Below are positions 1 through 64,000 of a stretch of DNA of 64,000 nucleotides, in pieces. The DNA is from Arcobacter sp. (GTDB taxonomy: Bacteria; Campylobacterota; Campylobacteria; Campylobacterales; Arcobacteraceae). The stretch is taken from the NCBI GenBank assembly GCA_024228275.1, contig JAAETO010000285.1, positions 15,874 to 79,873 of the forward strand. Reading direction: 5' to 3'. Position 1 is the stretch's first letter; each line of letters starts with the position of its first letter. The notes under the pieces were generated by a model. The model made no database searches and had not been told where the DNA came from. It saw only the letters and a program-made list of their open reading frames with translations. The position numbers and the translations under genes were made by a program.

Positions 1-302
1 CTTTTGAAAAGACTGCAGTAGCTCACATTATGCAAAAAGTTAAAAAACTTTTTAAGAAAAAAATACCTTTAAATTTTGCCATTGTTGGTGGTGCTAGTGC
101 TAATATAAGACTTAGAACTTCTATTGAAGAATTATGTAATAAAAATAAAACAAAACTTTTTTTAAGTGAACTAAAATATTGTAGTGATAATGCAGCTATG
201 ATAGGTCGTGTAGCAATTGAACAATATAAACAAAAAGATTTTATAAGTATAGAAGATATAGATATTCAAACGAGAATTAAAGAAAGGTCTTTACCTCTTT
301 AG
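1..302 (+). CDS. tsaD: tRNA N6-adenosine threonylcarbamoyltransferase TsaD (Kae1/Gcp family), C-terminal fragment; the 5' end lies outside the window
   Basis: The translation contains [14 protein letters not shown] and [12 protein letters not shown], typical TsaD C-terminal motifs. The reading frame is open back to the window edge ([12 protein letters not shown]...). Confidence 0.8.
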
Positions 303-374
303 AAATTGTTAATTTAAAATAACTTAGATATATCTATAAAGTATAAGTAAAAAGAGATTTAAAAAGGAATTTTA

Positions 375-701
375 ATGATATTTGAAATGGGAGCTAAATT
401 GGATGGTGATGATTTTAATACATCTAAAAATGATAAAAAAAATAAAACTTCATCTATAAAAGAAATACCTAAAAATCAACATCAATTAGTATTTACTTAT
501 GAAAAAAGAAAAGGTAAACCAGTAACACTTGTAGGAAGATTTAACATATCTGAAAAACAGAAAAAGGATATATTAAAACTTTTAAAGAAAAAACTAGCTT
601 GTGGCGGAGCAATAAAAGAAGAGTGGATTGAACTACAAGGTGATGTAAAAGATAAAATAAAAACAACTTTAGAATTGGATGGATGGAAATTTAAAAAATA
701 A
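375..701 (+). CDS. SUI1/YciH-family translation initiation factor-like protein
   Basis: 108 aa. KGKPVTLVGRF...LKKKLACGGAIKEEWIELQGD matches the SUI1 domain pattern (K-G-K-x-VT-x-V ... CGG ... IE-x-QGD). Confidence 0.8.
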   Translation: MIFEMGAKLDGDDFNTSKNDKKNKTSSIKEIPKNQHQLVFTYEKRKGKPVTLVGRFNISEKQKKDILKLLKKKLACGGAIKEEWIELQGDVKDKIKTTLELDGWKFKK

Positions 702-719
702 ACTTTTAAAGGGAAAGAG

Positions 720-2105
720 ATGAAAAAATTGTTTTATGAAGTAGGCAGTCTTGACAAAAGATGTTACGAAAAATTTTCTTTAACCGAAGATTTATTAATG
801 GAACATGCTAGTTTATCAATTTATTCATATATAGATAAAAATGTAAAAAGATCAAAATCAATATTAATAGTTTGTGGACCTGGAAACAATGGTGCTGATG
901 GTATTGCTCTTGCAAGATTACTTTATTTAAAATATGATGTCAAGCTTTATATCCCTTTTGGTGTAAAATCAAAAATGGCAATATTGCAATTAAAAAGAGT
1001 AAAGTTATTAGGAATAAATATCATTAAAGAATTTTCTTCTTCTGATGTAGTTATCGATTGTCTTTTTGGTAGTGGATTAAATAAAGATTTAGATAAAGAT
1101 TCTGAATTAATTATAGATAGTATGAACTCACTAAATGCTTTAAAAATAGCTTGTGATATTCCAAGTGGAATAAATAATAAAGGTCAAGTAACTAAAAAGG
1201 CTTTTGAAGCTAAGATAACAATTACTATGGGAGCATTAAAAGTTTCTTTATATACTGATATTGCAAAAGAGTATGTAGGTAAAATAATAGTTGCGAACTT
1301 AGGTATACAAAGAGATGTTTATGAAAGCAATACAAATATATATCTCTTAGAAAAAAGTGATATTAAACTACCTTTTAGAGATAAGAAAAATTCTCATAAA
1401 GGAGATTTTGGACATTTAAATGTCATAGCTGGTTGTAAAAAAGGAGCTGGAATAATTGCTTCTAAAGCTGCTTTTTCTTTTGGAGCGGGATTAGTGAGTA
1501 TTGTTTGTCATGAAGAAATACACCTACCTTCTTATATTATGCAAACACATTCTATAAGCAACAACTGTAGCGCTATTGCAATTGGAATGGGTTTAGGAAA
1601 CTATGAAAATGAAGAAATAAAGTCAATATTATCAAAAGATATCCCTCTTATAATTGATGCTGATTTATTTCATGAAGAAATTATTTTAGATGTATTAGAA
1701 AAAAATGTAGTATTAACTCCTCATCCTAAAGAGTTTTGTTCTTTATTAAAAATATCAGGTATTGATAATATTGATATTAAAACTTTACAAGATAATAGAT
1801 TTTTTTATGTAGAAAAGTTTTGTAAAAAATATCCTAATATAGTTTTATTATTAAAAGGTGCAAATGTACTAATATCAAAGGATAATAAAATTTATGTAAA
1901 TTGTTTTGGTAATTCAAATTTATCGAAAGCTGGAAGTGGAGATGTTCTAAGTGGACTTATCGGATCTTTATTATCTCAAGGTTATGATCCTTTACATGCA
2001 ACAATTAATTCAAGCTTAGCTCATGCCTTAGCTAGCAATAATTATAAGAGAAACAATTATTCTTTAATACCAGATGATTTAATACAGGAGATAGAAAAGT
2101 TATGA
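720..2105 (+). CDS. nnr: bifunctional NAD(P)H-hydrate repair enzyme Nnr (epimerase + ADP-dependent dehydratase)
   Basis: 461 aa. It has an N-terminal YjeF_N motif (CGPGNNGADG) and a C-terminal carbohydrate-kinase motif (GSGDVLSG). Confidence 0.85.
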   Translation: MKKLFYEVGSLDKRCYEKFSLTEDLLMEHASLSIYSYIDKNVKRSKSILIVCGPGNNGADGIALARLLYLKYDVKLYIPFGVKSKMAILQLKRVKLLGINIIKEFSSSDVVIDCLFGSGLNKDLDKDSELIIDSMNSLNALKIACDIPSGINNKGQVTKKAFEAKITITMGALKVSLYTDIAKEYVGKIIVANLGIQRDVYESNTNIYLLEKSDIKLPFRDKKNSHKGDFGHLNVIAGCKKGAGIIASKAAFSFGAGLVSIVCHEEIHLPSYIMQTHSISNNCSAIAIGMGLGNYENEEIKSILSKDIPLIIDADLFHEEIILDVLEKNVVLTPHPKEFCSLLKISGIDNIDIKTLQDNRFFYVEKFCKKYPNIVLLLKGANVLISKDNKIYVNCFGNSNLSKAGSGDVLSGLIGSLLSQGYDPLHATINSSLAHALASNNYKRNNYSLIPDDLIQEIEKL

Positions 2106-2416
2106 GTTTGATAATTATTCAAACTACTTGTACAAATAAAGATGAAGCATCTAAAATTGCTAAAGTACTTGTAGATAAAAAACTAGCAGCTTGTGTGCAA
2201 ATGAGTGAAATAGAATCTATATATAAGTGGGAAGGGGAATTTTGTAACGATAAAGAAATTTTATTAAATATAAAAACTAAAAAAGAAAATTTCAAAAAAA
2301 TAAAAAGCAAAATTAAAGAATTACATAGCTATGATTTGCCAGAAATAATATCTATTAATATAGATAATGTAAGTAAAGATTATAAAAAATTTATAGGAGA
2401 GAATACAAATGAGTGA
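2102..2416 (+). CDS. cutA: divalent-cation tolerance protein CutA
   Basis: 104 aa. KLAACVQ...SIYKWEG...E.LL.IKT...HSYDLPEII is the CutA1 pattern. There is a 4-nt overlap with nnr. Confidence 0.8.
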
Positions 2417-3188
2417 TATTCTAAAAATAGGAAATTATGAGTTTAATAGTAGACTAATTGTAGGTTCTGGAAAATATAGTGATTTCCAGACAACAAAAGA
2501 TGCCACACTTGCTTCAGGAAGTGAATTAATTACAGTTGCTATTAGAAGAGTAAATATTACAAATCCAAATGAAGAAAATTTATTAGATTACTTTAAAGAT
2601 ACTAATGTAAAACTACTTCCTAATAGTGCAGGTTGTTTTACAGCACAAGAAGCTATTACAACTTTTAGATTAATGAGAGAGGCAACTGGTATTGATATCA
2701 TTAAATTAGAAGTTATTGGAGATGCACAGAAAACTTTATATCCAGATGTTATTGAAACTATTATTGCTTGTGAAGTATTAAAGAAAGAAGGTTTTACTAT
2801 TATGGCGTATACAAGTGATGATCCAATAATAGCAAAAAGATTAGAAGATGCAGGTGCTGATGCAATTATGCCTTTAGCAGCTCCTATTGGCTCAGGTTTA
2901 GGTATTCAAAATCCTTATAATATTGCATTTATTAAAGATGCAGTAAAAGTTCCAGTTATTGTAGATGCCGGATTAGGTTGTGCTAGTGATGCATCATCAG
3001 CAATGGAATTAGGAGCAGAAGGAATTTTAGCTAATACAGCTATTGCACAAGCTCAAAATCCTATGGCAATGGCTGAAGCGTTTAAATATGCTACTGTTGC
3101 TGGAAGATTAAGTTATTTAGCTGGAAGAATACCTAAGAAACCATATGCAACTGCAAGTTCTCCAATTGATGGATTAATACAATTTTAA
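2409..3188 (+). CDS. thiG: thiazole synthase ThiG
   Basis: 259 aa. [23 protein letters not shown] and [12 protein letters not shown] are ThiG hallmarks. Confidence 0.9.
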
Positions 3189-3248
3189 ATAGTGAAACTG
3201 AAATCTAGGTAAATTTAACACATTTTTATAAATTTGTTAGATTTACCC

Positions 3249-3277
3249 TTGACAATTCTTTAAAAACATAATATAAT
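3249..3277 (+). promoter_or_regulatory. sigma70-type promoter for the tRNA cluster (TTGACA-17 nt-TATAAT)
   Basis: Exact TTGACA at 3249-3254 and exact TATAAT at 3272-3277 with a 17-nt spacer, about 33 nt upstream of the first tRNA. It is preceded by a 14-bp hairpin (3207-3248) that may terminate thiG. Confidence 0.55.
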
Positions 3278-3309
3278 TCCGTCCACTTTTTGAAAGAATT
3301 GTGATTGTT

Positions 3310-3387
3310 CGGGGCGTAGCGCAGTCTGGTTAGCGCACCTGGTTTGGGACCAGGGGGCCGGAGGTTCGAATCCTCTCGCCCCGACCA
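3310..3387 (+). tRNA. tRNA-Pro (anticodon UGG)
   Basis: Hand-folded cloverleaf. The acceptor cggggcg pairs with cgccccg, the anticodon arm is cctgg-tttggga-ccagg, the T-loop is ttcgaat and a 3' CCA is encoded. Confidence 0.9.
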
Positions 3388-3397
3388 TTTTTTTTAT

Positions 3398-3475
3398 GGT
3401 AGGTATAGCTCAGTTGGTTAGAGCATCTGGTTGTGGTTCAGAGGGCCGTGGGTTCAAATCCCATTACTTACCCCA
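3398..3475 (+). tRNA. tRNA-His (anticodon GUG)
   Basis: It has the extra 5' G(-1) typical of tRNA-His, an anticodon loop ttgtggt, a T-loop ttcaaat and an encoded CCA. Confidence 0.9.
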
Positions 3476-3484
3476 TTTTTATAA

Positions 3485-3561
<77 letters not shown>

Positions 3562-3631
3562 TTTTAAGATTTATGTTGAATTTTATCAACTAAATCTTTT
3601 TTTTTGTCTTTTTAAAAAGATATTTCAATGT

Positions 3632-3716
3632 GCGGATGTGGTGAAATTGGTAGACACGCCAGACTTAGGATCTGGTGCCTCGCGGTGTGGAGGTTCGAGT
3701 CCTCTCATCCGCACCA
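3632..3716 (+). tRNA. tRNA-Leu (anticodon UAG)
   Basis: 85 nt with a long variable arm. The anticodon arm is ccaga-cttagga-tctgg and CCA is encoded. Confidence 0.9.
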
Positions 3717-3722
3717 TTGCTT

Positions 3723-3771
3723 AAAGCTCTTTGAATATGATGTTTACATCTTATTCGAAGAGCTTTTTTTA
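3723..3771 (+). terminator. rho-independent terminator inside the tRNA cluster
   Basis: A 15-bp stem (aaagctctttgaata / tattcgaagagcttt, one G-U pair) is followed by a run of T's ending at 3770. Confidence 0.65.
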
Positions 3772-3782
3772 TCTTGTATATT

Positions 3783-3857
3783 TGGGGTATCGCCAAGTGG
3801 TAAGGCAACGGCTTTTGGTGCCGTTATTCGTAGGTTCGAATCCTACTACCCCATCCA
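3783..3857 (+). tRNA. tRNA-Gln (anticodon UUG)
   Basis: The acceptor tggggta pairs with tacccca, the anticodon arm is acggc-ttttggt-gccgt and CCA is encoded. Confidence 0.9.
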
Positions 3858-3879
3858 TTTAGTAGTAAATACTATTTAT

Positions 3880-3956
<77 letters not shown>

Positions 3957-3965
3957 ATTATTTAC

Positions 3966-4050
3966 GGTGAGGTTGGAGAGTGGTCAAATCCTGCGGATTG
4001 TAAATCCGCCGCCTTAGGCTTCGAAGGTTCAAATCCTTCTCTCACCACCA
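3966..4050 (+). tRNA. tRNA-Tyr (anticodon GUA)
   Basis: 85 nt with a long variable arm. The anticodon arm is gcgga-ttgtaaa-tccgc and CCA is encoded. Confidence 0.9.
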
Positions 4051-4062
4051 TTTTTAAAGTAT

Positions 4063-4138
4063 GGCTCGGTAGCTCAGTCGGTAGAGCAAAGGACTGAAAA
4101 TCCTTGTGTCGGCAGTTCGATTCTGCCCCGCGCCACCA
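4063..4138 (+). tRNA. tRNA-Phe (anticodon GAA)
   Basis: The anticodon arm is aagga-ctgaaaa-tcctt, the T-loop is ttcgatt and CCA is encoded. There is one mismatch in the acceptor stem. Confidence 0.85.
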
Positions 4139-4160
4139 CTTTAATAAAACTACCTCTAGT

Positions 4161-4247
4161 GCGAGTGTGGCGGAATAGGTAGACGCGTGGGACTTAAAAT
4201 CCCATTCCGGTTTCGGAGTGTGAGTTCGATTCTCACCATTCGCACCA
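4161..4247 (+). tRNA. tRNA-Leu (anticodon UAA)
   Basis: 87 nt with a long variable arm. The anticodon arm is tggga-cttaaaa-tccca and CCA is encoded. Confidence 0.9.
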
Positions 4248-4313
4248 TTTTTTGACAAAATCTTTTAAATATAATTTAAAAGATTAACGTCATCTTTCAA
4301 CAAATTTTTATAA

Positions 4314-4390
<77 letters not shown>

Positions 4391-4407
4391 CTTAATTAAA
4401 TATTATT

Positions 4408-6297
4408 TTAATCTATAGGTAAAATAACTTTAAATAATGCACCCGTATAATTTTTATTTTTATACTCAAAGGTATTGTTTTCTACTGTTATATCTCCATT
4501 TATATCATGCATCATTTTCTTACTTATATAAAGATCTAAACCTGTACCTTGGGATTTATGTTTTGTCGTAAAATAAGGTTCAAAAATTTTATTAATATAC
4601 TTTTCTTTTATTCCTCCTGCATTATCTTTAAAATTTATAATAATCTCTTTTTTATTTACTTCTAAGTTAATTAAAATTAATTTTTTAAAATCATTTTTTT
4701 GTTTCTTTAATTCATCGATTGAATTATTTATTATATGTATAAAGACTTGGATAATATTCTGTTCATTTAAATAAATTTTTACTTCATTTTTTAGATCCAA
4801 ATAAATTTTAATATTATTTGATATTATATTAGTATTTAATAGTTTAATACTTTTATGTAATAGGACATTTACATCAAAAAGATTAATCTCTTGAGTGTTT
4901 TTTGATAAATAGTTAAAAGTTTCTATTATATTAGATAAATTGTTACAATTTTCAATAATGCCATCAGTTAGTTTAATTAAAGTGCCTTTTTCTAAAATTT
5001 CATATTGCTCATGAAGTTTTATTCCACTAGCAGCTGTAGAAATAGCAGATAAAGGTTGTCTCCATTGATGAGCTATATTATCTATCATGTCATTTAAAGC
5101 AAGCATCTTCCTTTCATTAAAAAGAGAATTTTCTTGATCTTTTATTTTTGTAAAATCTGACATATATCCTATTAAAGATGTTAAGTTCCCTTCTTTATCT
5201 CTTACAATAAGCTTTCTTTCATATAACCACTTTATGTCTCCATTTTTATCAATAATTCTATATGGAGTATGTTCTATAAAGTCAAGTTTATTATTTCTTA
5301 CATTTTGATATTCAGCATTATATTTATCTAAATCTGCTTTATGAAGTAGATTACTAAAAATTATCTTTTTTTCTAATAAGTCTTTTTTCTCATATCCTAG
5401 GATAGAGTGTATATTACTTGATAAGTAAGAAAAATTATTTGATTTATAATCCCATTTAAAAAGCATTGTGTCTGCCTTATTAAATAATTCTAAGAGTGAA
5501 TTTTGCTCAGATGTTCTTTGTAATACTTTTTTTTCTAAATCAAAATTCTTACGCAAAATAGTATCTTGATATCTCTTAAAAATTTTATAAATATTTTTAG
5601 ACAAGTAGCTCATAATTATAATTCCAAAAATAGTAATTATGATTGAGATAAGAACTGTTTTTTTAATTGAGGATAACAGTTCCTCATTAACCTTTTTAAT
5701 TTGAAGTTTATTTATAGATTGAATTTCATTAATATATTCTCCTGTCCCTATAATCCAATCAAAATGATTTAATTTAGTTATATAAGATATTTTTTTTGCA
5801 GATAAATTAGTTTTTGGATTTATAGTTGCTTGATATTCATAAAAGAATCCATTTTTATTTTTTTTTGCTCTATTTATTAATTCTTGTACAATATAAATAT
5901 TATCTTTTTTTAACTTCCATCTGTTTTTACCTAAGAGATTCTTCTTGACATGGGCAATAGTATTTCCCTTAAAATCATAAGCAAATATGTATCCATCGTT
6001 TTGAAATTCAGTTTTGTTAATTAATTCTTGAATCTCTTTTTTAACTTCTCCAATTTTATGATGATTATTGAGTTTTATGAAATTGTCTATTAAATTTTTA
6101 GTTATATCTATTCTATTTCTTATAATATTTTTTAAATTTTCTTTATTAATTTTGTGTAAAGATTTTATTTCATCGTTGTAATGGGTTTTAATTTTATCTA
6201 CATAAAATATTGTAATTATGCAAGAGGTAAATATAATTCCCATAATGGGGATAATAATTATCCATTTATTAATATTGTTTTCTTTTATTTTAAACAT
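4408..6297 (-). CDS. sensor histidine kinase (N-terminal TM, Cache-like periplasmic domain, second TM, PAS, HisKA, HATPase_c)
   Basis: 629 aa. DGYIFAYDFKGNTIAH is Cache-like, TM segments flank that domain, and the H-box is IAHQWRQPLSAIS. The C-terminal FEPYFTTK...GTGLDLYISKK matches ATPase N/G boxes. No response regulator gene is adjacent. Confidence 0.8.
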   Translation of the reverse strand: MFKIKENNINKWIIIIPIMGIIFTSCIITIFYVDKIKTHYNDEIKSLHKINKENLKNIIRNRIDITKNLIDNFIKLNNHHKIGEVKKEIQELINKTEFQNDGYIFAYDFKGNTIAHVKKNLLGKNRWKLKKDNIYIVQELINRAKKNKNGFFYEYQATINPKTNLSAKKISYITKLNHFDWIIGTGEYINEIQSINKLQIKKVNEELLSSIKKTVLISIIITIFGIIIMSYLSKNIYKIFKRYQDTILRKNFDLEKKVLQRTSEQNSLLELFNKADTMLFKWDYKSNNFSYLSSNIHSILGYEKKDLLEKKIIFSNLLHKADLDKYNAEYQNVRNNKLDFIEHTPYRIIDKNGDIKWLYERKLIVRDKEGNLTSLIGYMSDFTKIKDQENSLFNERKMLALNDMIDNIAHQWRQPLSAISTAASGIKLHEQYEILEKGTLIKLTDGIIENCNNLSNIIETFNYLSKNTQEINLFDVNVLLHKSIKLLNTNIISNNIKIYLDLKNEVKIYLNEQNIIQVFIHIINNSIDELKKQKNDFKKLILINLEVNKKEIIINFKDNAGGIKEKYINKIFEPYFTTKHKSQGTGLDLYISKKMMHDINGDITVENNTFEYKNKNYTGALFKVILPID

Positions 6298-6472
6298 ATT
6301 TTCCTAATTAATTATTGATTTATTTAAAATCTTATCTATATTCTTTTTAAAATATCCTCAAATTAATCATAACTTTATATAATAGTTTCTACTTTCTTAA
6401 ACTGTAGTAAATATAAAGTATTTTTATTAAAACACTTCAGATATTATAGATAGATTTTTTATTTCCTAAGTG

Positions 6473-6820
6473 TTAGCTCTTTTTTCCATAGTGTATTTTA
6501 TTCCCATTTTTATCTAATAATGGATATTTTTTTTCATTAAGTTTCATTTTTTCTAAGATTGCATCTTCTAAATTTATATTTAGTTTCATACACATTCTAA
6601 TTAAGTATACTGCAATATCAGCTATTTCTTGTTTTGCGTGTTCTTTTTTCTCTTCACTTAAATTATTTGCTTCTTCTTGTTCTAACCATTGAAATATTTC
6701 AAGAAGTTCTGATGCTTCAACACTAAGTGCCATAGATAAATTTTTAGGGTTATGAAATTTATCCCAATCTCTTTGATTTGAAAAATCATTTATAATCGTT
6801 TGTATCATTTTCATGTTCAT
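6473..6820 (-). CDS. MazG-like nucleotide pyrophosphohydrolase (small all-alpha NTP-PPase)
   Basis: 115 aa. RDWDKFHNPKNLSMALSVEASELLEIFQW...EIADIAVYL matches the MazG/dCTPase-like EEXXE/D pattern. Confidence 0.75.
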   Translation of the reverse strand: MNMKMIQTIINDFSNQRDWDKFHNPKNLSMALSVEASELLEIFQWLEQEEANNLSEEKKEHAKQEIADIAVYLIRMCMKLNINLEDAILEKMKLNEKKYPLLDKNGNKIHYGKKS

Positions 6821-6881
6821 GTTAAACCTCTTTTACCAATTACTTATTATATAATACAAAAAATTTAATAAAGATATAAAA

Positions 6882-7883
6882 ATGATAAAAAGAGAGTTTT
6901 TACAAAAACACAAAGCACTAAATTTCAAGTTTTACCAAAATGTTGACGACTTTATTGTTGAAGAACAAGGAATAAAATTTGCAGGACGAGGAAATTTTAT
7001 TATAGCAAAAATAAAAAAGAGTAATTTGGGAACTTGGGATTTAATAGATAGTTTAGCTAGAGGATTACAAATTTATGAAAATGAAATTGGATATGCAGGT
7101 TTAAAAGACAAAAATGCAACTACAACTCAATATATATCAATTCCTAAAAAATATTCAAAAGATTTAAAAAAATTTAGACATAATAAAATTGAGATTTTAG
7201 AAACAACTTTACATGGAACTAAATTAAATATTGGAGATTTAATAGGAAATAGTTTTGAAATAAATTTGCATGAGGTCAAAGAAGAAGATGTAGGAAAAAT
7301 TGAAAAACTTTTAATTCAGATTTCCAAAATTGGAATGCCAAATTATTTTGGTTTTCAAAGGTTCGGTTACGAAGGATTGAAAAACTTAGAAAAAGCAAGA
7401 AAATATATTTATGAAGATTTAATAATAAAAGATAAAAAGATATCTAAAATGCTTATTTCTGCATATCAAAGTGATTTTTTTAATAAATGGCTTGTTGAAA
7501 GATTAAAAAACTCAAAAGAATCTTTTAAAGCTTTAAACGGTGATGTTTTTAGAGAATATTCAAAAGATAAATTTTTTACACCAAAAAACTTATCAGAAAA
7601 TATAATAAAAGATTTCGAGAATAAAAAAATAGTTCCTACTGGTTTGCTTCCAGGAAGACAAGCCTTTAGAAGTATGCATGATGCAAGGAAAATTGAAGAA
7701 AAATATGATGATACTTATATTCAAGAAAAAGGATTTAGAAGAGATGCTTTAGTTTATCCTTCTAACATTAGTGTTAAATATAATAAAAATACTAAGAAAT
7801 GTAAATTAAAATTTACACTTCCAAAAAGTTCATATGCAACAGTTTTAATAGAAAATATTGCAAATAGAAATCTAAAATCTTAG
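6882..7883 (+). CDS. truD: tRNA pseudouridine(13) synthase TruD
   Basis: 333 aa. GYAGLKDKNATTTQYISIP contains the TruD catalytic Asp motif, and NYFGFQRFG is also typical. Confidence 0.85.
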   Translation: MIKREFLQKHKALNFKFYQNVDDFIVEEQGIKFAGRGNFIIAKIKKSNLGTWDLIDSLARGLQIYENEIGYAGLKDKNATTTQYISIPKKYSKDLKKFRHNKIEILETTLHGTKLNIGDLIGNSFEINLHEVKEEDVGKIEKLLIQISKIGMPNYFGFQRFGYEGLKNLEKARKYIYEDLIIKDKKISKMLISAYQSDFFNKWLVERLKNSKESFKALNGDVFREYSKDKFFTPKNLSENIIKDFENKKIVPTGLLPGRQAFRSMHDARKIEEKYDDTYIQEKGFRRDALVYPSNISVKYNKNTKKCKLKFTLPKSSYATVLIENIANRNLKS

Positions 7884-7887
7884 ATTT

Positions 7888-8305
7888 CTATTTTAACGAT
7901 TTATTTTTTAAAACATAGAGAAAGTTTATTAAAAGTGTTGTTAATATAATAAATCCTCCAATAAAAGTAGTACTTGGTGGTAACTCTTTTAACACAAACC
8001 AAACCCAAATAGGTGCCATTACTGTTTCAATAATCATAAGTATACTAACTTTCACTAGCTGGAAGGCTTTTTGCTCCAATTCCCATTAGTACTCTTGCTA
8101 TGGGTGAAAAAATTGTTCCTGTTATTATTAATATAATGAGATTGTAATAATCAAGATAAAAACTATCAATTAATAATAAAGTTAATATTGAAGTAACAAA
8201 ACCTGAAAATGCAATTATTGGTAATCTATTAGCTTTAGTATACTTAGTAAGTATTACGAAAGCTAATGCAAAAAATATTAATAGATATAATAAGATTAAA
8301 ATATA
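7888..8305 (-). pseudogene. DMT/EamA-family transporter remnant (only about one EamA half, frameshifted)
   Basis: On the minus strand, 8305->8043 reads ...FFALAFVILTKYTKANRLPIIAFSGFVTSILT...GTIFSPIARVLMGIGAKSLPASES* and stops. The +1 frame continues VSILMIIETVMAPIWVWFVLKELPPSTTFIGGFIILT...NKSLK*. Together these give an EamA C-terminal half broken by a 1-nt indel in the A-run at 8050-8052. There is no ATG and no N-terminal half upstream. Confidence 0.6.
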
Positions 8306-8350
8306 ATATTTTTTATTTTAATCTTATTATAATCTTATTATAATAAGATT
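8287..8350. promoter_or_regulatory. cluster of four AATCTTATTAT half-sites, including a perfect 20-bp palindrome, upstream of GntR regulator 1
   Basis: aatcttattat occurs at 8320-8330 and 8331-8341. Its reverse complement ataataagatt occurs at 8287-8297 and 8340-8350. 8331-8350 (aatcttattataataagatt) is a perfect palindrome 18 nt before the ATG at 8369. Confidence 0.35.
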
Positions 8351-8368
8351 TTAAATATAGGTTATAAA

Positions 8369-9013
8369 ATGAAACAACAAAAAATTAAAAAATTAAAAAC
8401 TAAAACTATTACGGAACAAGTATATGAACAATTAGAGCAAAAGATAATTTTTTGTGAAATTGAACCTGGTACTATATTAACTGAAAAAGAGATTTGTGAT
8501 ATGATAGGAGCAGGAAGATCTCCTGTTCACGAAGCACTTTTATTATTAGAAAGAAGATTTTTAGTAAATTTTTCAAAATTAGGTATTATGATACCTGAAA
8601 TGAATTCTTCTCTTCAATTACAATTATTAGAACTAAGAAGACCTATTTTAAAAACTTGCGTAGAGTGTGCTATTAAAAGATTAACTCAAGTTGATAAAGA
8701 CAATATTGACGAATTATTATCTTGTGTAGATGAACTTAATGAACCAGAATTTTTAAATTGGCTGGATAGACGGCAAGATGTTTTATCAAAAGCGTCAAAA
8801 AACTTTTTCATATATGAAGAACTTAGAAATGTACAAGGCTTATCTCGTAGATTTTGGTATTATTATTCAAAAAAAGATGATCATAAAGTAGTAAGAAAAT
8901 TACATAAAAAAATATTAAAAGCTGTTTACAATGAAAATAAAGAAGATGCATTAAAATATGTGGATGAAATAATTAATTACTTTGAAAATTTTGTTAGAAA
9001 AAATTTAATTTAG
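8369..9013 (+). CDS. GntR-family transcriptional regulator, FadR/FCD subfamily (regulator 1)
   Basis: 214 aa. It has an N-terminal winged HTH (VYEQLEQKII...PGTILTEKEICDMIGAGRSPVHEAL) and an all-helical C-terminal domain. It is a paralog of 19239-19880. Confidence 0.8.
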   Translation: MKQQKIKKLKTKTITEQVYEQLEQKIIFCEIEPGTILTEKEICDMIGAGRSPVHEALLLLERRFLVNFSKLGIMIPEMNSSLQLQLLELRRPILKTCVECAIKRLTQVDKDNIDELLSCVDELNEPEFLNWLDRRQDVLSKASKNFFIYEELRNVQGLSRRFWYYYSKKDDHKVVRKLHKKILKAVYNENKEDALKYVDEIINYFENFVRKNLI

Positions 9014-9112
9014 TTTTAACATTACTAAATAAGCTAGCATGTAAATTAACAATCCTTTAATAAATTTAATATAAAATTTCAGCAAATTAAATAATATAAT
9101 ATTTAACTAAAA

Positions 9113-9157
9113 TAGAATATATCTTAAGTTTACATTAAGTAAACATCATGTAAACTT
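9113..9157 (+). promoter_or_regulatory. candidate operator region upstream of module 1 (17-mer shared with 20015-20031, plus a 10-bp inverted repeat)
   Basis: tagaatatatcttaagt (9113-9129) is identical to 20015-20031. aagtttacat (9126-9135) and atgtaaactt (9148-9157) form a perfect inverted repeat with a 12-nt spacer. The region lies 28-72 nt upstream of the ATG at 9185. Confidence 0.45.
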
Positions 9158-9184
9158 TTTATTATTATTAACATAAGGATAAAA

Positions 9185-9568
9185 ATGAGTACAAAGAAAG
9201 CTATTAAAACAGATTTATTTGAGTCAAGTTCACCTTTAGAGTGGGCAATAACTTCTAATAATACTTTGTATACAGCTCAAATACCAATTGATAAGAATGG
9301 TATTGTTGTAGAAGGAGGTATTGAAGAACAAACTAGACAAACTATGAATAATTTAGTACATACTTTAGAATCAGCAGGTGTTACTACAAATGAGGTCTTG
9401 CAAGTTTTGATTTATGTAACTAAGAGAGATTATTTATCAGTTGTAAACAAAATTTATGCAGAATATTTTGAAGCACCTTATCCAAATAGAGCAGCAGTTG
9501 TTGTTGCAGGTTTAGCACGAGAAAATATGTTAGTTGAGTTAGTAGTTTATGCTCAAGCAAGTAAATAA
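9185..9568 (+). CDS. RidA/YjgF/L-PSP family reactive-intermediate (enamine/imine) deaminase
   Basis: 127 aa. GGIEEQTRQTMNNLVHTLESAG...PNRAAVVVAGLARENMLVELVVYA is the YjgF/RidA pattern. Confidence 0.8.
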   Translation: MSTKKAIKTDLFESSSPLEWAITSNNTLYTAQIPIDKNGIVVEGGIEEQTRQTMNNLVHTLESAGVTTNEVLQVLIYVTKRDYLSVVNKIYAEYFEAPYPNRAAVVVAGLARENMLVELVVYAQASK

Positions 9569-9584
9569 AAAAAAAGGAAAATAG

Positions 9585-11033
9585 ATGACTTATAATTTTG
9601 AAGAGGGTATATTTATTAATGGAACTTGGCAAAAAGGTAGCTTTACTATTCCTAATATTAATCCTTCTGATATCTCTGAGAATATAGGTGATTTAGCGCA
9701 AGCTAATAGTAATCAAGTAGAAGAAGCAATAGTTGCAGCAAATAAAGCTCAACCTTTATGGGAAAAAACATCTTTAGAACATAAAGTTAATGTTTTACAA
9801 TCAATAGGAGATGAATTAATTCAAAGATGCGAAGAATTAGGTGAACTTTTAGCTAAAGAAGAAGGAAAATCAAAAGCAGAGGGTAAAGGTGAGATTTACA
9901 GATCTGGACAATTTTTTCAATATTATGCAGCTGAGGTATTACGACAAATTGGTGAAAATGCAGCTTCTGTTAGACCTGGAATTGATATTGAAGTTACAAG
10001 AGAAGCTGTTGGTGTTGTTGGTATTATCTCTCCTTGGAACTTTCCAACTGCGACTGCCGCTTGGAAAATTGCTCCTGCTTTAGCCTTTGGAAATTCAGTT
10101 ATTTGGAAACCAGCAAATTTAACAGCTGCTTCAGCTGTAGCATTAACTGAAATTATATCTCGACAAGATATACCAGAAGGGACTTTTAATTTGGTTCTAG
10201 GTTCAGGAGGAACAGTAGGTGATACATTGATTAATTCAAAAGATATTAATGCTATTTCATTTACGGGTTCTGTGGAAACGGGAAGAAAAATAGCTATTGC
10301 AACTTCTGCAAATTTTGTTAAATGTCAATTAGAAATGGGGAGTAAAAATTCACTTATAGTTGCTAATGATGCAGATATATCAGTTGCCGTAGAATCTGCA
10401 GTTATGGGAGCCTATTCAGGAACAGGACAGAAGTGTACGGCTTCATCAAGATTAATTGTAATGGATGATATACATGATGAATTTGTAGAAGCTTTAACTA
10501 AAAGAATATCTGAGTTAAAAGTTGGTCACTGTATGGAAGAAGGTATATTTATGGGACCTGTTTGTGACAAAGATCAATTTGAATCTAATTTTAAATGGAT
10601 ACAAAGAGCAAAAGATTTAGGAGGAAAATTAGTAATTGGAGGAGAAAAACTATCTTTAGAAAAAGAGGGATATTATATGTCTCCTGCATTATTTATTGAT
10701 ACAAAAAATGATTGGGACATTAATCAAGAAGAGATATTTGCTCCAATGGCTTGTGTAATAAAAGTTAAAGATTTAGATGAAGCAATAAAAACAGCAAATG
10801 ATACAAGGTTTGGATTAACAGCTGGAATTATTACTCAAAGTCTAAAAACTGCAGCAATCTTTAAAAAAGCTGCTCAAAGTGGTTGTGTTATGGTAAACCT
10901 TCCAACAGCTGGAACTGATTATCATGTTCCCTTTGGTGGAAGAAAAGAATCAAGCTTTGGTCCAAGAGAACAAGGTTCTTATGCAAAAGAATTTTACACT
11001 ATTGTAAAAACAGCATATCAAAAACCTTATTAG
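9585..11033 (+). CDS. NAD(P)+-dependent aldehyde dehydrogenase (substrate unknown)
   Basis: 482 aa. ISPWNFP, FTGSVETGRKI, the catalytic-Glu motif LEMGSKNS, the catalytic-Cys motif GQKCTASSR and EEIFAP are all present. Confidence 0.85.
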   Translation: MTYNFEEGIFINGTWQKGSFTIPNINPSDISENIGDLAQANSNQVEEAIVAANKAQPLWEKTSLEHKVNVLQSIGDELIQRCEELGELLAKEEGKSKAEGKGEIYRSGQFFQYYAAEVLRQIGENAASVRPGIDIEVTREAVGVVGIISPWNFPTATAAWKIAPALAFGNSVIWKPANLTAASAVALTEIISRQDIPEGTFNLVLGSGGTVGDTLINSKDINAISFTGSVETGRKIAIATSANFVKCQLEMGSKNSLIVANDADISVAVESAVMGAYSGTGQKCTASSRLIVMDDIHDEFVEALTKRISELKVGHCMEEGIFMGPVCDKDQFESNFKWIQRAKDLGGKLVIGGEKLSLEKEGYYMSPALFIDTKNDWDINQEEIFAPMACVIKVKDLDEAIKTANDTRFGLTAGIITQSLKTAAIFKKAAQSGCVMVNLPTAGTDYHVPFGGRKESSFGPREQGSYAKEFYTIVKTAYQKPY

Positions 11034-11041
11034 GAAAAAAT

Positions 11042-12037
11042 ATGTATAAAGATCAAATTATTATTGATGGTTTGCAATATTGTAATTGGAGCAGAGATTA
11101 TTTTCTTTCTTTAAAAAAGAGTGGGATAACTGCTGTTCACGTTACGATTGTTTATCATGAAATGGCAAGAGAAACTTTAAGTAGATTTGCTCAATGGAAT
11201 AAACTTTTTGAACAAAATAGTGATTTGATAATGCCCGTAATGAGTATGACTGATGTTGAATTAGCAAAATCTACTGGTAAAGTAGGAATTTTCTTTGGAG
11301 CTCAAAATTGCTCTCCAATTGATGATGAAATTGGCTTAGTTGAAGTAATGAAAAAACAAGGCTTACTTATTATGCAATTAACATATAATAACCAAAGTCT
11401 ATTAGCAACTGGGTGTTATGAACAACATGATAGTGGGATTACAAGATTTGGGAAGCAAGTAATTGCAGAGATGAATAGAGTTGGAATGATTGTAGATATG
11501 TCTCATAGTTCTGAAAAGTCTACACTTGAAGCTATTGAAATATCAGCTCGACCTATTTGCATATCACATGCAAATCCAACTTTTGCACATAATGCATTAA
11601 GAAATAAATCAAATGATGTTATTAAGGCATTAGCTTCAAAGGGTGGATTACTAGGTTTCTCACTTTATCCTTTTCATTTACCAAATGGTAGTGATTGTAC
11701 ACTCGATGATTTTTGTGAAATGATTGCACAAACAGCTGATTTAGTTGGTGTTGATCATCTAGGAATTGGTAGTGATTTATGTTTAAATCAATCACAAGAA
11801 GTTTTGGAATGGATGAGAAATGGTAAATGGTCAAAAGATATGGATTATGGAGAAGGAAATGCTTCAAATTCGGGATGGCCAGATGATTTACCTTGGTTTA
11901 AAGATGAGAATGGAATGGAAAATATATATAAAGGTTTATTAAAATATGGGTTTAAAGAGGAAGAAGCTAATCAAATTCTTGGTGGAAACTGGTTTAGCTT
12001 CTTAAGTGATGGTTTAAAGCCTAAAAATCTTTTTTAA
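11042..12037 (+). CDS. peptidase M19 (renal/membrane dipeptidase)-like amidohydrolase-fold protein, atypical N-terminal metal motif
   Basis: 331 aa. VDMSHSSEKS, PICISHANP and GIGSDL match M19 blocks. Where M19 enzymes carry DGHND, this protein has IIDGLQYCNW. Confidence 0.7.
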   Translation: MYKDQIIIDGLQYCNWSRDYFLSLKKSGITAVHVTIVYHEMARETLSRFAQWNKLFEQNSDLIMPVMSMTDVELAKSTGKVGIFFGAQNCSPIDDEIGLVEVMKKQGLLIMQLTYNNQSLLATGCYEQHDSGITRFGKQVIAEMNRVGMIVDMSHSSEKSTLEAIEISARPICISHANPTFAHNALRNKSNDVIKALASKGGLLGFSLYPFHLPNGSDCTLDDFCEMIAQTADLVGVDHLGIGSDLCLNQSQEVLEWMRNGKWSKDMDYGEGNASNSGWPDDLPWFKDENGMENIYKGLLKYGFKEEEANQILGGNWFSFLSDGLKPKNLF

Positions 12038-12094
12038 AAAATTAAAAATTATTTTGGGTGATATTATCAAAAATATCATAAAAAGGATATCAAA

Positions 12095-13654
12095 ATGGAA
12101 ATGTCAGATATTATAGAAAAAAAAGAAACATTGAAGGAATTAGATGAAGGAAAACATAAAGTTGATAAATTAACTTTAATCCTTAGTAGTGGTTTTTTAA
12201 TGGCTTTTGTTATTTTAGCATTGGTTGATGCAAAATTATTAAGTTCAATTGTAAATGGCGGGTTTGCGTGGTCAACAAAAATGTTTGGAGCATATTGGCA
12301 ATTTTTATTATTAGCAACATTTTTAATTGGAATTGGTTTATCTTGGGGAAGAACTGGTTCAGTAGTACTTGGAAATACAAAGGAACCTGAAATGAGTACT
12401 TTTCAATGGATTGCGATTATTCTTTGTACCTTACTTGCAGGTGGTGGAGTTTTTTGGGCTGCAGGTGAGCCTATAGCACATTTTGTTTCTCCTCCTCCTT
12501 TATATGGTGTAGAAACTGATATGTTTCAAAAAGCAGTAAATGCTCTATCTCAATCATTTATGCATTGGGGATTTTTAGCATGGGCAATATTAGGAACATT
12601 AACTGCAATTGTTTTAATGCATTTACATTATGACAAAGGATTACCTTTAAAACCAAGAACATTACTTTATCCTGTATTTGGAGATAAAGTTATACATGGT
12701 CCTTTAGGTTCAATTATTGATGCTTTCTGTCTTATTGCTGTTGCTGCAGGAACTATAGGCCCAATAGGATTTTTAGGTTTACAAATTTCATACGCATTAA
12801 ACGCTTTATTTGACTTACCAGATAGTTTCACTACGCAATTTATTATTGTTTTAATTGCTATTTGTATTTATGTAATTTCAGCATTAAGTGGTATTACAAG
12901 AGGAATTCAAATTTTAAGTAGATGGAATATTATTTTAGCAATTGGATTAATGTTCTTTATTTTTGTTTTTGGACCAACTTCATTTATTGTTGATGGATAT
13001 ATTCAAGGAGTTGGTGCAGCTATTCAAAACTTCATTCCCATGGCAACTTTCAGAGCTGACACTGGTTGGTTAGGATGGTGGACTGTATTCTTTTGGGGAT
13101 GGTTCTTAGGATATGGTCCAATTATGGCAATTTTTATTGCACGAATTTCAAGAGGTAGAACAATCAGAATGTTAATTTTAGCCGTAAGTATTTTTGCTCC
13201 ACTCATTACAATGTTCTGGTTTACTATTGTTGGAGGAGCTGGATTATCATTTGAGATTGCAAACCCTGGAGTTATTAGTGAGGCATTTAAAGGATTTAAT
13301 TTACCAGCAGCATTATTAGCTATTACTCAATCATTGCCATTACCTTTAATTACTTCGATATTATTTTTAATATTGACAACAATTTTTATTGTTACAACAG
13401 GAGATTCAATGACATATACTATGAGTGTAGTTGTAAGTGGTAGTACTGAACCAAGTCCTTATTTAAGAGTATTTTGGGGTATTTTAATGGGTATTTTAGC
13501 AATTATTCTTATATCAATTGGCTCAGGAGGAATCTCTGCATTACAATCATTTATTGTAATAACAGCCGTACCAGTGTCTCTTATATTATTACCTGCTCTT
13601 TGGAATGCACCTCAATTTGCTATTAAAATGGCTGATGAGCAAGGATTAAAATAA
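12095..13654 (+). CDS. BCCT-family (betaine/carnitine/choline-type) secondary transporter
   Basis: 519 aa and polytopic. GWWTVFFWGWFLGYGPIMAIFIARISRGRTIR is the BCCT signature (W-x-FYWxWW...FIARIS-GRTIR). Confidence 0.85.
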   Translation: MEMSDIIEKKETLKELDEGKHKVDKLTLILSSGFLMAFVILALVDAKLLSSIVNGGFAWSTKMFGAYWQFLLLATFLIGIGLSWGRTGSVVLGNTKEPEMSTFQWIAIILCTLLAGGGVFWAAGEPIAHFVSPPPLYGVETDMFQKAVNALSQSFMHWGFLAWAILGTLTAIVLMHLHYDKGLPLKPRTLLYPVFGDKVIHGPLGSIIDAFCLIAVAAGTIGPIGFLGLQISYALNALFDLPDSFTTQFIIVLIAICIYVISALSGITRGIQILSRWNIILAIGLMFFIFVFGPTSFIVDGYIQGVGAAIQNFIPMATFRADTGWLGWWTVFFWGWFLGYGPIMAIFIARISRGRTIRMLILAVSIFAPLITMFWFTIVGGAGLSFEIANPGVISEAFKGFNLPAALLAITQSLPLPLITSILFLILTTIFIVTTGDSMTYTMSVVVSGSTEPSPYLRVFWGILMGILAIILISIGSGGISALQSFIVITAVPVSLILLPALWNAPQFAIKMADEQGLK

Positions 13655-13726
13655 AAAATCTATATTTAAATTAGACTAAAAGAAGTATCTAGGTACTTCT
13701 TTTAGTGAAAAATTTGGGAGATAAGA

Positions 13727-16141
13727 ATGGGTAAAAATATTAATACTTTAGATAATACACAATTAAGAGATTCAAGTATAGTAATGGACTTAAAAAGAAT
13801 GGGTTCTATGCATCAATCAAGAATTAGTTTTACAAGAACTCTTGTAAGAAAAATGGCAAATGAAAATTGGACTGTTACAAAAACTAAATGGGATCTGTGT
13901 AAAGATGGATATGGTACTGCAATTTATGAACTTAGAACACCAAATAATATTTATAATCTAGTAATTTTTTCTAATAATATTAAAGATGAAGAGAGAAATG
14001 ATAGAGTTATTGCTGAAAAATGGGATATTACATTTACACTAATTGATGGTGAAGTTAGCGAAACTCTCTTAGAAATGTTAAAAAGTAATGTACCTTTGCA
14101 AGAAGCTGGAAGAAATACAAATCGAGCCTTAGTGCTAGCACGTGCTAATAAAAGTGTTAGAGTTTTTTCTCATATTATTGATTCATTATCAAGTGGGAAA
14201 CAACCAAATATTAAAGAAGTTTCAAAAGTTGGCTATATATTAAGAACAACTGCCGTTTACGGAAGTGGTAAATTTGGTATAAATGACTATGCTGCATTAA
14301 AAGAAAATCCTGATTTCTCTCAATCATTTTCTGCTGAAATGTGTGCTGTATATATTTTAAGACAATTCTCTTTAGATTGGGCAAATTATATTGCTAAAAG
14401 TCAAGGTGGAAATAATGCAGTATCTTTAGATAAAGATATACAAAGATTCCTTGGAATTGGTAATGCTACTGGTTTAGGAATGGCTCCATATTTAATTAGA
14501 CATCCTAAAGTTGTTGATAATTGGTTATACCAAAGAGAATTAGCTTTAAGTAAAGTATCGTTAGAAGAGATTACAAAAGAAAAATCAAAAGAATTAATAT
14601 CATATCTAAATAGAGCAATCACTCATTTAGAAGATGTTGTAACTATAAATGAAAAGCAAAAAGAATTAAATGCTCAAGCAGCTTTAGAAATTCCTACGCT
14701 TATTGAATCTATAAATGAACTACTTGGTAAAACATATAAAGATTTAATTCATAGTTCTACATCTGTTTCTTTAGAAGCACAAGAAATTCTTATTTCTTCA
14801 ATTATTGAGTTATTCCCAGAACTTGTAGATTTTCATGAAAATCATATGAGAGTTGATGAACAACCATTAGAGTTAACAGGTGTTACAATTGAAGCATTAA
14901 AAAGTAAAATTAAATCTTATTATTCATGGGCTTTAAAATATGATTTTTCAAAAGAGAAAAGTAATTATTGGTTTTGGTATGTATCTGAAGATAAAGGAGA
15001 ACCAAGACTTGGAATTAGAAATATTGATAAAGGATCGGAGTTAGAACTTCCTTTAGATATTGCAAGACAAGTTTCAAAATTAGAAAAGATATTGGCAGAT
15101 ATCTCAAATAATGAACCTATTACTAAGTTTTTATTAGAAAACCCTCAATACTCATCTATTATTAGAAGAGTTTGGACTATGGGTGCATGTAAGATGGGTG
15201 AAATTCAAGCAAATGTTTTAGATAAAGATTTTCTTCCTATGGATTTATTAAGAGCTAAACTTGCTATGTTTGGAGCGACAAAGTTTGATCCTAGATCTGA
15301 TAGATGGGTTCAAGTTACATTTTTTCAAAGTGCTCCATTATTGGATGAAATTCATAATGCAGAGTGGTTATTCCCTCAACTTCCCAAAAGTAAAGATGAT
15401 AGATTGACTGTAGAAAGTGGAAAAATATCTGTATCAAGAACAGAACTTACAACTATGTGTAATAATGCTTTTAATGCCTTAAAAAGGGATTCTGGTGAAT
15501 CAGATCTAATTTCAAAAATGGTAGTTGATTTACAAATGGTGGGACTAGGTGGTGTTAAACAATTTGTAAATGCCTTAAAATATTTAAAAAATATTAATGA
15601 TTTATCATTGAATATCTCATCTGAAGGTTCATATATTACTGCTGATTTAAATAATGACACAATTTTAGGTCATATACAAATTTTAGTTGCATATGCATTA
15701 GAATCTATTCCTAAATATGAAACTGTAACCTTAGAAATTAAAAATTGTCATAATAGATGGTTAGTATTTTCTCAAGCTTTAAGAATTGCAAAAAAAGGTC
15801 TTAATGCAAGATTCTCTTGGAATAACTCATCTGATAGTGATCGAATTTCATATTGTATAAATGCTAATGATGAATTCCCAACAGTTTACAAAAGTAGAAG
15901 TGATAATTCTAATTTAAGAACATTAATAATAGAAATTAGTAAAACAAAAATTAATAGAGAATCTGTTAAATCAGAAATTATTAGTTCAAAAACTTTAGAA
16001 AAATCATTTAATGATGCAGTTGAAAATGGTTTAGTTATTGATTTAAATGATTGGAATGATTTAAAAGAAGTTGCAAAAGCAATTTATGTTGCATCTAGTG
16101 AAACATCTAAAAATGATGCTGGTGGAGCTATTGAAAAATAA
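13727..16141 (+). CDS. large hypothetical protein (804 aa), no family recognised
   Basis: Long uninterrupted ORF in an operon-like position, with codon usage like its neighbours. I saw no TM segment, signal peptide or familiar cofactor motif. Confidence 0.7.
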   Translation: MGKNINTLDNTQLRDSSIVMDLKRMGSMHQSRISFTRTLVRKMANENWTVTKTKWDLCKDGYGTAIYELRTPNNIYNLVIFSNNIKDEERNDRVIAEKWDITFTLIDGEVSETLLEMLKSNVPLQEAGRNTNRALVLARANKSVRVFSHIIDSLSSGKQPNIKEVSKVGYILRTTAVYGSGKFGINDYAALKENPDFSQSFSAEMCAVYILRQFSLDWANYIAKSQGGNNAVSLDKDIQRFLGIGNATGLGMAPYLIRHPKVVDNWLYQRELALSKVSLEEITKEKSKELISYLNRAITHLEDVVTINEKQKELNAQAALEIPTLIESINELLGKTYKDLIHSSTSVSLEAQEILISSIIELFPELVDFHENHMRVDEQPLELTGVTIEALKSKIKSYYSWALKYDFSKEKSNYWFWYVSEDKGEPRLGIRNIDKGSELELPLDIARQVSKLEKILADISNNEPITKFLLENPQYSSIIRRVWTMGACKMGEIQANVLDKDFLPMDLLRAKLAMFGATKFDPRSDRWVQVTFFQSAPLLDEIHNAEWLFPQLPKSKDDRLTVESGKISVSRTELTTMCNNAFNALKRDSGESDLISKMVVDLQMVGLGGVKQFVNALKYLKNINDLSLNISSEGSYITADLNNDTILGHIQILVAYALESIPKYETVTLEIKNCHNRWLVFSQALRIAKKGLNARFSWNNSSDSDRISYCINANDEFPTVYKSRSDNSNLRTLIIEISKTKINRESVKSEIISSKTLEKSFNDAVENGLVIDLNDWNDLKEVAKAIYVASSETSKNDAGGAIEK

Positions 16142-16193
16142 AAAGTATAATAATTACTGAATATTTTTATAGTAATTAGTTTGAGGTAGGAAA

Positions 16194-18431
16194 ATGAAAA
16201 ATAACCATTTAAATATTAAAATAGCTGGCGGTTGGGGTGCGCTTATTTCATCAAATAAATTTTTACTAAAAGAAGGTTTTTTCAAGCCTTCTAAAACCTT
16301 GTTAAAATTAAATCAATCAAAAGGATTTGATTGTCCTGGATGTGCCTGGCCAGACCCTAAAAATAAAGAAAGATCTATAGCGGAGTTTTGCGAAAATGGT
16401 GTAAAAGCAATTGCCTTTGAAACTACAAAAAAAAGAGCTTCGAAGGAGTTTTTTTCAAAAAACACAGTTTCACAGTTAAATGAACTTGATGTTTATGATA
16501 TAACTAATCTTGGACGTTTAACTGAACCATTTTATTACAACAGTAAAATAGATAAATATGAAGCTATTTCTTGGGATAATGCGTTTAGTATAGTTGCAAA
16601 ACATTTAACTAATTTACCTAAACCTGATGATGCAATATTTTATACTTCAGGAAGAACAAGTAATGAAGCAGCATTTTTATATCAATTAATGGGAAGAATG
16701 ATTGGAACAAATAATTTCCCTGATTGTTCAAATATGTGTCACGAATCTTCTGGTGTTGGTATGAATGAATCAATTGGTATTGGAAAAGGTACAGTCTCTT
16801 TAGAAGATTTTGATAAAGCTGAACTTATAATGATTTTTGGACAAAACCCAGGAACTAATCATCCTAGAATGTTAAGTGAATTACAAAAAGCATCTAAACG
16901 AGGTGCTAGAATTGTCTCTATTAATCCATTAAAAGAAGCAGGTCTAGTATCTTTTATTCATCCTCAGGATATTCCTTCAATGTTAAGTAATAAAGCAACT
17001 TCAATTAGTAGCCATTATTATCAAGTAAAAGTTGGTAGTGACATGGCTTTAATTCAAGCAATAATTAAATATATTCTTGAAACTCATCCTTATGCAATTG
17101 ATAATGATTTTATTAGTGCTAATACTAATGGTTTTGAAGAGTATGAGGAAACAATTTTAAATAAATCATGGAGTGTCCTACTTGACGAAAGTTCTTTAAA
17201 AATGGATGATATTATCCAGATAAGTGAACTTTACATCTCTTCTAGTAAAACTATATGTTGCTGGGCAATGGGTTTAACTCAACATCAACATGGCGTAGCA
17301 ACAATTCAAGAAGTAATTAACTTATTGTTAATTAAAGGTAATATTGGAAAAAAAGGTGCTGGAGCATGTCCTGTTAGAGGGCATAGTAATGTTCAAGGAG
17401 ATAGAACTGTTGGAATCTCTGAGGCTCCAAAAGAAGAATTTCTAAAAAAAATAGATAGTGTGTTTGATTTTACAAGTCCTAGAAAACATGGTTATGATGT
17501 AGTTCATGCAATCAAAGCTATGCATAAAGAGAAAAACAAGGTATTTATAGGTCTTGGTGGAAATTTTGCGGATGCTGCACCTGATACTAAATTAACTTAT
17601 GAGGCTTTAAAATCATGTGCCTTAACAGTTCATATCTCTACTCATTTAAATAAAAGTCATTTAATTTGTGGAAAAGAAGCATTAATATTACCCTGTTTAG
17701 GACGAACTGAACTTGATATTCAATTAGGTGGGGTACAAAGTGTAACGGTAGAGGATTCAATGAGTATGGTTCATTCCTCTAAAGGGAGTAATATTCCTAT
17801 TTCACGAGATATTAAATCTGAACCAGCAATAATTGCTGGAATTGCTAATGCGACTTTAGGAAATGAAAAGGTAGATTTTTTAGATTTAATAAGTGATTAT
17901 AATAAAATTAGAGATAAGATAGAAGAAGTATTACCTTCTTTTTATTCTTACAATAAATCTGTACTTCAAGATGATGGATTTGAATTATATAATAGTGCTA
18001 AAAATAAAGTTTGGGATACTCCAACAAAAAAAGCTAATTTTTTAATTAATAATACACCGAATTTAAATTTAGAAGAGAATCATTTAGCTTTAATGACAAT
18101 TAGATCACATGACCAATTTAATACAACAGTGTATGATACAAATGATAGATATAGAGGAATTGTAAATAAAAGAAGAGTAATTTTTTTAAATAAAAATGAC
18201 ATGGAAAAACTTTCTTTAAAAGATTCAGATATTGTAAATATAAGATCATATTCTAAAGATAAAATTAAAAGAGAAGTATTTAATTTTGAAGTTATATCTT
18301 ATGATATTAGGGACGGGTGTGCAGCTTCATATTTCCCCGAAACTACACCTTTAGTATCTATAGAACATTATGATAAAAAAAGTTTTACACCCTCTTATAA
18401 ATTTATTGATATAACTATAGAAAAAGTTTAA
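16194..18431 (+). CDS. FdhF/YdeP-family molybdopterin (bis-MGD) oxidoreductase, cytoplasmic, substrate unknown
   Basis: 745 aa. NQSKGFDCPGCAWPDPK is the characteristic YdeP-type N-terminal Cys motif, and MGLTQHQHG and RGHSNVQGDR are typical blocks. There is no twin-arginine signal. Confidence 0.8.
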   Translation: MKNNHLNIKIAGGWGALISSNKFLLKEGFFKPSKTLLKLNQSKGFDCPGCAWPDPKNKERSIAEFCENGVKAIAFETTKKRASKEFFSKNTVSQLNELDVYDITNLGRLTEPFYYNSKIDKYEAISWDNAFSIVAKHLTNLPKPDDAIFYTSGRTSNEAAFLYQLMGRMIGTNNFPDCSNMCHESSGVGMNESIGIGKGTVSLEDFDKAELIMIFGQNPGTNHPRMLSELQKASKRGARIVSINPLKEAGLVSFIHPQDIPSMLSNKATSISSHYYQVKVGSDMALIQAIIKYILETHPYAIDNDFISANTNGFEEYEETILNKSWSVLLDESSLKMDDIIQISELYISSSKTICCWAMGLTQHQHGVATIQEVINLLLIKGNIGKKGAGACPVRGHSNVQGDRTVGISEAPKEEFLKKIDSVFDFTSPRKHGYDVVHAIKAMHKEKNKVFIGLGGNFADAAPDTKLTYEALKSCALTVHISTHLNKSHLICGKEALILPCLGRTELDIQLGGVQSVTVEDSMSMVHSSKGSNIPISRDIKSEPAIIAGIANATLGNEKVDFLDLISDYNKIRDKIEEVLPSFYSYNKSVLQDDGFELYNSAKNKVWDTPTKKANFLINNTPNLNLEENHLALMTIRSHDQFNTTVYDTNDRYRGIVNKRRVIFLNKNDMEKLSLKDSDIVNIRSYSKDKIKREVFNFEVISYDIRDGCAASYFPETTPLVSIEHYDKKSFTPSYKFIDITIEKV

Positions 18432-18447
18432 AAGATAACATACTTTG

Positions 18448-18481
18448 ACCCAAAGATAAACAGTAAAGGATATCTTTGGGT
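18448..18481 (+). terminator. hairpin downstream of the YdeP-like gene (possible operon end)
   Basis: An 11-bp perfect stem (acccaaagata / tatctttgggt) with a 12-nt loop. No clear T-tract follows, so terminator function is uncertain. Confidence 0.35.
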
Positions 18482-18603
18482 TAAAAACTAATTTAAAAAC
18501 TATTTAACATCGAATGCCCAAATATAAGAAGTAATTCTTGGTTCGAATTTAACTTTTTTGTTTGATGCATATAAATTTATAAGAGGGTGAAAAGCTTTTA
18601 CCT

Positions 18604-19149
18604 TTGGCAAAAAATTTAGAAAAAAAACTTGTGGAAATTAAATCAAAAATGAAAAATATCCATTCTCAAAAATTAAAATTAATAAGAGATAACAAGTATT
18701 CTATAATTGATGAACTATTGACTTTTAAAATAGATGTAGGTTTTATTGATTATAAACCAAATAATGATAAAGTTATAATTTTAAAAGAGTTTAAAAATGA
18801 ACTGTTATTTCTTGAAGAAAAAAATGCAAAAGAAGAAAATAATACTATTTTGTCATGTGGCGATTATTGTCAATTTTATGATGGTATAAAAGAATACTAT
18901 AAATATTTAGGTATTGTTGATTATGAAACAGTTCAAATTCCAGATTTTGAAATTATTCTAAGTTTTATTACCTATGGTATGGGTAAATAGGTATTACCAA
19001 AAATAATTGTTGAGAAACTAGGTTATATGGACAAATTAAAAACAACAAGAATTACTAACAAAGTTCTTAAAATAACTACATATTTGATTCGTAGAAAGGG
19101 TAGTATCCCTAAAATAAGTGATTATTTAAAAGAACTAGATATATCTTAG
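18604..19149 (+). pseudogene. LysR-family regulator remnant (effector-binding domain only, in-frame stop)
   Basis: The translation ...IDVGFIDYKPNNDKVIILKEF...FITYGMGK*VLPKIIVEKLGYMDKLKTTRI...YLIRRKGSIP resembles a LysR C-terminal domain (G-x-G-[IV]-x-x-LP motif). It is interrupted by TAG at 18988-18990. No N-terminal HTH is present, and the only start is a TTG. Confidence 0.55.
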
Positions 19150-19238
19150 ACTTATAATAACTCTTAATTTTTTTATTCAATATATTTAAGAGTTATTTAA
19201 TTATAATTTATGAAAAACTATAATGTAGGGAGGCAAAA

Positions 19239-19880
19239 ATGAAGAATAAATTAAAACGAGATAAGAATAAAACAATGACTAACCAAGTTTACGAAAAACT
19301 TGAAGATTTAATTGTATTTTGTAAAATAGAACCAGGTACAATTTTAACTGAATTAGAAATATCTGATATGATTGGAGCAGGGAGAACACCTGTTCGAGAA
19401 GCTTTAAGACTTTTAGCTAATGAATCTTTAGTTAGTATTTCACGAATTGGAATTCTAATTACTGAAACGAGTGCAACAACACAACTTCGACTTTTAGAAG
19501 TTCGAAGATCAATATTACATTTATGCATAGATAAAGCTATAGTTAGATTGACAGAATTAGATAAAAAAGATTTAAAAGAATTAATAGAATCTGTAGATGA
19601 AGTAGATGATGTAGAATTTTTGTATTGGCTGAAAAAAAGACATAGAATACTTGCAAATTGTTCTAAGAATCCATTTATATATGAAGAACTTAAGAATGTT
19701 CAAGGTTTGTCAAATAGGTTTTGGTACTTTTATGCAAAAAAAGAAGATCATAAAGATGGTCAAAGACTACATAAACAAATTCTAGAAGCAGTAATCAAAG
19801 AAGATAAAGATGAAGCTGTAAAAGCAGTAGATGAACTTATTGATTATTTAGAAGAATTTGTAAGAATCCATTCTATATAA
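19239..19880 (+). CDS. GntR-family transcriptional regulator, FadR/FCD subfamily (regulator 2)
   Basis: 213 aa. It is collinear with regulator 1 over its full length, with roughly half the residues identical by eye (e.g. IEPGTILTE.EI.DMIGAGR.PV.EAL, FIYEEL.NVQGLS.RFWY.Y.KK.DHK). Confidence 0.8.
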   Translation: MKNKLKRDKNKTMTNQVYEKLEDLIVFCKIEPGTILTELEISDMIGAGRTPVREALRLLANESLVSISRIGILITETSATTQLRLLEVRRSILHLCIDKAIVRLTELDKKDLKELIESVDEVDDVEFLYWLKKRHRILANCSKNPFIYEELKNVQGLSNRFWYFYAKKEDHKDGQRLHKQILEAVIKEDKDEAVKAVDELIDYLEEFVRIHSI

Positions 19881-19893
19881 CAAACCATATTAA

Positions 19894-19922
19894 AAGAAAG
19901 CCTATTTCTTAGGCTTTCTTTT
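19894..19922 (+). terminator. rho-independent terminator after GntR regulator 2
   Basis: A 10-bp perfect stem (aagaaagcct / aggctttctt) with a 7-nt loop, running into a T-rich tail. Confidence 0.6.
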
Positions 19923-20014
19923 AATCTTAATTATTAATTTCCCTCAATAAAACCAGCAGTAAAATTAAATCAGTCTAATATTAATTAAAAATCAAGATAT
20001 TTTTTAAGTATATC

Positions 20015-20031
20015 TAGAATATATCTTAAGT
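20015..20031 (+). promoter_or_regulatory. candidate operator upstream of module 2 (17-mer identical to 9113-9129)
   Basis: tagaatatatcttaagt lies 58 nt before the dctP ATG (the copy at 9113 lies 56 nt before its ATG). It sits inside the imperfect palindrome ttaagtatatctagaatatatcttaag (20005-20030). Confidence 0.45.
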
Positions 20032-20088
20032 ATATTTTAAGTTAGTGAAGCGTATACTTTCAATATATAAAATAAAAAAGGATGAAAG

Positions 20089-21141
20089 ATGTTAAGAAAT
20101 AAATTACTTGGTACAGCTTGTGCTTTACTATTAAGTGCAGTAACTTTAAGTGCAGAAACATGGAAATTTGCTAGTGAAGAAGCAAAAAAAGATGTACAAG
20201 ATATCTATGCTCAAGAGTTTGCAAAAGTTGTAAAAAAAGAGTCTAATGGAAAAATCAAAGTTAGAATTTATTATTATGGACAACTTGGTGGTGAAAATGA
20301 TATTGTTGAATTAACTTCAAATGGTTCAATTCAATTTGTATCAGTAGGAACTGGACATTTAGGTTCATATGTTCCAGAAGTTCAATCAATCTCGATTCCA
20401 TATGTATTAACAAATAATGAAGATGCAGCTTATGAAGTATTAACAACAAGTAAAACAATTTATAATGACTTAGCACCAAAATTTGAAAAAGCAAATTTAA
20501 AACTATTATCTATGATTAGTGAAGGTGAAATGGCATGGGGTGCAAACAAACCTATTAGAACTCCAGAAGATTTTGCTGGTCAAAAGATTAGAACATTCAC
20601 TTCAACTATTCCCGTTGAAACTTACAAAGCATTTGGAGCAGTTCCAACTCCTTTATCATGGGGAGAAGTTTACTCTTCATTACAACTAGGAACAGTAGAT
20701 GGTATGGTAAATCCAATGTACTTTATTTATAATGCAAAATGGCATATGGTTCAAAAATATATTATGTTCCCAGGTCAACAGCCATATATTGGGACTATTT
20801 CAACAAATTCAAAATGGTTTGCTAAACAAACACCAGAAAAACAAGCAATTATTAATAAAGCAATCAAAGCAGCAAATAAAGCAGCATTTATTTATCAAAA
20901 GAAAATCAATAAAGAAAATACTGCAAAAATGCTAGAAGAGAATAAAGAGTTAAAACTTATTACTTTAACACCAGAAGAGAGAAATAAATTTAAAGATATC
21001 AGTAAATCTTTACATGGGACTTTTTTAGATGTAGTAGCAAAAGCTTATCCTGATAATAAAAAAGAAGAAGCAAAAAAAGATGCTAAAAAAATATTAAATA
21101 ATTTAATTAAAGAAGTTAAAGAAGCTGAAAGTAGACACTAA
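20089..21141 (+). CDS. TRAP transporter substrate-binding protein (DctP family)
   Basis: 350 aa. It has an N-terminal signal peptide (LLSAVTLSAETW) and a DctP-type pattern (QLGGENDIVELTSNGSIQF, IRTF...AFGA.PTPL.WGEVY..LQ.G.VDG). Confidence 0.85.
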   Translation: MLRNKLLGTACALLLSAVTLSAETWKFASEEAKKDVQDIYAQEFAKVVKKESNGKIKVRIYYYGQLGGENDIVELTSNGSIQFVSVGTGHLGSYVPEVQSISIPYVLTNNEDAAYEVLTTSKTIYNDLAPKFEKANLKLLSMISEGEMAWGANKPIRTPEDFAGQKIRTFTSTIPVETYKAFGAVPTPLSWGEVYSSLQLGTVDGMVNPMYFIYNAKWHMVQKYIMFPGQQPYIGTISTNSKWFAKQTPEKQAIINKAIKAANKAAFIYQKKINKENTAKMLEENKELKLITLTPEERNKFKDISKSLHGTFLDVVAKAYPDNKKEEAKKDAKKILNNLIKEVKEAESRH

Positions 21142-21144
21142 TTA

Positions 21145-21167
21145 AAAAAGCCCTTTGGGCTTTTTTA
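21145..21167 (+). terminator. intra-operon hairpin/attenuator after the TRAP binding-protein gene
   Basis: aaaaagccc-ttt-gggcttttt followed by T's, immediately after the dctP stop. This arrangement commonly gives excess binding-protein mRNA. Confidence 0.6.
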
Positions 21168-21178
21168 AAGGAAAAATA

Positions 21179-21946
21179 ATGAAAATAAAAGTAATAGATA
21201 GTGAACTTAATAACACAATATCTCATAATGGAAAAATAGGTTTAATACTTCTTGCAACAGACCAAATTACGTTATATGAATTTGATGCAATTTTAAAAGA
21301 TACCGGAGTTTTATGTTTCCCTTCTAGGGTTATGATGGATTCTGTAGAACTTACACCTGAAGTTTTAATGGCGATAAAAAATGAATTAGCTTGCGCCACA
21401 AACACAATCTTACCAGGACTAACTTTAGATGTTGTTGCCTTATCTTGTACATCAGCTTCAATGACAATAGGTGAAGATGAAGTTGCAAGAATTATTAAAC
21501 AAAGTAATTCAAAAAGAGAGATAAAAGAAGTAACAAACCCATATACAGCAATTAAAAATGCATGTGAGTTTTTAAATATAAATGAGTTAGGAGTAATTAC
21601 TCCGTATAGTATAGAAGTAACACAAGGAATTATAGATGGTATGCAAGCAAATATCAAAACTATTAGTGCGGCGACATTTAATAATACAAATGACAATTTA
21701 GTTCCAAGTATTACCCCAGAGTCTATAAAAAATGCAGTAATTGAAATGGCAAAAGATGAAAAATTAAAAACCATTTTTGTCTCTTGTACAAATTTAAATA
21801 TAAGTAGATATATAGATGAATTAGAAAAAGTTACTGGTAAATTAATTTTATCAAGTAATCAAGTTATGGCTTGGGATATTTTAAGGTTAGCAAACTATAA
21901 AAAGCCAATTTTTGGTTTTGGTTCGCTTTTAAAGAAAGAGAGATAA
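21179..21946 (+). CDS. Asp/Glu/hydantoin racemase superfamily protein (maleate isomerase / EutA-like, two catalytic Cys)
   Basis: The start is moved to the ATG at 21179 (MKIKVID), which has an AGGA-type RBS and lies after the hairpin. The motifs VVALSCTSASM and IFVSCTNLN match the paired-cysteine motifs of maleate cis-trans isomerase-type enzymes. Confidence 0.7.
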   Translation: MKIKVIDSELNNTISHNGKIGLILLATDQITLYEFDAILKDTGVLCFPSRVMMDSVELTPEVLMAIKNELACATNTILPGLTLDVVALSCTSASMTIGEDEVARIIKQSNSKREIKEVTNPYTAIKNACEFLNINELGVITPYSIEVTQGIIDGMQANIKTISAATFNNTNDNLVPSITPESIKNAVIEMAKDEKLKTIFVSCTNLNISRYIDELEKVTGKLILSSNQVMAWDILRLANYKKPIFGFGSLLKKER

Positions 21947-21947
21947 T

Positions 21948-22499
21948 ATGAAAAATGTATTAGCAAAAGTTAATTATGTTACAGCAAAAATTGAGAAGAT
22001 AATTTTATCTATGTCTATTTTGTTGATGATGCTTAACACAACGGCAAATGCTTTAGGAAGATATATCTTTGATCAAAGTATATATTTTTCTGAGGAATTA
22101 AATCAGTTTTTGATGGTATCAGTAACTTTTATTGGATTAGCATATGCAGTTAGAAATGGAAGAAATATTCGTATGACTGCAATATATGATAACTTATCTC
22201 ATAAAAAGAAAAAGTTTTTGATGATTATAATTGCAATTACAACTTCTATGTTGATGTTTTTGTTAGCCTATGAAGCTTATAACTATGTGATGCAATTAAA
22301 AGAAATAAATAGATTAAGCCCAGCACTTCAAGTTGAAGTATACTTGGTATATATGATCGTACCTATAGGGTTTCTTATGGCTGGTATTCAATTTTTTATT
22401 AGGTTTATTCAAAATCTATTGCACGATGAAATTTATCTTTCTTTTGATGTTATTGAAGAGAAAGATTGTGATTCAACGATAGGTGATCAAGCATGTTAG
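21948..22499 (+). CDS. TRAP transporter small permease (DctQ family)
   Basis: 183 aa with four predicted TM segments. It sits immediately upstream of, and overlaps, the DctM gene. Confidence 0.8.
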   Translation: MKNVLAKVNYVTAKIEKIILSMSILLMMLNTTANALGRYIFDQSIYFSEELNQFLMVSVTFIGLAYAVRNGRNIRMTAIYDNLSHKKKKFLMIIIAITTSMLMFLLAYEAYNYVMQLKEINRLSPALQVEVYLVYMIVPIGFLMAGIQFFIRFIQNLLHDEIYLSFDVIEEKDCDSTIGDQAC

Positions 22500-23830
22500 A
22501 ATTTTTACAAAACGTAATAGCTGGTGAGCTTGATGTATATGTTATTACTTTTGCATTATTAACAGTAATGGTAATACTTCTATTTTTGAGTTTCCCAATG
22601 GTTGTACCTTTAACAATTGCAACAATGGTAGGGTTTTTACATTTTTCAGATTTGCCTCTGCAAAATATAATTCAACAAATGATTACAGGTATTACACCCA
22701 ATGCATTAATAGCAATACCAATGTTTATTTTTGCTGCAGATATTATGACCCGAGGCCATGCAGCTACAAGATTACTTGATTTGATTGAAGTATTTATTGG
22801 TCACTATAGAGGTGGATTACCAATTACTACTTGTATTTCATGTACTTTATTTGGTTCAGTTTCAGGTTCAACTCAAGCAACAGTTGTATCAGTGGGAACA
22901 ATTATGAGACCAAAATTATTAAAAGCTGGATATAAAGACAGTTTTATTTTAGGACTTATAATCAATGCAAGTGATATTGCTTGGTTAATTCCACCTAGTA
23001 TCGGACTTATTTTATACGGTGTTTTAGCAAATGCAAATATTGCAGAGTTATTTATCGCAGGAATTGGACCAGGACTTATATTAGCAGGTCTATTTTCAGT
23101 GTATTGTTACATTTATTCAATAACGCACCAAGATGAAATTACATTGGCTCCAAAAGCTGATTGGCCAAAAAGATTAAAAGCTGTAAAGAGTTCAATATTA
23201 CCAATGGGTTTCCCTATTTTAATTGTAGGTGGAATTTATTCAGGAGCATTTACTCCAACAGAAGCGGCAGCATTTTCAGTGTTATATGCGATTATTTTAG
23301 AAGTAGTGATATATAAAAAACTAGGACTAAAAGATTTAATTGATTCATCACTTAGTACGGGACTTATTACTGCTGTAGTATTTATTCTTGTTGGAGCTGG
23401 TCAAGCATTCTCTTGGTATATATCTTTTGAAATGATTCCTCAAGAATTATTAGGAGCACTTGATTTAGAAAATGCAAGTCCAGAGTTTATACTTTTTGTA
23501 ATCTCTCTTGCTTTTGTAATAGGGTGTATGTTTGTTGATTCAATTGTTGTATTACTGATTTTAACACCAGTATTTATGCCAATAATTGATTCATCTGGAC
23601 TGGATCCAGTATTAGTTGGAGTTGTAATTACTTTACAAATGGCAGTTGGTTCTGCAACACCACCATTTGGATGTGATATTTTTACTGCAATTGCAGTATT
23701 TAAAAAATCATATATGCAAGTAATAAGTGGGATATTCCCCTTCTTCATGATTTTAATGTTGATGTCGGCAATTTTAATATTCTTCCCTGATTCAGCTTTG
23801 TTTTTAAGGGATTTAGCGTTTGATAAGTAA
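22493..23830 (+). CDS. TRAP transporter large permease (DctM family)
   Basis: 445 aa and polytopic. FGSVSGSTQATV and PPFGCDIF are DctM-type blocks. Confidence 0.85.
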   Translation: MLEFLQNVIAGELDVYVITFALLTVMVILLFLSFPMVVPLTIATMVGFLHFSDLPLQNIIQQMITGITPNALIAIPMFIFAADIMTRGHAATRLLDLIEVFIGHYRGGLPITTCISCTLFGSVSGSTQATVVSVGTIMRPKLLKAGYKDSFILGLIINASDIAWLIPPSIGLILYGVLANANIAELFIAGIGPGLILAGLFSVYCYIYSITHQDEITLAPKADWPKRLKAVKSSILPMGFPILIVGGIYSGAFTPTEAAAFSVLYAIILEVVIYKKLGLKDLIDSSLSTGLITAVVFILVGAGQAFSWYISFEMIPQELLGALDLENASPEFILFVISLAFVIGCMFVDSIVVLLILTPVFMPIIDSSGLDPVLVGVVITLQMAVGSATPPFGCDIFTAIAVFKKSYMQVISGIFPFFMILMLMSAILIFFPDSALFLRDLAFDK

Positions 23831-24203
23831 ATAATAAAAAGTAAAAGAAATAAAATTTAATAAAAGTAAGGACAAAAAAATGATAAACAATTTTAAACAA
23901 TATTTAAAGAATATATAATTTTTTATAATACATCTAACGCAGTAGTAGGTAAATACGAACACCAAGATATTTTAAGTTTAGAGGGATTTCAGAAAGCATC
24001 TAAAGGGATTTAGCGTTTGATAAGTAAATAATAAAAAGTAAAATAAATAAAATTTAATAAAAGTAAGGACAAATAAATGATAAACAATTTTAAACAATAT
24101 TTAGAAAATACAGAATTTTTTGATAATACATCTAACACAGTAGTAGGTAAATACGAACACCAAGATATTTTAAGTTTAGAGGGATTTCAGAAAGCATCTA
24201 AAG
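23806..24203 (+). repeat. diverged tandem duplication (~197-198 bp unit) of the dctM 3' end, the intergenic region and the dpaL 5' end
   Basis: 23806-24004 and 24003-24203 align end to end, with about 10 substitutions/indels by eye. Copy 1 carries a decayed dpaL start (ATG 23880, MINNFKQYLKNI*). Copy 2 carries the functional start (ATG 24077). Confidence 0.9.
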
Positions 24204-25288
24204 AGATTACATCTTGGGAAGAGTATAAAGTTACTCCACTTGTAAGCTTAGATGAATTAGCTAAGCAAACAGGTGTTTCAAAACTATATTACAAAAATGA
24301 ACACTTTAGATTCTCACTTAAAAGTTTCAAAGCTTTAGGTGGAGCGTATGCTGTTGCAAATTTATTAATTAATAAATTAAAAGATGAAGGAATTGAAGCA
24401 AATTCATCTGATTTATTAGATGGTAAATATAAAGATATTACAAGTAAAATTACAGTTTCTTGTGCAACTGATGGAAATCATGGAAAATCTGTAGCTTGGG
24501 GAGCATCAAACTTTGGATGTAATTGTGAGATATTTATACATAGTCATGTAAGTATAAGTAGGGAAAAAGAAATAGAAAAGTATGGTGCTATTATGCATAG
24601 AATTAAAGGTAATTATGATGATTCTGTACATGAAGCAGCAAGAGTAGCTAAAGAAAAAGGCTTTTTTACAGTTTCTGATACATCTTATGAAGGTTACACA
24701 GAAGTTCCAAAAGATGTAATGCAAGGTTATACTGTAATGGTAGATGAAGCATTGAATCAGATGGATGAAAAACCAACTCATGTATTTTTACAAGGTGGAG
24801 TTGGAGGAATGGCTGCTGCAGTTGCATCTTTTATTCTTGAAACATATGAAGAGGAATCACCAATATTTGTAATGATTGAACCTACTAATGCAGATTGTTT
24901 ACTTCAAAGTGCAAAGAATGGAGAAGCAACTGTAGTTCATGGAGATTTAGATACAGTAATGGCTGGTCTTTCTTGTGGAGAGGTTTCTCTTCTTGCCTGG
25001 CAAATATTAGAAAATAAAACAAAAGCATTTTTTTCAATTCCTGATGAACCAATTGCAAAAGTCATGAAATATTTAGCAAACCTTCCTGAACCAATAGTTG
25101 CTGGTGAATCTGCCGTTGCTGGACTTGCTGGATATATGATTACTCAATTTAGTGAAGAGTATAGAAAAATATTAGAAATTGATGAAAACTCTAAGATTCT
25201 TTTTTTAGGGACAGAGGGAGATACGGATGCTCTTGTATATGAAGAGATGGTTGGTAAAAGTTCTTCAGAGGTTCTAAAAAAGGTTTAA
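24077..25288 (+). CDS. dpaL: diaminopropionate ammonia-lyase (PLP-dependent; YgeX/DpaL family)
   Basis: 403 aa. NEHFRFSLKSFKALGGAYAV contains the PLP-lysine motif of DpaL. ATDGNHG and the Gly-rich GGVGGMAAAV are also typical. Confidence 0.8.
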   Translation: MINNFKQYLENTEFFDNTSNTVVGKYEHQDILSLEGFQKASKEITSWEEYKVTPLVSLDELAKQTGVSKLYYKNEHFRFSLKSFKALGGAYAVANLLINKLKDEGIEANSSDLLDGKYKDITSKITVSCATDGNHGKSVAWGASNFGCNCEIFIHSHVSISREKEIEKYGAIMHRIKGNYDDSVHEAARVAKEKGFFTVSDTSYEGYTEVPKDVMQGYTVMVDEALNQMDEKPTHVFLQGGVGGMAAAVASFILETYEEESPIFVMIEPTNADCLLQSAKNGEATVVHGDLDTVMAGLSCGEVSLLAWQILENKTKAFFSIPDEPIAKVMKYLANLPEPIVAGESAVAGLAGYMITQFSEEYRKILEIDENSKILFLGTEGDTDALVYEEMVGKSSSEVLKKV

Positions 25289-25290
25289 TT

Positions 25291-26520
25291 ATGGAAAAAA
25301 TATTTGAAGGCATTCCTTTTGAGGAAATTAAAGAAAGAGCAGAATATTATAAAGATGATATTTATAAATTCACTCGAGACTTAGTTAGATGTCCAGGTGG
25401 TTCAGGAGATGAATCAAAAGCTGCAAAATGTACTATTGATGAGATGAAAAAACTTGGGTTCGATAAAATAGATATTGATCCAATGGGAAATATTTTAGCA
25501 TATATAGGAAATGGAAAACATCTAGTTGCAATGGATGGACATTTAGATGTAGTAGGAGCTGGGAGTCTCGATAATTGGAATTATGACCCTTATGAAGGCT
25601 ATGAAGATGAAGAAAAAATTATAGGTCGAGGAACAACAGATATGAAAGGTGCTATTGCATCTATTGTATATGCTGCAAAAATAATTATTGATTTGGATAT
25701 AAAGGATGATTTTACTTTGTTAGTATCTGCTTCAGTTGCTGAAGAAGATTGTGATGGATTGTCGTGGAAGTATATGATTGAAGAACAAAATATTAGACCA
25801 GAATTTGTCCTTTTAGCTGAACCAAGTGATGGAAAAATATGTAGAGCTCAAAAAGGTAGAATGGAAATTTCAGTTAGTACATATGGGACATCAGCACATG
25901 GTTCTATACCTCATACAGGAGATAATGCTATTTATAAGATGTCAGGGATATTACAAGAACTTAGAGCTTTAAATGAGAATTTATTAGTAGATGATCTACT
26001 TGGTAAAGGATGCTTAACTGTTTCTGAAATTAGCTCAACGTCACCATCTAGATGTGCAGTATCAGATTCTTGTACTATTTCTATTGATAGACGTTTAACT
26101 TGGGGTGAAAAACCTGATGATGCGTTACAAGAGATTAGAAATTTACCTGCTATAAAACTAGCAGATGCCCAAGTTTCTATTTATAATTATGAAGAGCCAT
26201 CTTATACTGGTTTAGAATATGGACAAGAGTGTTCGTTTAAACCTTGGAAAATGGAAGAAACACATGACGTTACACAAAGTGTTGCAAATGCATATCGAGA
26301 GCTATTTAAAAAAGATGCAGTTATTGATATTTGGCCATTTTCTACAAATGGAGTATCTATTATGGGTGAACACAATATTCCTGTAATTGGATATGGACCA
26401 GGAGAATTGAAATTTGCCCATGCCCCAAATGAAGAAGTAAAGAAAGTAGATTTAATTTTATGTGCTGCTTTATATGCGGCAATTCCTTCTGTATATGTAA
26501 GAATGTTAGAGGATAAATAA
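25291..26520 (+). CDS. ygeY: YgeY-family M20 metallohydrolase (deacylase/peptidase)
   Basis: 409 aa. As I recall E. coli YgeY, there is long-range block identity: IDPMGN, LVAMDGH.D.VG, NW.YDPYEG, GRGT.DMKG, EEDCDGL.W, IRPEFV, GRMEI, GDNAI.KM, LTVSEI..TSPSRCAV.DSC..SIDRRLTWGE, FSTNGVSIMG, HAPNE. Confidence 0.8.
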   Translation: MEKIFEGIPFEEIKERAEYYKDDIYKFTRDLVRCPGGSGDESKAAKCTIDEMKKLGFDKIDIDPMGNILAYIGNGKHLVAMDGHLDVVGAGSLDNWNYDPYEGYEDEEKIIGRGTTDMKGAIASIVYAAKIIIDLDIKDDFTLLVSASVAEEDCDGLSWKYMIEEQNIRPEFVLLAEPSDGKICRAQKGRMEISVSTYGTSAHGSIPHTGDNAIYKMSGILQELRALNENLLVDDLLGKGCLTVSEISSTSPSRCAVSDSCTISIDRRLTWGEKPDDALQEIRNLPAIKLADAQVSIYNYEEPSYTGLEYGQECSFKPWKMEETHDVTQSVANAYRELFKKDAVIDIWPFSTNGVSIMGEHNIPVIGYGPGELKFAHAPNEEVKKVDLILCAALYAAIPSVYVRMLEDK

Positions 26521-26521
26521 T

Positions 26522-27688
26522 ATGTTAGTAGCACCCAAGAGAGGATTTATTCAAAAAGAATATGAAAATAGATTATCAAAAATTCAAAAACTTATGTTTA
26601 AAGAAAAAATGGATGCTATTTTATTAACAACTCAAGTTGACATAGAATACTATACAGGGTTTAAGACACAATTTTTTGTAAGTCCAACAAGACCCTGGTT
26701 CGTATTAATTCCCTTAGATGGTAAACCAAAAGCAATTATTCCTGTAATTGGAAAAAGTGGTATGAAAGAAACTTGGATTGATGATATTCAAACTTGGGTA
26801 TCTCCAAATCCAGATGATGAAGGCGTAAGCTTATTAATAAGTTCAATTAATAATTTAAGGAAGAGATTTAATTCACTTGGCATTCCTCAAGGTCATGAAA
26901 GTAATCTAAGAATGCCCATATCTGATTACAATAAATTAATCTCAAGTTTAAATGATGTACAGATAAAAGATGCTACGAAAATTTTAAGATATGTTAGGTA
27001 TATAAAATCACCAGCAGAGATTGAAAAAATATCATATATTTGTCAAATAGCATCTCAGGGTTTTGAAGATTTGCCAAAACTTTTAAAAGTAGGTGAAAGT
27101 GAAAGTGAAAATTGCCAGAGATTTAAAAAACATTTATTAAATTTAGGGGTAGATGATTTCCCTTATTTGATTTCAGGTTCTGGTCAAGGTGGATATGGAT
27201 CAATTATAATGGGTCCAACTGAAAGGATTTTAGATGATGGAGATATTTTTATCATTGATACAGGTTGTGTGTATGATAGTTACTTCTGTGATTTTGACAG
27301 AAATTACGCATTCTCTTACGCAAGTGAGGAATCAAAAAGAGCTTATGAAGTAGTTTATAAGGCAACTGATGCAGGATTTGAAGCATCAAAAGTAGGTAAT
27401 ACTACTAGTGATGTATTTAATGCTATGAATAAAGTACTACAAAATGGTGGTGCTTTAGGAAATAGTGTAGGAAGACTAGGTCATGGTTTAGGAATGCAAT
27501 TAACTGAATGGCCTTCAAATACTATAAATGATAATACTATTTTAGAAGAAGGAGTAATTATAACATTAGAGCCTGGAATGGAATATCTTCCTAATAAAGA
27601 GATGGTTCATGAAGAGAATATTTTAATTACTAATAGTGGTCCAGTATGGTTATCAAAACGTGCCCCAAAAGAACTTCCAATTATTTAA
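26522..27688 (+). CDS. M24-family hydrolase (Xaa-Pro peptidase / creatinase / ectoine-hydrolase-like)
   Basis: 388 aa. It has an N-terminal creatinase-like domain and a C-terminal pita-bread motif set: IIDTGCVYDSYFCDFDRNY, GHGLGMQL, ITLEPGMEY, HEENILIT. Confidence 0.75.
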   Translation: MLVAPKRGFIQKEYENRLSKIQKLMFKEKMDAILLTTQVDIEYYTGFKTQFFVSPTRPWFVLIPLDGKPKAIIPVIGKSGMKETWIDDIQTWVSPNPDDEGVSLLISSINNLRKRFNSLGIPQGHESNLRMPISDYNKLISSLNDVQIKDATKILRYVRYIKSPAEIEKISYICQIASQGFEDLPKLLKVGESESENCQRFKKHLLNLGVDDFPYLISGSGQGGYGSIIMGPTERILDDGDIFIIDTGCVYDSYFCDFDRNYAFSYASEESKRAYEVVYKATDAGFEASKVGNTTSDVFNAMNKVLQNGGALGNSVGRLGHGLGMQLTEWPSNTINDNTILEEGVIITLEPGMEYLPNKEMVHEENILITNSGPVWLSKRAPKELPII

Positions 27689-27727
27689 TATGTATTATTC
27701 TTTTTCTAATTATTTTAACGATCTATA

Positions 27728-27754
27728 AATAGAAAAGCTTAGCTTCTCTATTTA
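27728..27754. terminator. bidirectional hairpin between the convergent M24 gene and nirD
   Basis: aatagaaaagc-tta-gcttctctatt (10 of 11 bp paired) with A/T runs on both sides. It overlaps the nirD stop codon. Confidence 0.45.
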
Positions 27755-28060
27755 TATTGCTATATATAAAATATCTTTTTCTATTTTACTCTCATAAGTT
27801 TTTGTACAACCACAATCATTTCCTTGTGCTTCTCCTGTTTTTAAATCGATATCCCAGTTATGTAAAGGACAAGTTACTTGATTCTCATGAACTAATCCTT
27901 CACTTAGATTACCTTGCTTATGAGGACATTCGTTATTTACAGCAAAGATAGAATTGTCTTTTGTTTTGAAAACAGCAATCTCTTTATCTTTTATTAAAAT
28001 TTTTCTTGAACCCATAAATGGGATTTCATCTATATTCGTTATTTTTACCCAGTTTGCCAT
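27752..28060 (-). CDS. nirD: nitrite reductase [NAD(P)H] small subunit NirD (Rieske-like)
   Basis: The start is placed at MANWVKI (ATG 28058-28060), 1 nt after the nirB stop, with AGGAG inside the nirB end. NECPHKQGNLSEG...TCPLHNW is the NirD Rieske-like motif. Confidence 0.85.
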   Translation of the reverse strand: MANWVKITNIDEIPFMGSRKILIKDKEIAVFKTKDNSIFAVNNECPHKQGNLSEGLVHENQVTCPLHNWDIDLKTGEAQGNDCGCTKTYESKIEKDILYIAI

Positions 28061-28061
28061 T

Positions 28062-30527
28062 TTATATCTCCTTTGCTTCAAAGTTTGTTAAGTTTTTTGT
28101 ATCAATTACAATTGGGTTGAACTCTTTTGTAAATCCAGATTCATTTGCCTCTTGCCACGGATCAACTTGTGCATATTTTTGCGATTCTTCAAATCTTAAA
28201 GCACAAGCTTCTCTATTTTTTTCATCATTTAAAATTGCATCTTTTACATAATCTAAACCAACTCTTTCTACCCAATGAGCAGTTCTTTCTAAGTAATATG
28301 CATCTTCTCTATAAAATTGTGTTAGAGCTTTTACATATTCAAAAAGTTCTTCATCTGTTTGTACTTTTGTAAAAAAGTCAGTTACTCTAACTTTTATTCC
28401 ACCATTACCAGCTATATGAATTTCCCAACCTGAATCAACGCCAATAACGCCAATATCTTTAATAGTAGCTTCTGCACAATTTCTAGGACATCCAGATACA
28501 GCTAGTTTAAATTTATGAGGAGTCCATGAACCCCAAGTTAGTCTTTCTAAATCTACACCCATTTGCATAGAGTCTTGTGTTCCAAATCTACACCATTGAT
28601 TACCAACACAAGTTTTTACTGTTCTTAGCCCTTTTGCATATGCTTGTCCTGAAACAAAACCACAATCATTTAAATCTTGCCACATAGGACCTAATTGCTC
28701 TTTTTTTACACCTAATAAATCTAATCTTTGACCACCAGTAAATTTGACAGTTGGTACATCATATTTAACAGCTATATTTGCGATATCCTTAAGTTCTTTA
28801 GGGCTTGTTAGTCCTCCCCAAATTCTAGGAACTACAGAATATGTACCATCTTTTTGTATATTTGCAGATAATCTATCATTTACTAATGCACTTCTTTTAT
28901 CATTTTTGTATTTATTGTCATTATATTTTACAAGTAAGTAATAGTTTACAGCAGGTCTACATTTTGCACACCCATCTTTAGTTTTCCAGTCAAGTTTTTT
29001 AAATACCTCATATACATTATTAAATTCATATTCATTTATATGTTTTTTAATTTCTTTATGTCCAACATCACAACAGTCACAAATACCTTCTACTGTATCT
29101 TGGTATTCATCCCCTAAAGTGTTCACTAAAATTTGTTCAACTAATCCTAGACAAGAACCACATGAAGCACCAGCTTTTGTACATGATTTTACTTCTGTTA
29201 AAGTTTTTAAGTCATTTTCTTTAATTGCATTTACGACATCGCCTTTGCATACGCCATTACATCCACAAACTTCTTCATCGTCACTCATAGAATTAACATC
29301 GTCTCCACCATGTCCTGAATCACCTAAAAGAGCAGCTTTTCCAAATAAAATCTTAGTTCTTAAATCACTTATATCAGTATGTTCTTTTAATAATTTTAAA
29401 TACCATGAAGCATCAGCTGTATCTCCATATAAAACTATACCAATAATTTTGTTATCATAAATTACAAGTTTTTTATATACTCCAACTTTTTCATCAAGTA
29501 AGATTAATTCTTCAGTTGTTTCATCTCCTAGATAATCTCCTGCTGAAAATAAATCAATTCCAGAAATTTTTAATCTTGTTGATAAGGTTGAACCTTTATA
29601 TCCTTCACTATCTTTATTAGCTAATTTCTTAGCACAAAATTTAGCTTGTTCATAAAGAGGAGCTACTAGACCATAAGTATTACCTTTATGTTCTGCACAC
29701 TCTCCAATAGCAAAAATATCTTCATCACTTGTTTGTAAGTGATCATTGACGACAATACCTTTTTTTATTTCAAGTCCTGCTTCATTTGCAAGAATAGTAT
29801 TTGGAATAATTCCAGTTGCAAAGACTACAATATTTGATATTACTTTTTCACCATCTGTAAAGCTAACTTGTTCAACTTTTTGTGAACCATGAATTTCTTC
29901 AATTGTGGTATTTAATTTAAATTCAATACCGTAACTTTCTAAATTTTTTTGTAATAATTTACCAGCAGTTGAGTCTAATTGTTGACTCATAATTGAAGCA
30001 CTTCTATGTACTAAAATAGTTTTAATACCATGCATAGCAATACCATAAGCAGCTTCAAGTCCAAGAAGACCACCACCTACAACTACAGCAGTTTTATCTT
30101 TTGAAATAAGTTCTAAAATAGTATCACTATCTAGTTTTGTTCTAAAACCAATAACGTTTTCTAAGTCACTTCCTTTTGTTTTAGGTACAAAAGAGTTTGA
30201 ACCAGTTGCAATTAAAAGTTTGTCATAGTTTAACTCTAATCCACTTTGGCTTTTAACTGTTTTTTTATTTTTATTTATAGCAATTACTTTATCACCTTTA
30301 TGCAAAGTAATATTATGTTGTTCGTACCATGTTTGATGATTTATTATTGTATCTTCAAAAGTTTTTTCACCTGATAAAAGGTATGACAACATTATTCTGT
30401 TATAGTTGAAGTGGGGTTCATCTCCAAAAATTGTGATATCATATTTATCTGTAGTAATATCAAAAAGATCTTCAATAGTACGAAGACCACTCATTCCATT
30501 TCCTATAACTATTAGTTTCTCTTTCAC
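28062..30527 (-). CDS. nirB: assimilatory nitrite reductase [NAD(P)H] large subunit NirB
   Basis: 821 aa. It has an N-terminal FAD/NAD Rossmann fold (VIGNGMSG), a BFD-like 2Fe-2S region (CGCNGVCKG, CGSCLG) and a siroheme/4Fe-4S motif (GCPRNCAE, TCVGNQWCRFG). Confidence 0.9.
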   Translation of the reverse strand: MKEKLIVIGNGMSGLRTIEDLFDITTDKYDITIFGDEPHFNYNRIMLSYLLSGEKTFEDTIINHQTWYEQHNITLHKGDKVIAINKNKKTVKSQSGLELNYDKLLIATGSNSFVPKTKGSDLENVIGFRTKLDSDTILELISKDKTAVVVGGGLLGLEAAYGIAMHGIKTILVHRSASIMSQQLDSTAGKLLQKNLESYGIEFKLNTTIEEIHGSQKVEQVSFTDGEKVISNIVVFATGIIPNTILANEAGLEIKKGIVVNDHLQTSDEDIFAIGECAEHKGNTYGLVAPLYEQAKFCAKKLANKDSEGYKGSTLSTRLKISGIDLFSAGDYLGDETTEELILLDEKVGVYKKLVIYDNKIIGIVLYGDTADASWYLKLLKEHTDISDLRTKILFGKAALLGDSGHGGDDVNSMSDDEEVCGCNGVCKGDVVNAIKENDLKTLTEVKSCTKAGASCGSCLGLVEQILVNTLGDEYQDTVEGICDCCDVGHKEIKKHINEYEFNNVYEVFKKLDWKTKDGCAKCRPAVNYYLLVKYNDNKYKNDKRSALVNDRLSANIQKDGTYSVVPRIWGGLTSPKELKDIANIAVKYDVPTVKFTGGQRLDLLGVKKEQLGPMWQDLNDCGFVSGQAYAKGLRTVKTCVGNQWCRFGTQDSMQMGVDLERLTWGSWTPHKFKLAVSGCPRNCAEATIKDIGVIGVDSGWEIHIAGNGGIKVRVTDFFTKVQTDEELFEYVKALTQFYREDAYYLERTAHWVERVGLDYVKDAILNDEKNREACALRFEESQKYAQVDPWQEANESGFTKEFNPIVIDTKNLTNFEAKEI

Positions 30528-30592
30528 TATATTTCCTTAATATCTTATAGTGTAATTATAACAAAACTGTAAATATTTTAATCTTGTCATCT

Positions 30593-30622
30593 GTATAAAA
30601 AATAATCAGTATAAAAAATAAT
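30593..30622. repeat. 14-nt direct repeat (period 16) in the nirB upstream region
   Basis: gtataaaaaataat occurs at 30593-30606 and again at 30609-30622, 66-95 nt upstream of the nirB start (30527, minus strand). Confidence 0.8.
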
Positions 30623-30755
30623 ATAGAGATATTGAATGAATATTATGGAATTTATAAATAATACTTGTGTTATCTATAATAAAAATTTAATAATTTGAGT
30701 AGGTATAAAAAATACATGTATTGAACCTATATCATAAAGCTTAAAGGATGATAGT

Positions 30756-30977
30756 TTATAGTCTAACTTGCCATTCATCCAAATCTTTAGGTTTTAGAAT
30801 AGAAGTATTATTATCCAAATCTTCTAATCCTGATGCACATTCATAAACTTGTTGGGCTAATTCATCTGGAGTATTTGCCCAGTTAATTGTATCTTCTTCT
30901 AAGTTTAAATTGTATCCACCATATGGAGCTGTTGATATATATAAAATTCCAAAAGGTGTCTTGTAATAGTACTTCAT
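30756..30977 (-). CDS. small acidic hypothetical protein (73 aa)
   Basis: The ORF stands alone between the lipoprotein operon and nirB. No family was recognised, and coding status is unverified. Confidence 0.4.
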   Translation of the reverse strand: MKYYYKTPFGILYISTAPYGGYNLNLEEDTINWANTPDELAQQVYECASGLEDLDNNTSILKPKDLDEWQVRL

Positions 30978-31126
30978 TTTTTAGTTCCTTCTTTGTTATA
31001 TATTCATTTTATCTAAACTTTGTTTAGGGAAAACGATTTGCAGCATAAAATATTTAGTTCGTTTTGTAGTTTCTATTAAGTTAGGGTATATATTGATTTT
31101 ATTATATACCCCAAGTTGCTTTAAAA

Positions 31127-32167
31127 TTAAGTCTTATCTTTTGATAGTTCGACTATTTTTTCAATATTAAAATAATATTTACCATCCTCTTCACTATATG
31201 GTATAGTACCATCTACTTCTGTAAAAACAAAAACTTTTTTGTCCTTACTTAATAGGTATGGTCTATTATTCTCATATTTAAAAAATCTATTTTTTAAATA
31301 TCTTTTATTATTTACTTCTTCACTAATATAATAATTTGAATAACCATTATGATTAAACATATTTAGATTGTGAACTGGAAAAGCATGATAGCCTTTTGCA
31401 TGATTTCTTATGGTTAATGCAACTTTTTCGTCTTTGCCGTTACCTTTAATAAAATAGTCATTTACGTAAAGTCGTTCCTCTTCAAGTGTTGCTATATCAT
31501 ATAAGATTAATTTTTCTTCGTTATCTTTTAAGAATTTTGGATGATATTGACCTGAAGCTAATCCGTAAACTCCCGCTTTATTAGCTACATGAGAGAGTTT
31601 TGTATAATCTGTTGCTGTATTAATTGCAACCTGAATTGCTGAAACAACTAATCCAATTAATCCGTTATTTCCGTCAAGTCCAGAATAAGAATAAGCATAG
31701 GCATTATTTTGCCATATTTCTTCTCCTGTATTTGCATCAAGTAAAGAAAACGATAATCCTACATCAACACTACTAGATACAACAGCATAATTAGTATCCC
31801 AGGCATTGATATCTACGTAAAGAATTGCATCAGGATTAAAAATTTCTTTCAGTTTTGATACAGGTATGCTTCTAATAAGTTCTGCATCAACTAGATTTTC
31901 ACTTTTAAAGAAACTGTCAACTAAATGGACAGGAAATACGTAATATCCTTTTTCTGACAAGGGCTTAGATATTGTATATCGAAAATGGTCAGTAGCATCT
32001 ACTGATGTTGTAGTATTTTTTGCCGGTAAAACTAAAATTGATTTAGGATGTTTAGAATATATTTTTGGGTATAAACTTCCTTTCGAAATTTGAGATTGTG
32101 ACGGAGCACAACCTGTTAAAACCATCATTGATAAAACCGCAATGATTATATAAATTGTATTTTTCAT
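31127..32167 (-). CDS. DUF799-like lipoprotein (GNA1162-type) with a ~130-aa C-terminal extension
   Basis: 346 aa with lipobox VLTGC. SILVLPAKNTTTSVDATDHF...SEKGYYVFPV...NPDAILYVDINAWDT fits the DUF799 pattern as I remember it. There is a 4-nt overlap with the upstream gene. Confidence 0.65.
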   Translation of the reverse strand: MKNTIYIIIAVLSMMVLTGCAPSQSQISKGSLYPKIYSKHPKSILVLPAKNTTTSVDATDHFRYTISKPLSEKGYYVFPVHLVDSFFKSENLVDAELIRSIPVSKLKEIFNPDAILYVDINAWDTNYAVVSSSVDVGLSFSLLDANTGEEIWQNNAYAYSYSGLDGNNGLIGLVVSAIQVAINTATDYTKLSHVANKAGVYGLASGQYHPKFLKDNEEKLILYDIATLEEERLYVNDYFIKGNGKDEKVALTIRNHAKGYHAFPVHNLNMFNHNGYSNYYISEEVNNKRYLKNRFFKYENNRPYLLSKDKKVFVFTEVDGTIPYSEEDGKYYFNIEKIVELSKDKT

Positions 32168-32532
32168 GATTCCTCACCATATAATTTTCTAATAACTCTA
32201 TTTATAAATACACTTGATTCAGGATAAGTCTCTTTTTCAAGAAGAAAATACTTTTTTGCTTTTAAAGTTTTGTTAGTTTCAAAAAGCATTTGTCCATATT
32301 CAGCGTATATACCTGGTGCAACTCTTTTTTTGGCTTCATTAGATTGAGTAATTATTTTTTTTAATTCTAATAAGTGTTCCTCTAAAACTTTCTTTTCATG
32401 ACCTTTCATACCATATTCAGACGAACTTTCAACATAATTATTCCATAAGTATAAAGGAGGTTGAGTTTGTTGACACCCTGTAAAAAGAACTATAAAAGAT
32501 GTAAATAATATAGTTTTAATATAATATTTCAT
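32164..32532 (-). CDS. DUF4810-like small lipoprotein
   Basis: 122 aa with lipobox LFTGC. YLWNNY...EEHL.EL..II....K.R.V.PGIYAEYG.ML fits the DUF4810 pattern. Its start overlaps the upstream stop (TAATG). Confidence 0.6.
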   Translation of the reverse strand: MKYYIKTILFTSFIVLFTGCQQTQPPLYLWNNYVESSSEYGMKGHEKKVLEEHLLELKKIITQSNEAKKRVAPGIYAEYGQMLFETNKTLKAKKYFLLEKETYPESSVFINRVIRKLYGEES

Positions 32533-32900
32533 TATAAATTAACCTCCACTGTGCTATTTGAACCTAAGTAAATATTTTTATTTAAAATAAAGTTGTTATT
32601 GAAATCATATACTTTTAGATTAATATTACCACTTTGAACTTCGTATAACTTATTAACTGTATCATCCTGACAATTACCAGTTTTTTTATTAACTGAACAA
32701 GCTTCTAATTGAAATTTATAGTTATCATTGATTATAATTAATAAACTTTCTTTTGCTTCTTTTGTAAATTTTAAATATCCAATATCTCTTATTTGTGTAT
32801 TTGTAGTTTTGTAATTACAACCAACAAACAATGTAGTAAATAATATTATTAATATAACAAACTTATTTTTGAACATATAATTCATCTTTTTTTGCTCCAT
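32532..32900 (-). CDS. small lipoprotein, unknown family
   Basis: Lipobox LFVGC. The true start is probably an internal Met (MNYMFKNKF or MFKNKF, 32885 or 32876). Either way it overlaps the 3' end of the CsgG-like gene. Confidence 0.55.
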   Translation of the reverse strand: MEQKKMNYMFKNKFVILIILFTTLFVGCNYKTTNTQIRDIGYLKFTKEAKESLLIIINDNYKFQLEACSVNKKTGNCQDDTVNKLYEVQSGNINLKVYDFNNNFILNKNIYLGSNSTVEVNL

Positions 32901-33813
32901 TTAAATTTCCTTCAACAAAAGTACAAATTGAACCTTCATCTGTATAGTTTGTACCAAACTGATTTAATATCTGAAGTTTAGCAATTTTTGCTCCAGGTAA
33001 TTCAACTGTCATACCTGTTTGAGGATTTTTAATACTTTTTCCCTTTTTATAAACAAATAAAGTATCTCCAATTCTAAGTCCTTGTTTAGCTCCTCCTGCA
33101 ATCATTATTGAATCGTTATTAATATCTAGAACATATGATCTCCAAGGTTTATTTAATAAGTTTTGCATTATTCCATCTACTACACTACTAATTGCTGTAG
33201 ATATTGCTTTATCATTTAAAGTTGAATCATATCCAACATGTTTACCTAAGCCAAAAGAAGTACCAGCTTCACTTTTAGCTTCACCCGCACCTTCTTGAGC
33301 AAAGATAATTTGTCCTGTTTTAACATCAATTAATCTGACACTTACTTTTGCATATGCTGTTTGAACTTTAGTTCTAGAAAAAACTCCTGTATCTGACATA
33401 TTTTTTCTGCCAAATTCAGTAACTGAACCAACAATAAGATAGTCTGAACCAATTTTTAATGATTTCAAGTTATAATCTTGTATTTCATTATTTACAATAT
33501 TAATATCATCTCTTTCAAGTAAAATAAACTTTCCTGAATTTGCAAGTTTTGCTGATAAGATATCGGTAGCTTGTTTCTCAGCAACATAATTATTGTTTAA
33601 ACCAAATAGCTTAGACTTACCATATTGAGCTTCATTACTAAATCTGGTAATTGCAACTTTTCTTTTTAAAAGAGGTTCCTCTTTTTTTATAATAAGTTTT
33701 GGTTTTTCAATTGTAGGTTTTTCAACTTTTACTATTTTATTAGAGCTTGTGGCACAACCTGTAATAAAAATAGATACTAAAACACTAATTGCAATTAATG
33801 TATATTTTCTCAT
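32863..33813 (-). CDS. CsgG/HfaB-family outer-membrane lipoprotein (curli-secretion-channel-like)
   Basis: 316 aa with lipobox FITGC. KVAITRFSNEAQYGK...ATDILSAKLANSGKFILLERDDI...YLIVGSVTEFG matches the CsgG family pattern. Confidence 0.7.
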   Translation of the reverse strand: MRKYTLIAISVLVSIFITGCATSSNKIVKVEKPTIEKPKLIIKKEEPLLKRKVAITRFSNEAQYGKSKLFGLNNNYVAEKQATDILSAKLANSGKFILLERDDINIVNNEIQDYNLKSLKIGSDYLIVGSVTEFGRKNMSDTGVFSRTKVQTAYAKVSVRLIDVKTGQIIFAQEGAGEAKSEAGTSFGLGKHVGYDSTLNDKAISTAISSVVDGIMQNLLNKPWRSYVLDINNDSIMIAGGAKQGLRIGDTLFVYKKGKSIKNPQTGMTVELPGAKIAKLQILNQFGTNYTDEGSICTFVEGNLNGAKKDELYVQK

Positions 33814-33823
33814 TTAATTCCTT

Positions 33824-33865
33824 TTTTATATGAATTTTAACAAATTTTATATGAATTTTAACAAA
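33824..33865. repeat. perfect 21-bp tandem duplication directly upstream of the CsgG-like gene
   Basis: ttttatatgaattttaacaaa occurs at 33824-33844 and 33845-33865. The start codon of the minus-strand gene is at 33813. Confidence 0.9.
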
Positions 33866-34080
33866 AGAATGACTCCTAAATGTCTCAATCAAAATAAGAT
33901 TTAAAAATTTATATAAATAATTTAAATCCTATATGAAGTTGGTTACATATAAAATCATTAGAATAATGTAGTGTACTTTAGTTTTTGAAGATATTTTTAT
34001 AACCATTGAGACTTTTTATATATTTGTTTTTTGTGAATGCCTACTTGTAAAAACACGCTTATTTTTTATAAGCATGTTTT

Positions 34081-36291
34081 CTAAACCCCATCAGGAACAT
34101 TAACACTATGAAGTTGAACTGCACACTGTTTGTAATTTGGTTCAAAAGATTTTGGATCAAAATCATCTATTGTAATGATATTTATTAATTGTTCATTATA
34201 ATGAAAAGGAATAAATATAGCTCCAGGTCTTACATTTTGAGACTCTCTTACTATAATATTTTTTATTTTTCCTCTTATAGATGATATATCCATTCTATCT
34301 CCACTTTTAACTTTTAATTTCAAAGCATCTGTTGGATTAATCTCAATCCACGCTTCAGGAGCAAGATCATTTAATATTGATATTGTTTTTGTTTTAGTTC
34401 TTGTATGCCATTGTTCAACTGTACGACCTGTATTTAACATAAAAGGAAAATCTTTATTTTCTTCTTCTTTTAGTGGTAACCAATCTAAAGCTAAAAGTTT
34501 TGCTTTTCCATCTTGTGTAGGGCAAGACATATCCTCACTATAAAGTCTACTTGTACCTTTTGGATTAGCTTCATTACATGGCCATTGGATACCACCTAGT
34601 TCTTCAATAAGTTCATATGTCATACCAGTATAATCACAAAGTCTACCTCGACTAACTTTTTTCCATTCGTTAAAGGCGTCTTTTGGTTCTTTCCAGTTTG
34701 GATATAATTTTTCTTTAAGGTCAAAGTATTTTGAAAATTCTAATACAATATTAAAATCACTTTTTGTATTTACTAAGGGGTCAACAGCTTTTTTAGCATA
34801 ATTACATCTTCTTTCACTATTTGTATAAGTACCCTCTTTTTCACTCCATGTTGCAGCAGAAAAAACTATATCGGCATTTAATGCAGTATCGCTTTTAAAA
34901 GCATCTTGAACTACAAGTAAGTCTAGTTTTCTTAGTGCACGTCTAAGTTTATTTTGATCAGGAAATGATACAAGAGGATTAGTTGCTACAATCCATAAAG
35001 CTTTTATTTCACCTTTATCAATTGCATCAATTATTTGAGGATAGGAATATCCCCTAGAACTTGGTACATCTTCTACAGGAAGATTTACAATATTTGCATA
35101 TTCTTCTCTATCTTGTAAACTAGCAAAGTTTCTATATCCTGGTATTGATGAAGTAAAACCAGTCTCTCTTGTACCCATAGCATTACATTGACCAGTAATT
35201 GAAAGTGCTGTCGCACCTTTACGTCCAAGATTTCCAGTAATAAGTGCAAGATTACAAATAGAACTTACCGTATCTGTTCCAATAGAACTTTGGTTTACTC
35301 CCATAGTCCAAGCACTCATTGCAGCAGGAGATGAAGCATAAATTTTAGCAATATTATATAACTCTTGAACTTCTATACCTGTAATGTTTGCAACTTTTTC
35401 TGGTGTGTAGTTTTCTATTATATGTTTTTCAAACTCTTCATATCCACTCGTTCTAGTTTTAATAAATTTCTCATCTTGCCAACCTTGTTTTAAGATTATG
35501 TGACAAAGACCATTGATAAGAGCTAAATCGCTTCTAGGTTTCAACGGTACATAAATATCTGCCATTTTTGCTGTTTTAGAAACTCTAGGGTCTATAACTA
35601 TAATTGTAGGTTTTTTACCGGTTGTTTTTTCATTTTTTGCAATATGTAATTTTAAAATAGGGTGGTTATCTGCAATATTTGCTCCTATTAGCATAATTAC
35701 ATCTGCGTATGAAAAATCTTCATAACAACCAACTGGACCATCACTTCCAAAAGTCTGTTTATATCCCATAACTGCACTTGCCATACATAAAGTTGTATTT
35801 CCGTCATAGTTATTTGTTTTAAGACCCATTTGTACAAATTTTCCAAGTGTATAAAACTCTTCAGTTAAAAGTTGACCAGTTGAGATGCAGGCAATTGCTT
35901 TATTTCCATATTTCTTTTGTATATCTTTAAACTTGTCACTTGTAGTTTGAAATACTTCATTCCAAGTAGAATCTATAAGTTGACCTTGTTTTCTTATCAT
36001 AGGTTTTGTAAATCTATTTTCACTTTGAACCATCTCATGCTCACTTAATCCTTTTGGGCAAAGTGTACCTTTGTTTACAGGATGAGATGGGTCACCTTTT
36101 ATATAAACAGGTTTATTATTCTTCGTTCCTATATATAAACCACAACCCACACCACAATAACCGCAAGTACTTCTTACCCAATTAGTTGGTGCTTTATGTT
36201 TTGATATTCTTCCAAAGGTCTTGTCATTAGTTAAAGAGTATTCCTCTTCTTTTATACTTACACCTAAAAAGTTTTTAATTTTATTAATCAT
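34081..36291 (-). CDS. nasA: assimilatory nitrate reductase catalytic subunit (Mo-bisMGD, NasA/NarB type)
   Basis: 736 aa. It has the N-terminal 4Fe-4S motif CGYCGVGCG...CPKG and no twin-arginine signal. It has typical molybdopterin oxidoreductase blocks and a C-terminal beta-barrel domain. Confidence 0.85.
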   Translation of the reverse strand: MINKIKNFLGVSIKEEEYSLTNDKTFGRISKHKAPTNWVRSTCGYCGVGCGLYIGTKNNKPVYIKGDPSHPVNKGTLCPKGLSEHEMVQSENRFTKPMIRKQGQLIDSTWNEVFQTTSDKFKDIQKKYGNKAIACISTGQLLTEEFYTLGKFVQMGLKTNNYDGNTTLCMASAVMGYKQTFGSDGPVGCYEDFSYADVIMLIGANIADNHPILKLHIAKNEKTTGKKPTIIVIDPRVSKTAKMADIYVPLKPRSDLALINGLCHIILKQGWQDEKFIKTRTSGYEEFEKHIIENYTPEKVANITGIEVQELYNIAKIYASSPAAMSAWTMGVNQSSIGTDTVSSICNLALITGNLGRKGATALSITGQCNAMGTRETGFTSSIPGYRNFASLQDREEYANIVNLPVEDVPSSRGYSYPQIIDAIDKGEIKALWIVATNPLVSFPDQNKLRRALRKLDLLVVQDAFKSDTALNADIVFSAATWSEKEGTYTNSERRCNYAKKAVDPLVNTKSDFNIVLEFSKYFDLKEKLYPNWKEPKDAFNEWKKVSRGRLCDYTGMTYELIEELGGIQWPCNEANPKGTSRLYSEDMSCPTQDGKAKLLALDWLPLKEEENKDFPFMLNTGRTVEQWHTRTKTKTISILNDLAPEAWIEINPTDALKLKVKSGDRMDISSIRGKIKNIIVRESQNVRPGAIFIPFHYNEQLINIITIDDFDPKSFEPNYKQCAVQLHSVNVPDGV

Positions 36292-36303
36292 GATTATTCC
36301 TAT

Positions 36304-37896
36304 TTATGTACGTTGGTTACCAGCAAAAAAATTACCCGCAAGTCCCTGTGCTACAGCCGTTTTATAAAATAGAAGTCTTGATACTATTTCACTTGAAAAT
36401 GAAATAACAAAAGCCAAAGACAATAAAATAATAGCCTCTGTATAATTTTCAGAAGCAATAAGTAGCATTGTTAACAATGGAAGTCCAAGAGCTCCTATAT
36501 AAAGTGTAATTTCTCTATATAAGGTGTGTTTTTTAAAGTTTTTTTCATATAATGTTTTCGTTTTATTTAATTGATAAAAATTAGAATTATTTTTATCTAA
36601 ATATTTATAAAAATCACTTTCTTTAGTAAACTCTGTATATTGTAAATATGAAATAAATATTGCTATTGATATAAGAAAACTAGCACTTAAATAACAAGTA
36701 TTTACAATTAAAATAATTGATACTAATAACATACCAATATAAGATACATTGAAAAAGATTTTTGTAGTTTCTTTTTTATTCCAAGATGGTCTAGCTTTTA
36801 TTCTATAAATCATAGATTGTGAATATATACCATATATTCCAATGCTTAAAATAATTATTTCAAGACTAAGTTTAAATAATTGATTAAATTCAAAAAAGAA
36901 AACTATTAGTAATAGTGTTAATCCTAAAGCATAAAGACCTAAAGCTAAAGCTTCTCTACTTAACCATGAAGTTTTAATATTCTTCATAGCAGTATGTGCT
37001 AATATTGGACGACCTAAATGAAGTGCTGAAAGTGGTAACCCAATTGCAACAGGAATAAAAACAGCAAGAATCATCCATATATTTGGCTGATTTAAATTAA
37101 AGCCTAGAAAATTTATTAATTCATTAGCCACTATTGCAGCAAATCCACCAAGTGATATTTGAGTTAGTACTGTCATAAATACTAAAGGCAATTCAGAGTG
37201 GTTTGGTTTTATTATATGTGCATCTGCTGGAATCACTTCTTCACTTTTTTCATTTATTGTATATCTTGTTGTTGGTTTTGTTATATTTACATCTGGAAGA
37301 TGAGGTGCAATACCTTCTTTTTCTAAACCTTCATTTAACCAATCTTTAGTATTTACAACTTCAATTTCAATTGCACCTGCTGGACAGGCTTGAATACAGG
37401 CTGGTGTTTCACTTACTTCAAGTTTTTCATGACACATATGACATTTTGTTACTATTCCTCTATTATGATTAAAAACAGGAACTTCATAAGGGCAATTCCA
37501 AGTACAGTATTGACACCCTATACATGTTTCATCTTCATGGTATACTATTCCATTATCGAATTTTATATAAGATTCTGTTGGACAGCCTTTTAAACATTCA
37601 GGATCTATACAGTGATTACATGACATTGAATTAAAATGGTTTGATACATTAGGAAAAATACCACTTTGAGTTTCTCCAACTCTTCTCCATTTTATATCTG
37701 AAGGATTGTTATTTTGTTCATTACATGCAACTTCACAACAGTGGCATCCTACACAAGCTGTTGCATCAAAATGAAATCTATATTGTTCACCTTTTTTAGG
37801 CTTTTCTATATCGATACTATAGTTACCACATTGCATATCAGTTTGTGCTTTTTTATTTATAAAGCTTTCTAAAGGAGTTGATTCTTTTATACTCAT
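36304..37896 (-). CDS. fusion of a four-cluster [4Fe-4S] ferredoxin (DmsB/NrfC-like) to an eight-helix DmsC-like membrane anchor
   Basis: 530 aa. There are four Cys groups: CVGCHCCEVAC, CNHCIDPECLKGCP, CIGCQYCTWNCP, CHMC...CIQACP. About eight hydrophobic helices follow. There is no signal peptide. The stop lies 12 nt before the nasA start. Confidence 0.75.
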   Translation of the reverse strand: MSIKESTPLESFINKKAQTDMQCGNYSIDIEKPKKGEQYRFHFDATACVGCHCCEVACNEQNNNPSDIKWRRVGETQSGIFPNVSNHFNSMSCNHCIDPECLKGCPTESYIKFDNGIVYHEDETCIGCQYCTWNCPYEVPVFNHNRGIVTKCHMCHEKLEVSETPACIQACPAGAIEIEVVNTKDWLNEGLEKEGIAPHLPDVNITKPTTRYTINEKSEEVIPADAHIIKPNHSELPLVFMTVLTQISLGGFAAIVANELINFLGFNLNQPNIWMILAVFIPVAIGLPLSALHLGRPILAHTAMKNIKTSWLSREALALGLYALGLTLLLIVFFFEFNQLFKLSLEIIILSIGIYGIYSQSMIYRIKARPSWNKKETTKIFFNVSYIGMLLVSIILIVNTCYLSASFLISIAIFISYLQYTEFTKESDFYKYLDKNNSNFYQLNKTKTLYEKNFKKHTLYREITLYIGALGLPLLTMLLIASENYTEAIILLSLAFVISFSSEIVSRLLFYKTAVAQGLAGNFFAGNQRT

Positions 37897-38125
37897 GTTA
37901 GTATCCTAGTTTTTATTTTATTTGTTTAATTGATAGTTTAAATAATACTTTAGAATCAAAACTTTCAAAACTCTCTTTTTCTAATTTTTAGTAACTCTTT
38001 TGTTATAAGATTTGCTTTATATATATTATTATAACAGTTAAAAAAAGCATAAATAAAATTTGTTTGTATATTATATATACAATATTAGATTAAATAGCTG
38101 TATAATTAAAAAACAAAAATAATTA

Positions 38126-39748
38126 TCAATTATTTATTAATAAAATTATATTAATAATCAATAAAAAATAAAATCCAACTTTATAAAATTTTAATGGATC
38201 TCTTTGTAAAAGAGGAGTTTCCTTATTAAAAAATGGTTTAATTTTATTTGTATTTTCAAGTTCAAAAAGCATATGCGAATAGTTTTTATATCTTAAGTCT
38301 TCATCTACACTTATAGCTCTTAAAATTAGACTTTCTAACCAATTTGGTAGATTGTTATTATATGTTTTTGGATTTTTAGCTTTTTTAAAATTAGGATTTT
38401 GAAATGGTTCTATATCTCCATATGGAAGTTTTCTTGTAAGACTTTCGTAAAGGCTTACCCCTATAGAAAATACTTCTGTTTTTTCATTTATAAAAGAATC
38501 TTTAAATCGTTCAGGTGCTAAATATGTAGGAGTTCCAGCTCTAGAGTTTACAGAATAAATTTCTGTAATAGAACCAAAATCAATTACTTTAAATATTTTT
38601 TTACCATCACGTTCTAAGATAATTATATTTTCAGGTTTTATATCTCCATGAACTAAATCATATTTTAGTAAATATTGACTCATATGCAAAAGTGTTTTTG
38701 CTAATAAAATAGTTTCTTCAATAGATAAAGCTCTTTTCTTTAGGTATGATTTTAACGTGATACCATCAAGTCTTGTCATAAGATAATATCTTGCAGTACG
38801 ATTTTTAGGTACAACTGTTTTTGGAAAGAATCCAGCTTTTAGTCTCTTTGCATTCCATACTTCTTTTACAAATAAATCTAAAATCTCTTCGTTGTCTATT
38901 GCTTCAAGTGGAGCAAATTTAATTACATATTCGATACCTTTTTTTTCACAAAGCCAAGTTCTATTATTTTGTATTAAAGATAGTTTTAATTTATAACCGT
39001 CAATTTCATCGTCTTTTTTTAATTTTTTAGGAATACTTAGAGATAATTTTTTAAGCTTTGAAACTTCATCAGTATCTAAAATATCAATTATAATAGCACT
39101 AGTGTCATCTGGCAGATTGTCCTTTACTGTTTTACTAGCTTTTTTTACGAGTACACTAGCACTATATTTCATATATTTTAATAACGATTCATCATCTAAT
39201 AGTGAATATAAACCATCACTACAAAGTAAAATAGAGTCATCTTTTAGTATATTATTTTCAAAATAAAAGATTTCTACATCTTCTTCTATACCAATTGCAT
39301 TGCTTAAAACATTATCCATTCCATCTTCATTGTGATCAAGAGATAGTTGTTTTAGTTTATTATCTCTTTTTATATAAATTCTACTATCACCAACATTTGC
39401 ACCATATAATCTATCTCCATCAATTACAACGATAGCTAAGGTAGTTACAAGTTCTGGTCTTTGATATTGAACAATAGATTCTTGATATAAAATTGTGTTA
39501 ATAGAGTTTATAAAAAATTTTATTGATTTTTCTACACTCCAAGCAAGTGGCCTATTTTTAAAATTATTTATAAGATGAGTACTTACTCTTTTAGCGGCTT
39601 CAGCTCCAGCACTAGCTGATCCAACTCCATCACATAAAACTGCAATAGCAATATTATTTGTAATTTTAATATCAATAAAATCATCACCTACAAGTTCTTG
39701 CCTTTTTGCAAGTGTAAATCCTGATGTTTTAATATTACTTTTAGCCAT
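38126..39748 (-). CDS. bifunctional PP2C-type Ser/Thr phosphatase + Hanks-type Ser/Thr kinase with a C-terminal TM anchor
   Basis: 540 aa. PP2C motifs are LCDGVGS, GDSRIYI, LLCSDGLYS and DDTSAIII. Kinase motifs are HGDIKPENIII, DFGS and GTPTYLAPE. The C-terminal hydrophobic tail is VGFYFLLIINIILLI. Confidence 0.8.
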   Translation of the reverse strand: MAKSNIKTSGFTLAKRQELVGDDFIDIKITNNIAIAVLCDGVGSASAGAEAAKRVSTHLINNFKNRPLAWSVEKSIKFFINSINTILYQESIVQYQRPELVTTLAIVVIDGDRLYGANVGDSRIYIKRDNKLKQLSLDHNEDGMDNVLSNAIGIEEDVEIFYFENNILKDDSILLCSDGLYSLLDDESLLKYMKYSASVLVKKASKTVKDNLPDDTSAIIIDILDTDEVSKLKKLSLSIPKKLKKDDEIDGYKLKLSLIQNNRTWLCEKKGIEYVIKFAPLEAIDNEEILDLFVKEVWNAKRLKAGFFPKTVVPKNRTARYYLMTRLDGITLKSYLKKRALSIEETILLAKTLLHMSQYLLKYDLVHGDIKPENIIILERDGKKIFKVIDFGSITEIYSVNSRAGTPTYLAPERFKDSFINEKTEVFSIGVSLYESLTRKLPYGDIEPFQNPNFKKAKNPKTYNNNLPNWLESLILRAISVDEDLRYKNYSHMLFELENTNKIKPFFNKETPLLQRDPLKFYKVGFYFLLIINIILLINN

Positions 39749-39832
39749 TGTATAACCTTTTAATATCTAAATTAAATTTTCTAAAAATACTTAATTTAGA
39801 TATAAAAAGAGGCAAGCTCTTTTTATATTATT

Positions 39833-41113
39833 TTAAATTCTTCCACCTGCGACAACTCCCCAAGTAGTTCTCCATCTAGTTTTAACTAAACTAATTCCAG
39901 AAATTGCGATTACTACAACACCTGCAAAAATTAAAAATCCAGCACTGTATCCATCAAAAGCACCTTTTGACCATCCTAAAGTTTGAATTAATGCTGTTCC
40001 TCCAAGACCACCTGCACATCCTACTAGACCCGTCATGATACCTATATCTTTTCCAAACCTTTGAGGTACTAGTTGAAAAACAGCTCCATTAGCCATACCA
40101 AGACATGCCATAGTTAAAAATAGGATAATAATAGCAACAAAAAATGGTAGTATAACTAATGCATTAATAACAGCTAGACAAACAACCATTCCATAGAAGA
40201 AGTATAAAGATTTTACTCCACCGATTTTATCAGCAATATTACCACCAACAGGTCTTAATATAGCACCTGCAAAAATACATAAAGCTCCAAAATAACCCGC
40301 AATAACTTTTACATTACTTTCATTTAACATGTCTAATCCAAATACAGACATATCAGCTTGATATGTGTTCATTAAATATACTTTCATGTATCCTGCAAAG
40401 CCAACAAAGCCACCAAATGAAACTGCATAAAATAGCGAAAACCACCATGTATCTTTATCTTTTAATAGTTTACCATAATCCGATAACTTTTTTGGGTTTG
40501 CTTTATATACAGATTCAGGCGCATCTTTTGCTAGGAATAAATATGCAATAAATACAATAATTGCCATAAATGCTCCAACCCCAAATACTGTATTCCAACC
40601 CCAAATTTCAGCAATTTTTGGTGCAAATAAGAAATCAACAACAACACCAATATTACCAGCTCCTGCAATACCAAGTACAACTCCTTGAAGTTTTGGTGGA
40701 TACCATTGACCAGCTTGTGGAAGTGCAACTGCAAATGAAGCTCCTGCAAAACCAAGACCCAGTGCAACTATAAGAAGTTGATTATAAGTAATACTATCAC
40801 CTTGTAAATAAGTACTTAAAAGTGCAGCTATTACAATAGATTGAGAAATAAGCGCAGTTGTTTTCGCACCTAATTTATCTACACCAAAACCTAATACAAT
40901 TCTTAAAATTGCTCCTGATAGTATTGGAAGTGACAGTAATGTAGCTTTTTCGCTTGCAGACATTATATAACCATTTAAAGCTAATGCTTCACTTATTTCA
41001 GTACTTAAAGGGCCTAACATTGTCCATACCATAAAACTCATATCAAAATATAAGAAAGCCATAAACAGTGTTGCTGTATGTCCTTGACCTTTTAAATCCT
41101 TTAATCCTGCCAT
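39833..41113 (-). CDS. narK: MFS nitrate/nitrite transporter (NarK/NasA-transporter family)
   Basis: 426 aa with 12 TM segments. The Gly-rich NNP signatures are GFGVDKLGAK and GLVGCAGGLGG. Confidence 0.8.
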   Translation of the reverse strand: MAGLKDLKGQGHTATLFMAFLYFDMSFMVWTMLGPLSTEISEALALNGYIMSASEKATLLSLPILSGAILRIVLGFGVDKLGAKTTALISQSIVIAALLSTYLQGDSITYNQLLIVALGLGFAGASFAVALPQAGQWYPPKLQGVVLGIAGAGNIGVVVDFLFAPKIAEIWGWNTVFGVGAFMAIIVFIAYLFLAKDAPESVYKANPKKLSDYGKLLKDKDTWWFSLFYAVSFGGFVGFAGYMKVYLMNTYQADMSVFGLDMLNESNVKVIAGYFGALCIFAGAILRPVGGNIADKIGGVKSLYFFYGMVVCLAVINALVILPFFVAIIILFLTMACLGMANGAVFQLVPQRFGKDIGIMTGLVGCAGGLGGTALIQTLGWSKGAFDGYSAGFLIFAGVVVIAISGISLVKTRWRTTWGVVAGGRI

Positions 41114-41374
41114 TAAAAATTCCTTTTAAATATTCTTAAAATAATTATATAATGAAAAGTATGAAATTTTGGCATTTGTCTGTATAAAATATATCCAATA
41201 TTTTAAAAATATTAGTATATAAAATATTGATTATATTGTATACACAATATTTCTTAATGATTATATCACTTCAAAAGATTAAATAAATAAAACATGATAT
41301 TATTAAATAGGGTGGATAGAGCTTTTATATAATAGAGATTATAAGAGAAGAATAAATCTTCTCTTATATATTTG

Positions 41375-42349
41375 TTATTTTAAAATGATAGCTTCATTAT
41401 CATAATAGATTGTATTATCAATAGCTATTACTTTTTCTTCATTGTCAAAATCAAAATCATATATCTTATCAGATTTAAAATCTTTTGAAATATTAATTAA
41501 ATAACCTTCAGATTCAAGTGCATACAAAGATGAACCATATGCAAGAACATAAAATTTTGCAAATTTATATTTTTTTCTGTTAATAATATTTAAAGAAATA
41601 TCAGTTTTAATTATTTGACCATCAATTGTAGCAATATAAATAAAATTGTCATGTGAAATAATATCACGTACAGAATAATCTTTTATATTTAAAACTCCAT
41701 CCCCTACAGATATAACTTTATTAGCTGTTGCTGCTACTAGAGTGTCATTTATCACATCTAAAAATATAATATTGTTAAACTGTCCATTTGGATCAACTAC
41801 AATATTTTTTATTATTTGGTTGTCTTCTTTTGAAACTACAACTATTTTTCCATCTAAAGTTGGGAAAAGAATAATATTACTCATGTAATAAGGATTTGCA
41901 ATTCTTGTATCGTTAACAAATGAGTGAGTAAAATATTCTTTTAATAATATTTTTTCTTCATTAATATCATACAGTTCAATTGAGTTATCAGAATATAATA
42001 AGGCTAACTTATTATCTTTTAATGTAGCAGCAACTACTACACCACTTACATTTATTTCTTTACTATCTACTAAGACCTTATCTTTATAGTTTGATGATAT
42101 AACTATATTATCGCTAATATTTAAAAAGTTATACCCTTTAGGAACTTTTATTTTAGATAAACCTCTTTTACTAATAATTTGACCATTATTTAGCGTTGCA
42201 CCGTCTTTATTCATAGAAATTATATCACCTTTTAAAGAAACAGTATCACTATTGTAATTACCTTTTGTATCTTCTGGTTCATAATATTTTTTTGAAGAAC
42301 ACCCTGCAAAAATAAAAATTAAAGTTAAAAACAATAGTAAATGTTTCAT
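41375..42349 (-). CDS. beta-propeller (PQQ-repeat-like) lipoprotein, possibly BamB-like
   Basis: 324 aa with lipobox IFAGC. It shows repeated short beta-strand/turn periodicity and sits directly downstream of a YfgM-like gene, as in the enterobacterial yfgM-bamB arrangement. Confidence 0.45.
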   Translation of the reverse strand: MKHLLLFLTLIFIFAGCSSKKYYEPEDTKGNYNSDTVSLKGDIISMNKDGATLNNGQIISKRGLSKIKVPKGYNFLNISDNIVISSNYKDKVLVDSKEINVSGVVVAATLKDNKLALLYSDNSIELYDINEEKILLKEYFTHSFVNDTRIANPYYMSNIILFPTLDGKIVVVSKEDNQIIKNIVVDPNGQFNNIIFLDVINDTLVAATANKVISVGDGVLNIKDYSVRDIISHDNFIYIATIDGQIIKTDISLNIINRKKYKFAKFYVLAYGSSLYALESEGYLINISKDFKSDKIYDFDFDNEEKVIAIDNTIYYDNEAIILK

Positions 42350-42358
42350 AAATATCCT

Positions 42359-42940
42359 TTATTTAGTGATTAAATAATGTTTTAAAATATTAACTAAATC
42401 ATTTGCTTTTGATGTTTCAGGGATAAGATTTAAAGTAGCCTTAGCATCTTCATATTTTCCTGAGTCTACCTCTAATAAAGCCTTATTTAATATAGCAAAT
42501 TCTTTTAGTAAAAAGTCTTTTTGCATAGAGACTGAATTTAATTTGTTAATATCTTTTGAATCTAATGCTTTTTGATAGTCCACTAAATCTTTTAAATATT
42601 TTAATTTAATATCAGATGTATTACCTTCTTTTAAGCCTTGCATAAATTGTGCAACTTGATAAAGTTGAATATTTTTTTCTTTTAATATATTTAAAGCATC
42701 CTCATCTTTTTGATTTTCTAATACTTTATTAAAAGCAATATTCGCTTCTAATTTATTTTTATCTTGAATACTTTTTGTTACGTAAAGACCAATAATAGAA
42801 CCTATAACTATCACTACTGCAGCAATTATAATAAGCTTATTTTTTTTATAAAATCGCTCTACTCTAACAAAGCCTTCAAGAAACTTTTCTTCACTATTTA
42901 ATTCTTCTTTTACATATTTTGCATTTTCTTTTAAACTCAT
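42359..42940 (-). CDS. single-pass membrane protein with a TPR-like helical domain (YfgM-like)
   Basis: 193 aa. It has an N-terminal cytoplasmic stretch, one TM segment (IIIAAVVIVIGSIIGLYV) and a helical C-terminal domain. Confidence 0.5.
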   Translation of the reverse strand: MSLKENAKYVKEELNSEEKFLEGFVRVERFYKKNKLIIIAAVVIVIGSIIGLYVTKSIQDKNKLEANIAFNKVLENQKDEDALNILKEKNIQLYQVAQFMQGLKEGNTSDIKLKYLKDLVDYQKALDSKDINKLNSVSMQKDFLLKEFAILNKALLEVDSGKYEDAKATLNLIPETSKANDLVNILKHYLITK

Positions 42941-43052
42941 TTAAAACCTTCTTAAAAAATTAGACATTATAATACAAAAAAAATTATAAAATCTTACTTT
43001 TATATTAATTTTTATATAATGCCTACTCTTAATAATCAACAAAAGGCAAATA

Positions 43053-44342
43053 ATGAACAAGTTTTTATTAATTTCATCATTAGTTTTATTTTTATCACAA
43101 TCAATAGTAGCAAAAGAGGAAAAAGAAGAGTTAACTCAAACAAGATTTGAATCTTTATCAAAACTTACTCAAGTTATAGGTACAGTAGAAAAATATTATG
43201 TTGATGAGATAAAGCTTCAAGAAATAGTAAATAAGGCTTTAAAAGGTTTAATGCAAGAGTTAGATGCACACTCAACTTTTCTTGATAAAAAGTCTTCAAA
43301 AGAGATGAGTATTCAAACTCAAGGAGAATTTGGAGGTTTAGGTATAACTGTTGGAATGAGAGATGGAGCATTAACTGTTATTTCACCTATTGATGATACC
43401 CCTGCATTTAAAGCAGGTATAAAAGCTGGAGATATAATTTTAAAAATCGATAGTAACTCAACATTAAATATGACTTTAGATGAAGCTGTATCATTAATGA
43501 GAGGTAAACCAAAAACGCCCATAGTTTTAACTATTGTTAGAAAAGGTGAAAATAAACCAATTAAAATTGATATAGTTCGAGATATTATAAAAATACAATC
43601 TGTATTTGCGAAAACGATTGAAAATGAAGATCTATTATATTTAAGAGTTTCAAGTTTCGATAGAAAAGTAACGAATAATTTAAGAAAAGAGATTAAAAAT
43701 AGACCAAAGATAAAAGGAATTATTTTAGATTTAAGAAATAATCCAGGAGGATTATTAACTCAAGCTATTGGTGTAGTTGATCTTTTTATTGACGAAGGAA
43801 TTGTAGTTTCTCAAAAAGGTAGAAAAAAAGAAGACGAAGAAAAATTTTATGCAAAGAAATCAACTACTGTTTCTAAAGTACCTTTAGTTGTTCTTGTAAA
43901 TGGTGGTTCTGCTTCTGCTTCGGAGATTGTAAGTGGAGCTTTACAAGATCATAAAAGAGCTATAGTTATTGGAGAGAAGACATTTGGAAAAGGTTCTGTT
44001 CAAGCTATTTTGCCAGTTAGAGAAGATAGAAGTGAAAATATTAAATTAACAATTGCAAAATATTATTTACCAAGTGGTAGAACAATACAAGCAAAAGGTA
44101 TAAATCCGGATGTAATCTCTTATGAAGGAGAGAGTGTTCATGAGAAAAATTCTGAATTTAAATTAAAAGAAGCTGATCTTAAAAAACATCTAGAAGTTGA
44201 GTTAGAAAAAGATAATAGTGTAAAAAAAGCAAAAATTGAACCTATGAATAAAAAATTAATCAACAAAGAAGATATAGAAAACGATAATCAACTTAATACT
44301 GCTTTAGGTATTTTAAAATCATTAATAATTATTAACAAATAA
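43053..44342 (+). CDS. ctpA: carboxy-terminal processing protease (S41 family, PDZ domain)
   Basis: 429 aa with a signal peptide. GGLGITVG with GDIILKID marks the PDZ domain. LDLRNNPGGLL, GGSASASEIVSGALQD and FGKGSVQ are S41 catalytic blocks. Confidence 0.85.
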   Translation: MNKFLLISSLVLFLSQSIVAKEEKEELTQTRFESLSKLTQVIGTVEKYYVDEIKLQEIVNKALKGLMQELDAHSTFLDKKSSKEMSIQTQGEFGGLGITVGMRDGALTVISPIDDTPAFKAGIKAGDIILKIDSNSTLNMTLDEAVSLMRGKPKTPIVLTIVRKGENKPIKIDIVRDIIKIQSVFAKTIENEDLLYLRVSSFDRKVTNNLRKEIKNRPKIKGIILDLRNNPGGLLTQAIGVVDLFIDEGIVVSQKGRKKEDEEKFYAKKSTTVSKVPLVVLVNGGSASASEIVSGALQDHKRAIVIGEKTFGKGSVQAILPVREDRSENIKLTIAKYYLPSGRTIQAKGINPDVISYEGESVHEKNSEFKLKEADLKKHLEVELEKDNSVKKAKIEPMNKKLINKEDIENDNQLNTALGILKSLIIINK

Positions 44343-44354
44343 ATAGGAGAGTAA

Positions 44355-45308
44355 ATGAAAATAAGAGATATTGTTGAACTTGGACTTTGGCCTGAATCAA
44401 AAAAAACCACATCTCAAAAAGGTATTTCGCAATTAGAAGAGTTAGGGTATAACCTATTTTACATTGGTAAGAATGCAGATCTTTATACATGCCCAGGTGA
44501 GGAACAAAAAGTTCTTTTAGTAAGAAGTGATAGATGTTCAGTATTTGATATTCCATTAAATCTTGAAATTAATGGAAAAGGTGTTTCTCAAACTGCTATT
44601 TCAAATAATGGTGCCAAATTTGCTTTAGAATCAGGTATTAGAACAGCTATACTAACTGAAAGTATTGATCAAAGTTTAGAGATTGCTCCAAGATGTCAAC
44701 TTATGGAATTATGTAAACCATTAGAAGCAGAAATAGATGGAGATGTTGTTCAGTTTGAATTTATTTTTAGAAATTATTTAACAGGTTCATTATTTGAAGC
44801 ATGTCAAAATGGAAACGATCCTTATGGATTAGAGTTGCCTTCAAATTTATCTCAATGGCATAAATTTGAAACACCAATTTTTACGCCAACAACAAAAGGA
44901 ATTAAAGATGAGCCTTTGAATTCTGCAAAAGTTAGAGAGCTTTTCCCTGAAATTATTTCAAGTTTAGAAAAACTATTTAAAGATTTTACGAAATATGCTG
45001 AAGAAAATGGAATTGTTATTGTTGATACAAAATTTGAAATTTTTATTAATTCACAAAATGAGTGGGTTTTAGGTGATGAAGTTTTAACACCTGAAAGTTC
45101 AAGGTTTATATCACTTGAAGAGTTTAATGCTGGAAATTATATCTCAATGGATAAACAAATTCTACGTAATTTTGCAAAAAAGAATAGTTGGAAAGAAAAA
45201 TCAAAAGATTTAAAAGTTGGAGAAAAATTAGACGTAGAAGTTCCAGACTCTATTAAAAATACAATTTTAGATGGATACAGTACTATTTATAATAGGTTAA
45301 GTAAGTAG
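44355..45308 (+). CDS. purC: phosphoribosylaminoimidazole-succinocarboxamide (SAICAR) synthase
   Basis: 317 aa. SDRCSVFD, the GSLFE-type loop and DTKFEIF...LGDEVLTPESSRF are SAICAR synthase motifs. It lies adjacent to purS and purQ. Confidence 0.8.
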   Translation: MKIRDIVELGLWPESKKTTSQKGISQLEELGYNLFYIGKNADLYTCPGEEQKVLLVRSDRCSVFDIPLNLEINGKGVSQTAISNNGAKFALESGIRTAILTESIDQSLEIAPRCQLMELCKPLEAEIDGDVVQFEFIFRNYLTGSLFEACQNGNDPYGLELPSNLSQWHKFETPIFTPTTKGIKDEPLNSAKVRELFPEIISSLEKLFKDFTKYAEENGIVIVDTKFEIFINSQNEWVLGDEVLTPESSRFISLEEFNAGNYISMDKQILRNFAKKNSWKEKSKDLKVGEKLDVEVPDSIKNTILDGYSTIYNRLSK

Positions 45309-45403
45309 TTCTAGAGTAGAGCATAACTGCTCTTTATAATCTAAAACTGATATAAATCAGTTTTAGATATAATCGCAAAAATATAAATATTAAAAGGTAA
45401 TAA

Positions 45404-45649
45404 ATGAAAGCAATTGTAAACGTAGCATTAAAACAAGGTGTATTAGATGATCAAGGTAAGGCAACACATCATGCTTTAGATACCTTAGGATTTAAAGAAG
45501 TTGTTAAAGATGTTAGAATTGGAAAACAAATAATTATGGAATTAAATGCTACGAGTAAAGAAGAGGCAAATGAGCAAGTTGTAAAAATGTGTGAGAAACT
45601 TTTAGCTAACACTGTAATTGAAGATTACGATATTGAAATTTTAGGTTAA
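45404..45649 (+). CDS. purS: phosphoribosylformylglycinamidine synthase subunit PurS
   Basis: 81 aa. KQGVLDDQGKATHHAL..LGF is the PurS pattern. Confidence 0.85.
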   Translation: MKAIVNVALKQGVLDDQGKATHHALDTLGFKEVVKDVRIGKQIIMELNATSKEEANEQVVKMCEKLLANTVIEDYDIEILG

Positions 45650-45653
45650 TATT

Positions 45654-46325
45654 ATGAATGTAACTGTATTACAATTTCCCGGAACAAACTGTGAATATGA
45701 CACTCAATATGCTTTTGAAAAGATAGGATGTGATGTAACAATTGTTTGGCATAAAGATACTAATCTTCCTGAAAACACAGATTTATTAGTTATTCCTGGA
45801 GGATTCTCATATGGAGACTATTTAAGAAGTGGTGCTATTGCAAGATTTGCAAATATAATGGAATCTGTTCAATCATATGCTGCAAATGGCGGAAAAGTAT
45901 TAGGTATTTGTAATGGATTTCAAATTCTTTTAGAAGCTGGATTATTACCTGGGGCAATGAAAAGAAATGATACTTTACACTTTATTTCAAAATTTAATAA
46001 TTTAAAAGTCGTAAGTAATGAAAATATATTTTTATCAAGACTTAAAAATGATGAAATAGTAAATATTCCTGTTGCACATCATGATGGTAATTACTTTATT
46101 GATAATGATGGTTTAAAAGACTTAGAAAAAAACAACCAAATTATTTTAAAGTATTGTGATGAAAATGGTAATGAAAATAGTTTAAATGGTTCAGTTTCTA
46201 ATATTGCTGGTATTTGTAATAAGGAAAAGAATATATTTGGATTAATGCCCCATCCTGAACGAGCAATTGAAAAACTACTGGGTTGTGATGACGGTATAAT
46301 TATGTTAAAAGGGTTTTTAAAGTAG
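45654..46325 (+). CDS. purQ: phosphoribosylformylglycinamidine synthase glutaminase subunit PurQ
   Basis: 223 aa. FPGTNCEYD, IPGGFSYGDYLR, the catalytic Cys in GICNGFQ and MPHPER are present. Confidence 0.9.
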   Translation: MNVTVLQFPGTNCEYDTQYAFEKIGCDVTIVWHKDTNLPENTDLLVIPGGFSYGDYLRSGAIARFANIMESVQSYAANGGKVLGICNGFQILLEAGLLPGAMKRNDTLHFISKFNNLKVVSNENIFLSRLKNDEIVNIPVAHHDGNYFIDNDGLKDLEKNNQIILKYCDENGNENSLNGSVSNIAGICNKEKNIFGLMPHPERAIEKLLGCDDGIIMLKGFLK

Positions 46326-47479
46326 TGAAGACAATATTAGTAATTTTCTTATTTATTACAAATTTTTTATTTGCAAATGAACTAAATACAAAAGAAAGTT
46401 CTGCTTTTGGAATGCCCTTAAATAATGAAATTACTAGTAAACATAATGAATATGTTGCTGCAAAAAATTTATATTTGTCTTATTTATCTAATCCTAAGCA
46501 TATTTATAAAAACCAAAGATTTGGAATTGAAGTAAAAGCTTTAATTACAAGAACTAATTATGATTATATAAAAACTGATTTTATTAATGGCAAAAACATG
46601 ATTCCATTAAATCCAAATCAATCTTGGAAAAAATCTGAATTCTCATCTAATATATATACTAATAAATATTATTTTAAAGCTTATGAAAAAAAGTTCACAA
46701 TGCCATCTTTAAAAGTTAGATTATATAAAAATAAAAAATTAGTTGAAGTAAGAGTTCTTTCTTCATTAAAAATGACTTTTTCGGAAATTGCAAAAAGTGA
46801 TGAAAGATTTTCAAATATAATTGCAAAAGATTTGAAAGTTGTAATGTCAAAAACTAAACAATATACAAATAAAGAAGCCTTGACTATAATAAATATAGAA
46901 GCAACACAATCTAACTTGGAAGACTTTTATATTAAAGGTATTAAAGAACAAGGTTTTACAATAATTGAAGATAATTATCCAAATCAGCATATCATATATT
47001 TTTTGGTTATTCCTATACATAAAAAATCTATAGTATTTAATTATTATAATACGACAAAGAATAACTTTGAAAAAATTATTCTCCCAATTACCTTATCTGA
47101 AGAGTTAGTAAGTACTCAAACTGATTTAAATCCAAATAATTCTAATTTCGAATTTTATAAAAAGATTGCAGTTGGAGTCTTGTCATTATTTACTCTAATC
47201 CTTTTTATTTGGAAAAGAAAATATACTTTTTTAGTTTTATTTTTATTATTAGCAATAGTATTTACTTTTTTTGTCATTCCTAATAAGACAATAAAATTAA
47301 AAGTAAATAGTGTAATTTATCTTCTACCTACAAAAAATTCAACAATATTTAAAAAGACAAAAAATGAAATTGTAGTTGAATATATGAAAAGAAAAAATAA
47401 TTTTATAAAAATAATGTTTGGTAGTAGTGAAAAAAAATATATAGGATGGGTAAAAGAAAAAGATGTTATCAAGAATTAG
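46325..47479 (+). CDS. hypothetical exported/membrane protein (signal peptide, two C-proximal TM helices, short SH3-like tail)
   Basis: 384 aa. The GTG start overlaps the purQ stop. No family was recognised. Confidence 0.55.
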   Translation: MKTILVIFLFITNFLFANELNTKESSAFGMPLNNEITSKHNEYVAAKNLYLSYLSNPKHIYKNQRFGIEVKALITRTNYDYIKTDFINGKNMIPLNPNQSWKKSEFSSNIYTNKYYFKAYEKKFTMPSLKVRLYKNKKLVEVRVLSSLKMTFSEIAKSDERFSNIIAKDLKVVMSKTKQYTNKEALTIINIEATQSNLEDFYIKGIKEQGFTIIEDNYPNQHIIYFLVIPIHKKSIVFNYYNTTKNNFEKIILPITLSEELVSTQTDLNPNNSNFEFYKKIAVGVLSLFTLILFIWKRKYTFLVLFLLLAIVFTFFVIPNKTIKLKVNSVIYLLPTKNSTIFKKTKNEIVVEYMKRKNNFIKIMFGSSEKKYIGWVKEKDVIKN

Positions 47480-48140
47480 ATGTATTTTTGTTTTTATACA
47501 GTTTTCTTTAACTGTAGCTTTTATTATTATTGCAATGTATTTTTTTAAAAACTATACTCATAATATAATAAAGTTTTGGATGAAAATTCAAATATATTTA
47601 CTTGGTATTAAACTTGAAGTCCATGGAAAATTAGATGATTCAGCTGAAATGATAATTATTAATCATCAAAGTATACTAGATATAATTGTTATGGAGCATT
47701 TACACTCTAAAAATTTAGCATGGGTTGCTAAAAAAGAGATTTCAGATATCGTATTTTTTGGACATATAATAAAAATTCCTAAAATGATTTCTGTAGATAG
47801 ACATAATAAAGCAGGTATTTTAAAGCTTTTAAAAGATGTTAAAAGTAGGTTAAATCTTGGAAGGCCAATTGCAATGTTTCCTGAAGGTACAAGATCTACT
47901 GGAAAAAAAATGCTTAAATTTAAATCAGGTGCCGCAATGGTTGCAAATAAATTAAAATTAAAGGTTCAACCAGTAGTAATAATTAATACAAAAGATGTAC
48001 TGGATTCTCAAAAACTAACTGCTACTCCAGGAATAGTAAAAGTTATATATTTAGATACAATTCAAGCTGATAGAAATACAAATTGGTTTGAAGAGACTGA
48101 AAAAAACATGAATGAAGTTTTTAATAAAGAGATGAATTAG
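47463..48140 (+). CDS. plsC: 1-acyl-sn-glycerol-3-phosphate acyltransferase
   Basis: 225 aa. The NHQSILD (HX4D) and FPEGTRS motifs are present. Confidence 0.85.
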   Translation: MLSRIRCIFVFIQFSLTVAFIIIAMYFFKNYTHNIIKFWMKIQIYLLGIKLEVHGKLDDSAEMIIINHQSILDIIVMEHLHSKNLAWVAKKEISDIVFFGHIIKIPKMISVDRHNKAGILKLLKDVKSRLNLGRPIAMFPEGTRSTGKKMLKFKSGAAMVANKLKLKVQPVVIINTKDVLDSQKLTATPGIVKVIYLDTIQADRNTNWFEETEKNMNEVFNKEMN

Positions 48141-48141
48141 A

Positions 48142-48528
48142 ATGTCTTTAAGCTGGCAAACTATTTTAGCAATAGGAACAGGAGGCTTTTTAGGAGCAAT
48201 AGCAAGAGCTTACGTTGTTCATATGTCAAATAAACATCTCTCGTATGAATTTCCAATTGGTATTCTTTTTGTAAATATTTTAGGAAGCTTTTTAATAGGG
48301 ATATTATTTGCTATATTTACTCACTATTCAGTTAATGATTCTTTGAAATCTTTTCTTACTACGGGTTTTTTAGGGGCTTTGACGACATATTCTACCTTTG
48401 CAATTGAGAGTTTCTTTTTATTAGAAAGATCATTTTTTTTAGGAATTAGTAATATGGTTTTAAATCTACTTGGTACAGTTTTAGCTGCTGGAAGTGGTTA
48501 TAAAATATTACATTTTTTTATCAAATAG
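48142..48528 (+). CDS. crcB: fluoride ion channel CrcB/FluC
   Basis: 128 aa with four TM segments. GGFLGAIARA and GFLGALTTYSTF are CrcB motifs. Confidence 0.85.
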   Translation: MSLSWQTILAIGTGGFLGAIARAYVVHMSNKHLSYEFPIGILFVNILGSFLIGILFAIFTHYSVNDSLKSFLTTGFLGALTTYSTFAIESFFLLERSFFLGISNMVLNLLGTVLAAGSGYKILHFFIK

Positions 48529-48619
48529 ATAGAAGACTGGCTATACAAGTTGATTTGAATCATTTTGTTTAAGCTTCAAAAAGATATAATAATCGCTAAA
48601 AATAAGATAAGGATTTAAT

Positions 48620-48847
48620 ATGGGTATGCCAGGAGGTATGGAGTGGATACTAATTGCACTAGTAGTATTACTATTGTTTGGAGGAAAGAAAATTCCTGAA
48701 TTAGCAAAAGGTTTAGGTAGCGGAATTAAGAATTTCAAAAAAGCAATAAAAGAAGATGATGATGTTGTATCATCTGATAAAGCTGACGAAATCGAAAAAA
48801 AATCTGAAACTAAAACAGAAGATCCAGACAAAACGAAGACTGTTTAA
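48620..48847 (+). CDS. tatA: twin-arginine translocase subunit TatA/E
   Basis: 75 aa. [35 protein letters not shown] is the TatA TM plus amphipathic helix. Confidence 0.9.
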
Positions 48848-48858
48848 AAGATGAAATA

Positions 48859-50448
48859 TTGCAAAATATAGTAAAAAATCATATTGAAAAAATTTTAGAA
48901 GCTGATGTTGTATTAGAAAAACCCAAAGATATTTCATTAGGTCACTTTGCAACTCCCGTTGCATTCTCTTTGGCAAAAGAACTTAGAAAATCACCAATGA
49001 TTATTGCAAATGAATTGGCAAGCAAATTTTCTGATACTGATATGTTTGAAAAAGTAGAAGCTGTAAAAGGTTTTATTAATTTTAAACTTTCAAATAATTT
49101 TTTAGAAAAGTTATCAAAAGAAGTTTTATTATCTGGTGACAATTTCGCAAAAGAAAATTCTAAAGGTCAAAAAATACTTTTAGAATATGTTTCAGCTAAT
49201 CCAACAGGACCATTACATATTGGACATGCAAGAGGCGCTGTTATAGGTGATTCTATAGCAAGTGTAGGGAAACATCTTGGATATGATATTACAACTGAAT
49301 ATTATGTAAATGATGCTGGTGCTCAAATGGATATGCTAGGATTATCTGTATCTTTAGCAGGAAGAGACTTTATTCTTAATGAAGATGTTGAATATCCAGA
49401 AACTTATTATAGAGGTGATTATTTAGTTGATATTGCTAAAAGAATTTTTGAAATACATGGAAAAGAAATTTTTTATGATGAGTCAAAATTTAGAGAAATG
49501 GCAGTATTTGCAAAAGATATAGTTATTGAAATAATTACAAGTGACTTAAAAGATGCTGGAATAGAATTTGATAATTTTGTTTCTGAAGCTTCTTTATATG
49601 ATGCTTGGTTAGATACTAAAGCTGTTTTATTAGAAAATGGTTCTTTATACACAAAAGATGATAAATTATATTTAAAATCTACTTTACATGGAGATGATTC
49701 AGATAGAGTGGTAGTTAGAGAAAATGGAATACCAACTTATTTAGCAGGTGATATTATTTATCACAAAAATAAATTTGATAGAGGATATGACCATTATATA
49801 AATATTTGGGGTGCTGACCATCATGGTTATATAAAAAGAGTTCATTCTGCAATAGAATTTTTAGGATATAAAGCTGAAAACCTCGAAATATTGTTATCTC
49901 AAATGGTACAATTGTTAAAAGGTGGTGAACCTTATAAAATGAGTAAACGTGCAGGTAATGTAATTTTAATGAGTGAAATAGTTGAAGAAGTAGGTGCCGA
50001 TAGTTTAAGGTTTATTTTTCTTACTAAAAAAAGTGATACACACTTAGAATTTGATTTAGATATGTTAACAAATCAAGATAGTACCAATCCAATTTTTTAT
50101 ATTAATTATGCATATGCTAGAATTAACCAAATATTTAAAAAAGCACAAAAAACTTTTGATGATGTAATAGATATTTCTTATGAAAATTTAAATCAAGATG
50201 CTTTAAATTTAGTGTATGAATCTTTATTAGTTCCTTCAGTTTTAAATGAAGCATTTAATAAAAGAGATATGCAAAAAATAACTGAATATTTATATAGTTT
50301 AGCATCTTCAATTCATAGATTTTACAATGCATATAAAATAGTAGGTAGTAATGAAGAAGAGCAGTATTTAAAAGTTCTTAGTTTGGCTGGATTAAGTATT
50401 AAAGTGTGTTTAAATTTATTAGGTATAAAAGCAAAGGAGACGATGTAG
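48859..50448 (+). CDS. argS: arginine--tRNA ligase
   Basis: 529 aa with a TTG start. It has the class I motifs SANPTGPLHIGHARG (HIGH) and MSKRAG (KMSK). Confidence 0.9.
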   Translation: MQNIVKNHIEKILEADVVLEKPKDISLGHFATPVAFSLAKELRKSPMIIANELASKFSDTDMFEKVEAVKGFINFKLSNNFLEKLSKEVLLSGDNFAKENSKGQKILLEYVSANPTGPLHIGHARGAVIGDSIASVGKHLGYDITTEYYVNDAGAQMDMLGLSVSLAGRDFILNEDVEYPETYYRGDYLVDIAKRIFEIHGKEIFYDESKFREMAVFAKDIVIEIITSDLKDAGIEFDNFVSEASLYDAWLDTKAVLLENGSLYTKDDKLYLKSTLHGDDSDRVVVRENGIPTYLAGDIIYHKNKFDRGYDHYINIWGADHHGYIKRVHSAIEFLGYKAENLEILLSQMVQLLKGGEPYKMSKRAGNVILMSEIVEEVGADSLRFIFLTKKSDTHLEFDLDMLTNQDSTNPIFYINYAYARINQIFKKAQKTFDDVIDISYENLNQDALNLVYESLLVPSVLNEAFNKRDMQKITEYLYSLASSIHRFYNAYKIVGSNEEEQYLKVLSLAGLSIKVCLNLLGIKAKETM

Positions 50449-50567
50449 TGAAATGGTTTATTATTATATTAGTGATTGGTATTGGAATTGCAATATTAAC
50501 AGGTAACATGGGTGGAGCAAAAGATGCAGCAGGTAATTATAACAAAATATTAAGGGGAGATAAGTAA
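50448..50567 (+). CDS. possible 39-aa hydrophobic peptide (GTG start overlapping the argS stop)
   Basis: Reads VKWFIIILVIGIGIAILTGNMGGAKDAAGNYNKILRGDK*. It has one TM-like helix and is followed by a terminator hairpin. There is no other support. Confidence 0.25.
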   Translation: MKWFIIILVIGIGIAILTGNMGGAKDAAGNYNKILRGDK

Positions 50568-50584
50568 ATCTCAATATAAATTTT

Positions 50585-50606
50585 AGTAGGAGAAATCCTA
50601 CTTTAA
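50585..50606 (+). terminator. rho-independent terminator after argS and the small ORF
   Basis: agtagga-gaaa-tcctact followed by ttt. Confidence 0.5.
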
Positions 50607-50621
50607 ATATATTTAAAAATA

Positions 50622-50647
50622 AAAAGGAATCTCCTTTTTATTTTTTT
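50622..50647. terminator. hairpin with T/A runs on both sides (likely the rsfS terminator on the minus strand)
   Basis: aaaagga-atc-tcctttt is flanked by an A-run upstream and a T-run downstream. It abuts the rsfS stop at 50646. Confidence 0.5.
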
Positions 50648-50969
50648 AAGATTGTTTATTCTCAAGCTCACTTAAAAATTCTTCAATAGAGTATTTGTCT
50701 CTATATGACTCACTAATTAAGTGAATAAAAATGTCGCCTAAATCAACAATAGTCCAATTATCATCATCATCAACTCTTAAAAATTCTTCTTCCGATTTTA
50801 AATCAGTTTTTAAGTAATTTAATAGTGCAAACGCATGTTTAGGGTTTAATGTTGTTGCAATAACAACGTAATCAACAATATAATCTTTTGATGTAAGATC
50901 AATTACTTCAATATCTTCTGCTTTCTTTTCAGTTAAAATATTTTTAATATTTTCTAATCTTGTATTCAA
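50646..50969 (-). CDS. rsfS: ribosome silencing factor RsfS (iojap family)
   Basis: 107 aa. KKAEDIEVIDL...DYVVIATT.N..H and WTIVDLGDIFIHL are RsfS patterns. Confidence 0.85.
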   Translation of the reverse strand: MNTRLENIKNILTEKKAEDIEVIDLTSKDYIVDYVVIATTLNPKHAFALLNYLKTDLKSEEEFLRVDDDDNWTIVDLGDIFIHLISESYRDKYSIEEFLSELENKQS

Positions 50970-51517
50970 GTTTTTCCTTTTTTATGCCATATGTTTTCGA
51001 CATCTTTTCTAATTTTTTTTGGTATAAATTTTAAATTAAAAGTATTTCTAAATTCAGTAGAACTAATATTTATATCTACTTTTAACTGTTTTACATCATT
51101 ATGATGTTCATATTTAAAGCCATCTCGTGCTACAACAACTAATGTAACTAATTTAGCAATCTCTTCATGTCTTTCCCATAAATGAAATGATTTATAGTTA
51201 TCTGCTCCTATAATTAAATAAACTTTTGAAGGATTATATTTATTAATCATATGTTTAATAGTTTCAACTGAATAAACAACTCTATTTTTTTTAATTTCAA
51301 AATTTGAAACTTTTATTTTTTCTTTTTTTGAAAAGAGTTTTTTTATAAGTTTGAATCTAGTTTTTGCATCTAAAAAAGATTGAATTTTTAGTGGATTTAA
51401 ATATGCTGGTACAACTAATAGTAAATCAATATCAAGTTTTTTGATAATTTTCTTAGCTATAGTTTGATGACCTATATGAGGTGGGTCAAAACTACCTCCA
51501 AAAATCGCTATTTGCAC
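50966..51517 (-). CDS. nadD: nicotinate-nucleotide adenylyltransferase
   Basis: 183 aa. IFGGSFDPPHIGH and ISSTEFR motifs are present. There is a 4-nt overlap with rsfS. Confidence 0.85.
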   Translation of the reverse strand: MQIAIFGGSFDPPHIGHQTIAKKIIKKLDIDLLLVVPAYLNPLKIQSFLDAKTRFKLIKKLFSKKEKIKVSNFEIKKNRVVYSVETIKHMINKYNPSKVYLIIGADNYKSFHLWERHEEIAKLVTLVVVARDGFKYEHHNDVKQLKVDINISSTEFRNTFNLKFIPKKIRKDVENIWHKKGKT

Positions 51518-51606
51518 CTAAATTTTACCTTTGTTATTTAATTAACTAATATTATAGCAAGATTTGGATAAAATATCCCCCAAATTATTATTACAAAAGG
51601 GAAAAT

Positions 51607-52605
51607 ATGGCTGTTAAAGTTGCAATCAATGGTTTTGGTAGAATTGGTAGATGTGTTGCTAGAATTATTGCAAATAGAGATGATGTTGAATTAGTTGCTA
51701 TTAATGATACTGCAAAACCTGATATGTTGGAGTATATAACAAAATATGATACTGTACATGGGACATTTGATGGGGACTTAAAAGTAGAAAACGGCTATCT
51801 AAAAATGGGAAAAGTAAATGCGAAACTTTACTCTACTAGAGATGCAAATGAATTAACTTTTTCTAAAGAGTGTGGAGCTGAAGTTGTTTTAGAATGTACT
51901 GGAGCTTATCTTACACAAGAAAAATGTCAAGTTCACTTAGATAATGGAGCTAAAAAAGTTGTTATGTCTGCTCCTGCAAAAGATGATACTCCAACTTTTG
52001 TTATGGGTGTAAATGATAGTGAATATAAGGGACAAGATATTGTTTCTAATGCTTCTTGTACTACTAACTGTTTAGGTCCTGTTGCAAAAATTATTGACGA
52101 TGCTTTTGGAATAGAAAAAGGCTTAATGACTACAATTCATTCATATACTAATGACCAAAATATTTTAGATGTAAAACATAAATCAGATAAAAGAAGAGCT
52201 AGAGCAGGGGCTCAAAATATGATACCTACAACAACTGGTGCGGCAAAAGCTATGAGATTAGTTATGCCACAATTAGATGGAAAATTACATGGTCAAAGTG
52301 TTAGAGTTCCAACTCCAAATGTTTCAATGGTTGATGTGAACTTTGTAGTAAGTAAAAAAACGTCAAAAGAAGAGATTAACGCTTTATTTGAATCAAAAGC
52401 AAAAGAACTCAAGGGAGTAGTTGCTGTTGATAATGATATGTTAGTATCTTCTGATTTAGTTGGTAATACAAACTCTACAATTGTTGCTTCTGATTTAACT
52501 CAAGTAATTGGTGAAGATATGATTAAAATTATGACATGGTACGATAATGAATGGGGATACTCTTCTAGATTAATCGATATGGCAGTATTTGTAGCCAATA
52601 AATAA
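51607..52605 (+). CDS. gapA: glyceraldehyde-3-phosphate dehydrogenase
   Basis: 332 aa. INGFGRIGR, the active site SNASCTTNCL and WYDNEWGYS are present. Confidence 0.95.
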   Translation: MAVKVAINGFGRIGRCVARIIANRDDVELVAINDTAKPDMLEYITKYDTVHGTFDGDLKVENGYLKMGKVNAKLYSTRDANELTFSKECGAEVVLECTGAYLTQEKCQVHLDNGAKKVVMSAPAKDDTPTFVMGVNDSEYKGQDIVSNASCTTNCLGPVAKIIDDAFGIEKGLMTTIHSYTNDQNILDVKHKSDKRRARAGAQNMIPTTTGAAKAMRLVMPQLDGKLHGQSVRVPTPNVSMVDVNFVVSKKTSKEEINALFESKAKELKGVVAVDNDMLVSSDLVGNTNSTIVASDLTQVIGEDMIKIMTWYDNEWGYSSRLIDMAVFVANK

Positions 52606-52618
52606 GGATTTAAATTAA

Positions 52619-53817
52619 ATGAAATTACAAGAAATAAAAAATATTGATATATCAGGTAAAAAAGTATTTATAAGATGTGATTTTAATGTACCAATGGATG
52701 AGTACAGTAATATTACGGACGATAGAAGAATTAGAAGTGCATTAAATACAATAAGATACTGTATTGATAATGATTGTTCTATAATTTTAGCTTCACATTT
52801 TGGTAGACCAAAAGAGCCTTTTGAAGAAAGATACTCACTTAAGCCTATTGCAAAAAGGTTACATACTCTTTTAAAACAAGAGATTAAAATGGCTAAAAAT
52901 GTTATGCAACCTGATACATTAGAATTAGCAGCTTCTTTAGAGGCTGGTGAAATTTTACTTCTTGAGAATTTAAGATATAATCCTGGTGAAACTAAAAATA
53001 ATGAAGAACTAGCTAGAACTTTAGCTTCAATGGCTGACGTCTATATAAACGACGCCTTTGGAGTTTCTCATAGAGCTCATGCTTCAGTTGAAGGTATTAC
53101 TAAATATTTTGATAAAGATAGTAAAGCAGCTGGGTTTTTACTTGCAAAAGAGATAAAGTTTTTTCATCATATTGTACATGAACCTAAAAGACCTTTTGTT
53201 TCTATTGTTGGTGGATCAAAAGTCTCTGGAAAACTTGAAGCTTTATATAATCTTGTTCCAAAAGTTGATAAAATTTTAATTGGTGGAGGTATGGCCTTCA
53301 CATTTTTAAAAGCTTTAGGTCATGAAATTGGTAACTCTTTAGTTGAATTAGATTTAATTCCTGAAGCTATAAAAATTATGGACGAAGCAAAAGAACTTGG
53401 TGTTAAACTATATTTACCTGTTGATGTAGTTGCTGCTGAAGCCTTTGATGCAGAAGCTATAGCAAAACTTGTTACTGTACAAGAAATACCAAAGAATTGG
53501 ATGGGCTTAGATATTGGACCAGCAACAGCTTTAATGTTTAATTTAGCACTAAATGATGCAAATACAATTTTATGGAATGGACCAATGGGTGTATATGAAA
53601 TGGATAAATTTGCTAAAGGGAGTACAAAAATTTCGCATGCAGTAGCTTCATCTTTTGCAACAACAGTAGTTGGTGGTGGAGATACAGCTGATTTAGTAAG
53701 AGTAACTGGAGATGAAGATGAAATGACTTTCATCTCTACAGGAGGAGGTGCTTCACTAGAACTAATTGAAGGAAAAATATTGCCAGGTGTTAAAGCACTT
53801 GTTCTGGAGGAAGATTA

Positions 53818-53818
<1 letters not shown>
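52619..53818 (+). CDS. pgk: phosphoglycerate kinase
   Basis: 399 aa. RCDFNVP, SHFGRPK, NDAFG.SHRAHAS and GGGDT are present. Confidence 0.95.
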
Positions 53819-55357
<1,539 letters not shown>

Positions 55358-55362
55358 TAATC

Positions 55363-55481
55363 AAGTGTAATCTTTTTGCGAATTTCTTCGTTGAAGTAAA
55401 ATATTAATGCTCACTTACTTTCTGTAAGCTTAAGTTTAATATTTTACTTCTGCCTTGAACTTCACTCAAAATCTCACACTT
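55363..55481. repeat. ~119-nt imperfect inverted repeat (long hairpin) in the fabI-lysA intergenic region
   Basis: The arms are 55363-55407 and 55436-55481. The stem core is a perfect 15 bp (gaagtaaaatattaa / ttaatattttacttc) and the outer end aagtgt/acactt is also complementary. The middle is partly mismatched, and a small cttac/gtaag hairpin sits at the apex. Confidence 0.7.
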
Positions 55482-55569
55482 TCTAACAACTTATACTTAG
55501 AAAGAATAGAAGTTTTTGTTTTAAATTTATTAAAATTTAGAGTAAAGATTTTATAAAGTAGGGAAAAAA

Positions 55570-56778
55570 ATGGGAATTAATTTTCAAGAATTAGCAAATA
55601 AATATCAAACACCTTATTATGTGTATGATTTTGATCATATTACGGATCAATATAATGAATTAAAAAGTGCATTTAACGCAAGAAAATCTCTAGTAGCATA
55701 TGCTGTTAAAGCAAATTCAAATTTATCTGTTATTAAACATTTAGCAAAGCAAGGAGCAGGGGCTGATTGTGTTTCAATTGGAGAAGTTAAACGTGCTTTA
55801 AAAGTTGGTATTGCACCATATAAAATTATTTTTTCAGGTGTTGGAAAGATAGATGATGAGATTAGACAAGCTCTTGAGTTAGATATCCTAATGATAAATG
55901 TTGAGAGTGAAGCAGAATTAGGTCGTGTAGAAATAATTGCACAAGAGTTAGAAAAAATGGCTCGAATTTCTATTAGAGTTAATCCTAATATTGACCCTAA
56001 AACTCATCCTTATATTTCAACAGGATTACATGAAAATAAATTTGGTGTTGATATTGATACAGCAAAAAGAATGTATATAAAGTGTAAAAACTCAGATAAT
56101 TTAGAAGCAGTTGGAATTCATTGTCATATTGGATCTCAATTGACTGAACTTGAACCAATAAAAGAGTCTATAAAAATTGTTGCAGATTTAGTAAGAAATT
56201 TAAAAGCTATTAACATGGACATATCTTTCTTTGATGTTGGTGGTGGTTTAGGTATTGTTTATGATGATGAAACACTTATTGATACAAATGAGTATGGTCA
56301 AATGATTTTAGAAGCTTTATTTGGACTTGATATAACAATAGTTTGTGAGCCAGGAAGATTCATAGTTGGTAATAGTGGAACATTTGTAACTAAAGTATTA
56401 TATGAGAAAATAAATGGAGACAAAAGATTTGTAATTGTAGATGGGGCTATGAATGATTTAATTAGACCATCATTATATAACGCATCTCATAAACTTGAAG
56501 TCTTAGATAAAAGTGATGATGTAAGTGATTGTAACTTAGTTGGACCTATTTGTGAAAGTGGAGATTTCTTCGCAAAAAATATTCAACTTCCAAAAACTGA
56601 GCATAATGATTTAGTAGCTATTTATAGTGCAGGTGCATACTGTTTCACAATGGCAAGCAATTATAATACAAGAGGAAAAGTTGCTGAAATTGCAATAGAA
56701 AGTGGTGAGTATAGATTAATTAGAAAAAGAGAAACTTTTGAAGATATAATTGCTTTAGAAGAAGAATTTATCAAATAA
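55570..56778 (+). CDS. lysA: diaminopimelate decarboxylase
   Basis: 402 aa. YAVKANSN carries the PLP lysine. HCHIGSQ, DVGGGLG, EPGR and CESGD are present. Confidence 0.9.
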   Translation: MGINFQELANKYQTPYYVYDFDHITDQYNELKSAFNARKSLVAYAVKANSNLSVIKHLAKQGAGADCVSIGEVKRALKVGIAPYKIIFSGVGKIDDEIRQALELDILMINVESEAELGRVEIIAQELEKMARISIRVNPNIDPKTHPYISTGLHENKFGVDIDTAKRMYIKCKNSDNLEAVGIHCHIGSQLTELEPIKESIKIVADLVRNLKAINMDISFFDVGGGLGIVYDDETLIDTNEYGQMILEALFGLDITIVCEPGRFIVGNSGTFVTKVLYEKINGDKRFVIVDGAMNDLIRPSLYNASHKLEVLDKSDDVSDCNLVGPICESGDFFAKNIQLPKTEHNDLVAIYSAGAYCFTMASNYNTRGKVAEIAIESGEYRLIRKRETFEDIIALEEEFIK

Positions 56779-56781
56779 TTT

Positions 56782-57570
56782 ATGCATACTACAATAAAAG
56801 GATATTTTATTGATGTACAAGGTACATTGATTGATGATATAGATAAAGAACCTATAAATGGGGCATGTGATTTAATAGATTATTTAAATAATAATGATAT
56901 TCCTTATGTCGTAATTACAAATAATACTAAGCAGAATAGTGATGTCTTTTTACAGAATTTAAAAAATAAAGGTCTTGATATAAAAAATTATATTGATCCT
57001 TTTTTTATATTAAAAGATATTGTAAAAAGTAAAAAAGTAGCTGCCTTTGGAACATTAGATTTTTTAAATGTTTTAAATAAAATGGGATATGAATTAGATT
57101 TTCAGGATTATGAAGCATTAATAGTTTCAATAAAAAAAGATTATAATAATGAGGAATACTCTTCAATGATAGAGTGTGCTATTAAAACAAATAATTTAAT
57201 TGCGATGCATGAAACGTCAGTTTATTGTAAAAACGAAAAAAGATATCCTGGAGTTGGGGCAATTATGAATATGATTAAATTTGCTGTTAACAAAGATTAT
57301 AAAGTTGTAGGTAAACCAAGTTTACAGTTTTTTAAAAAAGCGAAAGAGCTAATTAATATAGAATTTAAAGATATAACTGTTATTAGTGATGATATGATTG
57401 GTGATTTAATTGGGGCATCTAAATTAAATATGAAAACATGTTTAGTTTTAAGTGGAAAAATAAAAGAAGAAAATGAAATTATAGATACTTTAAGTGAAGA
57501 AGAGCTTCCTAATTATATTTGTAAAGATATGAGTAAAGTTTTAGAACTTTTAAAAAAAGGTGAAGTATGA
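56782..57570 (+). CDS. HAD-superfamily subfamily IIA hydrolase (NagD/LHPP-like)
   Basis: 262 aa. Motif I is FIDVQGTL (D-x-Q instead of D-x-D), with TNN as motif II, KP as motif III and a C-terminal SDDMIGD motif IV. Confidence 0.65.
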   Translation: MHTTIKGYFIDVQGTLIDDIDKEPINGACDLIDYLNNNDIPYVVITNNTKQNSDVFLQNLKNKGLDIKNYIDPFFILKDIVKSKKVAAFGTLDFLNVLNKMGYELDFQDYEALIVSIKKDYNNEEYSSMIECAIKTNNLIAMHETSVYCKNEKRYPGVGAIMNMIKFAVNKDYKVVGKPSLQFFKKAKELINIEFKDITVISDDMIGDLIGASKLNMKTCLVLSGKIKEENEIIDTLSEEELPNYICKDMSKVLELLKKGEV

Positions 57571-58634
57571 GTGAAGATGGATTAAAACAATTACGAGATA
57601 AATTGGACTTTATTGATAATGAAATGTTAAAACTTATTAATGAAAGAATGGAAATAGTTCATCAAGTTGGTGTATTAAAAGCGCAAAGTGGTGGGGCGAT
57701 TTATAGACCAGAAAGAGAAAGAGCAATAATTGATAGATTAGAATCTTTAAACAAAGGAAAATTAAATAGAAATGCTATAGAAGCTTTGTTTTTAGAAATC
57801 TTTGCAATATCAAGAAATCTAGAATTACCAGAAAATATTGCGTATCTTGGACCTGAAGGTAGCTTTACACATCAAGCAGCAGAAGCTAGATTTGGAGCTA
57901 TGAGTTCATATATATCAATTGGTTCTATAAGAGGTATTTTTAGAGAAGTTAGTACTAATAAAGCAAAATTTGGTGTTATTCCAATAGAAAATTCTTCGAA
58001 TGGAATAGTAAGTGATACTATCTCATGTTTAAGTAATTATAATTTAAAAATTATTGCTGAAGTAGTTCTAGATATTCATCATACCTTAGCTACAACTTGT
58101 GATAAAGTTTCAGATGTTAAAAGAATATATTCAAAAGATATTGCTTTCGAACAGTGTCGCAGATTTTTAGAAAATTTTGGGCTTGATGAAGTTGAGCATA
58201 TACCCGTTGAATCAACAACAAAAGCAGCAAAATTAGCTTTAAAAGAAGAGGGTAGTGCTGCAATTTGTTCTCATGTTGGAGCTAAACTTCATAATCTTCC
58301 AATATTATTTGAAAATATTGAAGATAAAGATAATAATAAAACTAGATTTTTTATAGTTAGTGATTTTGAAAATGCACAAAGCGGTAATGACAAAACATCC
58401 ATATTAGCAAAGTTACCAAATACACCTGGAGCCTTAGTTGATTTCTTAACAGATTTTGACAATGCAGGTATTAATTTAACAAAAATTAAATCACATATTG
58501 TTGAGGGAGTTTCAATTTTCTTTATTGATTTTAATGGTCATAAAGATGATAAGAATGTTAAAGGTATATTAAATAAACATGCTGATTCTATTAAATTTTT
58601 AGGATCATATGTAAAAGAAGTTGAAGATATATAA
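57567..58634 (+). CDS. pheA: bifunctional chorismate mutase / prephenate dehydratase (P-protein)
   Basis: 355 aa. The N-terminal CM domain has LRDKLDFIDNEMLKLINERM. The PDT domain has YLGPEGSFTHQAA and IENSSNG. A C-terminal ACT domain has the TRFF motif. Confidence 0.9.
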   Translation: MSEDGLKQLRDKLDFIDNEMLKLINERMEIVHQVGVLKAQSGGAIYRPERERAIIDRLESLNKGKLNRNAIEALFLEIFAISRNLELPENIAYLGPEGSFTHQAAEARFGAMSSYISIGSIRGIFREVSTNKAKFGVIPIENSSNGIVSDTISCLSNYNLKIIAEVVLDIHHTLATTCDKVSDVKRIYSKDIAFEQCRRFLENFGLDEVEHIPVESTTKAAKLALKEEGSAAICSHVGAKLHNLPILFENIEDKDNNKTRFFIVSDFENAQSGNDKTSILAKLPNTPGALVDFLTDFDNAGINLTKIKSHIVEGVSIFFIDFNGHKDDKNVKGILNKHADSIKFLGSYVKEVEDI

Positions 58635-58651
58635 TTAATAAAGGGGAGAGG

Positions 58652-59773
58652 ATGGAATTTAATAAAGTATTAAATGACTGTAAAATTTACGAAGCAGGTA
58701 AACCTATTGAACTTGTAGTTCGTGAATATGGAGTGGATGAAAAAGATATTATAAAATTAGCGTCAAATGAGAATCCATATGGTACCTCACCAGATGTAAC
58801 AAAAAAAATTCAAACATTAGCACAAAATATGTTTGTATATCCAGATGATTCTATGTATGAATTAAAAGAAGCACTTTCATCTAAGTTTTCTGTTCACAGT
58901 GAAAATGTAATTATTGGTGCGGGAAGTGATCAAATTCTTGATTTTGTAATAAAAGCTAAGTGTGATGAAAATTCAAAAATGCTAATGAGCAAAACAACAT
59001 TTGCAATGTACGAAATATATGGAAGACAAACTGGTGCTAAGATTTTAAAAACTGTCGATGATGAACATAATTTAGAACAATTTGAAGCTATGTATAAAGA
59101 ACACGGTGCTGATATTATATTTTTATGTTTACCAAATAATCCATTAGGAGAGTGTTTGGATAAAGAGGAAGTATATAATTTCCTATCAAAAATAGATAAA
59201 AACACTTTAGTTGTAGTTGATGGGGCTTATCAAGAGTACGCAAGTTTTAAAAATACAAAAAAAGCTATTAGCCCATCTGATTTAATTGAACAATTTCCTA
59301 ATACTATTTATTTAGGAACTTTTTCTAAAGCCTACGCTTTAGGTGGTATGAGAACTGGTTATGGCATTGCGCAAAAAAATATTATAAAAACTATGTACAA
59401 ATTAAGACCTCCTTTTAATATTACAACTTTATCTTTAGCTGCTTGTATTGAGGCATTAAAAGATGAAGAATTTGTTAATAAATGTATAGCTAAGAATTTT
59501 GAACAGATGAAAAGATATGAGGAGTATGCAAAAAATAAAGGCTTCTCTTATATAGAGAGTTATACAAACTTTATAACAATAAAATTCGATAATAAATATA
59601 TATCTTCTGAAGTTGCACAACAATTACTTCAAAGAGGTATAATAGTTAGGGATTTAACTGGCTATGGAGTAAATGCAATCAGAATAACAATTGGTACAAA
59701 TGTTCAAAATACGAGAGTATTTAAAGTTTTAGATACTGTATTTGAAGAATTAGACAAAGAAGAGAATTTATAA
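58652..59773 (+). CDS. hisC: histidinol-phosphate aminotransferase
   Basis: 373 aa. LASNENPYG, PNNPLG, and the PLP lysine in GTFSKAYALGGMRTGY are present. Confidence 0.85.
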   Translation: MEFNKVLNDCKIYEAGKPIELVVREYGVDEKDIIKLASNENPYGTSPDVTKKIQTLAQNMFVYPDDSMYELKEALSSKFSVHSENVIIGAGSDQILDFVIKAKCDENSKMLMSKTTFAMYEIYGRQTGAKILKTVDDEHNLEQFEAMYKEHGADIIFLCLPNNPLGECLDKEEVYNFLSKIDKNTLVVVDGAYQEYASFKNTKKAISPSDLIEQFPNTIYLGTFSKAYALGGMRTGYGIAQKNIIKTMYKLRPPFNITTLSLAACIEALKDEEFVNKCIAKNFEQMKRYEEYAKNKGFSYIESYTNFITIKFDNKYISSEVAQQLLQRGIIVRDLTGYGVNAIRITIGTNVQNTRVFKVLDTVFEELDKEENL

Positions 59774-59778
59774 GTAAT

Positions 59779-61581
59779 ATGGAAATCAAAAATAAAAATC
59801 TAGAAGAATTGGAACAGATTAGTTCTGATATTAGGGCTAGAATTATTGATGTAGTTTCAAGAAAAGGGGGACATTTTTCGTCAACGCTAGGAGCAGTAGA
59901 ATTAACTGTTGCTATGCATAAAGTGTTTGATGTAAAAAAAGATCCTTTCATCTATGATGTATCTCATCAATGTTATCCTCATAAATTAATAAATGATAGA
60001 TGGGATGAATTTGAAACAATTAGACAGTTTGATGGTTTGAGTGGATTTACGAAACCAAAAGAATCTGATTCTGATTATTTCGTTGCTGGCCATAGTTCAA
60101 CATCTATTTCTTTAGCAGTTGGAGCTGCTAAGAGTATAAAGTTAAAGAAAGAGGATAGAATACCTGTTGTAATGATAGGGGATGGTTCTATGACTGCTGG
60201 AATGGTATATGAAGCCTTAAATGAATTAGGTGATTTAAAATTACCAGTTGTGATTATATTAAATGATAATGAAATGTCAATTGCAAAACCAATAGGAGCA
60301 ATATCTAAATATCTTTCAAAAATACTTGCTGGAAAGTTTTATCAAAATTTAAGAGATAGAATTGATAGAAATATTGTTCAAAAACTTCCTGAAGGTGCAA
60401 CATATATTGCTAAGAAGATAGAAGAGAGTTTGAAACTTATTACACCTGGAATATTATTTGAAGAAATGGGTATAGATTATATTGGTCCAATAGACGGTCA
60501 TAATATTGAAGAAGTTATAGAAACTCTTGAACTTGCTAGAGATATTGGTAAACCTGTAATTGTACATGCGAAAACAGTAAAAGGAAAAGGTTATTCTATT
60601 GCAGAAGGTCATCATGAACATTGGCATGGAGTTGGTCCTTTTAATATTGAAGATGGAAAATTTGTAAAAAAATCTTCTAGTAAATCTGCAACTTCTATTT
60701 TTGCAGACTCTTTATTAAATTTAGCAAAAAAACATGAGAATGTTGTTGGTATAACAGCAGCTATGCCAAGTGGAACGGGGATAGATAAACTAATGGAAGA
60801 GTTTCCAGATAGGTTTTGGGATGTTGCTATTGCTGAGCAACATGCAATTACCTCTATGGCTGCAATGGCAAAAGAGGGTTTTAAACCATTTATTACAATT
60901 TATTCTACATTTTTACAAAGAGGCTTTGATCAAATAGTTCATGATGTTTGTTTAATGGATCTTCCTGTTGTTTTTGCAATTGATAGAGCAGGTATTGTTG
61001 GAAATGATGGTGAAACACATCAAGGAGCATTTGATATATCTTATTTAAGATTTATTCCAAATATGATTTTATGTGCTCCAAGAGATAATAAAACTTTAGA
61101 GTATGCATTAGATTTTGGATATGAAGCTAAAAGTCCCTGTGCTATTAGATATCCTAGAGGAGCTTTTGCTCAATTAGAGTATGAATCTAAAGAGTTTGAA
61201 CTTGGACGTTCTGAGCTTTTAAAATCTGGTAGTTCTAAAAAACTTTTTATTGGATATGGGGCTGGAGTAAGTAGGGCTATTGAAACTGAGAAATTACATG
61301 AAGAAGATATTGCTATCTTAGACTTACGTTTTGTAAAACCACTTGATAAGCAGATGTTAAAACAATTATCTAAGGAATATATGAATTGGTATATTTTTTC
61401 TGATTCTCAACTTGAAGGCGGAGTTGCTAGTGCTATATTAGAATTTTTAAATAAAGAAAATATTTATATTAATATTACATCTTTTGAATATGCAGATGAT
61501 TTTATACCACATGGTGACACATCTAAAGTAGAAGAAAGTTTATCTTTACTGCCTTCTCAGTTAGTTAAAAAAATATTATAA
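59779..61581 (+). CDS. dxs: 1-deoxy-D-xylulose-5-phosphate synthase
   Basis: 600 aa. GGHFSSTLG, the ThDP motif GDGSMTAGMVYEALN, IAEQHA and DRAGIVGNDGETHQG are present. Confidence 0.95.
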   Translation: MEIKNKNLEELEQISSDIRARIIDVVSRKGGHFSSTLGAVELTVAMHKVFDVKKDPFIYDVSHQCYPHKLINDRWDEFETIRQFDGLSGFTKPKESDSDYFVAGHSSTSISLAVGAAKSIKLKKEDRIPVVMIGDGSMTAGMVYEALNELGDLKLPVVIILNDNEMSIAKPIGAISKYLSKILAGKFYQNLRDRIDRNIVQKLPEGATYIAKKIEESLKLITPGILFEEMGIDYIGPIDGHNIEEVIETLELARDIGKPVIVHAKTVKGKGYSIAEGHHEHWHGVGPFNIEDGKFVKKSSSKSATSIFADSLLNLAKKHENVVGITAAMPSGTGIDKLMEEFPDRFWDVAIAEQHAITSMAAMAKEGFKPFITIYSTFLQRGFDQIVHDVCLMDLPVVFAIDRAGIVGNDGETHQGAFDISYLRFIPNMILCAPRDNKTLEYALDFGYEAKSPCAIRYPRGAFAQLEYESKEFELGRSELLKSGSSKKLFIGYGAGVSRAIETEKLHEEDIAILDLRFVKPLDKQMLKQLSKEYMNWYIFSDSQLEGGVASAILEFLNKENIYINITSFEYADDFIPHGDTSKVEESLSLLPSQLVKKIL

Positions 61582-61583
61582 TA

Positions 61584-61607
61584 ATGAATAGCCAAAGGGC
61601 TATTCAT
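61584..61607. terminator. bidirectional hairpin between convergent dxs and the secretin gene
   Basis: atgaatagcc-aaag-ggctattcat forms a 10-bp perfect stem. It overlaps the secretin stop codon. Confidence 0.5.
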
Positions 61608-63171
61608 ATCCTAAGATTTTATTTACTCTTTGTTTGTGTTCTTCTTCTTTTGTTAATTTTTTATTGTAATTTTCTTCTTTATCTTTTTTGAGAATTTCCT
61701 CTTGTTTTATTATAGTTTTTTTTTCAGGCAAAAGTTTCTTCTTCTTAATTTCTTTTTTATTATAATTTCTCTCAAAAATATTGTCTTGGTCTCTGTATTT
61801 AGATGTATCTAGCATTTCTTTACGTAGTTTATTATACGGTTTAGTTTGATTATTTTCAGCAGGGTCGACAACTTCAGGAGTAATAAAAAATACTAATTCA
61901 CTTTTCCCTTCTTTAAACGACTTACTTCTAAATAAAAAACCTAATATAGGGATATCACCCAGTGCAGGTATTTTATTTATATCTTTTGAATTTTGTTGAT
62001 TTATCAATCCACCTAAAACTATTGTTGATCTGTCTTTAGCTAAAACATTTGTAATCACTTCACTATCTAGAAAACTTGGTATATTATCAACTTGGTTAGC
62101 CCAATCAATCTTAGTATTAATGGTTTTTATTTCTAAATCAATATAATTGTTTTTCATTACATTTTTTGCTTTTATATCAAGTTGTAAACCATATTTAATT
62201 TTTTCAATTTTTATAACTGGAGCTCCTGCCGCTGTAAGTGCAGCTGCTTTTACTCTTATTGTTCCTCCTGCTCTAAATGTAGCATTTTTATTTTCTAAAG
62301 TAATTAAAGTTGTTTCTTCTAGTATATTTGCTACTCCTTCATTTGCTAAATATTGCAAAATAAGACCTGTATTAAAATACTTACCTAAATAATTCGCAAT
62401 TCCACTTAGTCCTCCACTTAAAGAGACTGCATTAGTTAATGTTTTGTCAAGTGCATCGTCAAGTTCAATTATTCTTTGATTATTAACCTTCCCCCATAAT
62501 GAACTTGTATCAATTGGATTATTGTGAAATAACCCATCTGAATCAACTGATTGAAAAAAGTTTTTACTTGATAATGTCCAATTATTTTTTAAATCCAGTC
62601 CTTCATCATTTTTAATCTCAACTACATATAATTTAACTCTTATCATCTTTGAGGGAGTAGATGTTTCAATCATATCTACAAGTTTTTCTTCAATTTTTAT
62701 ACCTGATTTTTTAAAAATATCTAATACTAAATCTTTCTCTTTATAATCTCTAACTGAACCTTTTAATATTATTGTGTCGTTTGCTTGTTCAATAATAAGA
62801 TTAGGATAAGTATGTTTAAGCAATGAAATTATGCTATTTAAATTTTGTATGATATTAAAATTAATTTGAAGAGAGCCTCCATTTTCAAGAATTATAATTG
62901 CACTCTCATTCCCTATAGTTTTACCTAATACTTTTAAAACTTTTAATGTATTATGCTCATTTGAAATAAATTCAGCATGTATATTTTTGCTGTTTGTTAA
63001 TTTAATATCTTTTATTCTCTTATCAAAAATCAATGTTCTATAGTTATGTAATGGTAAATATATAGTTTTATTTTCAAAATCTTTTTGATAAATGATTTTG
63101 TCACTTATATCGTAGGCATAACTTGATATGGTAAAGACCAGTAAAAATATCATTATTATAATTTTTTTCAT
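61600..63171 (-). CDS. cpaC: type II/III secretion-system secretin family protein, Tad/Flp pilus type (CpaC/RcpA-like)
   Basis: 523 aa with a signal peptide. It has an N-terminal pilus-assembly N-domain pattern (LPLHNYRTLIFDKRIKDIKL...LKVLGKTIGNESAII) and a C-terminal secretin motif (VLGGLI...KIPALGDIPILGFLFRS...ELVFFITP). It also has a Lys/Glu-rich C-terminal tail. Confidence 0.8.
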   Translation of the reverse strand: MKKIIIMIFLLVFTISSYAYDISDKIIYQKDFENKTIYLPLHNYRTLIFDKRIKDIKLTNSKNIHAEFISNEHNTLKVLKVLGKTIGNESAIIILENGGSLQINFNIIQNLNSIISLLKHTYPNLIIEQANDTIILKGSVRDYKEKDLVLDIFKKSGIKIEEKLVDMIETSTPSKMIRVKLYVVEIKNDEGLDLKNNWTLSSKNFFQSVDSDGLFHNNPIDTSSLWGKVNNQRIIELDDALDKTLTNAVSLSGGLSGIANYLGKYFNTGLILQYLANEGVANILEETTLITLENKNATFRAGGTIRVKAAALTAAGAPVIKIEKIKYGLQLDIKAKNVMKNNYIDLEIKTINTKIDWANQVDNIPSFLDSEVITNVLAKDRSTIVLGGLINQQNSKDINKIPALGDIPILGFLFRSKSFKEGKSELVFFITPEVVDPAENNQTKPYNKLRKEMLDTSKYRDQDNIFERNYNKKEIKKKKLLPEKKTIIKQEEILKKDKEENYNKKLTKEEEHKQRVNKILGYE

Positions 63172-63182
63172 ATATATCCTTA

Positions 63183-63638
63183 TTATTTTAACTCTAACTC
63201 TAAGTCACATTCAATGGAATCACTTCCATTTTGATTAAATACAATTTTAGTACTTGAAATAGTTTCTTTAAAAAATTTGAAATTAGTGTCATTTTTATCT
63301 AAAATAGTAGTAAATATCACTTGATAATTTCCATCAGCAGTTGTCTCACATAAATCAGCAGCATTACCATCTATGGTATCTATACTATTATGCGCTATAT
63401 TGTTAAGTGAATCAGATATATCATCTTCTCCTTCAATAGCTATATAATTTACTGCAAAACTTGATATGGAGTCAATGTTATTCTTGATTTTAAGAACTGC
63501 TGCATAGTCTAAAATATAAAAAAATGCATAAACTGAACATATAAAAGTAAAAACCCATACAATAATCATCTCTAAAGCAGCAGCTTTCATATTAGGGTTT
63601 GTTTTATTTATTTCGCTTATTGTCATAGTATTTATCAT
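63183..63638 (-). CDS. hypothetical protein with an N-terminal hydrophobic segment (possibly a TadE/pseudopilin-like pilus accessory protein)
   Basis: 151 aa. KAAALEMIIVWVFTFICSVYAFFYIL loosely resembles the TadE-like N-terminal helix. It sits next to the secretin gene. Confidence 0.4.
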   Translation of the reverse strand: MINTMTISEINKTNPNMKAAALEMIIVWVFTFICSVYAFFYILDYAAVLKIKNNIDSISSFAVNYIAIEGEDDISDSLNNIAHNSIDTIDGNAADLCETTADGNYQVIFTTILDKNDTNFKFFKETISSTKIVFNQNGSDSIECDLELELK

Positions 63639-63985
63639 CTCTTTAAATTTTTATACTCTTCATAGTTTATTAATCTAACATCTTTTCCATTTACATAACT
63701 ACTATCACATAATCTATACCACGAATTATTTATTTTAGAAATACCAATATATGGGATTATATAATTTTTATTTAAATTGATATGTTGTTTCGCTCTTCTC
63801 GATGGATTTGTTCTTAAAGTAGTACTATTTTTTACAACAATTAAAAGTTTATCTGTTTTCAAACACTCTTTTGCTTCTTTTGATTGTATTTTAATTTTCT
63901 TAGTTTGATTTAATTCTTTATTATCTTCATATGATATTGTTACAGTTTTAGTATGTACTGAGTTTTTAGGCTTATACCATATCAA
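63635..63985 (-). CDS. hypothetical protein (possible SH3-like C-terminal domain), near the window edge
   Basis: 116 aa. There is a 4-nt overlap with the downstream gene. No family was recognised, and the true start could lie further upstream. Confidence 0.4.
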   Translation of the reverse strand: MIWYKPKNSVHTKTVTISYEDNKELNQTKKIKIQSKEAKECLKTDKLLIVVKNSTTLRTNPSRRAKQHINLNKNYIIPYIGISKINNSWYRLCDSSYVNGKDVRLINYEEYKNLKR

Positions 63986-64000
63986 TGGATAATTTTTAGG

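Follow-up and report, generated by a model that had tools for sequence, protein, structure and literature searches.

Assimilatory nitrate reductases draw on two kinds of electron donor, either ferredoxin or flavodoxin (NarB, Azotobacter NasB) or NADH via NasB, NasC and NasG, and we know of no membrane quinol-oxidizing partner among them. In Campylobacterota, NapGH is a heme-free iron-sulfur and membrane module through which a nitrate reductase of the Nap/Nas clade receives electrons from menaquinol, but NapG is periplasmic, NapH is a 4-TM protein unrelated to the membrane anchor described below, and the module serves the periplasmic respiratory NapA. NarGHI is quinol-dependent with an active site toward the cytoplasm, as we propose below for a different system, but NarG belongs to another Mo-enzyme clade with an Asp ligand, and NarI is a di-heme b anchor at which quinol is oxidized on the periplasmic side in a proton-motive redox loop. 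PMC13332983, citing Malm et al. (2009), states that in Mycobacterium tuberculosis NarGHI provides the nitrite that is assimilated via NirBD. Our literature search, which ran mostly outside subscription journals, returned no paper linking a DmsB/DmsC- or NrfC/NrfD-type protein to nitrate assimilation, and the Campylobacterota literature that it found lists only NasA/NarB and NirA for this pathway.

Two other systems are relevant for their architecture. DmsABC and PsrABC combine a Mo-bis-PGD subunit, a four-[4Fe-4S] subunit and a heme-free 8-TM quinol-oxidizing anchor. The only described complex with an NrfD/DmsC-type anchor that has been proposed to face the cytoplasm is SoeABC of Allochromatium vinosum and Aquifex aeolicus, in which the anchor is inverted, the quinone site lies on the N-side, and SoeC carries His65 and Glu87 (PMC8076601). 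In the literature searched, SoeABC comes nearest to a precedent for an NrfD-type complex that faces inward.

We analyzed a 64,000-nt stretch of DNA from Arcobacter sp. (GCA_024228275.1, contig JAAETO010000285.1, positions 15,874 to 79,873), hereafter the window, in which the gene for a DmsB-DmsC-type fusion protein lies immediately upstream of a Mo-enzyme gene (Table 1). From the sequence comparisons that follow, the pair is probably a quinol:nitrate oxidoreductase for assimilation. We consider it reasonably likely that the fusion sits in the membrane as the dedicated electron donor of the cytoplasmic nitrate reductase encoded next to it, with a predicted flow of electrons from quinol. We lean slightly toward the broader proposal that such pairs, with their fused and inward-facing DmsBC module, represent a third class of assimilatory nitrate reductase that depends on quinol, occurs in at least five phyla and is currently mis-annotated.

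Table 1. Features of the cluster, in window coordinates.
Feature	Coordinates	Strand	Profile match
Nitrate/nitrite transporter of the NarK family (MFS), 426 aa, opening the cluster	39833..41113	-	TIGR00886 (232 bits), Pfam MFS_1
Fused PP2C phosphatase and Ser/Thr kinase, 540 aa, hydrophobic helix at the C-terminus	38126..39748	-	Pfam PP2C_2, Pkinase
DmsB-DmsC-type fusion protein, 530 aa: N-terminal extension, 4x[4Fe-4S] domain, 8-TM anchor	36304..37896	-	
Iron-sulfur domain of the fusion, ~residues 38-215, 16 Cys in four [4Fe-4S] motifs	37252..37785	-	
DmsC-type membrane domain of the fusion, residues 234-511, eight helices	36364..37197	-	PF04976
Predicted quinol site, TM2-TM3 loop, H293 (37018-37020) to E315 (36952-36954), including S310 and S313	36952..37020	-	
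Spacer ATAGGAATAATC, 12 nt with ribosome-binding AGGA, from fusion stop to nasA ATG	36292..36303	-	
Nas-type Mo-bis-PGD nitrate reductase (predicted), 736 aa, N-terminal [4Fe-4S] site, ~42-aa extension	34081..36291	-	
Codon of Mo ligand Cys169 of the Nas-type enzyme	35785-35787	-	
NirB, large subunit of NAD(P)H-dependent assimilatory nitrite reductase, 821 aa	28062..30527	-	Pfam Pyr_redox_2, Fer2_BFD, NIR_SIR
NirD, Rieske-type small subunit, 109 aa	27752..28081	-	Pfam Rieske, Rieske_2

The fusion is a single open reading frame, and clustering at 50% identity sorts its full-length homologs of 500-620 aa into at least 130 groups. Pfam places Fer4_11 at residues 87-178 (70 bits, above the cut-off) and DmsC across the membrane domain (72.1 bits against a cut-off of 22.3, E=6.6e-20), with positions 6-273 of the 275 in the profile covered. 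The cysteines form the four groups of a DmsB/NrfC-type ferredoxin (C48/51/54/58, C93/96/101/105, C125/128/131/135 and C152/155/167/171), and all 16 are unchanged across 79 homologs, down to 29% identity. The eight helices expected of a DmsC/YnfH anchor were found by a hydropathy scan and again in the AlphaFold model. E. coli DmsB (31% identity over 202 residues) and DmsC (26%) are homologous to the fusion end to end. Against the DmsB model TIGR02951 of NCBIfam, the iron-sulfur domain has an E-value of 2.7e-41 but scores 141 bits, under the curated cut-off of 214, so we treat the fusion as a DmsB relative and not as an equivalog. When AlphaFold2 was given an alignment of 40 close homologs, the iron-sulfur domain had a pLDDT below 50 and its Foldseek matches were weak; a deeper alignment was used instead and gave a model with a pLDDT of 89.8 and a pTM of 0.88. 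In this model the iron-sulfur domain resembles ArrB (6cz7_B, 5e-10), PsrB (2vpw_B, TM-score 0.76) and FdnH, and the membrane domain resembles PsrC (2vpw_C) and ActC (8k9e_C), both with a Foldseek probability of 1.0.

Could the membrane domain oxidize quinol? The quinol-site residues of E. coli DmsC are Ser62, His65, Ser82 and Glu87; replacement of His65 blocks quinol oxidation, and Glu87 is important for quinol binding (PMC8076601). In the fusion, S290, H293, S310 and E315 align with these four positions. H293 and E315 are invariant both among 131 distant sequences and among 79 diverse ones, and S310 is likewise invariant in the latter set.

The orientation of the module was read from the distribution of lysine and arginine in the loops. 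The fusion has 22 such residues on the iron-sulfur side of the membrane and none on the opposite side. The corresponding counts are 20.3 vs. 0.4 for a set of 40 close homologs and 15.9 vs. 0.7 for 131 distant sequences (31-54% identity), always toward the iron-sulfur side, while the charge bias of E. coli DmsC is the opposite. By the positive-inside rule, the iron-sulfur domain is therefore placed in the cytoplasm. Consistent with this, neither an RR motif nor a hydrophobic signal of the Tat or Sec type was found at the N-terminus of the fusion or of the Mo enzyme, no RR motif was present in any of 50 orthologous Mo-enzyme N-termini (0/50), and no RR motif followed by a hydrophobic stretch was seen in 130 distant fusions. 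An earlier, sequence-only reading of this DNA had described one polypeptide with four [4Fe-4S] motifs and eight DmsC-like helices, encoded by a gene ending 12 nt before nasA. Pfam, the cysteines, hydropathy and AlphaFold agree on that architecture, and the spacer is where it was said to be. The same reading held that neither protein has a twin-arginine or Sec signal, which the N-termini bear out, and that the iron-sulfur domain should face the cytoplasm; the topology prediction it had proposed as a check likewise gives eight helices with that domain inside, on a bias that persists in the distant homologs.

The Mo enzyme contains three Pfam domains and has the makings of a Nas/NarB enzyme: a predicted cytoplasmic location, Mo-bis-PGD, an N-terminal [4Fe-4S] site and a Cys-Met ligand motif. 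It shares with NasA, NasC and NarB a size of ~700 aa, the Cys ligand, and linkage to a nitrate transporter and an assimilatory nitrite reductase. Its best match in the PDB is the monomeric NapA 2jio (E=8e-134), with the Mo-ligand motif 'LCMASAV' aligned. In NCBIfam it scores 530 bits with NasC (cut-off 1100) and 494 bits with NasA (cut-off 1000), and it lies under the curated cut-offs of every nitrate reductase model. By these scores it is a distinct subfamily, under the NasC and NasA equivalog cut-offs. The top NCBIfam match is to Fdh-alpha (601 bits), but a formate dehydrogenase identity was dropped because the ligand motif is the Cys-Met of NapA/Nas enzymes, not (Se)Cys-His. Nitrate reductase activity is probable, as predicted from the motif, the structural relative and the gene context.

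The direction of the chemistry deserves separate consideration, as the Mo enzyme might oxidize its substrate while the fusion reduces quinone, or it might act on an oxyanion other than nitrate. SoeABC does run toward quinone (PMC8076601), and the scores under all of the curated nitrate reductase cut-offs would fit such a reading. However, both the Cys-Met motif and the best structural relative of the Mo enzyme are those of nitrate reductases, and nitrate/nitrite genes adjoin the pair in every phylum examined. Moreover, nitrite oxidation, with an E0' of ~ +0.42 V, is unable to reduce menaquinone. We therefore regard reverse or other chemistry as highly improbable.

Compared with DmsABC, the modules are the same, but the proteins lack the Tat signal that sends DmsAB to the periplasm, the charge bias is inverted, B and C are one polypeptide rather than two, the catalytic-subunit gene follows rather than precedes, and the catalytic subunit is of the Nap/Nas type, not the DmsA type. 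With SoeABC, compared here by its description (PMC8076601), the pair shares iron-sulfur and catalytic subunits predicted to face the cytoplasm on an inverted anchor. It differs in that SoeABC has three separate subunits, passes electrons from sulfite to quinone, and has the catalytic subunit and gene context of sulfur metabolism, whereas here a Nap/Nas motif is found among nitrate and nitrite genes.

The pairing of the two genes is widely conserved. In Campylobacterota, 52 of 63 informative loci have a Mo-enzyme gene directly behind the fusion gene in the same orientation, with gaps that are mostly 0-30 nt (median ~20 nt) and many cases of overlap between the two genes. All six distant contexts examined have the pair as well, adding Omnitrophota, Planctomycetota, Acidobacteriota and Myxococcota to the phyla that carry it. 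Within 81 Campylobacterota loci, NarK is found near the fusion in 51, NirA in 48 and NirB in 13; NirA is directly upstream of the fusion in 37 of 66. NirA-like or NirBD genes are present in five of the six distant contexts, four of these five also having an MFS transporter gene, and in Arcobacteraceae NrtABC-like uptake genes are linked to the pair. The Mo enzyme is not directly downstream in 11 of 63 loci; in one of these an insertion intervenes and the enzyme follows at 3.3 kb, and a few have no nitrogen-assimilation genes within 10 kb. Among loci that lack a downstream Mo enzyme, L052, L081, L020, L022 and L033 showed no alternative partner, and what they carry instead is unrelated or inserted (restriction-modification, GNAT, PIN, BrkB). 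A plasmid collection held no full-length fusion, only separate DmsB and DmsC pairs, and a search of it with the DmsC domain alone found nothing.

Fusion-paired Mo enzymes of other phyla are 37-39% identical to that of the window and have the N-terminal extension in common. Mo670, an unpaired paralog in related Arcobacteraceae that is absent from the window, is 30-32% identical and does not have the extension. We count the apparent co-inheritance of the fusion and its paired Mo enzyme toward the best explanation. The pairing is not strictly 1:1, since a second Nas-like enzyme adjoins the fusion in related Arcobacteraceae. Judged by gene neighborhoods, nitrate/nitrite assimilation clusters of at least five phyla have this fusion and Mo-enzyme pair as their conserved core.

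Being membrane-bound and quinone-linked like NarGHI, the pair might instead act as a Nar-like cytoplasmic nitrate reductase, serving as an electron sink or in respiration and not mainly in assimilation. Its neighbors would allow this, as NarK-type transporters also serve respiration and NirBD is able to detoxify nitrite. Three observations make such a dissimilatory or redox-balancing role distinctly unlikely in our view: the consistent linkage to NirA or NirBD of the assimilatory type, together with the NrtABC-like genes; the lack of a heme b anchor; and the predicted position of the quinol site on the cytoplasmic side, which would leave no redox loop and no obvious energy gain.

A second route for electrons has to be weighed within the window itself. 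The nirB and nirD genes lie 3.5 kb downstream of the Mo-enzyme gene on the same strand. NirB has FAD/NAD, BFD [2Fe-2S] and siroheme domains and is 79% identical to the NirB behind the Mo enzyme in locus L002; NirD is 65% identical to its L002 counterpart (tblastn). The sequence-only reading had stated that no NAD(P)H-dependent flavoprotein partner was present, which this gene pair contradicts, and an NADH route is therefore a live rival. NirB and NirD might feed NADH electrons both to nitrite reduction and to the Mo enzyme, in the manner of the Paracoccus NasBGC system, leaving the fusion merely to hold the enzyme at the membrane close to NarK as a tether, or with a minor or conditional redox role. 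Gates and colleagues are said to have found in 2011 that in Paracoccus denitrificans NADH electrons reach NasC via NasB and NasG. Several loci from Arcobacteraceae, Acidobacteria and Omnitrophota have NirBD directly behind the Mo enzyme. However, most Sulfurovum, Nitratifractor and Hydrogenimonas loci keep the pair with NirA only and have no NirBD in the region read, and a pure tether would need neither 16 invariant cysteines nor invariant quinol-site residues across phyla. We consider the NADH route unlikely.

For the preferred reading, quinol oxidation by the fusion, we infer complex formation, quinol as the donor, the direction of flow and the energetics as follows. The two polypeptides, with three modules, would form a DmsABC/PsrABC-like complex turned toward the cytoplasm. 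Within the fused DmsB domain, the four [4Fe-4S] clusters would relay electrons to the N-terminal [4Fe-4S] cluster and then to the Mo-bis-PGD (Cys169) of the Nas enzyme, where imported nitrate would be reduced to nitrite. NirBD in the window, or NirA in many relatives, would take nitrite to ammonium, and at loci with nirA right next to the fusion gene, the module might feed the nitrite reductase too. The nitrate step is probably electroneutral, because the protons released from quinol and those consumed by nitrate reduction would be on the same side of the membrane. Feeding this step with quinol would save NAD(P)H or low-potential ferredoxin. The charge bias, the invariant quinol-site residues and the conserved gene pair all agree with the central idea of the sequence-only reading, a cytoplasm-facing FeS/DmsC fusion as a quinol-oxidizing Nas donor. 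That reading had called the wiring unusual and proposed a survey of its linkage to nasA; every in silico test run favors the quinol donor, but with the pair in 52 of 63 and 6 of 6 loci, and a family this large and widespread, rarity did not hold up.

The conserved pairing suggests an undescribed way to power nitrate assimilation from the membrane quinol pool. If correct, quinol would join the two kinds of donor in textbook schemes as a third. This would explain how chemolithoautotrophs that oxidize sulfur or hydrogen, and in which SQR or hydrogenase reduces the quinone pool directly, could assimilate nitrate at no expense of NAD(P)H or of costly reduced ferredoxin. Members of the family are now labeled 'DMSO reductase anchor subunit' or 'formate dehydrogenase iron-sulfur subunit', and hundreds of protein clusters under labels of this kind would be given a new assignment, with better annotation of the nitrogen cycle in metagenomes. 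The family would also be a second and much larger case, after SoeABC, of an inverted NrfD/DmsC-type anchor, useful for studying how topology inversion and the sidedness of quinone sites evolved. Since cultured carriers exist (Poseidonibacter lekithochrous and P. ostreae), the hypothesis is directly testable.

Apart from tRNAs outside the cluster and one hairpin resembling a terminator upstream of narK, Rfam and promoter/terminator scans gave nothing informative for the cluster. The PP2C/kinase gene, whose product is presumed to be a regulator, adjoins NarK in 44 of the 81 Campylobacterota loci.

The gene directly upstream of nasA encodes a 530-residue protein that databases name 'DMSO reductase anchor subunit', 'DmsC/YnfH family molybdoenzyme membrane anchor subunit' or 'formate dehydrogenase iron-sulfur subunit'. 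Pfam recognizes a Fer4_11 dicluster domain and a nearly full-length DmsC domain (PF04976, 72 bits vs. a cut-off of 22), and the top NCBIfam model is DmsB, at 141 bits, under the equivalog cut-off. In a BLASTP comparison with E. coli, 202 residues align to DmsB at 31% identity, the C-terminal tail of DmsB included, and a match to the DmsC N-terminus (26% identity) starts directly where the first stops; because one match runs straight into the other, the protein is a plain end-to-end B-C fusion. All four [4Fe-4S] motifs are complete and there are eight hydrophobic helices, as the sequence-only reading had described. The 16 cysteines of the motifs are invariant in 40 close and 79 diverse homologs, and the helices span residues 238-260, 273-291, 317-335, 340-358, 380-398, 400-421, 463-481 and 488-506. 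AlphaFold2 with a deep alignment gave a model of the fusion with a pLDDT of 89.8 and a pTM of 0.88. For the N-terminal half, Foldseek returned ArrB, FdnH and PsrB (best E 5e-10; TM-score 0.76 on PsrB), and for the C-terminal half ActC and PsrC, with a probability of 1.0. The proposed spacing is also confirmed: the nasA ATG lies 12 nt past the fusion-gene stop codon and is preceded by AGGA.

The same reading held that neither protein carries a Tat signal and that the FeS domain should face the cytoplasm; the first point stands and the second is supported. The fusion loops contain 22 Lys and Arg residues on the FeS-domain side and 0 on the opposite side. This bias is 20.3 vs. 0.4 among 40 Campylobacterota homologs and 15.9 vs. 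0.7 among 131 sequences, a set that includes 130 cluster representatives of only 31-54% identity and in which every member shows it. None of the 131 has a twin-arginine motif with a following hydrophobic stretch, and the N-terminus of the window's protein is hydrophilic. Because of the loop bias, the positive-inside rule predicts a cytoplasmic FeS domain. In E. coli DmsC, the N-terminus and the DmsB-facing loops are periplasmic, and the bias is opposite and weaker (~8 Lys and Arg in cytoplasmic loops vs. 4), which implies that the fusion's anchor is inverted in the membrane relative to DmsC but arranged in the same way towards the FeS module. Ahead of the first Cys group, an N-terminal extension of 40-90 residues is conserved in 67 of 130 distant fusions (P0138-P0180, L084-L086), with motifs such as 'LTAVERF..H...YY..LIP'; that of Campylobacterota fusions is shorter ('TPLESFI...MQCGNYSI'). 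The extension may be a docking element.

When the fusion is aligned to E. coli DmsC, S290, H293, S310 and E315 correspond to Ser62, His65, Ser82 and Glu87, exactly the quinone site listed for DmsC in a review of NrfD-like subunits (PMC8076601). Replacing His65 blocks quinol oxidation, and Glu87 is important in quinol coordination (PMC8076601). H293, S310, S313 and E315 are invariant among homologs down to 29% identity. No other observation argues as strongly that the membrane domain would be a working quinol/quinone site and not a passive tether.

The 736-residue partner contains all three domains of Mo-bis-PGD enzymes, and among solved structures its closest relative is monomeric NapA from Desulfovibrio desulfuricans (E=8e-134). 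Its Mo-ligand stretch 'LCMASAV' aligns with NapA Cys140-Met141, whereas formate dehydrogenases have (Se)Cys-His at this position. Since its scores for NasC (530 bits), NasA (494) and NapA (442) are all under the cut-offs, with NapA lowest, we assign it on sequence grounds to a distinct Nas-like subfamily. A Tat signal is absent from this enzyme and from 50 orthologs, among which an N-terminal extension of ~42 residues is conserved. Fusion-paired enzymes from distant phyla are 37-39% identical to it, vs. 30-32% for Mo670, an unpaired Nas-like paralog in related Arcobacteraceae; the extension occurs only in paired enzymes and Mo670 lacks it. Mo670 (L002 3128-5140 and L004 6287-8275, two relatives' loci) is a shorter Nas-like enzyme, 30% identical, with the Cys-Met motif. 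Many Arcobacteraceae have Mo670 and NrtABC-like uptake genes within the same cluster as the pair; both are missing from the window's nas locus.

A survey of linkage, which the sequence-only reading had proposed, found a close relative of the fusion in 485 genomes (one genome per species). The nearest are Arcobacteraceae (Poseidonibacter lekithochrous, fusion 76% identical), and the best 80 of the 485 are all Campylobacterota: Poseidonibacter, Arcobacter, Halarcobacter, Sulfurovum, Nitratifractor, Hydrogenimonas and Sulfurospirillum. Among loci from these 80, 63 extend far enough downstream to be informative, and in 52 of them the Mo-enzyme gene comes after the fusion on the same strand, mostly with 0-30 nt between the two. 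NirA (ferredoxin-nitrite-reductase-like) lies directly upstream of the fusion in 37/66 loci, and nearby are NarK (51/81), the PP2C-kinase adjoining NarK (44/81) and NirB (13/81). An exhaustive profile search returned 668 clusters (50% identity level) at E<=1e-30, with fusions of at least 480 residues in 130 of the best 150. In all six distant members inspected (29-37% identity, including Omnitrophota, Pirellulales, Polyangiales and Acidobacteria), the Mo-enzyme gene directly follows the fusion, five complete (730-760 residues) and one ended by a contig edge. NirA-like or NirBD genes lie alongside in five, four of which also have an MFS transporter gene. The arrangement is thus a large multi-phylum family. 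At locus L084, in a distant genome, a CysJ-like diflavin reductase gene (6293-8011) sits between a NirA-like gene and the fusion, and a Pirellulales MAG (L085, 5151-7988) encodes a 945-residue protein in which Rieske and FAD/NAD domains are joined to the NirA-like part; the means of supplying nitrite reductase vary, while the pair beside it is constant.

The window has ~28% G+C; its gene cluster is listed below.

Features of the window, with the nas cluster in gene order
Feature	Position	Strand	Remark
NarK-family transporter	39833-41113	-	first in cluster
PP2C phosphatase/Ser-Thr kinase fusion	38126-39748	-	second; C-terminal hydrophobic helix
Fusion protein, 530 aa	36304-37896	-	third
Molybdopterin oxidoreductase (nasA), 736 aa	34081-36291	-	fourth
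Four lipoprotein-like genes (CsgG-like, 122-aa lipoprotein, DUF4810, GNA1162-like)	31127-33813	-	between nasA and nirBD
NirB	28062-30527	-	after lipoprotein cassette, strand as nasA
NirD	27752-28081	-	after lipoprotein cassette, strand as nasA
FdhF/YdeP-family molybdoenzyme	16194-18431	+	891 bits, above cut-off of 582
Ten tRNA genes (Pro, His, Arg, Leu, Gln, Met, Tyr, Phe, Leu, Arg)	3310-4390	+	cluster

The claim that no NAD(P)H-flavoprotein partner is present fails, as it overlooked NirB and NirD (27752-30527, minus strand). Their presence would suit a route like that of Paracoccus NasBGC, with NADH electrons passing via NirBD and the fusion serving as a tether; we regard this as unlikely, as most Sulfurovum-type clusters lack NirBD yet keep the pair. 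We consider it probable instead that the pair is a cytoplasm-facing menaquinol:nitrate oxidoreductase, a quinol-driven reading that orientation, quinol-site residues and gene linkage support in silico. Quinol would be oxidized at the H293/E315 site and electrons would pass through the four [4Fe-4S] clusters of the fusion to the Nas FS0 cluster and on to Mo, where nitrate would be reduced; NirBD in the window, or NirA in many relatives, would then reduce nitrite. Electron transfer from menaquinol (~-0.07 V) to nitrate (~+0.42 V) is strongly exergonic. Because both half-reactions sit on the N-side, electroneutrality is expected for the step, and this suits an assimilatory function. What the sequences show is domain composition, the orientation signal, conserved residues and gene linkage; that the two proteins form a complex, that quinol is the donor, and the energetics are inferred. 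A dissimilatory or electron-sink role is improbable, since the neighbors are of assimilatory type and no redox loop would form. A reaction run in reverse, as in SoeABC, or some other chemistry is very hard to reconcile with the nitrate-reductase motif, the gene neighbors and the thermodynamics.

The proposed pair would work like DmsABC and PsrABC, but turned inside-in, and, as NarGHI does, it would supply a cytoplasmic nitrate site with electrons from quinol. It does not belong to DmsABC, because Tat export and periplasmic location are absent, B and C are fused rather than separate subunits, and the catalytic subunit is from another clade. Among NrfD-type complexes, SoeABC alone is described as facing inward, and the 2021 review, which names it as the exception, lists no Nas-linked member and no fused form (PMC8076601). 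A full-text literature search found no paper tying DmsB/DmsC-type proteins to nitrate assimilation, and Campylobacterota genome papers list NasA/NarB and NirA, nothing more. Quinol-fed assimilation as such has a precedent in physiology, although the enzyme there is unrelated: Mycobacterium tuberculosis assimilates nitrate through quinol-dependent NarGHI (cited in PMC13332983). What would be new here is the way in which two known kinds, a CISM-type complex and a Nas enzyme, are combined and oriented, which is relevant to specialists in the nitrogen cycle and bioenergetics and can be tested directly in cultured Poseidonibacter.

The lipoprotein cassette appears to have been inserted into the nas operon, because nirB follows the Mo enzyme within ~40-110 nt in relatives' loci L013, L016, L026 and L034. 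The PP2C-kinase may regulate nitrate transport or assimilation via phosphorylation. The fusion gene is preceded by a 229-nt gap containing a perfect palindrome, TGTATATTATATATACA (38065-38081), the sole TGTATA-N3-9-TATACA match in the 64 kb (0.08 expected), which may be an operator. Upstream of narK (41181-41244) is a 25-nt imperfect inverted repeat with end hexamers identical to those of the palindrome. Elsewhere, the FdhF/YdeP gene is directly adjoined upstream by a gene for an 804-residue DUF3726 protein, and aldehyde dehydrogenase, M19 dipeptidase and BCCT transporter genes lie upstream on the same strand.

Follow-up and report, generated by a model that had tools for sequence, protein, structure and literature searches.

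A gene that encodes a membrane-tethered fusion of a PP2C phosphatase and a Hanks-type kinase is strictly linked to narK across at least three phyla, and this linkage has persisted through many rearrangements of the neighboring genes. We lean towards the interpretation that reversible phosphorylation of the NarK tail by this dedicated fusion enzyme would gate nitrate uptake. Bacterial nitrate assimilation is taught as being controlled transcriptionally, through NtrBC, NasR, NasST, and NtcA, and to our knowledge no mechanism has been established for the post-translational control of NarK-type uptake in heterotrophic bacteria. The family is a sharply defined candidate: a single enzyme, a single transporter tail, and a pair of threonines.

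Locus and transcription units

The analyzed window is a stretch of 64,000 nucleotides from an Arcobacter sp. contig. The fusion gene is a real 540-aa ORF located, as proposed in the initial annotation, between narK and the nasA unit; 84 nt separate it from narK and 229 nt from the gene of the Fe-S/DmsC fusion. Its strand, which had been left unstated, is minus (Table 1). The NarK protein matched TIGR00886 with 232 bits. The kinase gene is followed by the Fe-S/DmsC fusion gene, which is a neighbor outside the kinase module, then by the gene of the NasA/NasC-like molybdoenzyme and, further on, by nirB (905 bits against TIGR02374) and nirD, the genes of the assimilatory nitrite reductase, with which the nitrate-assimilation pathway is complete. 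A respiratory (periplasmic) role for the molybdoenzyme was rejected because both this enzyme and the Fe-S protein lack a Tat or Sec signal.

Table 1. Features of the nitrate-assimilation locus (positions in the window)
Feature	Position	Strand	Basis or location
nirB (28062-30527) and nirD (27752-28081)	27752..30527	-	nirB, TIGR02374 match
NasA/NasC-like molybdopterin oxidoreductase, no Tat signal, neighbor	34081..36291	-	Profile match
Fe-S (DmsB-like) and DmsC-like membrane anchor fusion	36304..37896	-	Profile match
Perfect palindrome TGTATATTATATATACA	38065..38081		In the gap of 229 nt before the Fe-S/DmsC-nasA unit
PP2C-kinase fusion gene	38126..39748	-	540-aa ORF, Pfam, NCBIfam, and AF2 model
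narK-kinase spacer, two hairpins	39749..39832	-	Folding, MFE -17.5 kcal/mol, z = -3.0
narK, NarK-family nitrate/nitrite MFS transporter, 426 aa	39833..41113	-	TIGR00886 match
Codons of the NarK tail (aa 410-426), which includes the candidate phospho-acceptors Thr416 and Thr417	39835..39885	-	Conservation
One-mismatch copy of palindrome TGTATATTATATATACA	41181..41197		Upstream of narK

The palindrome in the 229-nt gap has the pattern TGTATA-N5-TATACA. Its perfect form in this position, together with the copy before narK, suggests that the nasA unit probably has its own promoter, which the palindrome would probably mark as a putative nitrogen-regulator operator. The fusion gene had been described as embedded in the nitrate-assimilation operon. 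It does lie amid nitrate-assimilation genes, but the nasA unit is probably promoted separately, and the functional unit probably consists of narK and the kinase gene. Of the two hairpins in the spacer between these genes, a terminator-like one (AAAGAG-loop-CTCTTTTT) comes first, followed by a long AT-rich palindrome; the two-hairpin layout, with other stem sequences, was found in 12 of 20 related loci. Consensus scans for promoters and terminators were uninformative in this AT-rich DNA, with 45 promoter-like sites against 49 expected.

Domains and catalytic residues of the fusion protein

The protein consists of a PP2C domain (aa ~16-225), a linker (~226-262), a non-RD Hanks-type kinase domain (~263-500), and a C-terminal transmembrane helix. 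The Pfam profiles PP2C_2 and PP2C (PF13672/PF00481) matched with 64.2 and 37.4 bits against cut-offs of 24 and 20.3, respectively, and Pkinase (PF00069) scored 82.9 bits (cut-off, 31.7) over residues 270-487. In the AF2 model (pLDDT 93.5, pTM 0.88), the PP2C half has a beta-sandwich fold with target-normalized TM scores of 0.80-0.86 against PppA, tPphA, Stp1, and PstP, while the kinase half is bilobal and scores 0.76-0.79 against S. aureus PknB/Stk1 and M. tuberculosis PknB. For the PP2C half, tPphA ranked among the top matches in both sequence and structure; the metal-binding aspartates of motifs 1, 2, 5, 8, and 11 align with those of tPphA, and the flap region is shorter. Scores against the equivalogs NF033483 and NF033484 (Stk1/PknB PASTA kinase and Stp1/IreP) were far below cut-off (103.9 against 450 and 108.7 against 230, respectively), and the protein has no PASTA domains. 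Neither Pfam, the family alignment, nor the model indicated an extracytoplasmic or sensor domain.

The C-terminal hydrophobic anchor claimed in the initial annotation corresponds to a single transmembrane helix, on which sequence and model agree: the sole hydrophobic stretch spans residues 520-540, and the model places a helix at 518-538. Just before and overlapping this helix is the juxtamembrane motif PLLQRDPLKFYK (aa 512-523). The motif, in the form PLLxRxPxxFW, and the helix are both kept across the family homologues.

All of the catalytic motifs quoted in the initial annotation were located, namely DGVGS (40-44), GDSRIY (120-125), SDGL (177-180), and DDTS (214-217) in the PP2C domain and HGDIKPEN (367-374), DFG (390-392), and APE (411-413) in the kinase domain. 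The catalytic lysine is K277 in VIKF, and the alphaC glutamate is E296 in KEVW. The statement that all key kinase motifs were present nevertheless overlooked the Gly-rich ATP loop: GxGxxG is absent from the window protein, where the segment LIQNNRTW (257-264) contains no glycine. We judged residue conservation on an alignment of 48 diverse homologues. The loop is missing throughout the family, and a conserved arginine, R263, stands in its place. D23, D40-G41, G120-D121, and D178-G179 of the PP2C domain show no variation, and conservation of D214 is at least 90%; K277, E296, D369, N374, D390, and E413 of the kinase domain are invariant or at least 90% conserved, and R486 is invariant or nearly so. 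Thus, closer alignment, which could have exposed inactive domains, found the catalytic residues of both halves intact and conserved. Both domains look catalytically competent family-wide, as judged from their residues, although kinase activity is not assured without the Gly-rich loop.

The missing loop, and a catalytic loop that reads HGD rather than HRD, would suit a kinase half that serves as a pseudokinase or scaffold, with the PP2C domain alone catalytic and either reversing another kinase or using a non-protein substrate. We consider this improbable. Conservation of K277, E296, D369, N374, D390, and E413 in more than 40 diverse homologues is unexpected for a dead kinase, R263 occupies the place of the loop, and a search of the genome found no Hanks kinase other than the fusion protein that could supply the phosphate.

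Linkage to NarK and conservation of the NarK tail

NarK adjoins the kinase gene in all 20 Arcobacteraceae loci. A wider locus search, started from a 13-sequence alignment, gave 66 informative loci from Campylobacterota, Verrucomicrobiota, Thiotrichales, Burkholderiales, and others; contigs of distant representatives were mostly too short for gene context. In 52 of the 66 loci, the kinase gene is preceded at a distance of under 700 bp by a same-strand gene for a window-type NarK, and in 6 more (58/66 in total) a gene for a different NarK-family subtype lies directly upstream. The initial annotation had raised co-occurrence with both narK and nasA. With narK it was complete: presence and absence agreed both ways in 24/24 cases at the family level (121 genomes) and in 45/45 cases among 401 Campylobacterota genomes. 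Members of a clade are kin, so all genome counts given here overstate independence. In two genomes narK is a pseudogene, and both are without the kinase. The Verrucomicrobiota sample contained three orthologues in 201 genomes, too few for co-occurrence testing. On the nasA side, a reductase-type downstream gene was not constant among the loci; the gene following the kinase gene encodes a 663-aa NasA paralogue or other NasA-type protein, NirA, NirB, or Fe-S/DmsC, or it is unrelated or missing altogether. In addition, a paralogue of the fusion (~30% identical) sits after the gene of an FNT (nitrite/formate) channel, in some cases separated from it by a cyanase gene. Since the upstream NarK-family gene is constant, the downstream gene varies, and the paralogue pairs with an unrelated FNT channel, the constant partner is the transporter and not the reductase.

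These observations bear on two other explanations. The downstream reduction machinery (the Fe-S/DmsC-NasA complex or NirBD) could be the target, as narK and the reductase genes flank the kinase gene in the window and plant nitrate reductase is phospho-regulated. This carries little probability in our view, because the downstream neighbor is not conserved among genomes, the reductase unit has its own palindrome-marked upstream region, and the co-occurrence is with NarK. Genomic hitch-hiking, with a function unrelated to nitrate, might be suggested by one distant paralogue located in a TerD stress cluster, but it is very unlikely given adjacency and co-occurrence across at least three phyla despite the rearrangement of neighboring genes.

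We propose that the fusion enzyme targets, or docks on, the cytoplasmic C-terminal tail of NarK, VKTRWRTTWGVVAGGRI (aa 410-426). This tail contains RWRTTWG at residues 413-419, the 7-mer with the highest conservation in NarK, which is 100% conserved among 47 aligned kinase-linked NarKs and invariant in 50/50 kinase-adjacent NarKs. Ten further NarK copies that were read also have it (two tandem duplicates and eight located 1-6 kb away), and three NarK-like proteins from nar clusters in the phylum lack it. Among 331 evenly sampled Pseudomonadota genomes, all 19 RWRTTWG-bearing NarK tails read have the fusion gene adjacent. Tails without the motif are found in the second NarK subtype, which is paired with the fusion in Microbulbifer and Alcanivorax, and in the FNT channel paired with the paralogue.

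In three NarKs of the same clade, from genomes without the fusion, both threonines are replaced while the WR..W scaffold is kept (SWRRHWG, RWRARW, and RWRLHW). This paired loss implicates the hydroxyl residues themselves. One lineage (G802 and G710) retains TWRTTWG with the fusion absent from the whole genome, indicating that the threonines have, or can have, another role as well. The initial annotation had proposed phosphorylation of either NarK or the reductase; control of uptake fits the comparative evidence, but the target narrows to NarK, given the variable downstream gene, the pairing of a paralogue with FNT, and an RWRTTWG tail that tracks the kinase.

The tail may owe its conservation to docking and not to serving as a substrate. 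NarK would then act as a co-sensor (transceptor): the fusion would dock on RWRTTWG, read the state of the transporter, and signal nitrate availability by acting on substrates elsewhere, possibly a nitrogen regulator, PII, or nitrate or nitrite reductase. Strict conservation of the tail would be just as expected for a docking site, the fusion protein itself lacks a sensor domain, and one lineage keeps both threonines without the kinase; moreover, the genome has two PII genes, and the fusion is the only Hanks kinase found in it, hence possibly one with wider targets. Nevertheless, we regard the co-sensor explanation as rather unlikely. The joint loss of both threonines on a retained scaffold in the three kinase-less NarKs speaks against it, and no candidate regulator co-varies with the narK-kinase pair in the loci read. 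PII was considered as a substrate and down-weighted, because a GlnD-like uridylyltransferase gene adjoins the two PII genes, so that PII needs no phospho-control.

Proposed control of uptake and comparison with known systems

In the interpretation that we favor, phosphorylation of the NarK tail, the fusion would be a tail-anchored cytoplasmic enzyme with opposing Ser/Thr kinase and PP2C activities and a partner of the NarK encoded upstream. Its C-terminal helix would keep both catalytic domains at the inner membrane face beside NarK. The likeliest substrate would be the short tail VK(T)RWRTTWG: the kinase would add phosphate to Thr416 and Thr417, and the PP2C domain would remove it. We infer both the phosphorylation of the tail and its effect on transport; by analogy with NRT2.1 Ser501 and CEPH, phosphorylated NarK may be the off state. 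The balance between kinase and phosphatase would then set the fraction of transport-competent NarK, providing fast post-translational control of uptake on top of transcriptional nitrogen control. As the protein has no sensor domain, the input signal must be cytoplasmic or come from the conformation of the transporter itself.

More tentatively, the fusion and the RWRTTWG tail of NarK may constitute a self-contained bacterial "phospho-gate" on nitrate uptake that is present in at least three phyla and convergent with NRT2.1-Ser501/CEPH. If so, the gate could be the long-sought rapid (for example, ammonium-triggered) shut-off of NarK-type transport in heterotrophic bacteria, and the FNT-linked paralogue would gate nitrite or cyanate channels likewise. 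Confirmation would make NarK a rare bacterial transporter with a private Ser/Thr kinase-phosphatase, in striking convergence with plant NRT2.1 regulation.

The window gene is an ordinary member of a widespread family that is already annotated. NCBI names the family "bifunctional protein-serine/threonine kinase/phosphatase", a name borne by homologues at 70% identity (P0037 and P0040), and proteobacterial nas-cluster members match the window protein over the full length at 26-30% identity. Members are common in marine and soil bacteria, including Arcobacteraceae, Sulfurovum, Sulfurimonas, Verrucomicrobiota, Pseudomonas-like bacteria, and Burkholderiales. The PP2C+Pkinase architecture has been catalogued (PMC12088040). 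The 2013 genome paper of Pseudomonas sp. UW4 described ppkB after nasA and, citing Arabidopsis and Hansenula as analogies, suggested phosphorylation of the transporter (PMC3596284). In P. aeruginosa, PA1782 is recorded as a predicted kinase only (PMC11197903). Hence, the novelty implied in the initial annotation applies to the mechanism but not to the family, its architecture, or the hypothesis: a literature search covering PA1782, PP_2091, ppkB, nas-cluster kinases, and Hanks/PP2C proteins with nitrate transporters returned no functional or mechanistic study.

ppkB of UW4 (nasST-nasA-ppkB-nasDEC-cobA) and PA1782 likewise lie directly downstream of a NarK-type transporter gene; both were compared with the window protein by description and gene position. 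The Pseudomonadota nas-cluster homologues have the PP2C-kinase-TM layout and the RWRTTWG-tailed NarK in common with the window. Unlike that of UW4, the window cluster has a quinol-type Fe-S/DmsC-NasA unit and no NasS/NasT. The Gram-positive pairs PknB/PstP and Stk1/Stp1 resemble the fusion in that a Hanks kinase and a PP2C phosphatase are encoded together and the catalytic folds match. They differ in being two proteins, with an RD kinase, a Gly-rich loop, extracellular PASTA sensors, and pleiotropic targets. In the cyanobacterial PII/PphA (tPphA) system, a PP2C enzyme also takes part in the short-term control of nitrate uptake; however, PphA is soluble and kinase-free and acts on phospho-PII rather than on the transporter, and the genome of the window encodes a GlnD-like enzyme for PII modification.

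In plants, phosphorylation of the C-terminal Ser501 inactivates NRT2.1 and the PP2C phosphatase CEPH reactivates it, which gives rapid on/off control of high-affinity nitrate uptake in Arabidopsis (PMC10944928). The two systems share a porter of the NarK/NRT2 nitrate/nitrite superfamily, a cytoplasmic C-terminal site, and a PP2C enzyme that removes the phosphate. In contrast, the plant system uses separate soluble or receptor-type kinase and phosphatase and systemic peptide signaling, and its site is a serine in an unrelated sequence context, whereas in the window the kinase and PP2C domains are fused, membrane-tethered, and encoded beside the transporter. The likeness to the plant NRT2.1 switch is most likely convergent.

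Domain architecture of the PP2C-kinase fusion

The initial annotation described a membrane-anchored PP2C phosphatase/kinase fusion in a nitrate-assimilation locus, and the ORF, its motifs, its gaps (84 nt to narK, 229 nt to the next gene) and its neighbours were all confirmed. Against Pfam, residues 16-204 scored 64.2 bits for PP2C_2 (cut-off 24) and residues 270-487 scored 82.9 bits for Pkinase (cut-off 31.7). The quoted PP2C motifs (DGVGS 40-44, GDSRIY 120-125, SDGL 177-180, DDTS 214-217) and kinase motifs (HGDIKPEN 367-374, DFG 390-392, APE 411-413) were in the expected places, as was the C-terminal anchor (520-540), the sole hydrophobic segment. The fusion also carries a catalytic Lys in VIKF (K277) and an alphaC Glu (E296). 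The claim that all key kinase motifs are present held for those quoted, but not for the Gly-rich loop, which is absent, with LIQNNRTW in its position. No second Hanks kinase was detected in the host genome.

An exhaustive HMMER search supplied 48 diverse full-length homologues for alignment. Among the PP2C metal ligands, D23, D40-G41, G120-D121 and D178-G179 were invariant and D214 was at least 90% conserved; in the kinase half, E296, N374, G392, E413 and R486 were invariant, and K277, H367, D369 and D390 were at least 90% conserved. None of the 48 has the Gly-rich loop, a conserved Arg standing in its place, and conservation extends to the C-terminal helix and to a PLLxRxPxxFW motif next to the membrane. 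The alignment was also used for an AlphaFold2 model, which was confident (pLDDT 93.5, pTM 0.88). Its N-terminal half superposed on PppA, tPphA, Stp1 and PstP (target TM 0.80-0.86) and its C-terminal half on PknB and Stk1 (0.76-0.79); structure comparison of the model found no solved chain covering both halves. The loop is lost but the catalytic residues are retained, and a pseudokinase half with activity confined to the PP2C appears improbable.

Gene neighbourhood and operon layout

Features of the locus and of related loci
Feature	Position	Strand	Remarks
NirD	27752-28081	minus	
NirB	28062-30527	minus	TIGR02374, 905 bits
Four lipoprotein genes (CsgG-like, unknown, DUF4810, GNA1162-like)	31127-33813	minus	inserted between nasA and nirB
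NasA/NasC-like molybdoenzyme	34081-36291	minus	profile match
DmsB-like Fe-S domain fused to DmsC-like anchor	36304-37896	minus	profile match
TGTATA-N5-TATACA palindrome, perfect	38065-38081		in 229-nt gap after kinase, upstream of Fe-S/DmsC-nasA unit
PP2C-kinase fusion, 540 aa	38126-39748	minus	ORF and Pfam
narK-kinase spacer, 84 nt	39749-39832	minus	two hairpins
NarK-family MFS transporter	39833-41113	minus	TIGR00886, 232 bits
TGTATA-N5-TATACA, one mismatch	41181-41197		upstream of narK
FNT-linked PP2C-kinase paralogue, locus L171	6461-9517		
FNT-linked PP2C-kinase paralogue, locus L174	5188-7849		
FNT-linked PP2C-kinase paralogue, locus L033	14971-16581		
Distant PP2C-kinase paralogue, locus L063	7209-8921		26% identity

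Because its neighbours are NarK, the Fe-S/DmsC protein, the NasA/NasC-like enzyme, NirB and NirD, this is a real nitrate-assimilation locus. In several relatives nirB directly follows nasA, whereas four lipoprotein genes separate them in the window. Export signals were absent from both the NasA-like molybdoenzyme and the DmsB-DmsC fusion, which suggests that the pair forms an assimilatory nitrate reductase facing the cytoplasm and linked to quinol. Both genes recur beside the kinase in Verrucomicrobiota loci at 34-40% identity. Most Arcobacteraceae relatives have a 663-aa NasA paralogue after the fusion, often NirA (ferredoxin-type) too, and a divergent NrtABC transporter. All three were absent from the host when 41114-41374 and 37897-38125 were compared with three relatives' loci (L032, L035, L067), and the best NirA-like match elsewhere in the host genome was only 27% identical. 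This leaves the host with only NarK, the Fe-S/DmsC-NasA pair and NirBD to rely on.

The spacer between narK and the kinase gene is predicted to form two hairpins (-17.5 kcal/mol, z = -3.0), the first terminator-like (AAAGAG-loop-CTCTTTTT) and the second a long AT-rich palindrome. This layout was found in 12 of 20 related Arcobacteraceae loci, with differing stem sequences and pairing kept; the remaining spacers measured 0-39 nt. The arrangement suggests that narK and the kinase gene are co-transcribed and that less kinase than transporter is made. The hairpins may set this low kinase-to-transporter ratio, or may be a processing or operator site. In a window as AT-rich as this, two TGTATA-N5-TATACA matches are no rarity, and 15 of 100 shuffles reached as many; they lie before narK and before the reductase unit, and the functional unit is therefore taken to be narK plus the kinase, beside a reductase unit that is probably under separate control.

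Linkage with NarK and its tail motif

In all 20 fetched Arcobacteraceae loci narK directly preceded the fusion gene, and the gene after it differed. A one-genome-per-species scan gave 80 loci (Campylobacterota, Verrucomicrobiota, Thiotrichales, Methylophilaceae, Burkholderiales, Microbulbifer and Alcanivorax), 66 of them with enough upstream DNA to score. A window-type NarK lay <700 bp upstream on the same strand in 52 and 1-6 kb upstream in 6; a second NarK-family subtype was directly upstream in 6 (two checked against TIGR00886, 328-339 bits), and no NarK was upstream in 2. The pattern covers at least eight families. Among 121 genomes of the family, the fusion orthologue occurred in 24 and intact NarK in exactly those 24. 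Co-occurrence with narK and nasA had been proposed as a check: across 401 Campylobacterota genomes narK agreed in both directions (45/45), but the downstream gene differed between loci. Two genomes with a decayed narK lacked the kinase. All these counts come from related genomes and do not represent independent events. Chance as the source of this linkage is hardly credible. The proposed post-translational control of NarK or the reductase is partly supported: the evidence favours the transporter, which is the constant neighbour and carries the tail motif, over the reductase, where the downstream gene differs; we consider the reductases an unlikely target.

Every one of the 50 NarKs encoded beside the kinase has the ending VK.RWRTTWG plus 7-9 residues, and the same tail was read in 10/10 additional copies (two upstream tandem duplicates, eight separated from the kinase by 1-6 kb). 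When 47 kinase-linked NarKs were aligned, RWRTTWG (413-419) was the only 7-mer at 100% identity and was conserved above the nitrate-signature motifs. The E. coli homologues NarK and NarU, together with established MFS topology, place the tail after the last transmembrane helix, on the predicted cytoplasmic side. RWRTTWG was absent from three NarK-like proteins of nar (respiratory) clusters in the same phylum.

The back-translated motif was scanned in an even sample of 331 Pseudomonadota genomes. Of 25 matches 21 were read, leaving out the centre genome's own locus (L137) and three identical contig-end copies from one genome. The 21 comprised 19 genuine NarK tails and 2 out-of-frame chance matches. 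A PP2C-kinase gene adjoined all 19 (15 downstream on the same strand, 4 divergent). We also searched this sample for NarK itself and inspected the tails of copies lacking the motif. In three NarKs of the same clade (44-46% identical, among loci L207-L211) the sequence was SWRRHWG, RWRARW or RWRLHW, with both threonines replaced and the flanking WR..W scaffold retained, and no PP2C-kinase fusion was present in their genomes. As a counter-example, one lineage (two genomes) retains TWRTTWG with no fusion anywhere in the genome. The NarK tail could instead be a docking or sensing site, with substrates elsewhere, which we regard as possible but rather doubtful. A more distant NarK clade carries IRWTRTWAE, with the fusion gene divergent in 3/4 loci; in L212, L216 and L218 the ending is IRWTRTWAE(K/R)GGRAR beside a divergently oriented PP2C-kinase gene, and may be a variant target motif.

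We lean slightly towards direct action on the transporter: the tail-anchored enzyme would phosphorylate and dephosphorylate NarK Thr416/417, and their phosphorylation state would gate nitrate uptake. The catalytic residues, membrane tether, gene linkage and motif-kinase covariation were observed here; the phosphorylation, any effect that it has on transport, the direction of that effect and the input signal are inferred.

Paralogues and known systems

Relatives also encode a second class of paralogue, of 570-580 aa and ~30% identity, whose gene comes after a formate/nitrite-family (FNT) channel gene and before nirBD. A cyanase gene lies between channel and paralogue in some genomes; this class of paralogue was absent from the host genome. 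The tails of these FNT channels share H(V/I)KTGxKRxL. Next to either paralogue, what stays constant is a gene for an anion transporter rather than for a reductase, and the two transporter types have unrelated folds. The distant paralogue of L063 adjoins a TerD/PRTase/StiP stress-response cluster, and the wider family is therefore not restricted to nitrogen transporters.

The novelty suggested for phospho-control did not survive comparison with earlier work. NCBI names close homologues 'bifunctional protein-serine/threonine kinase/phosphatase', and ppkB has been published within the Pseudomonas sp. UW4 nas cluster (nasST-nasA-ppkB-nasDEC-cobA; PMC3596284), in a 2013 genome paper that already suggested phosphorylation of the transporter by analogy with Arabidopsis and Hansenula. 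A 2025 survey described PP2C+Pkinase as a recurrent architecture, mainly of Pseudomonadota, and made no nitrate link (PMC12088040), and P. aeruginosa PA1782 is listed as a predicted, uncharacterised kinase (PMC11197903). The window gene is a further member of this known family, and the value lies less in this copy than in the precise, cheap test offered by the two NarK threonines. Among characterised systems plant NRT2.1 comes closest, being inactivated by C-terminal Ser501 phosphorylation and reactivated by the PP2C CEPH (PMC10944928).
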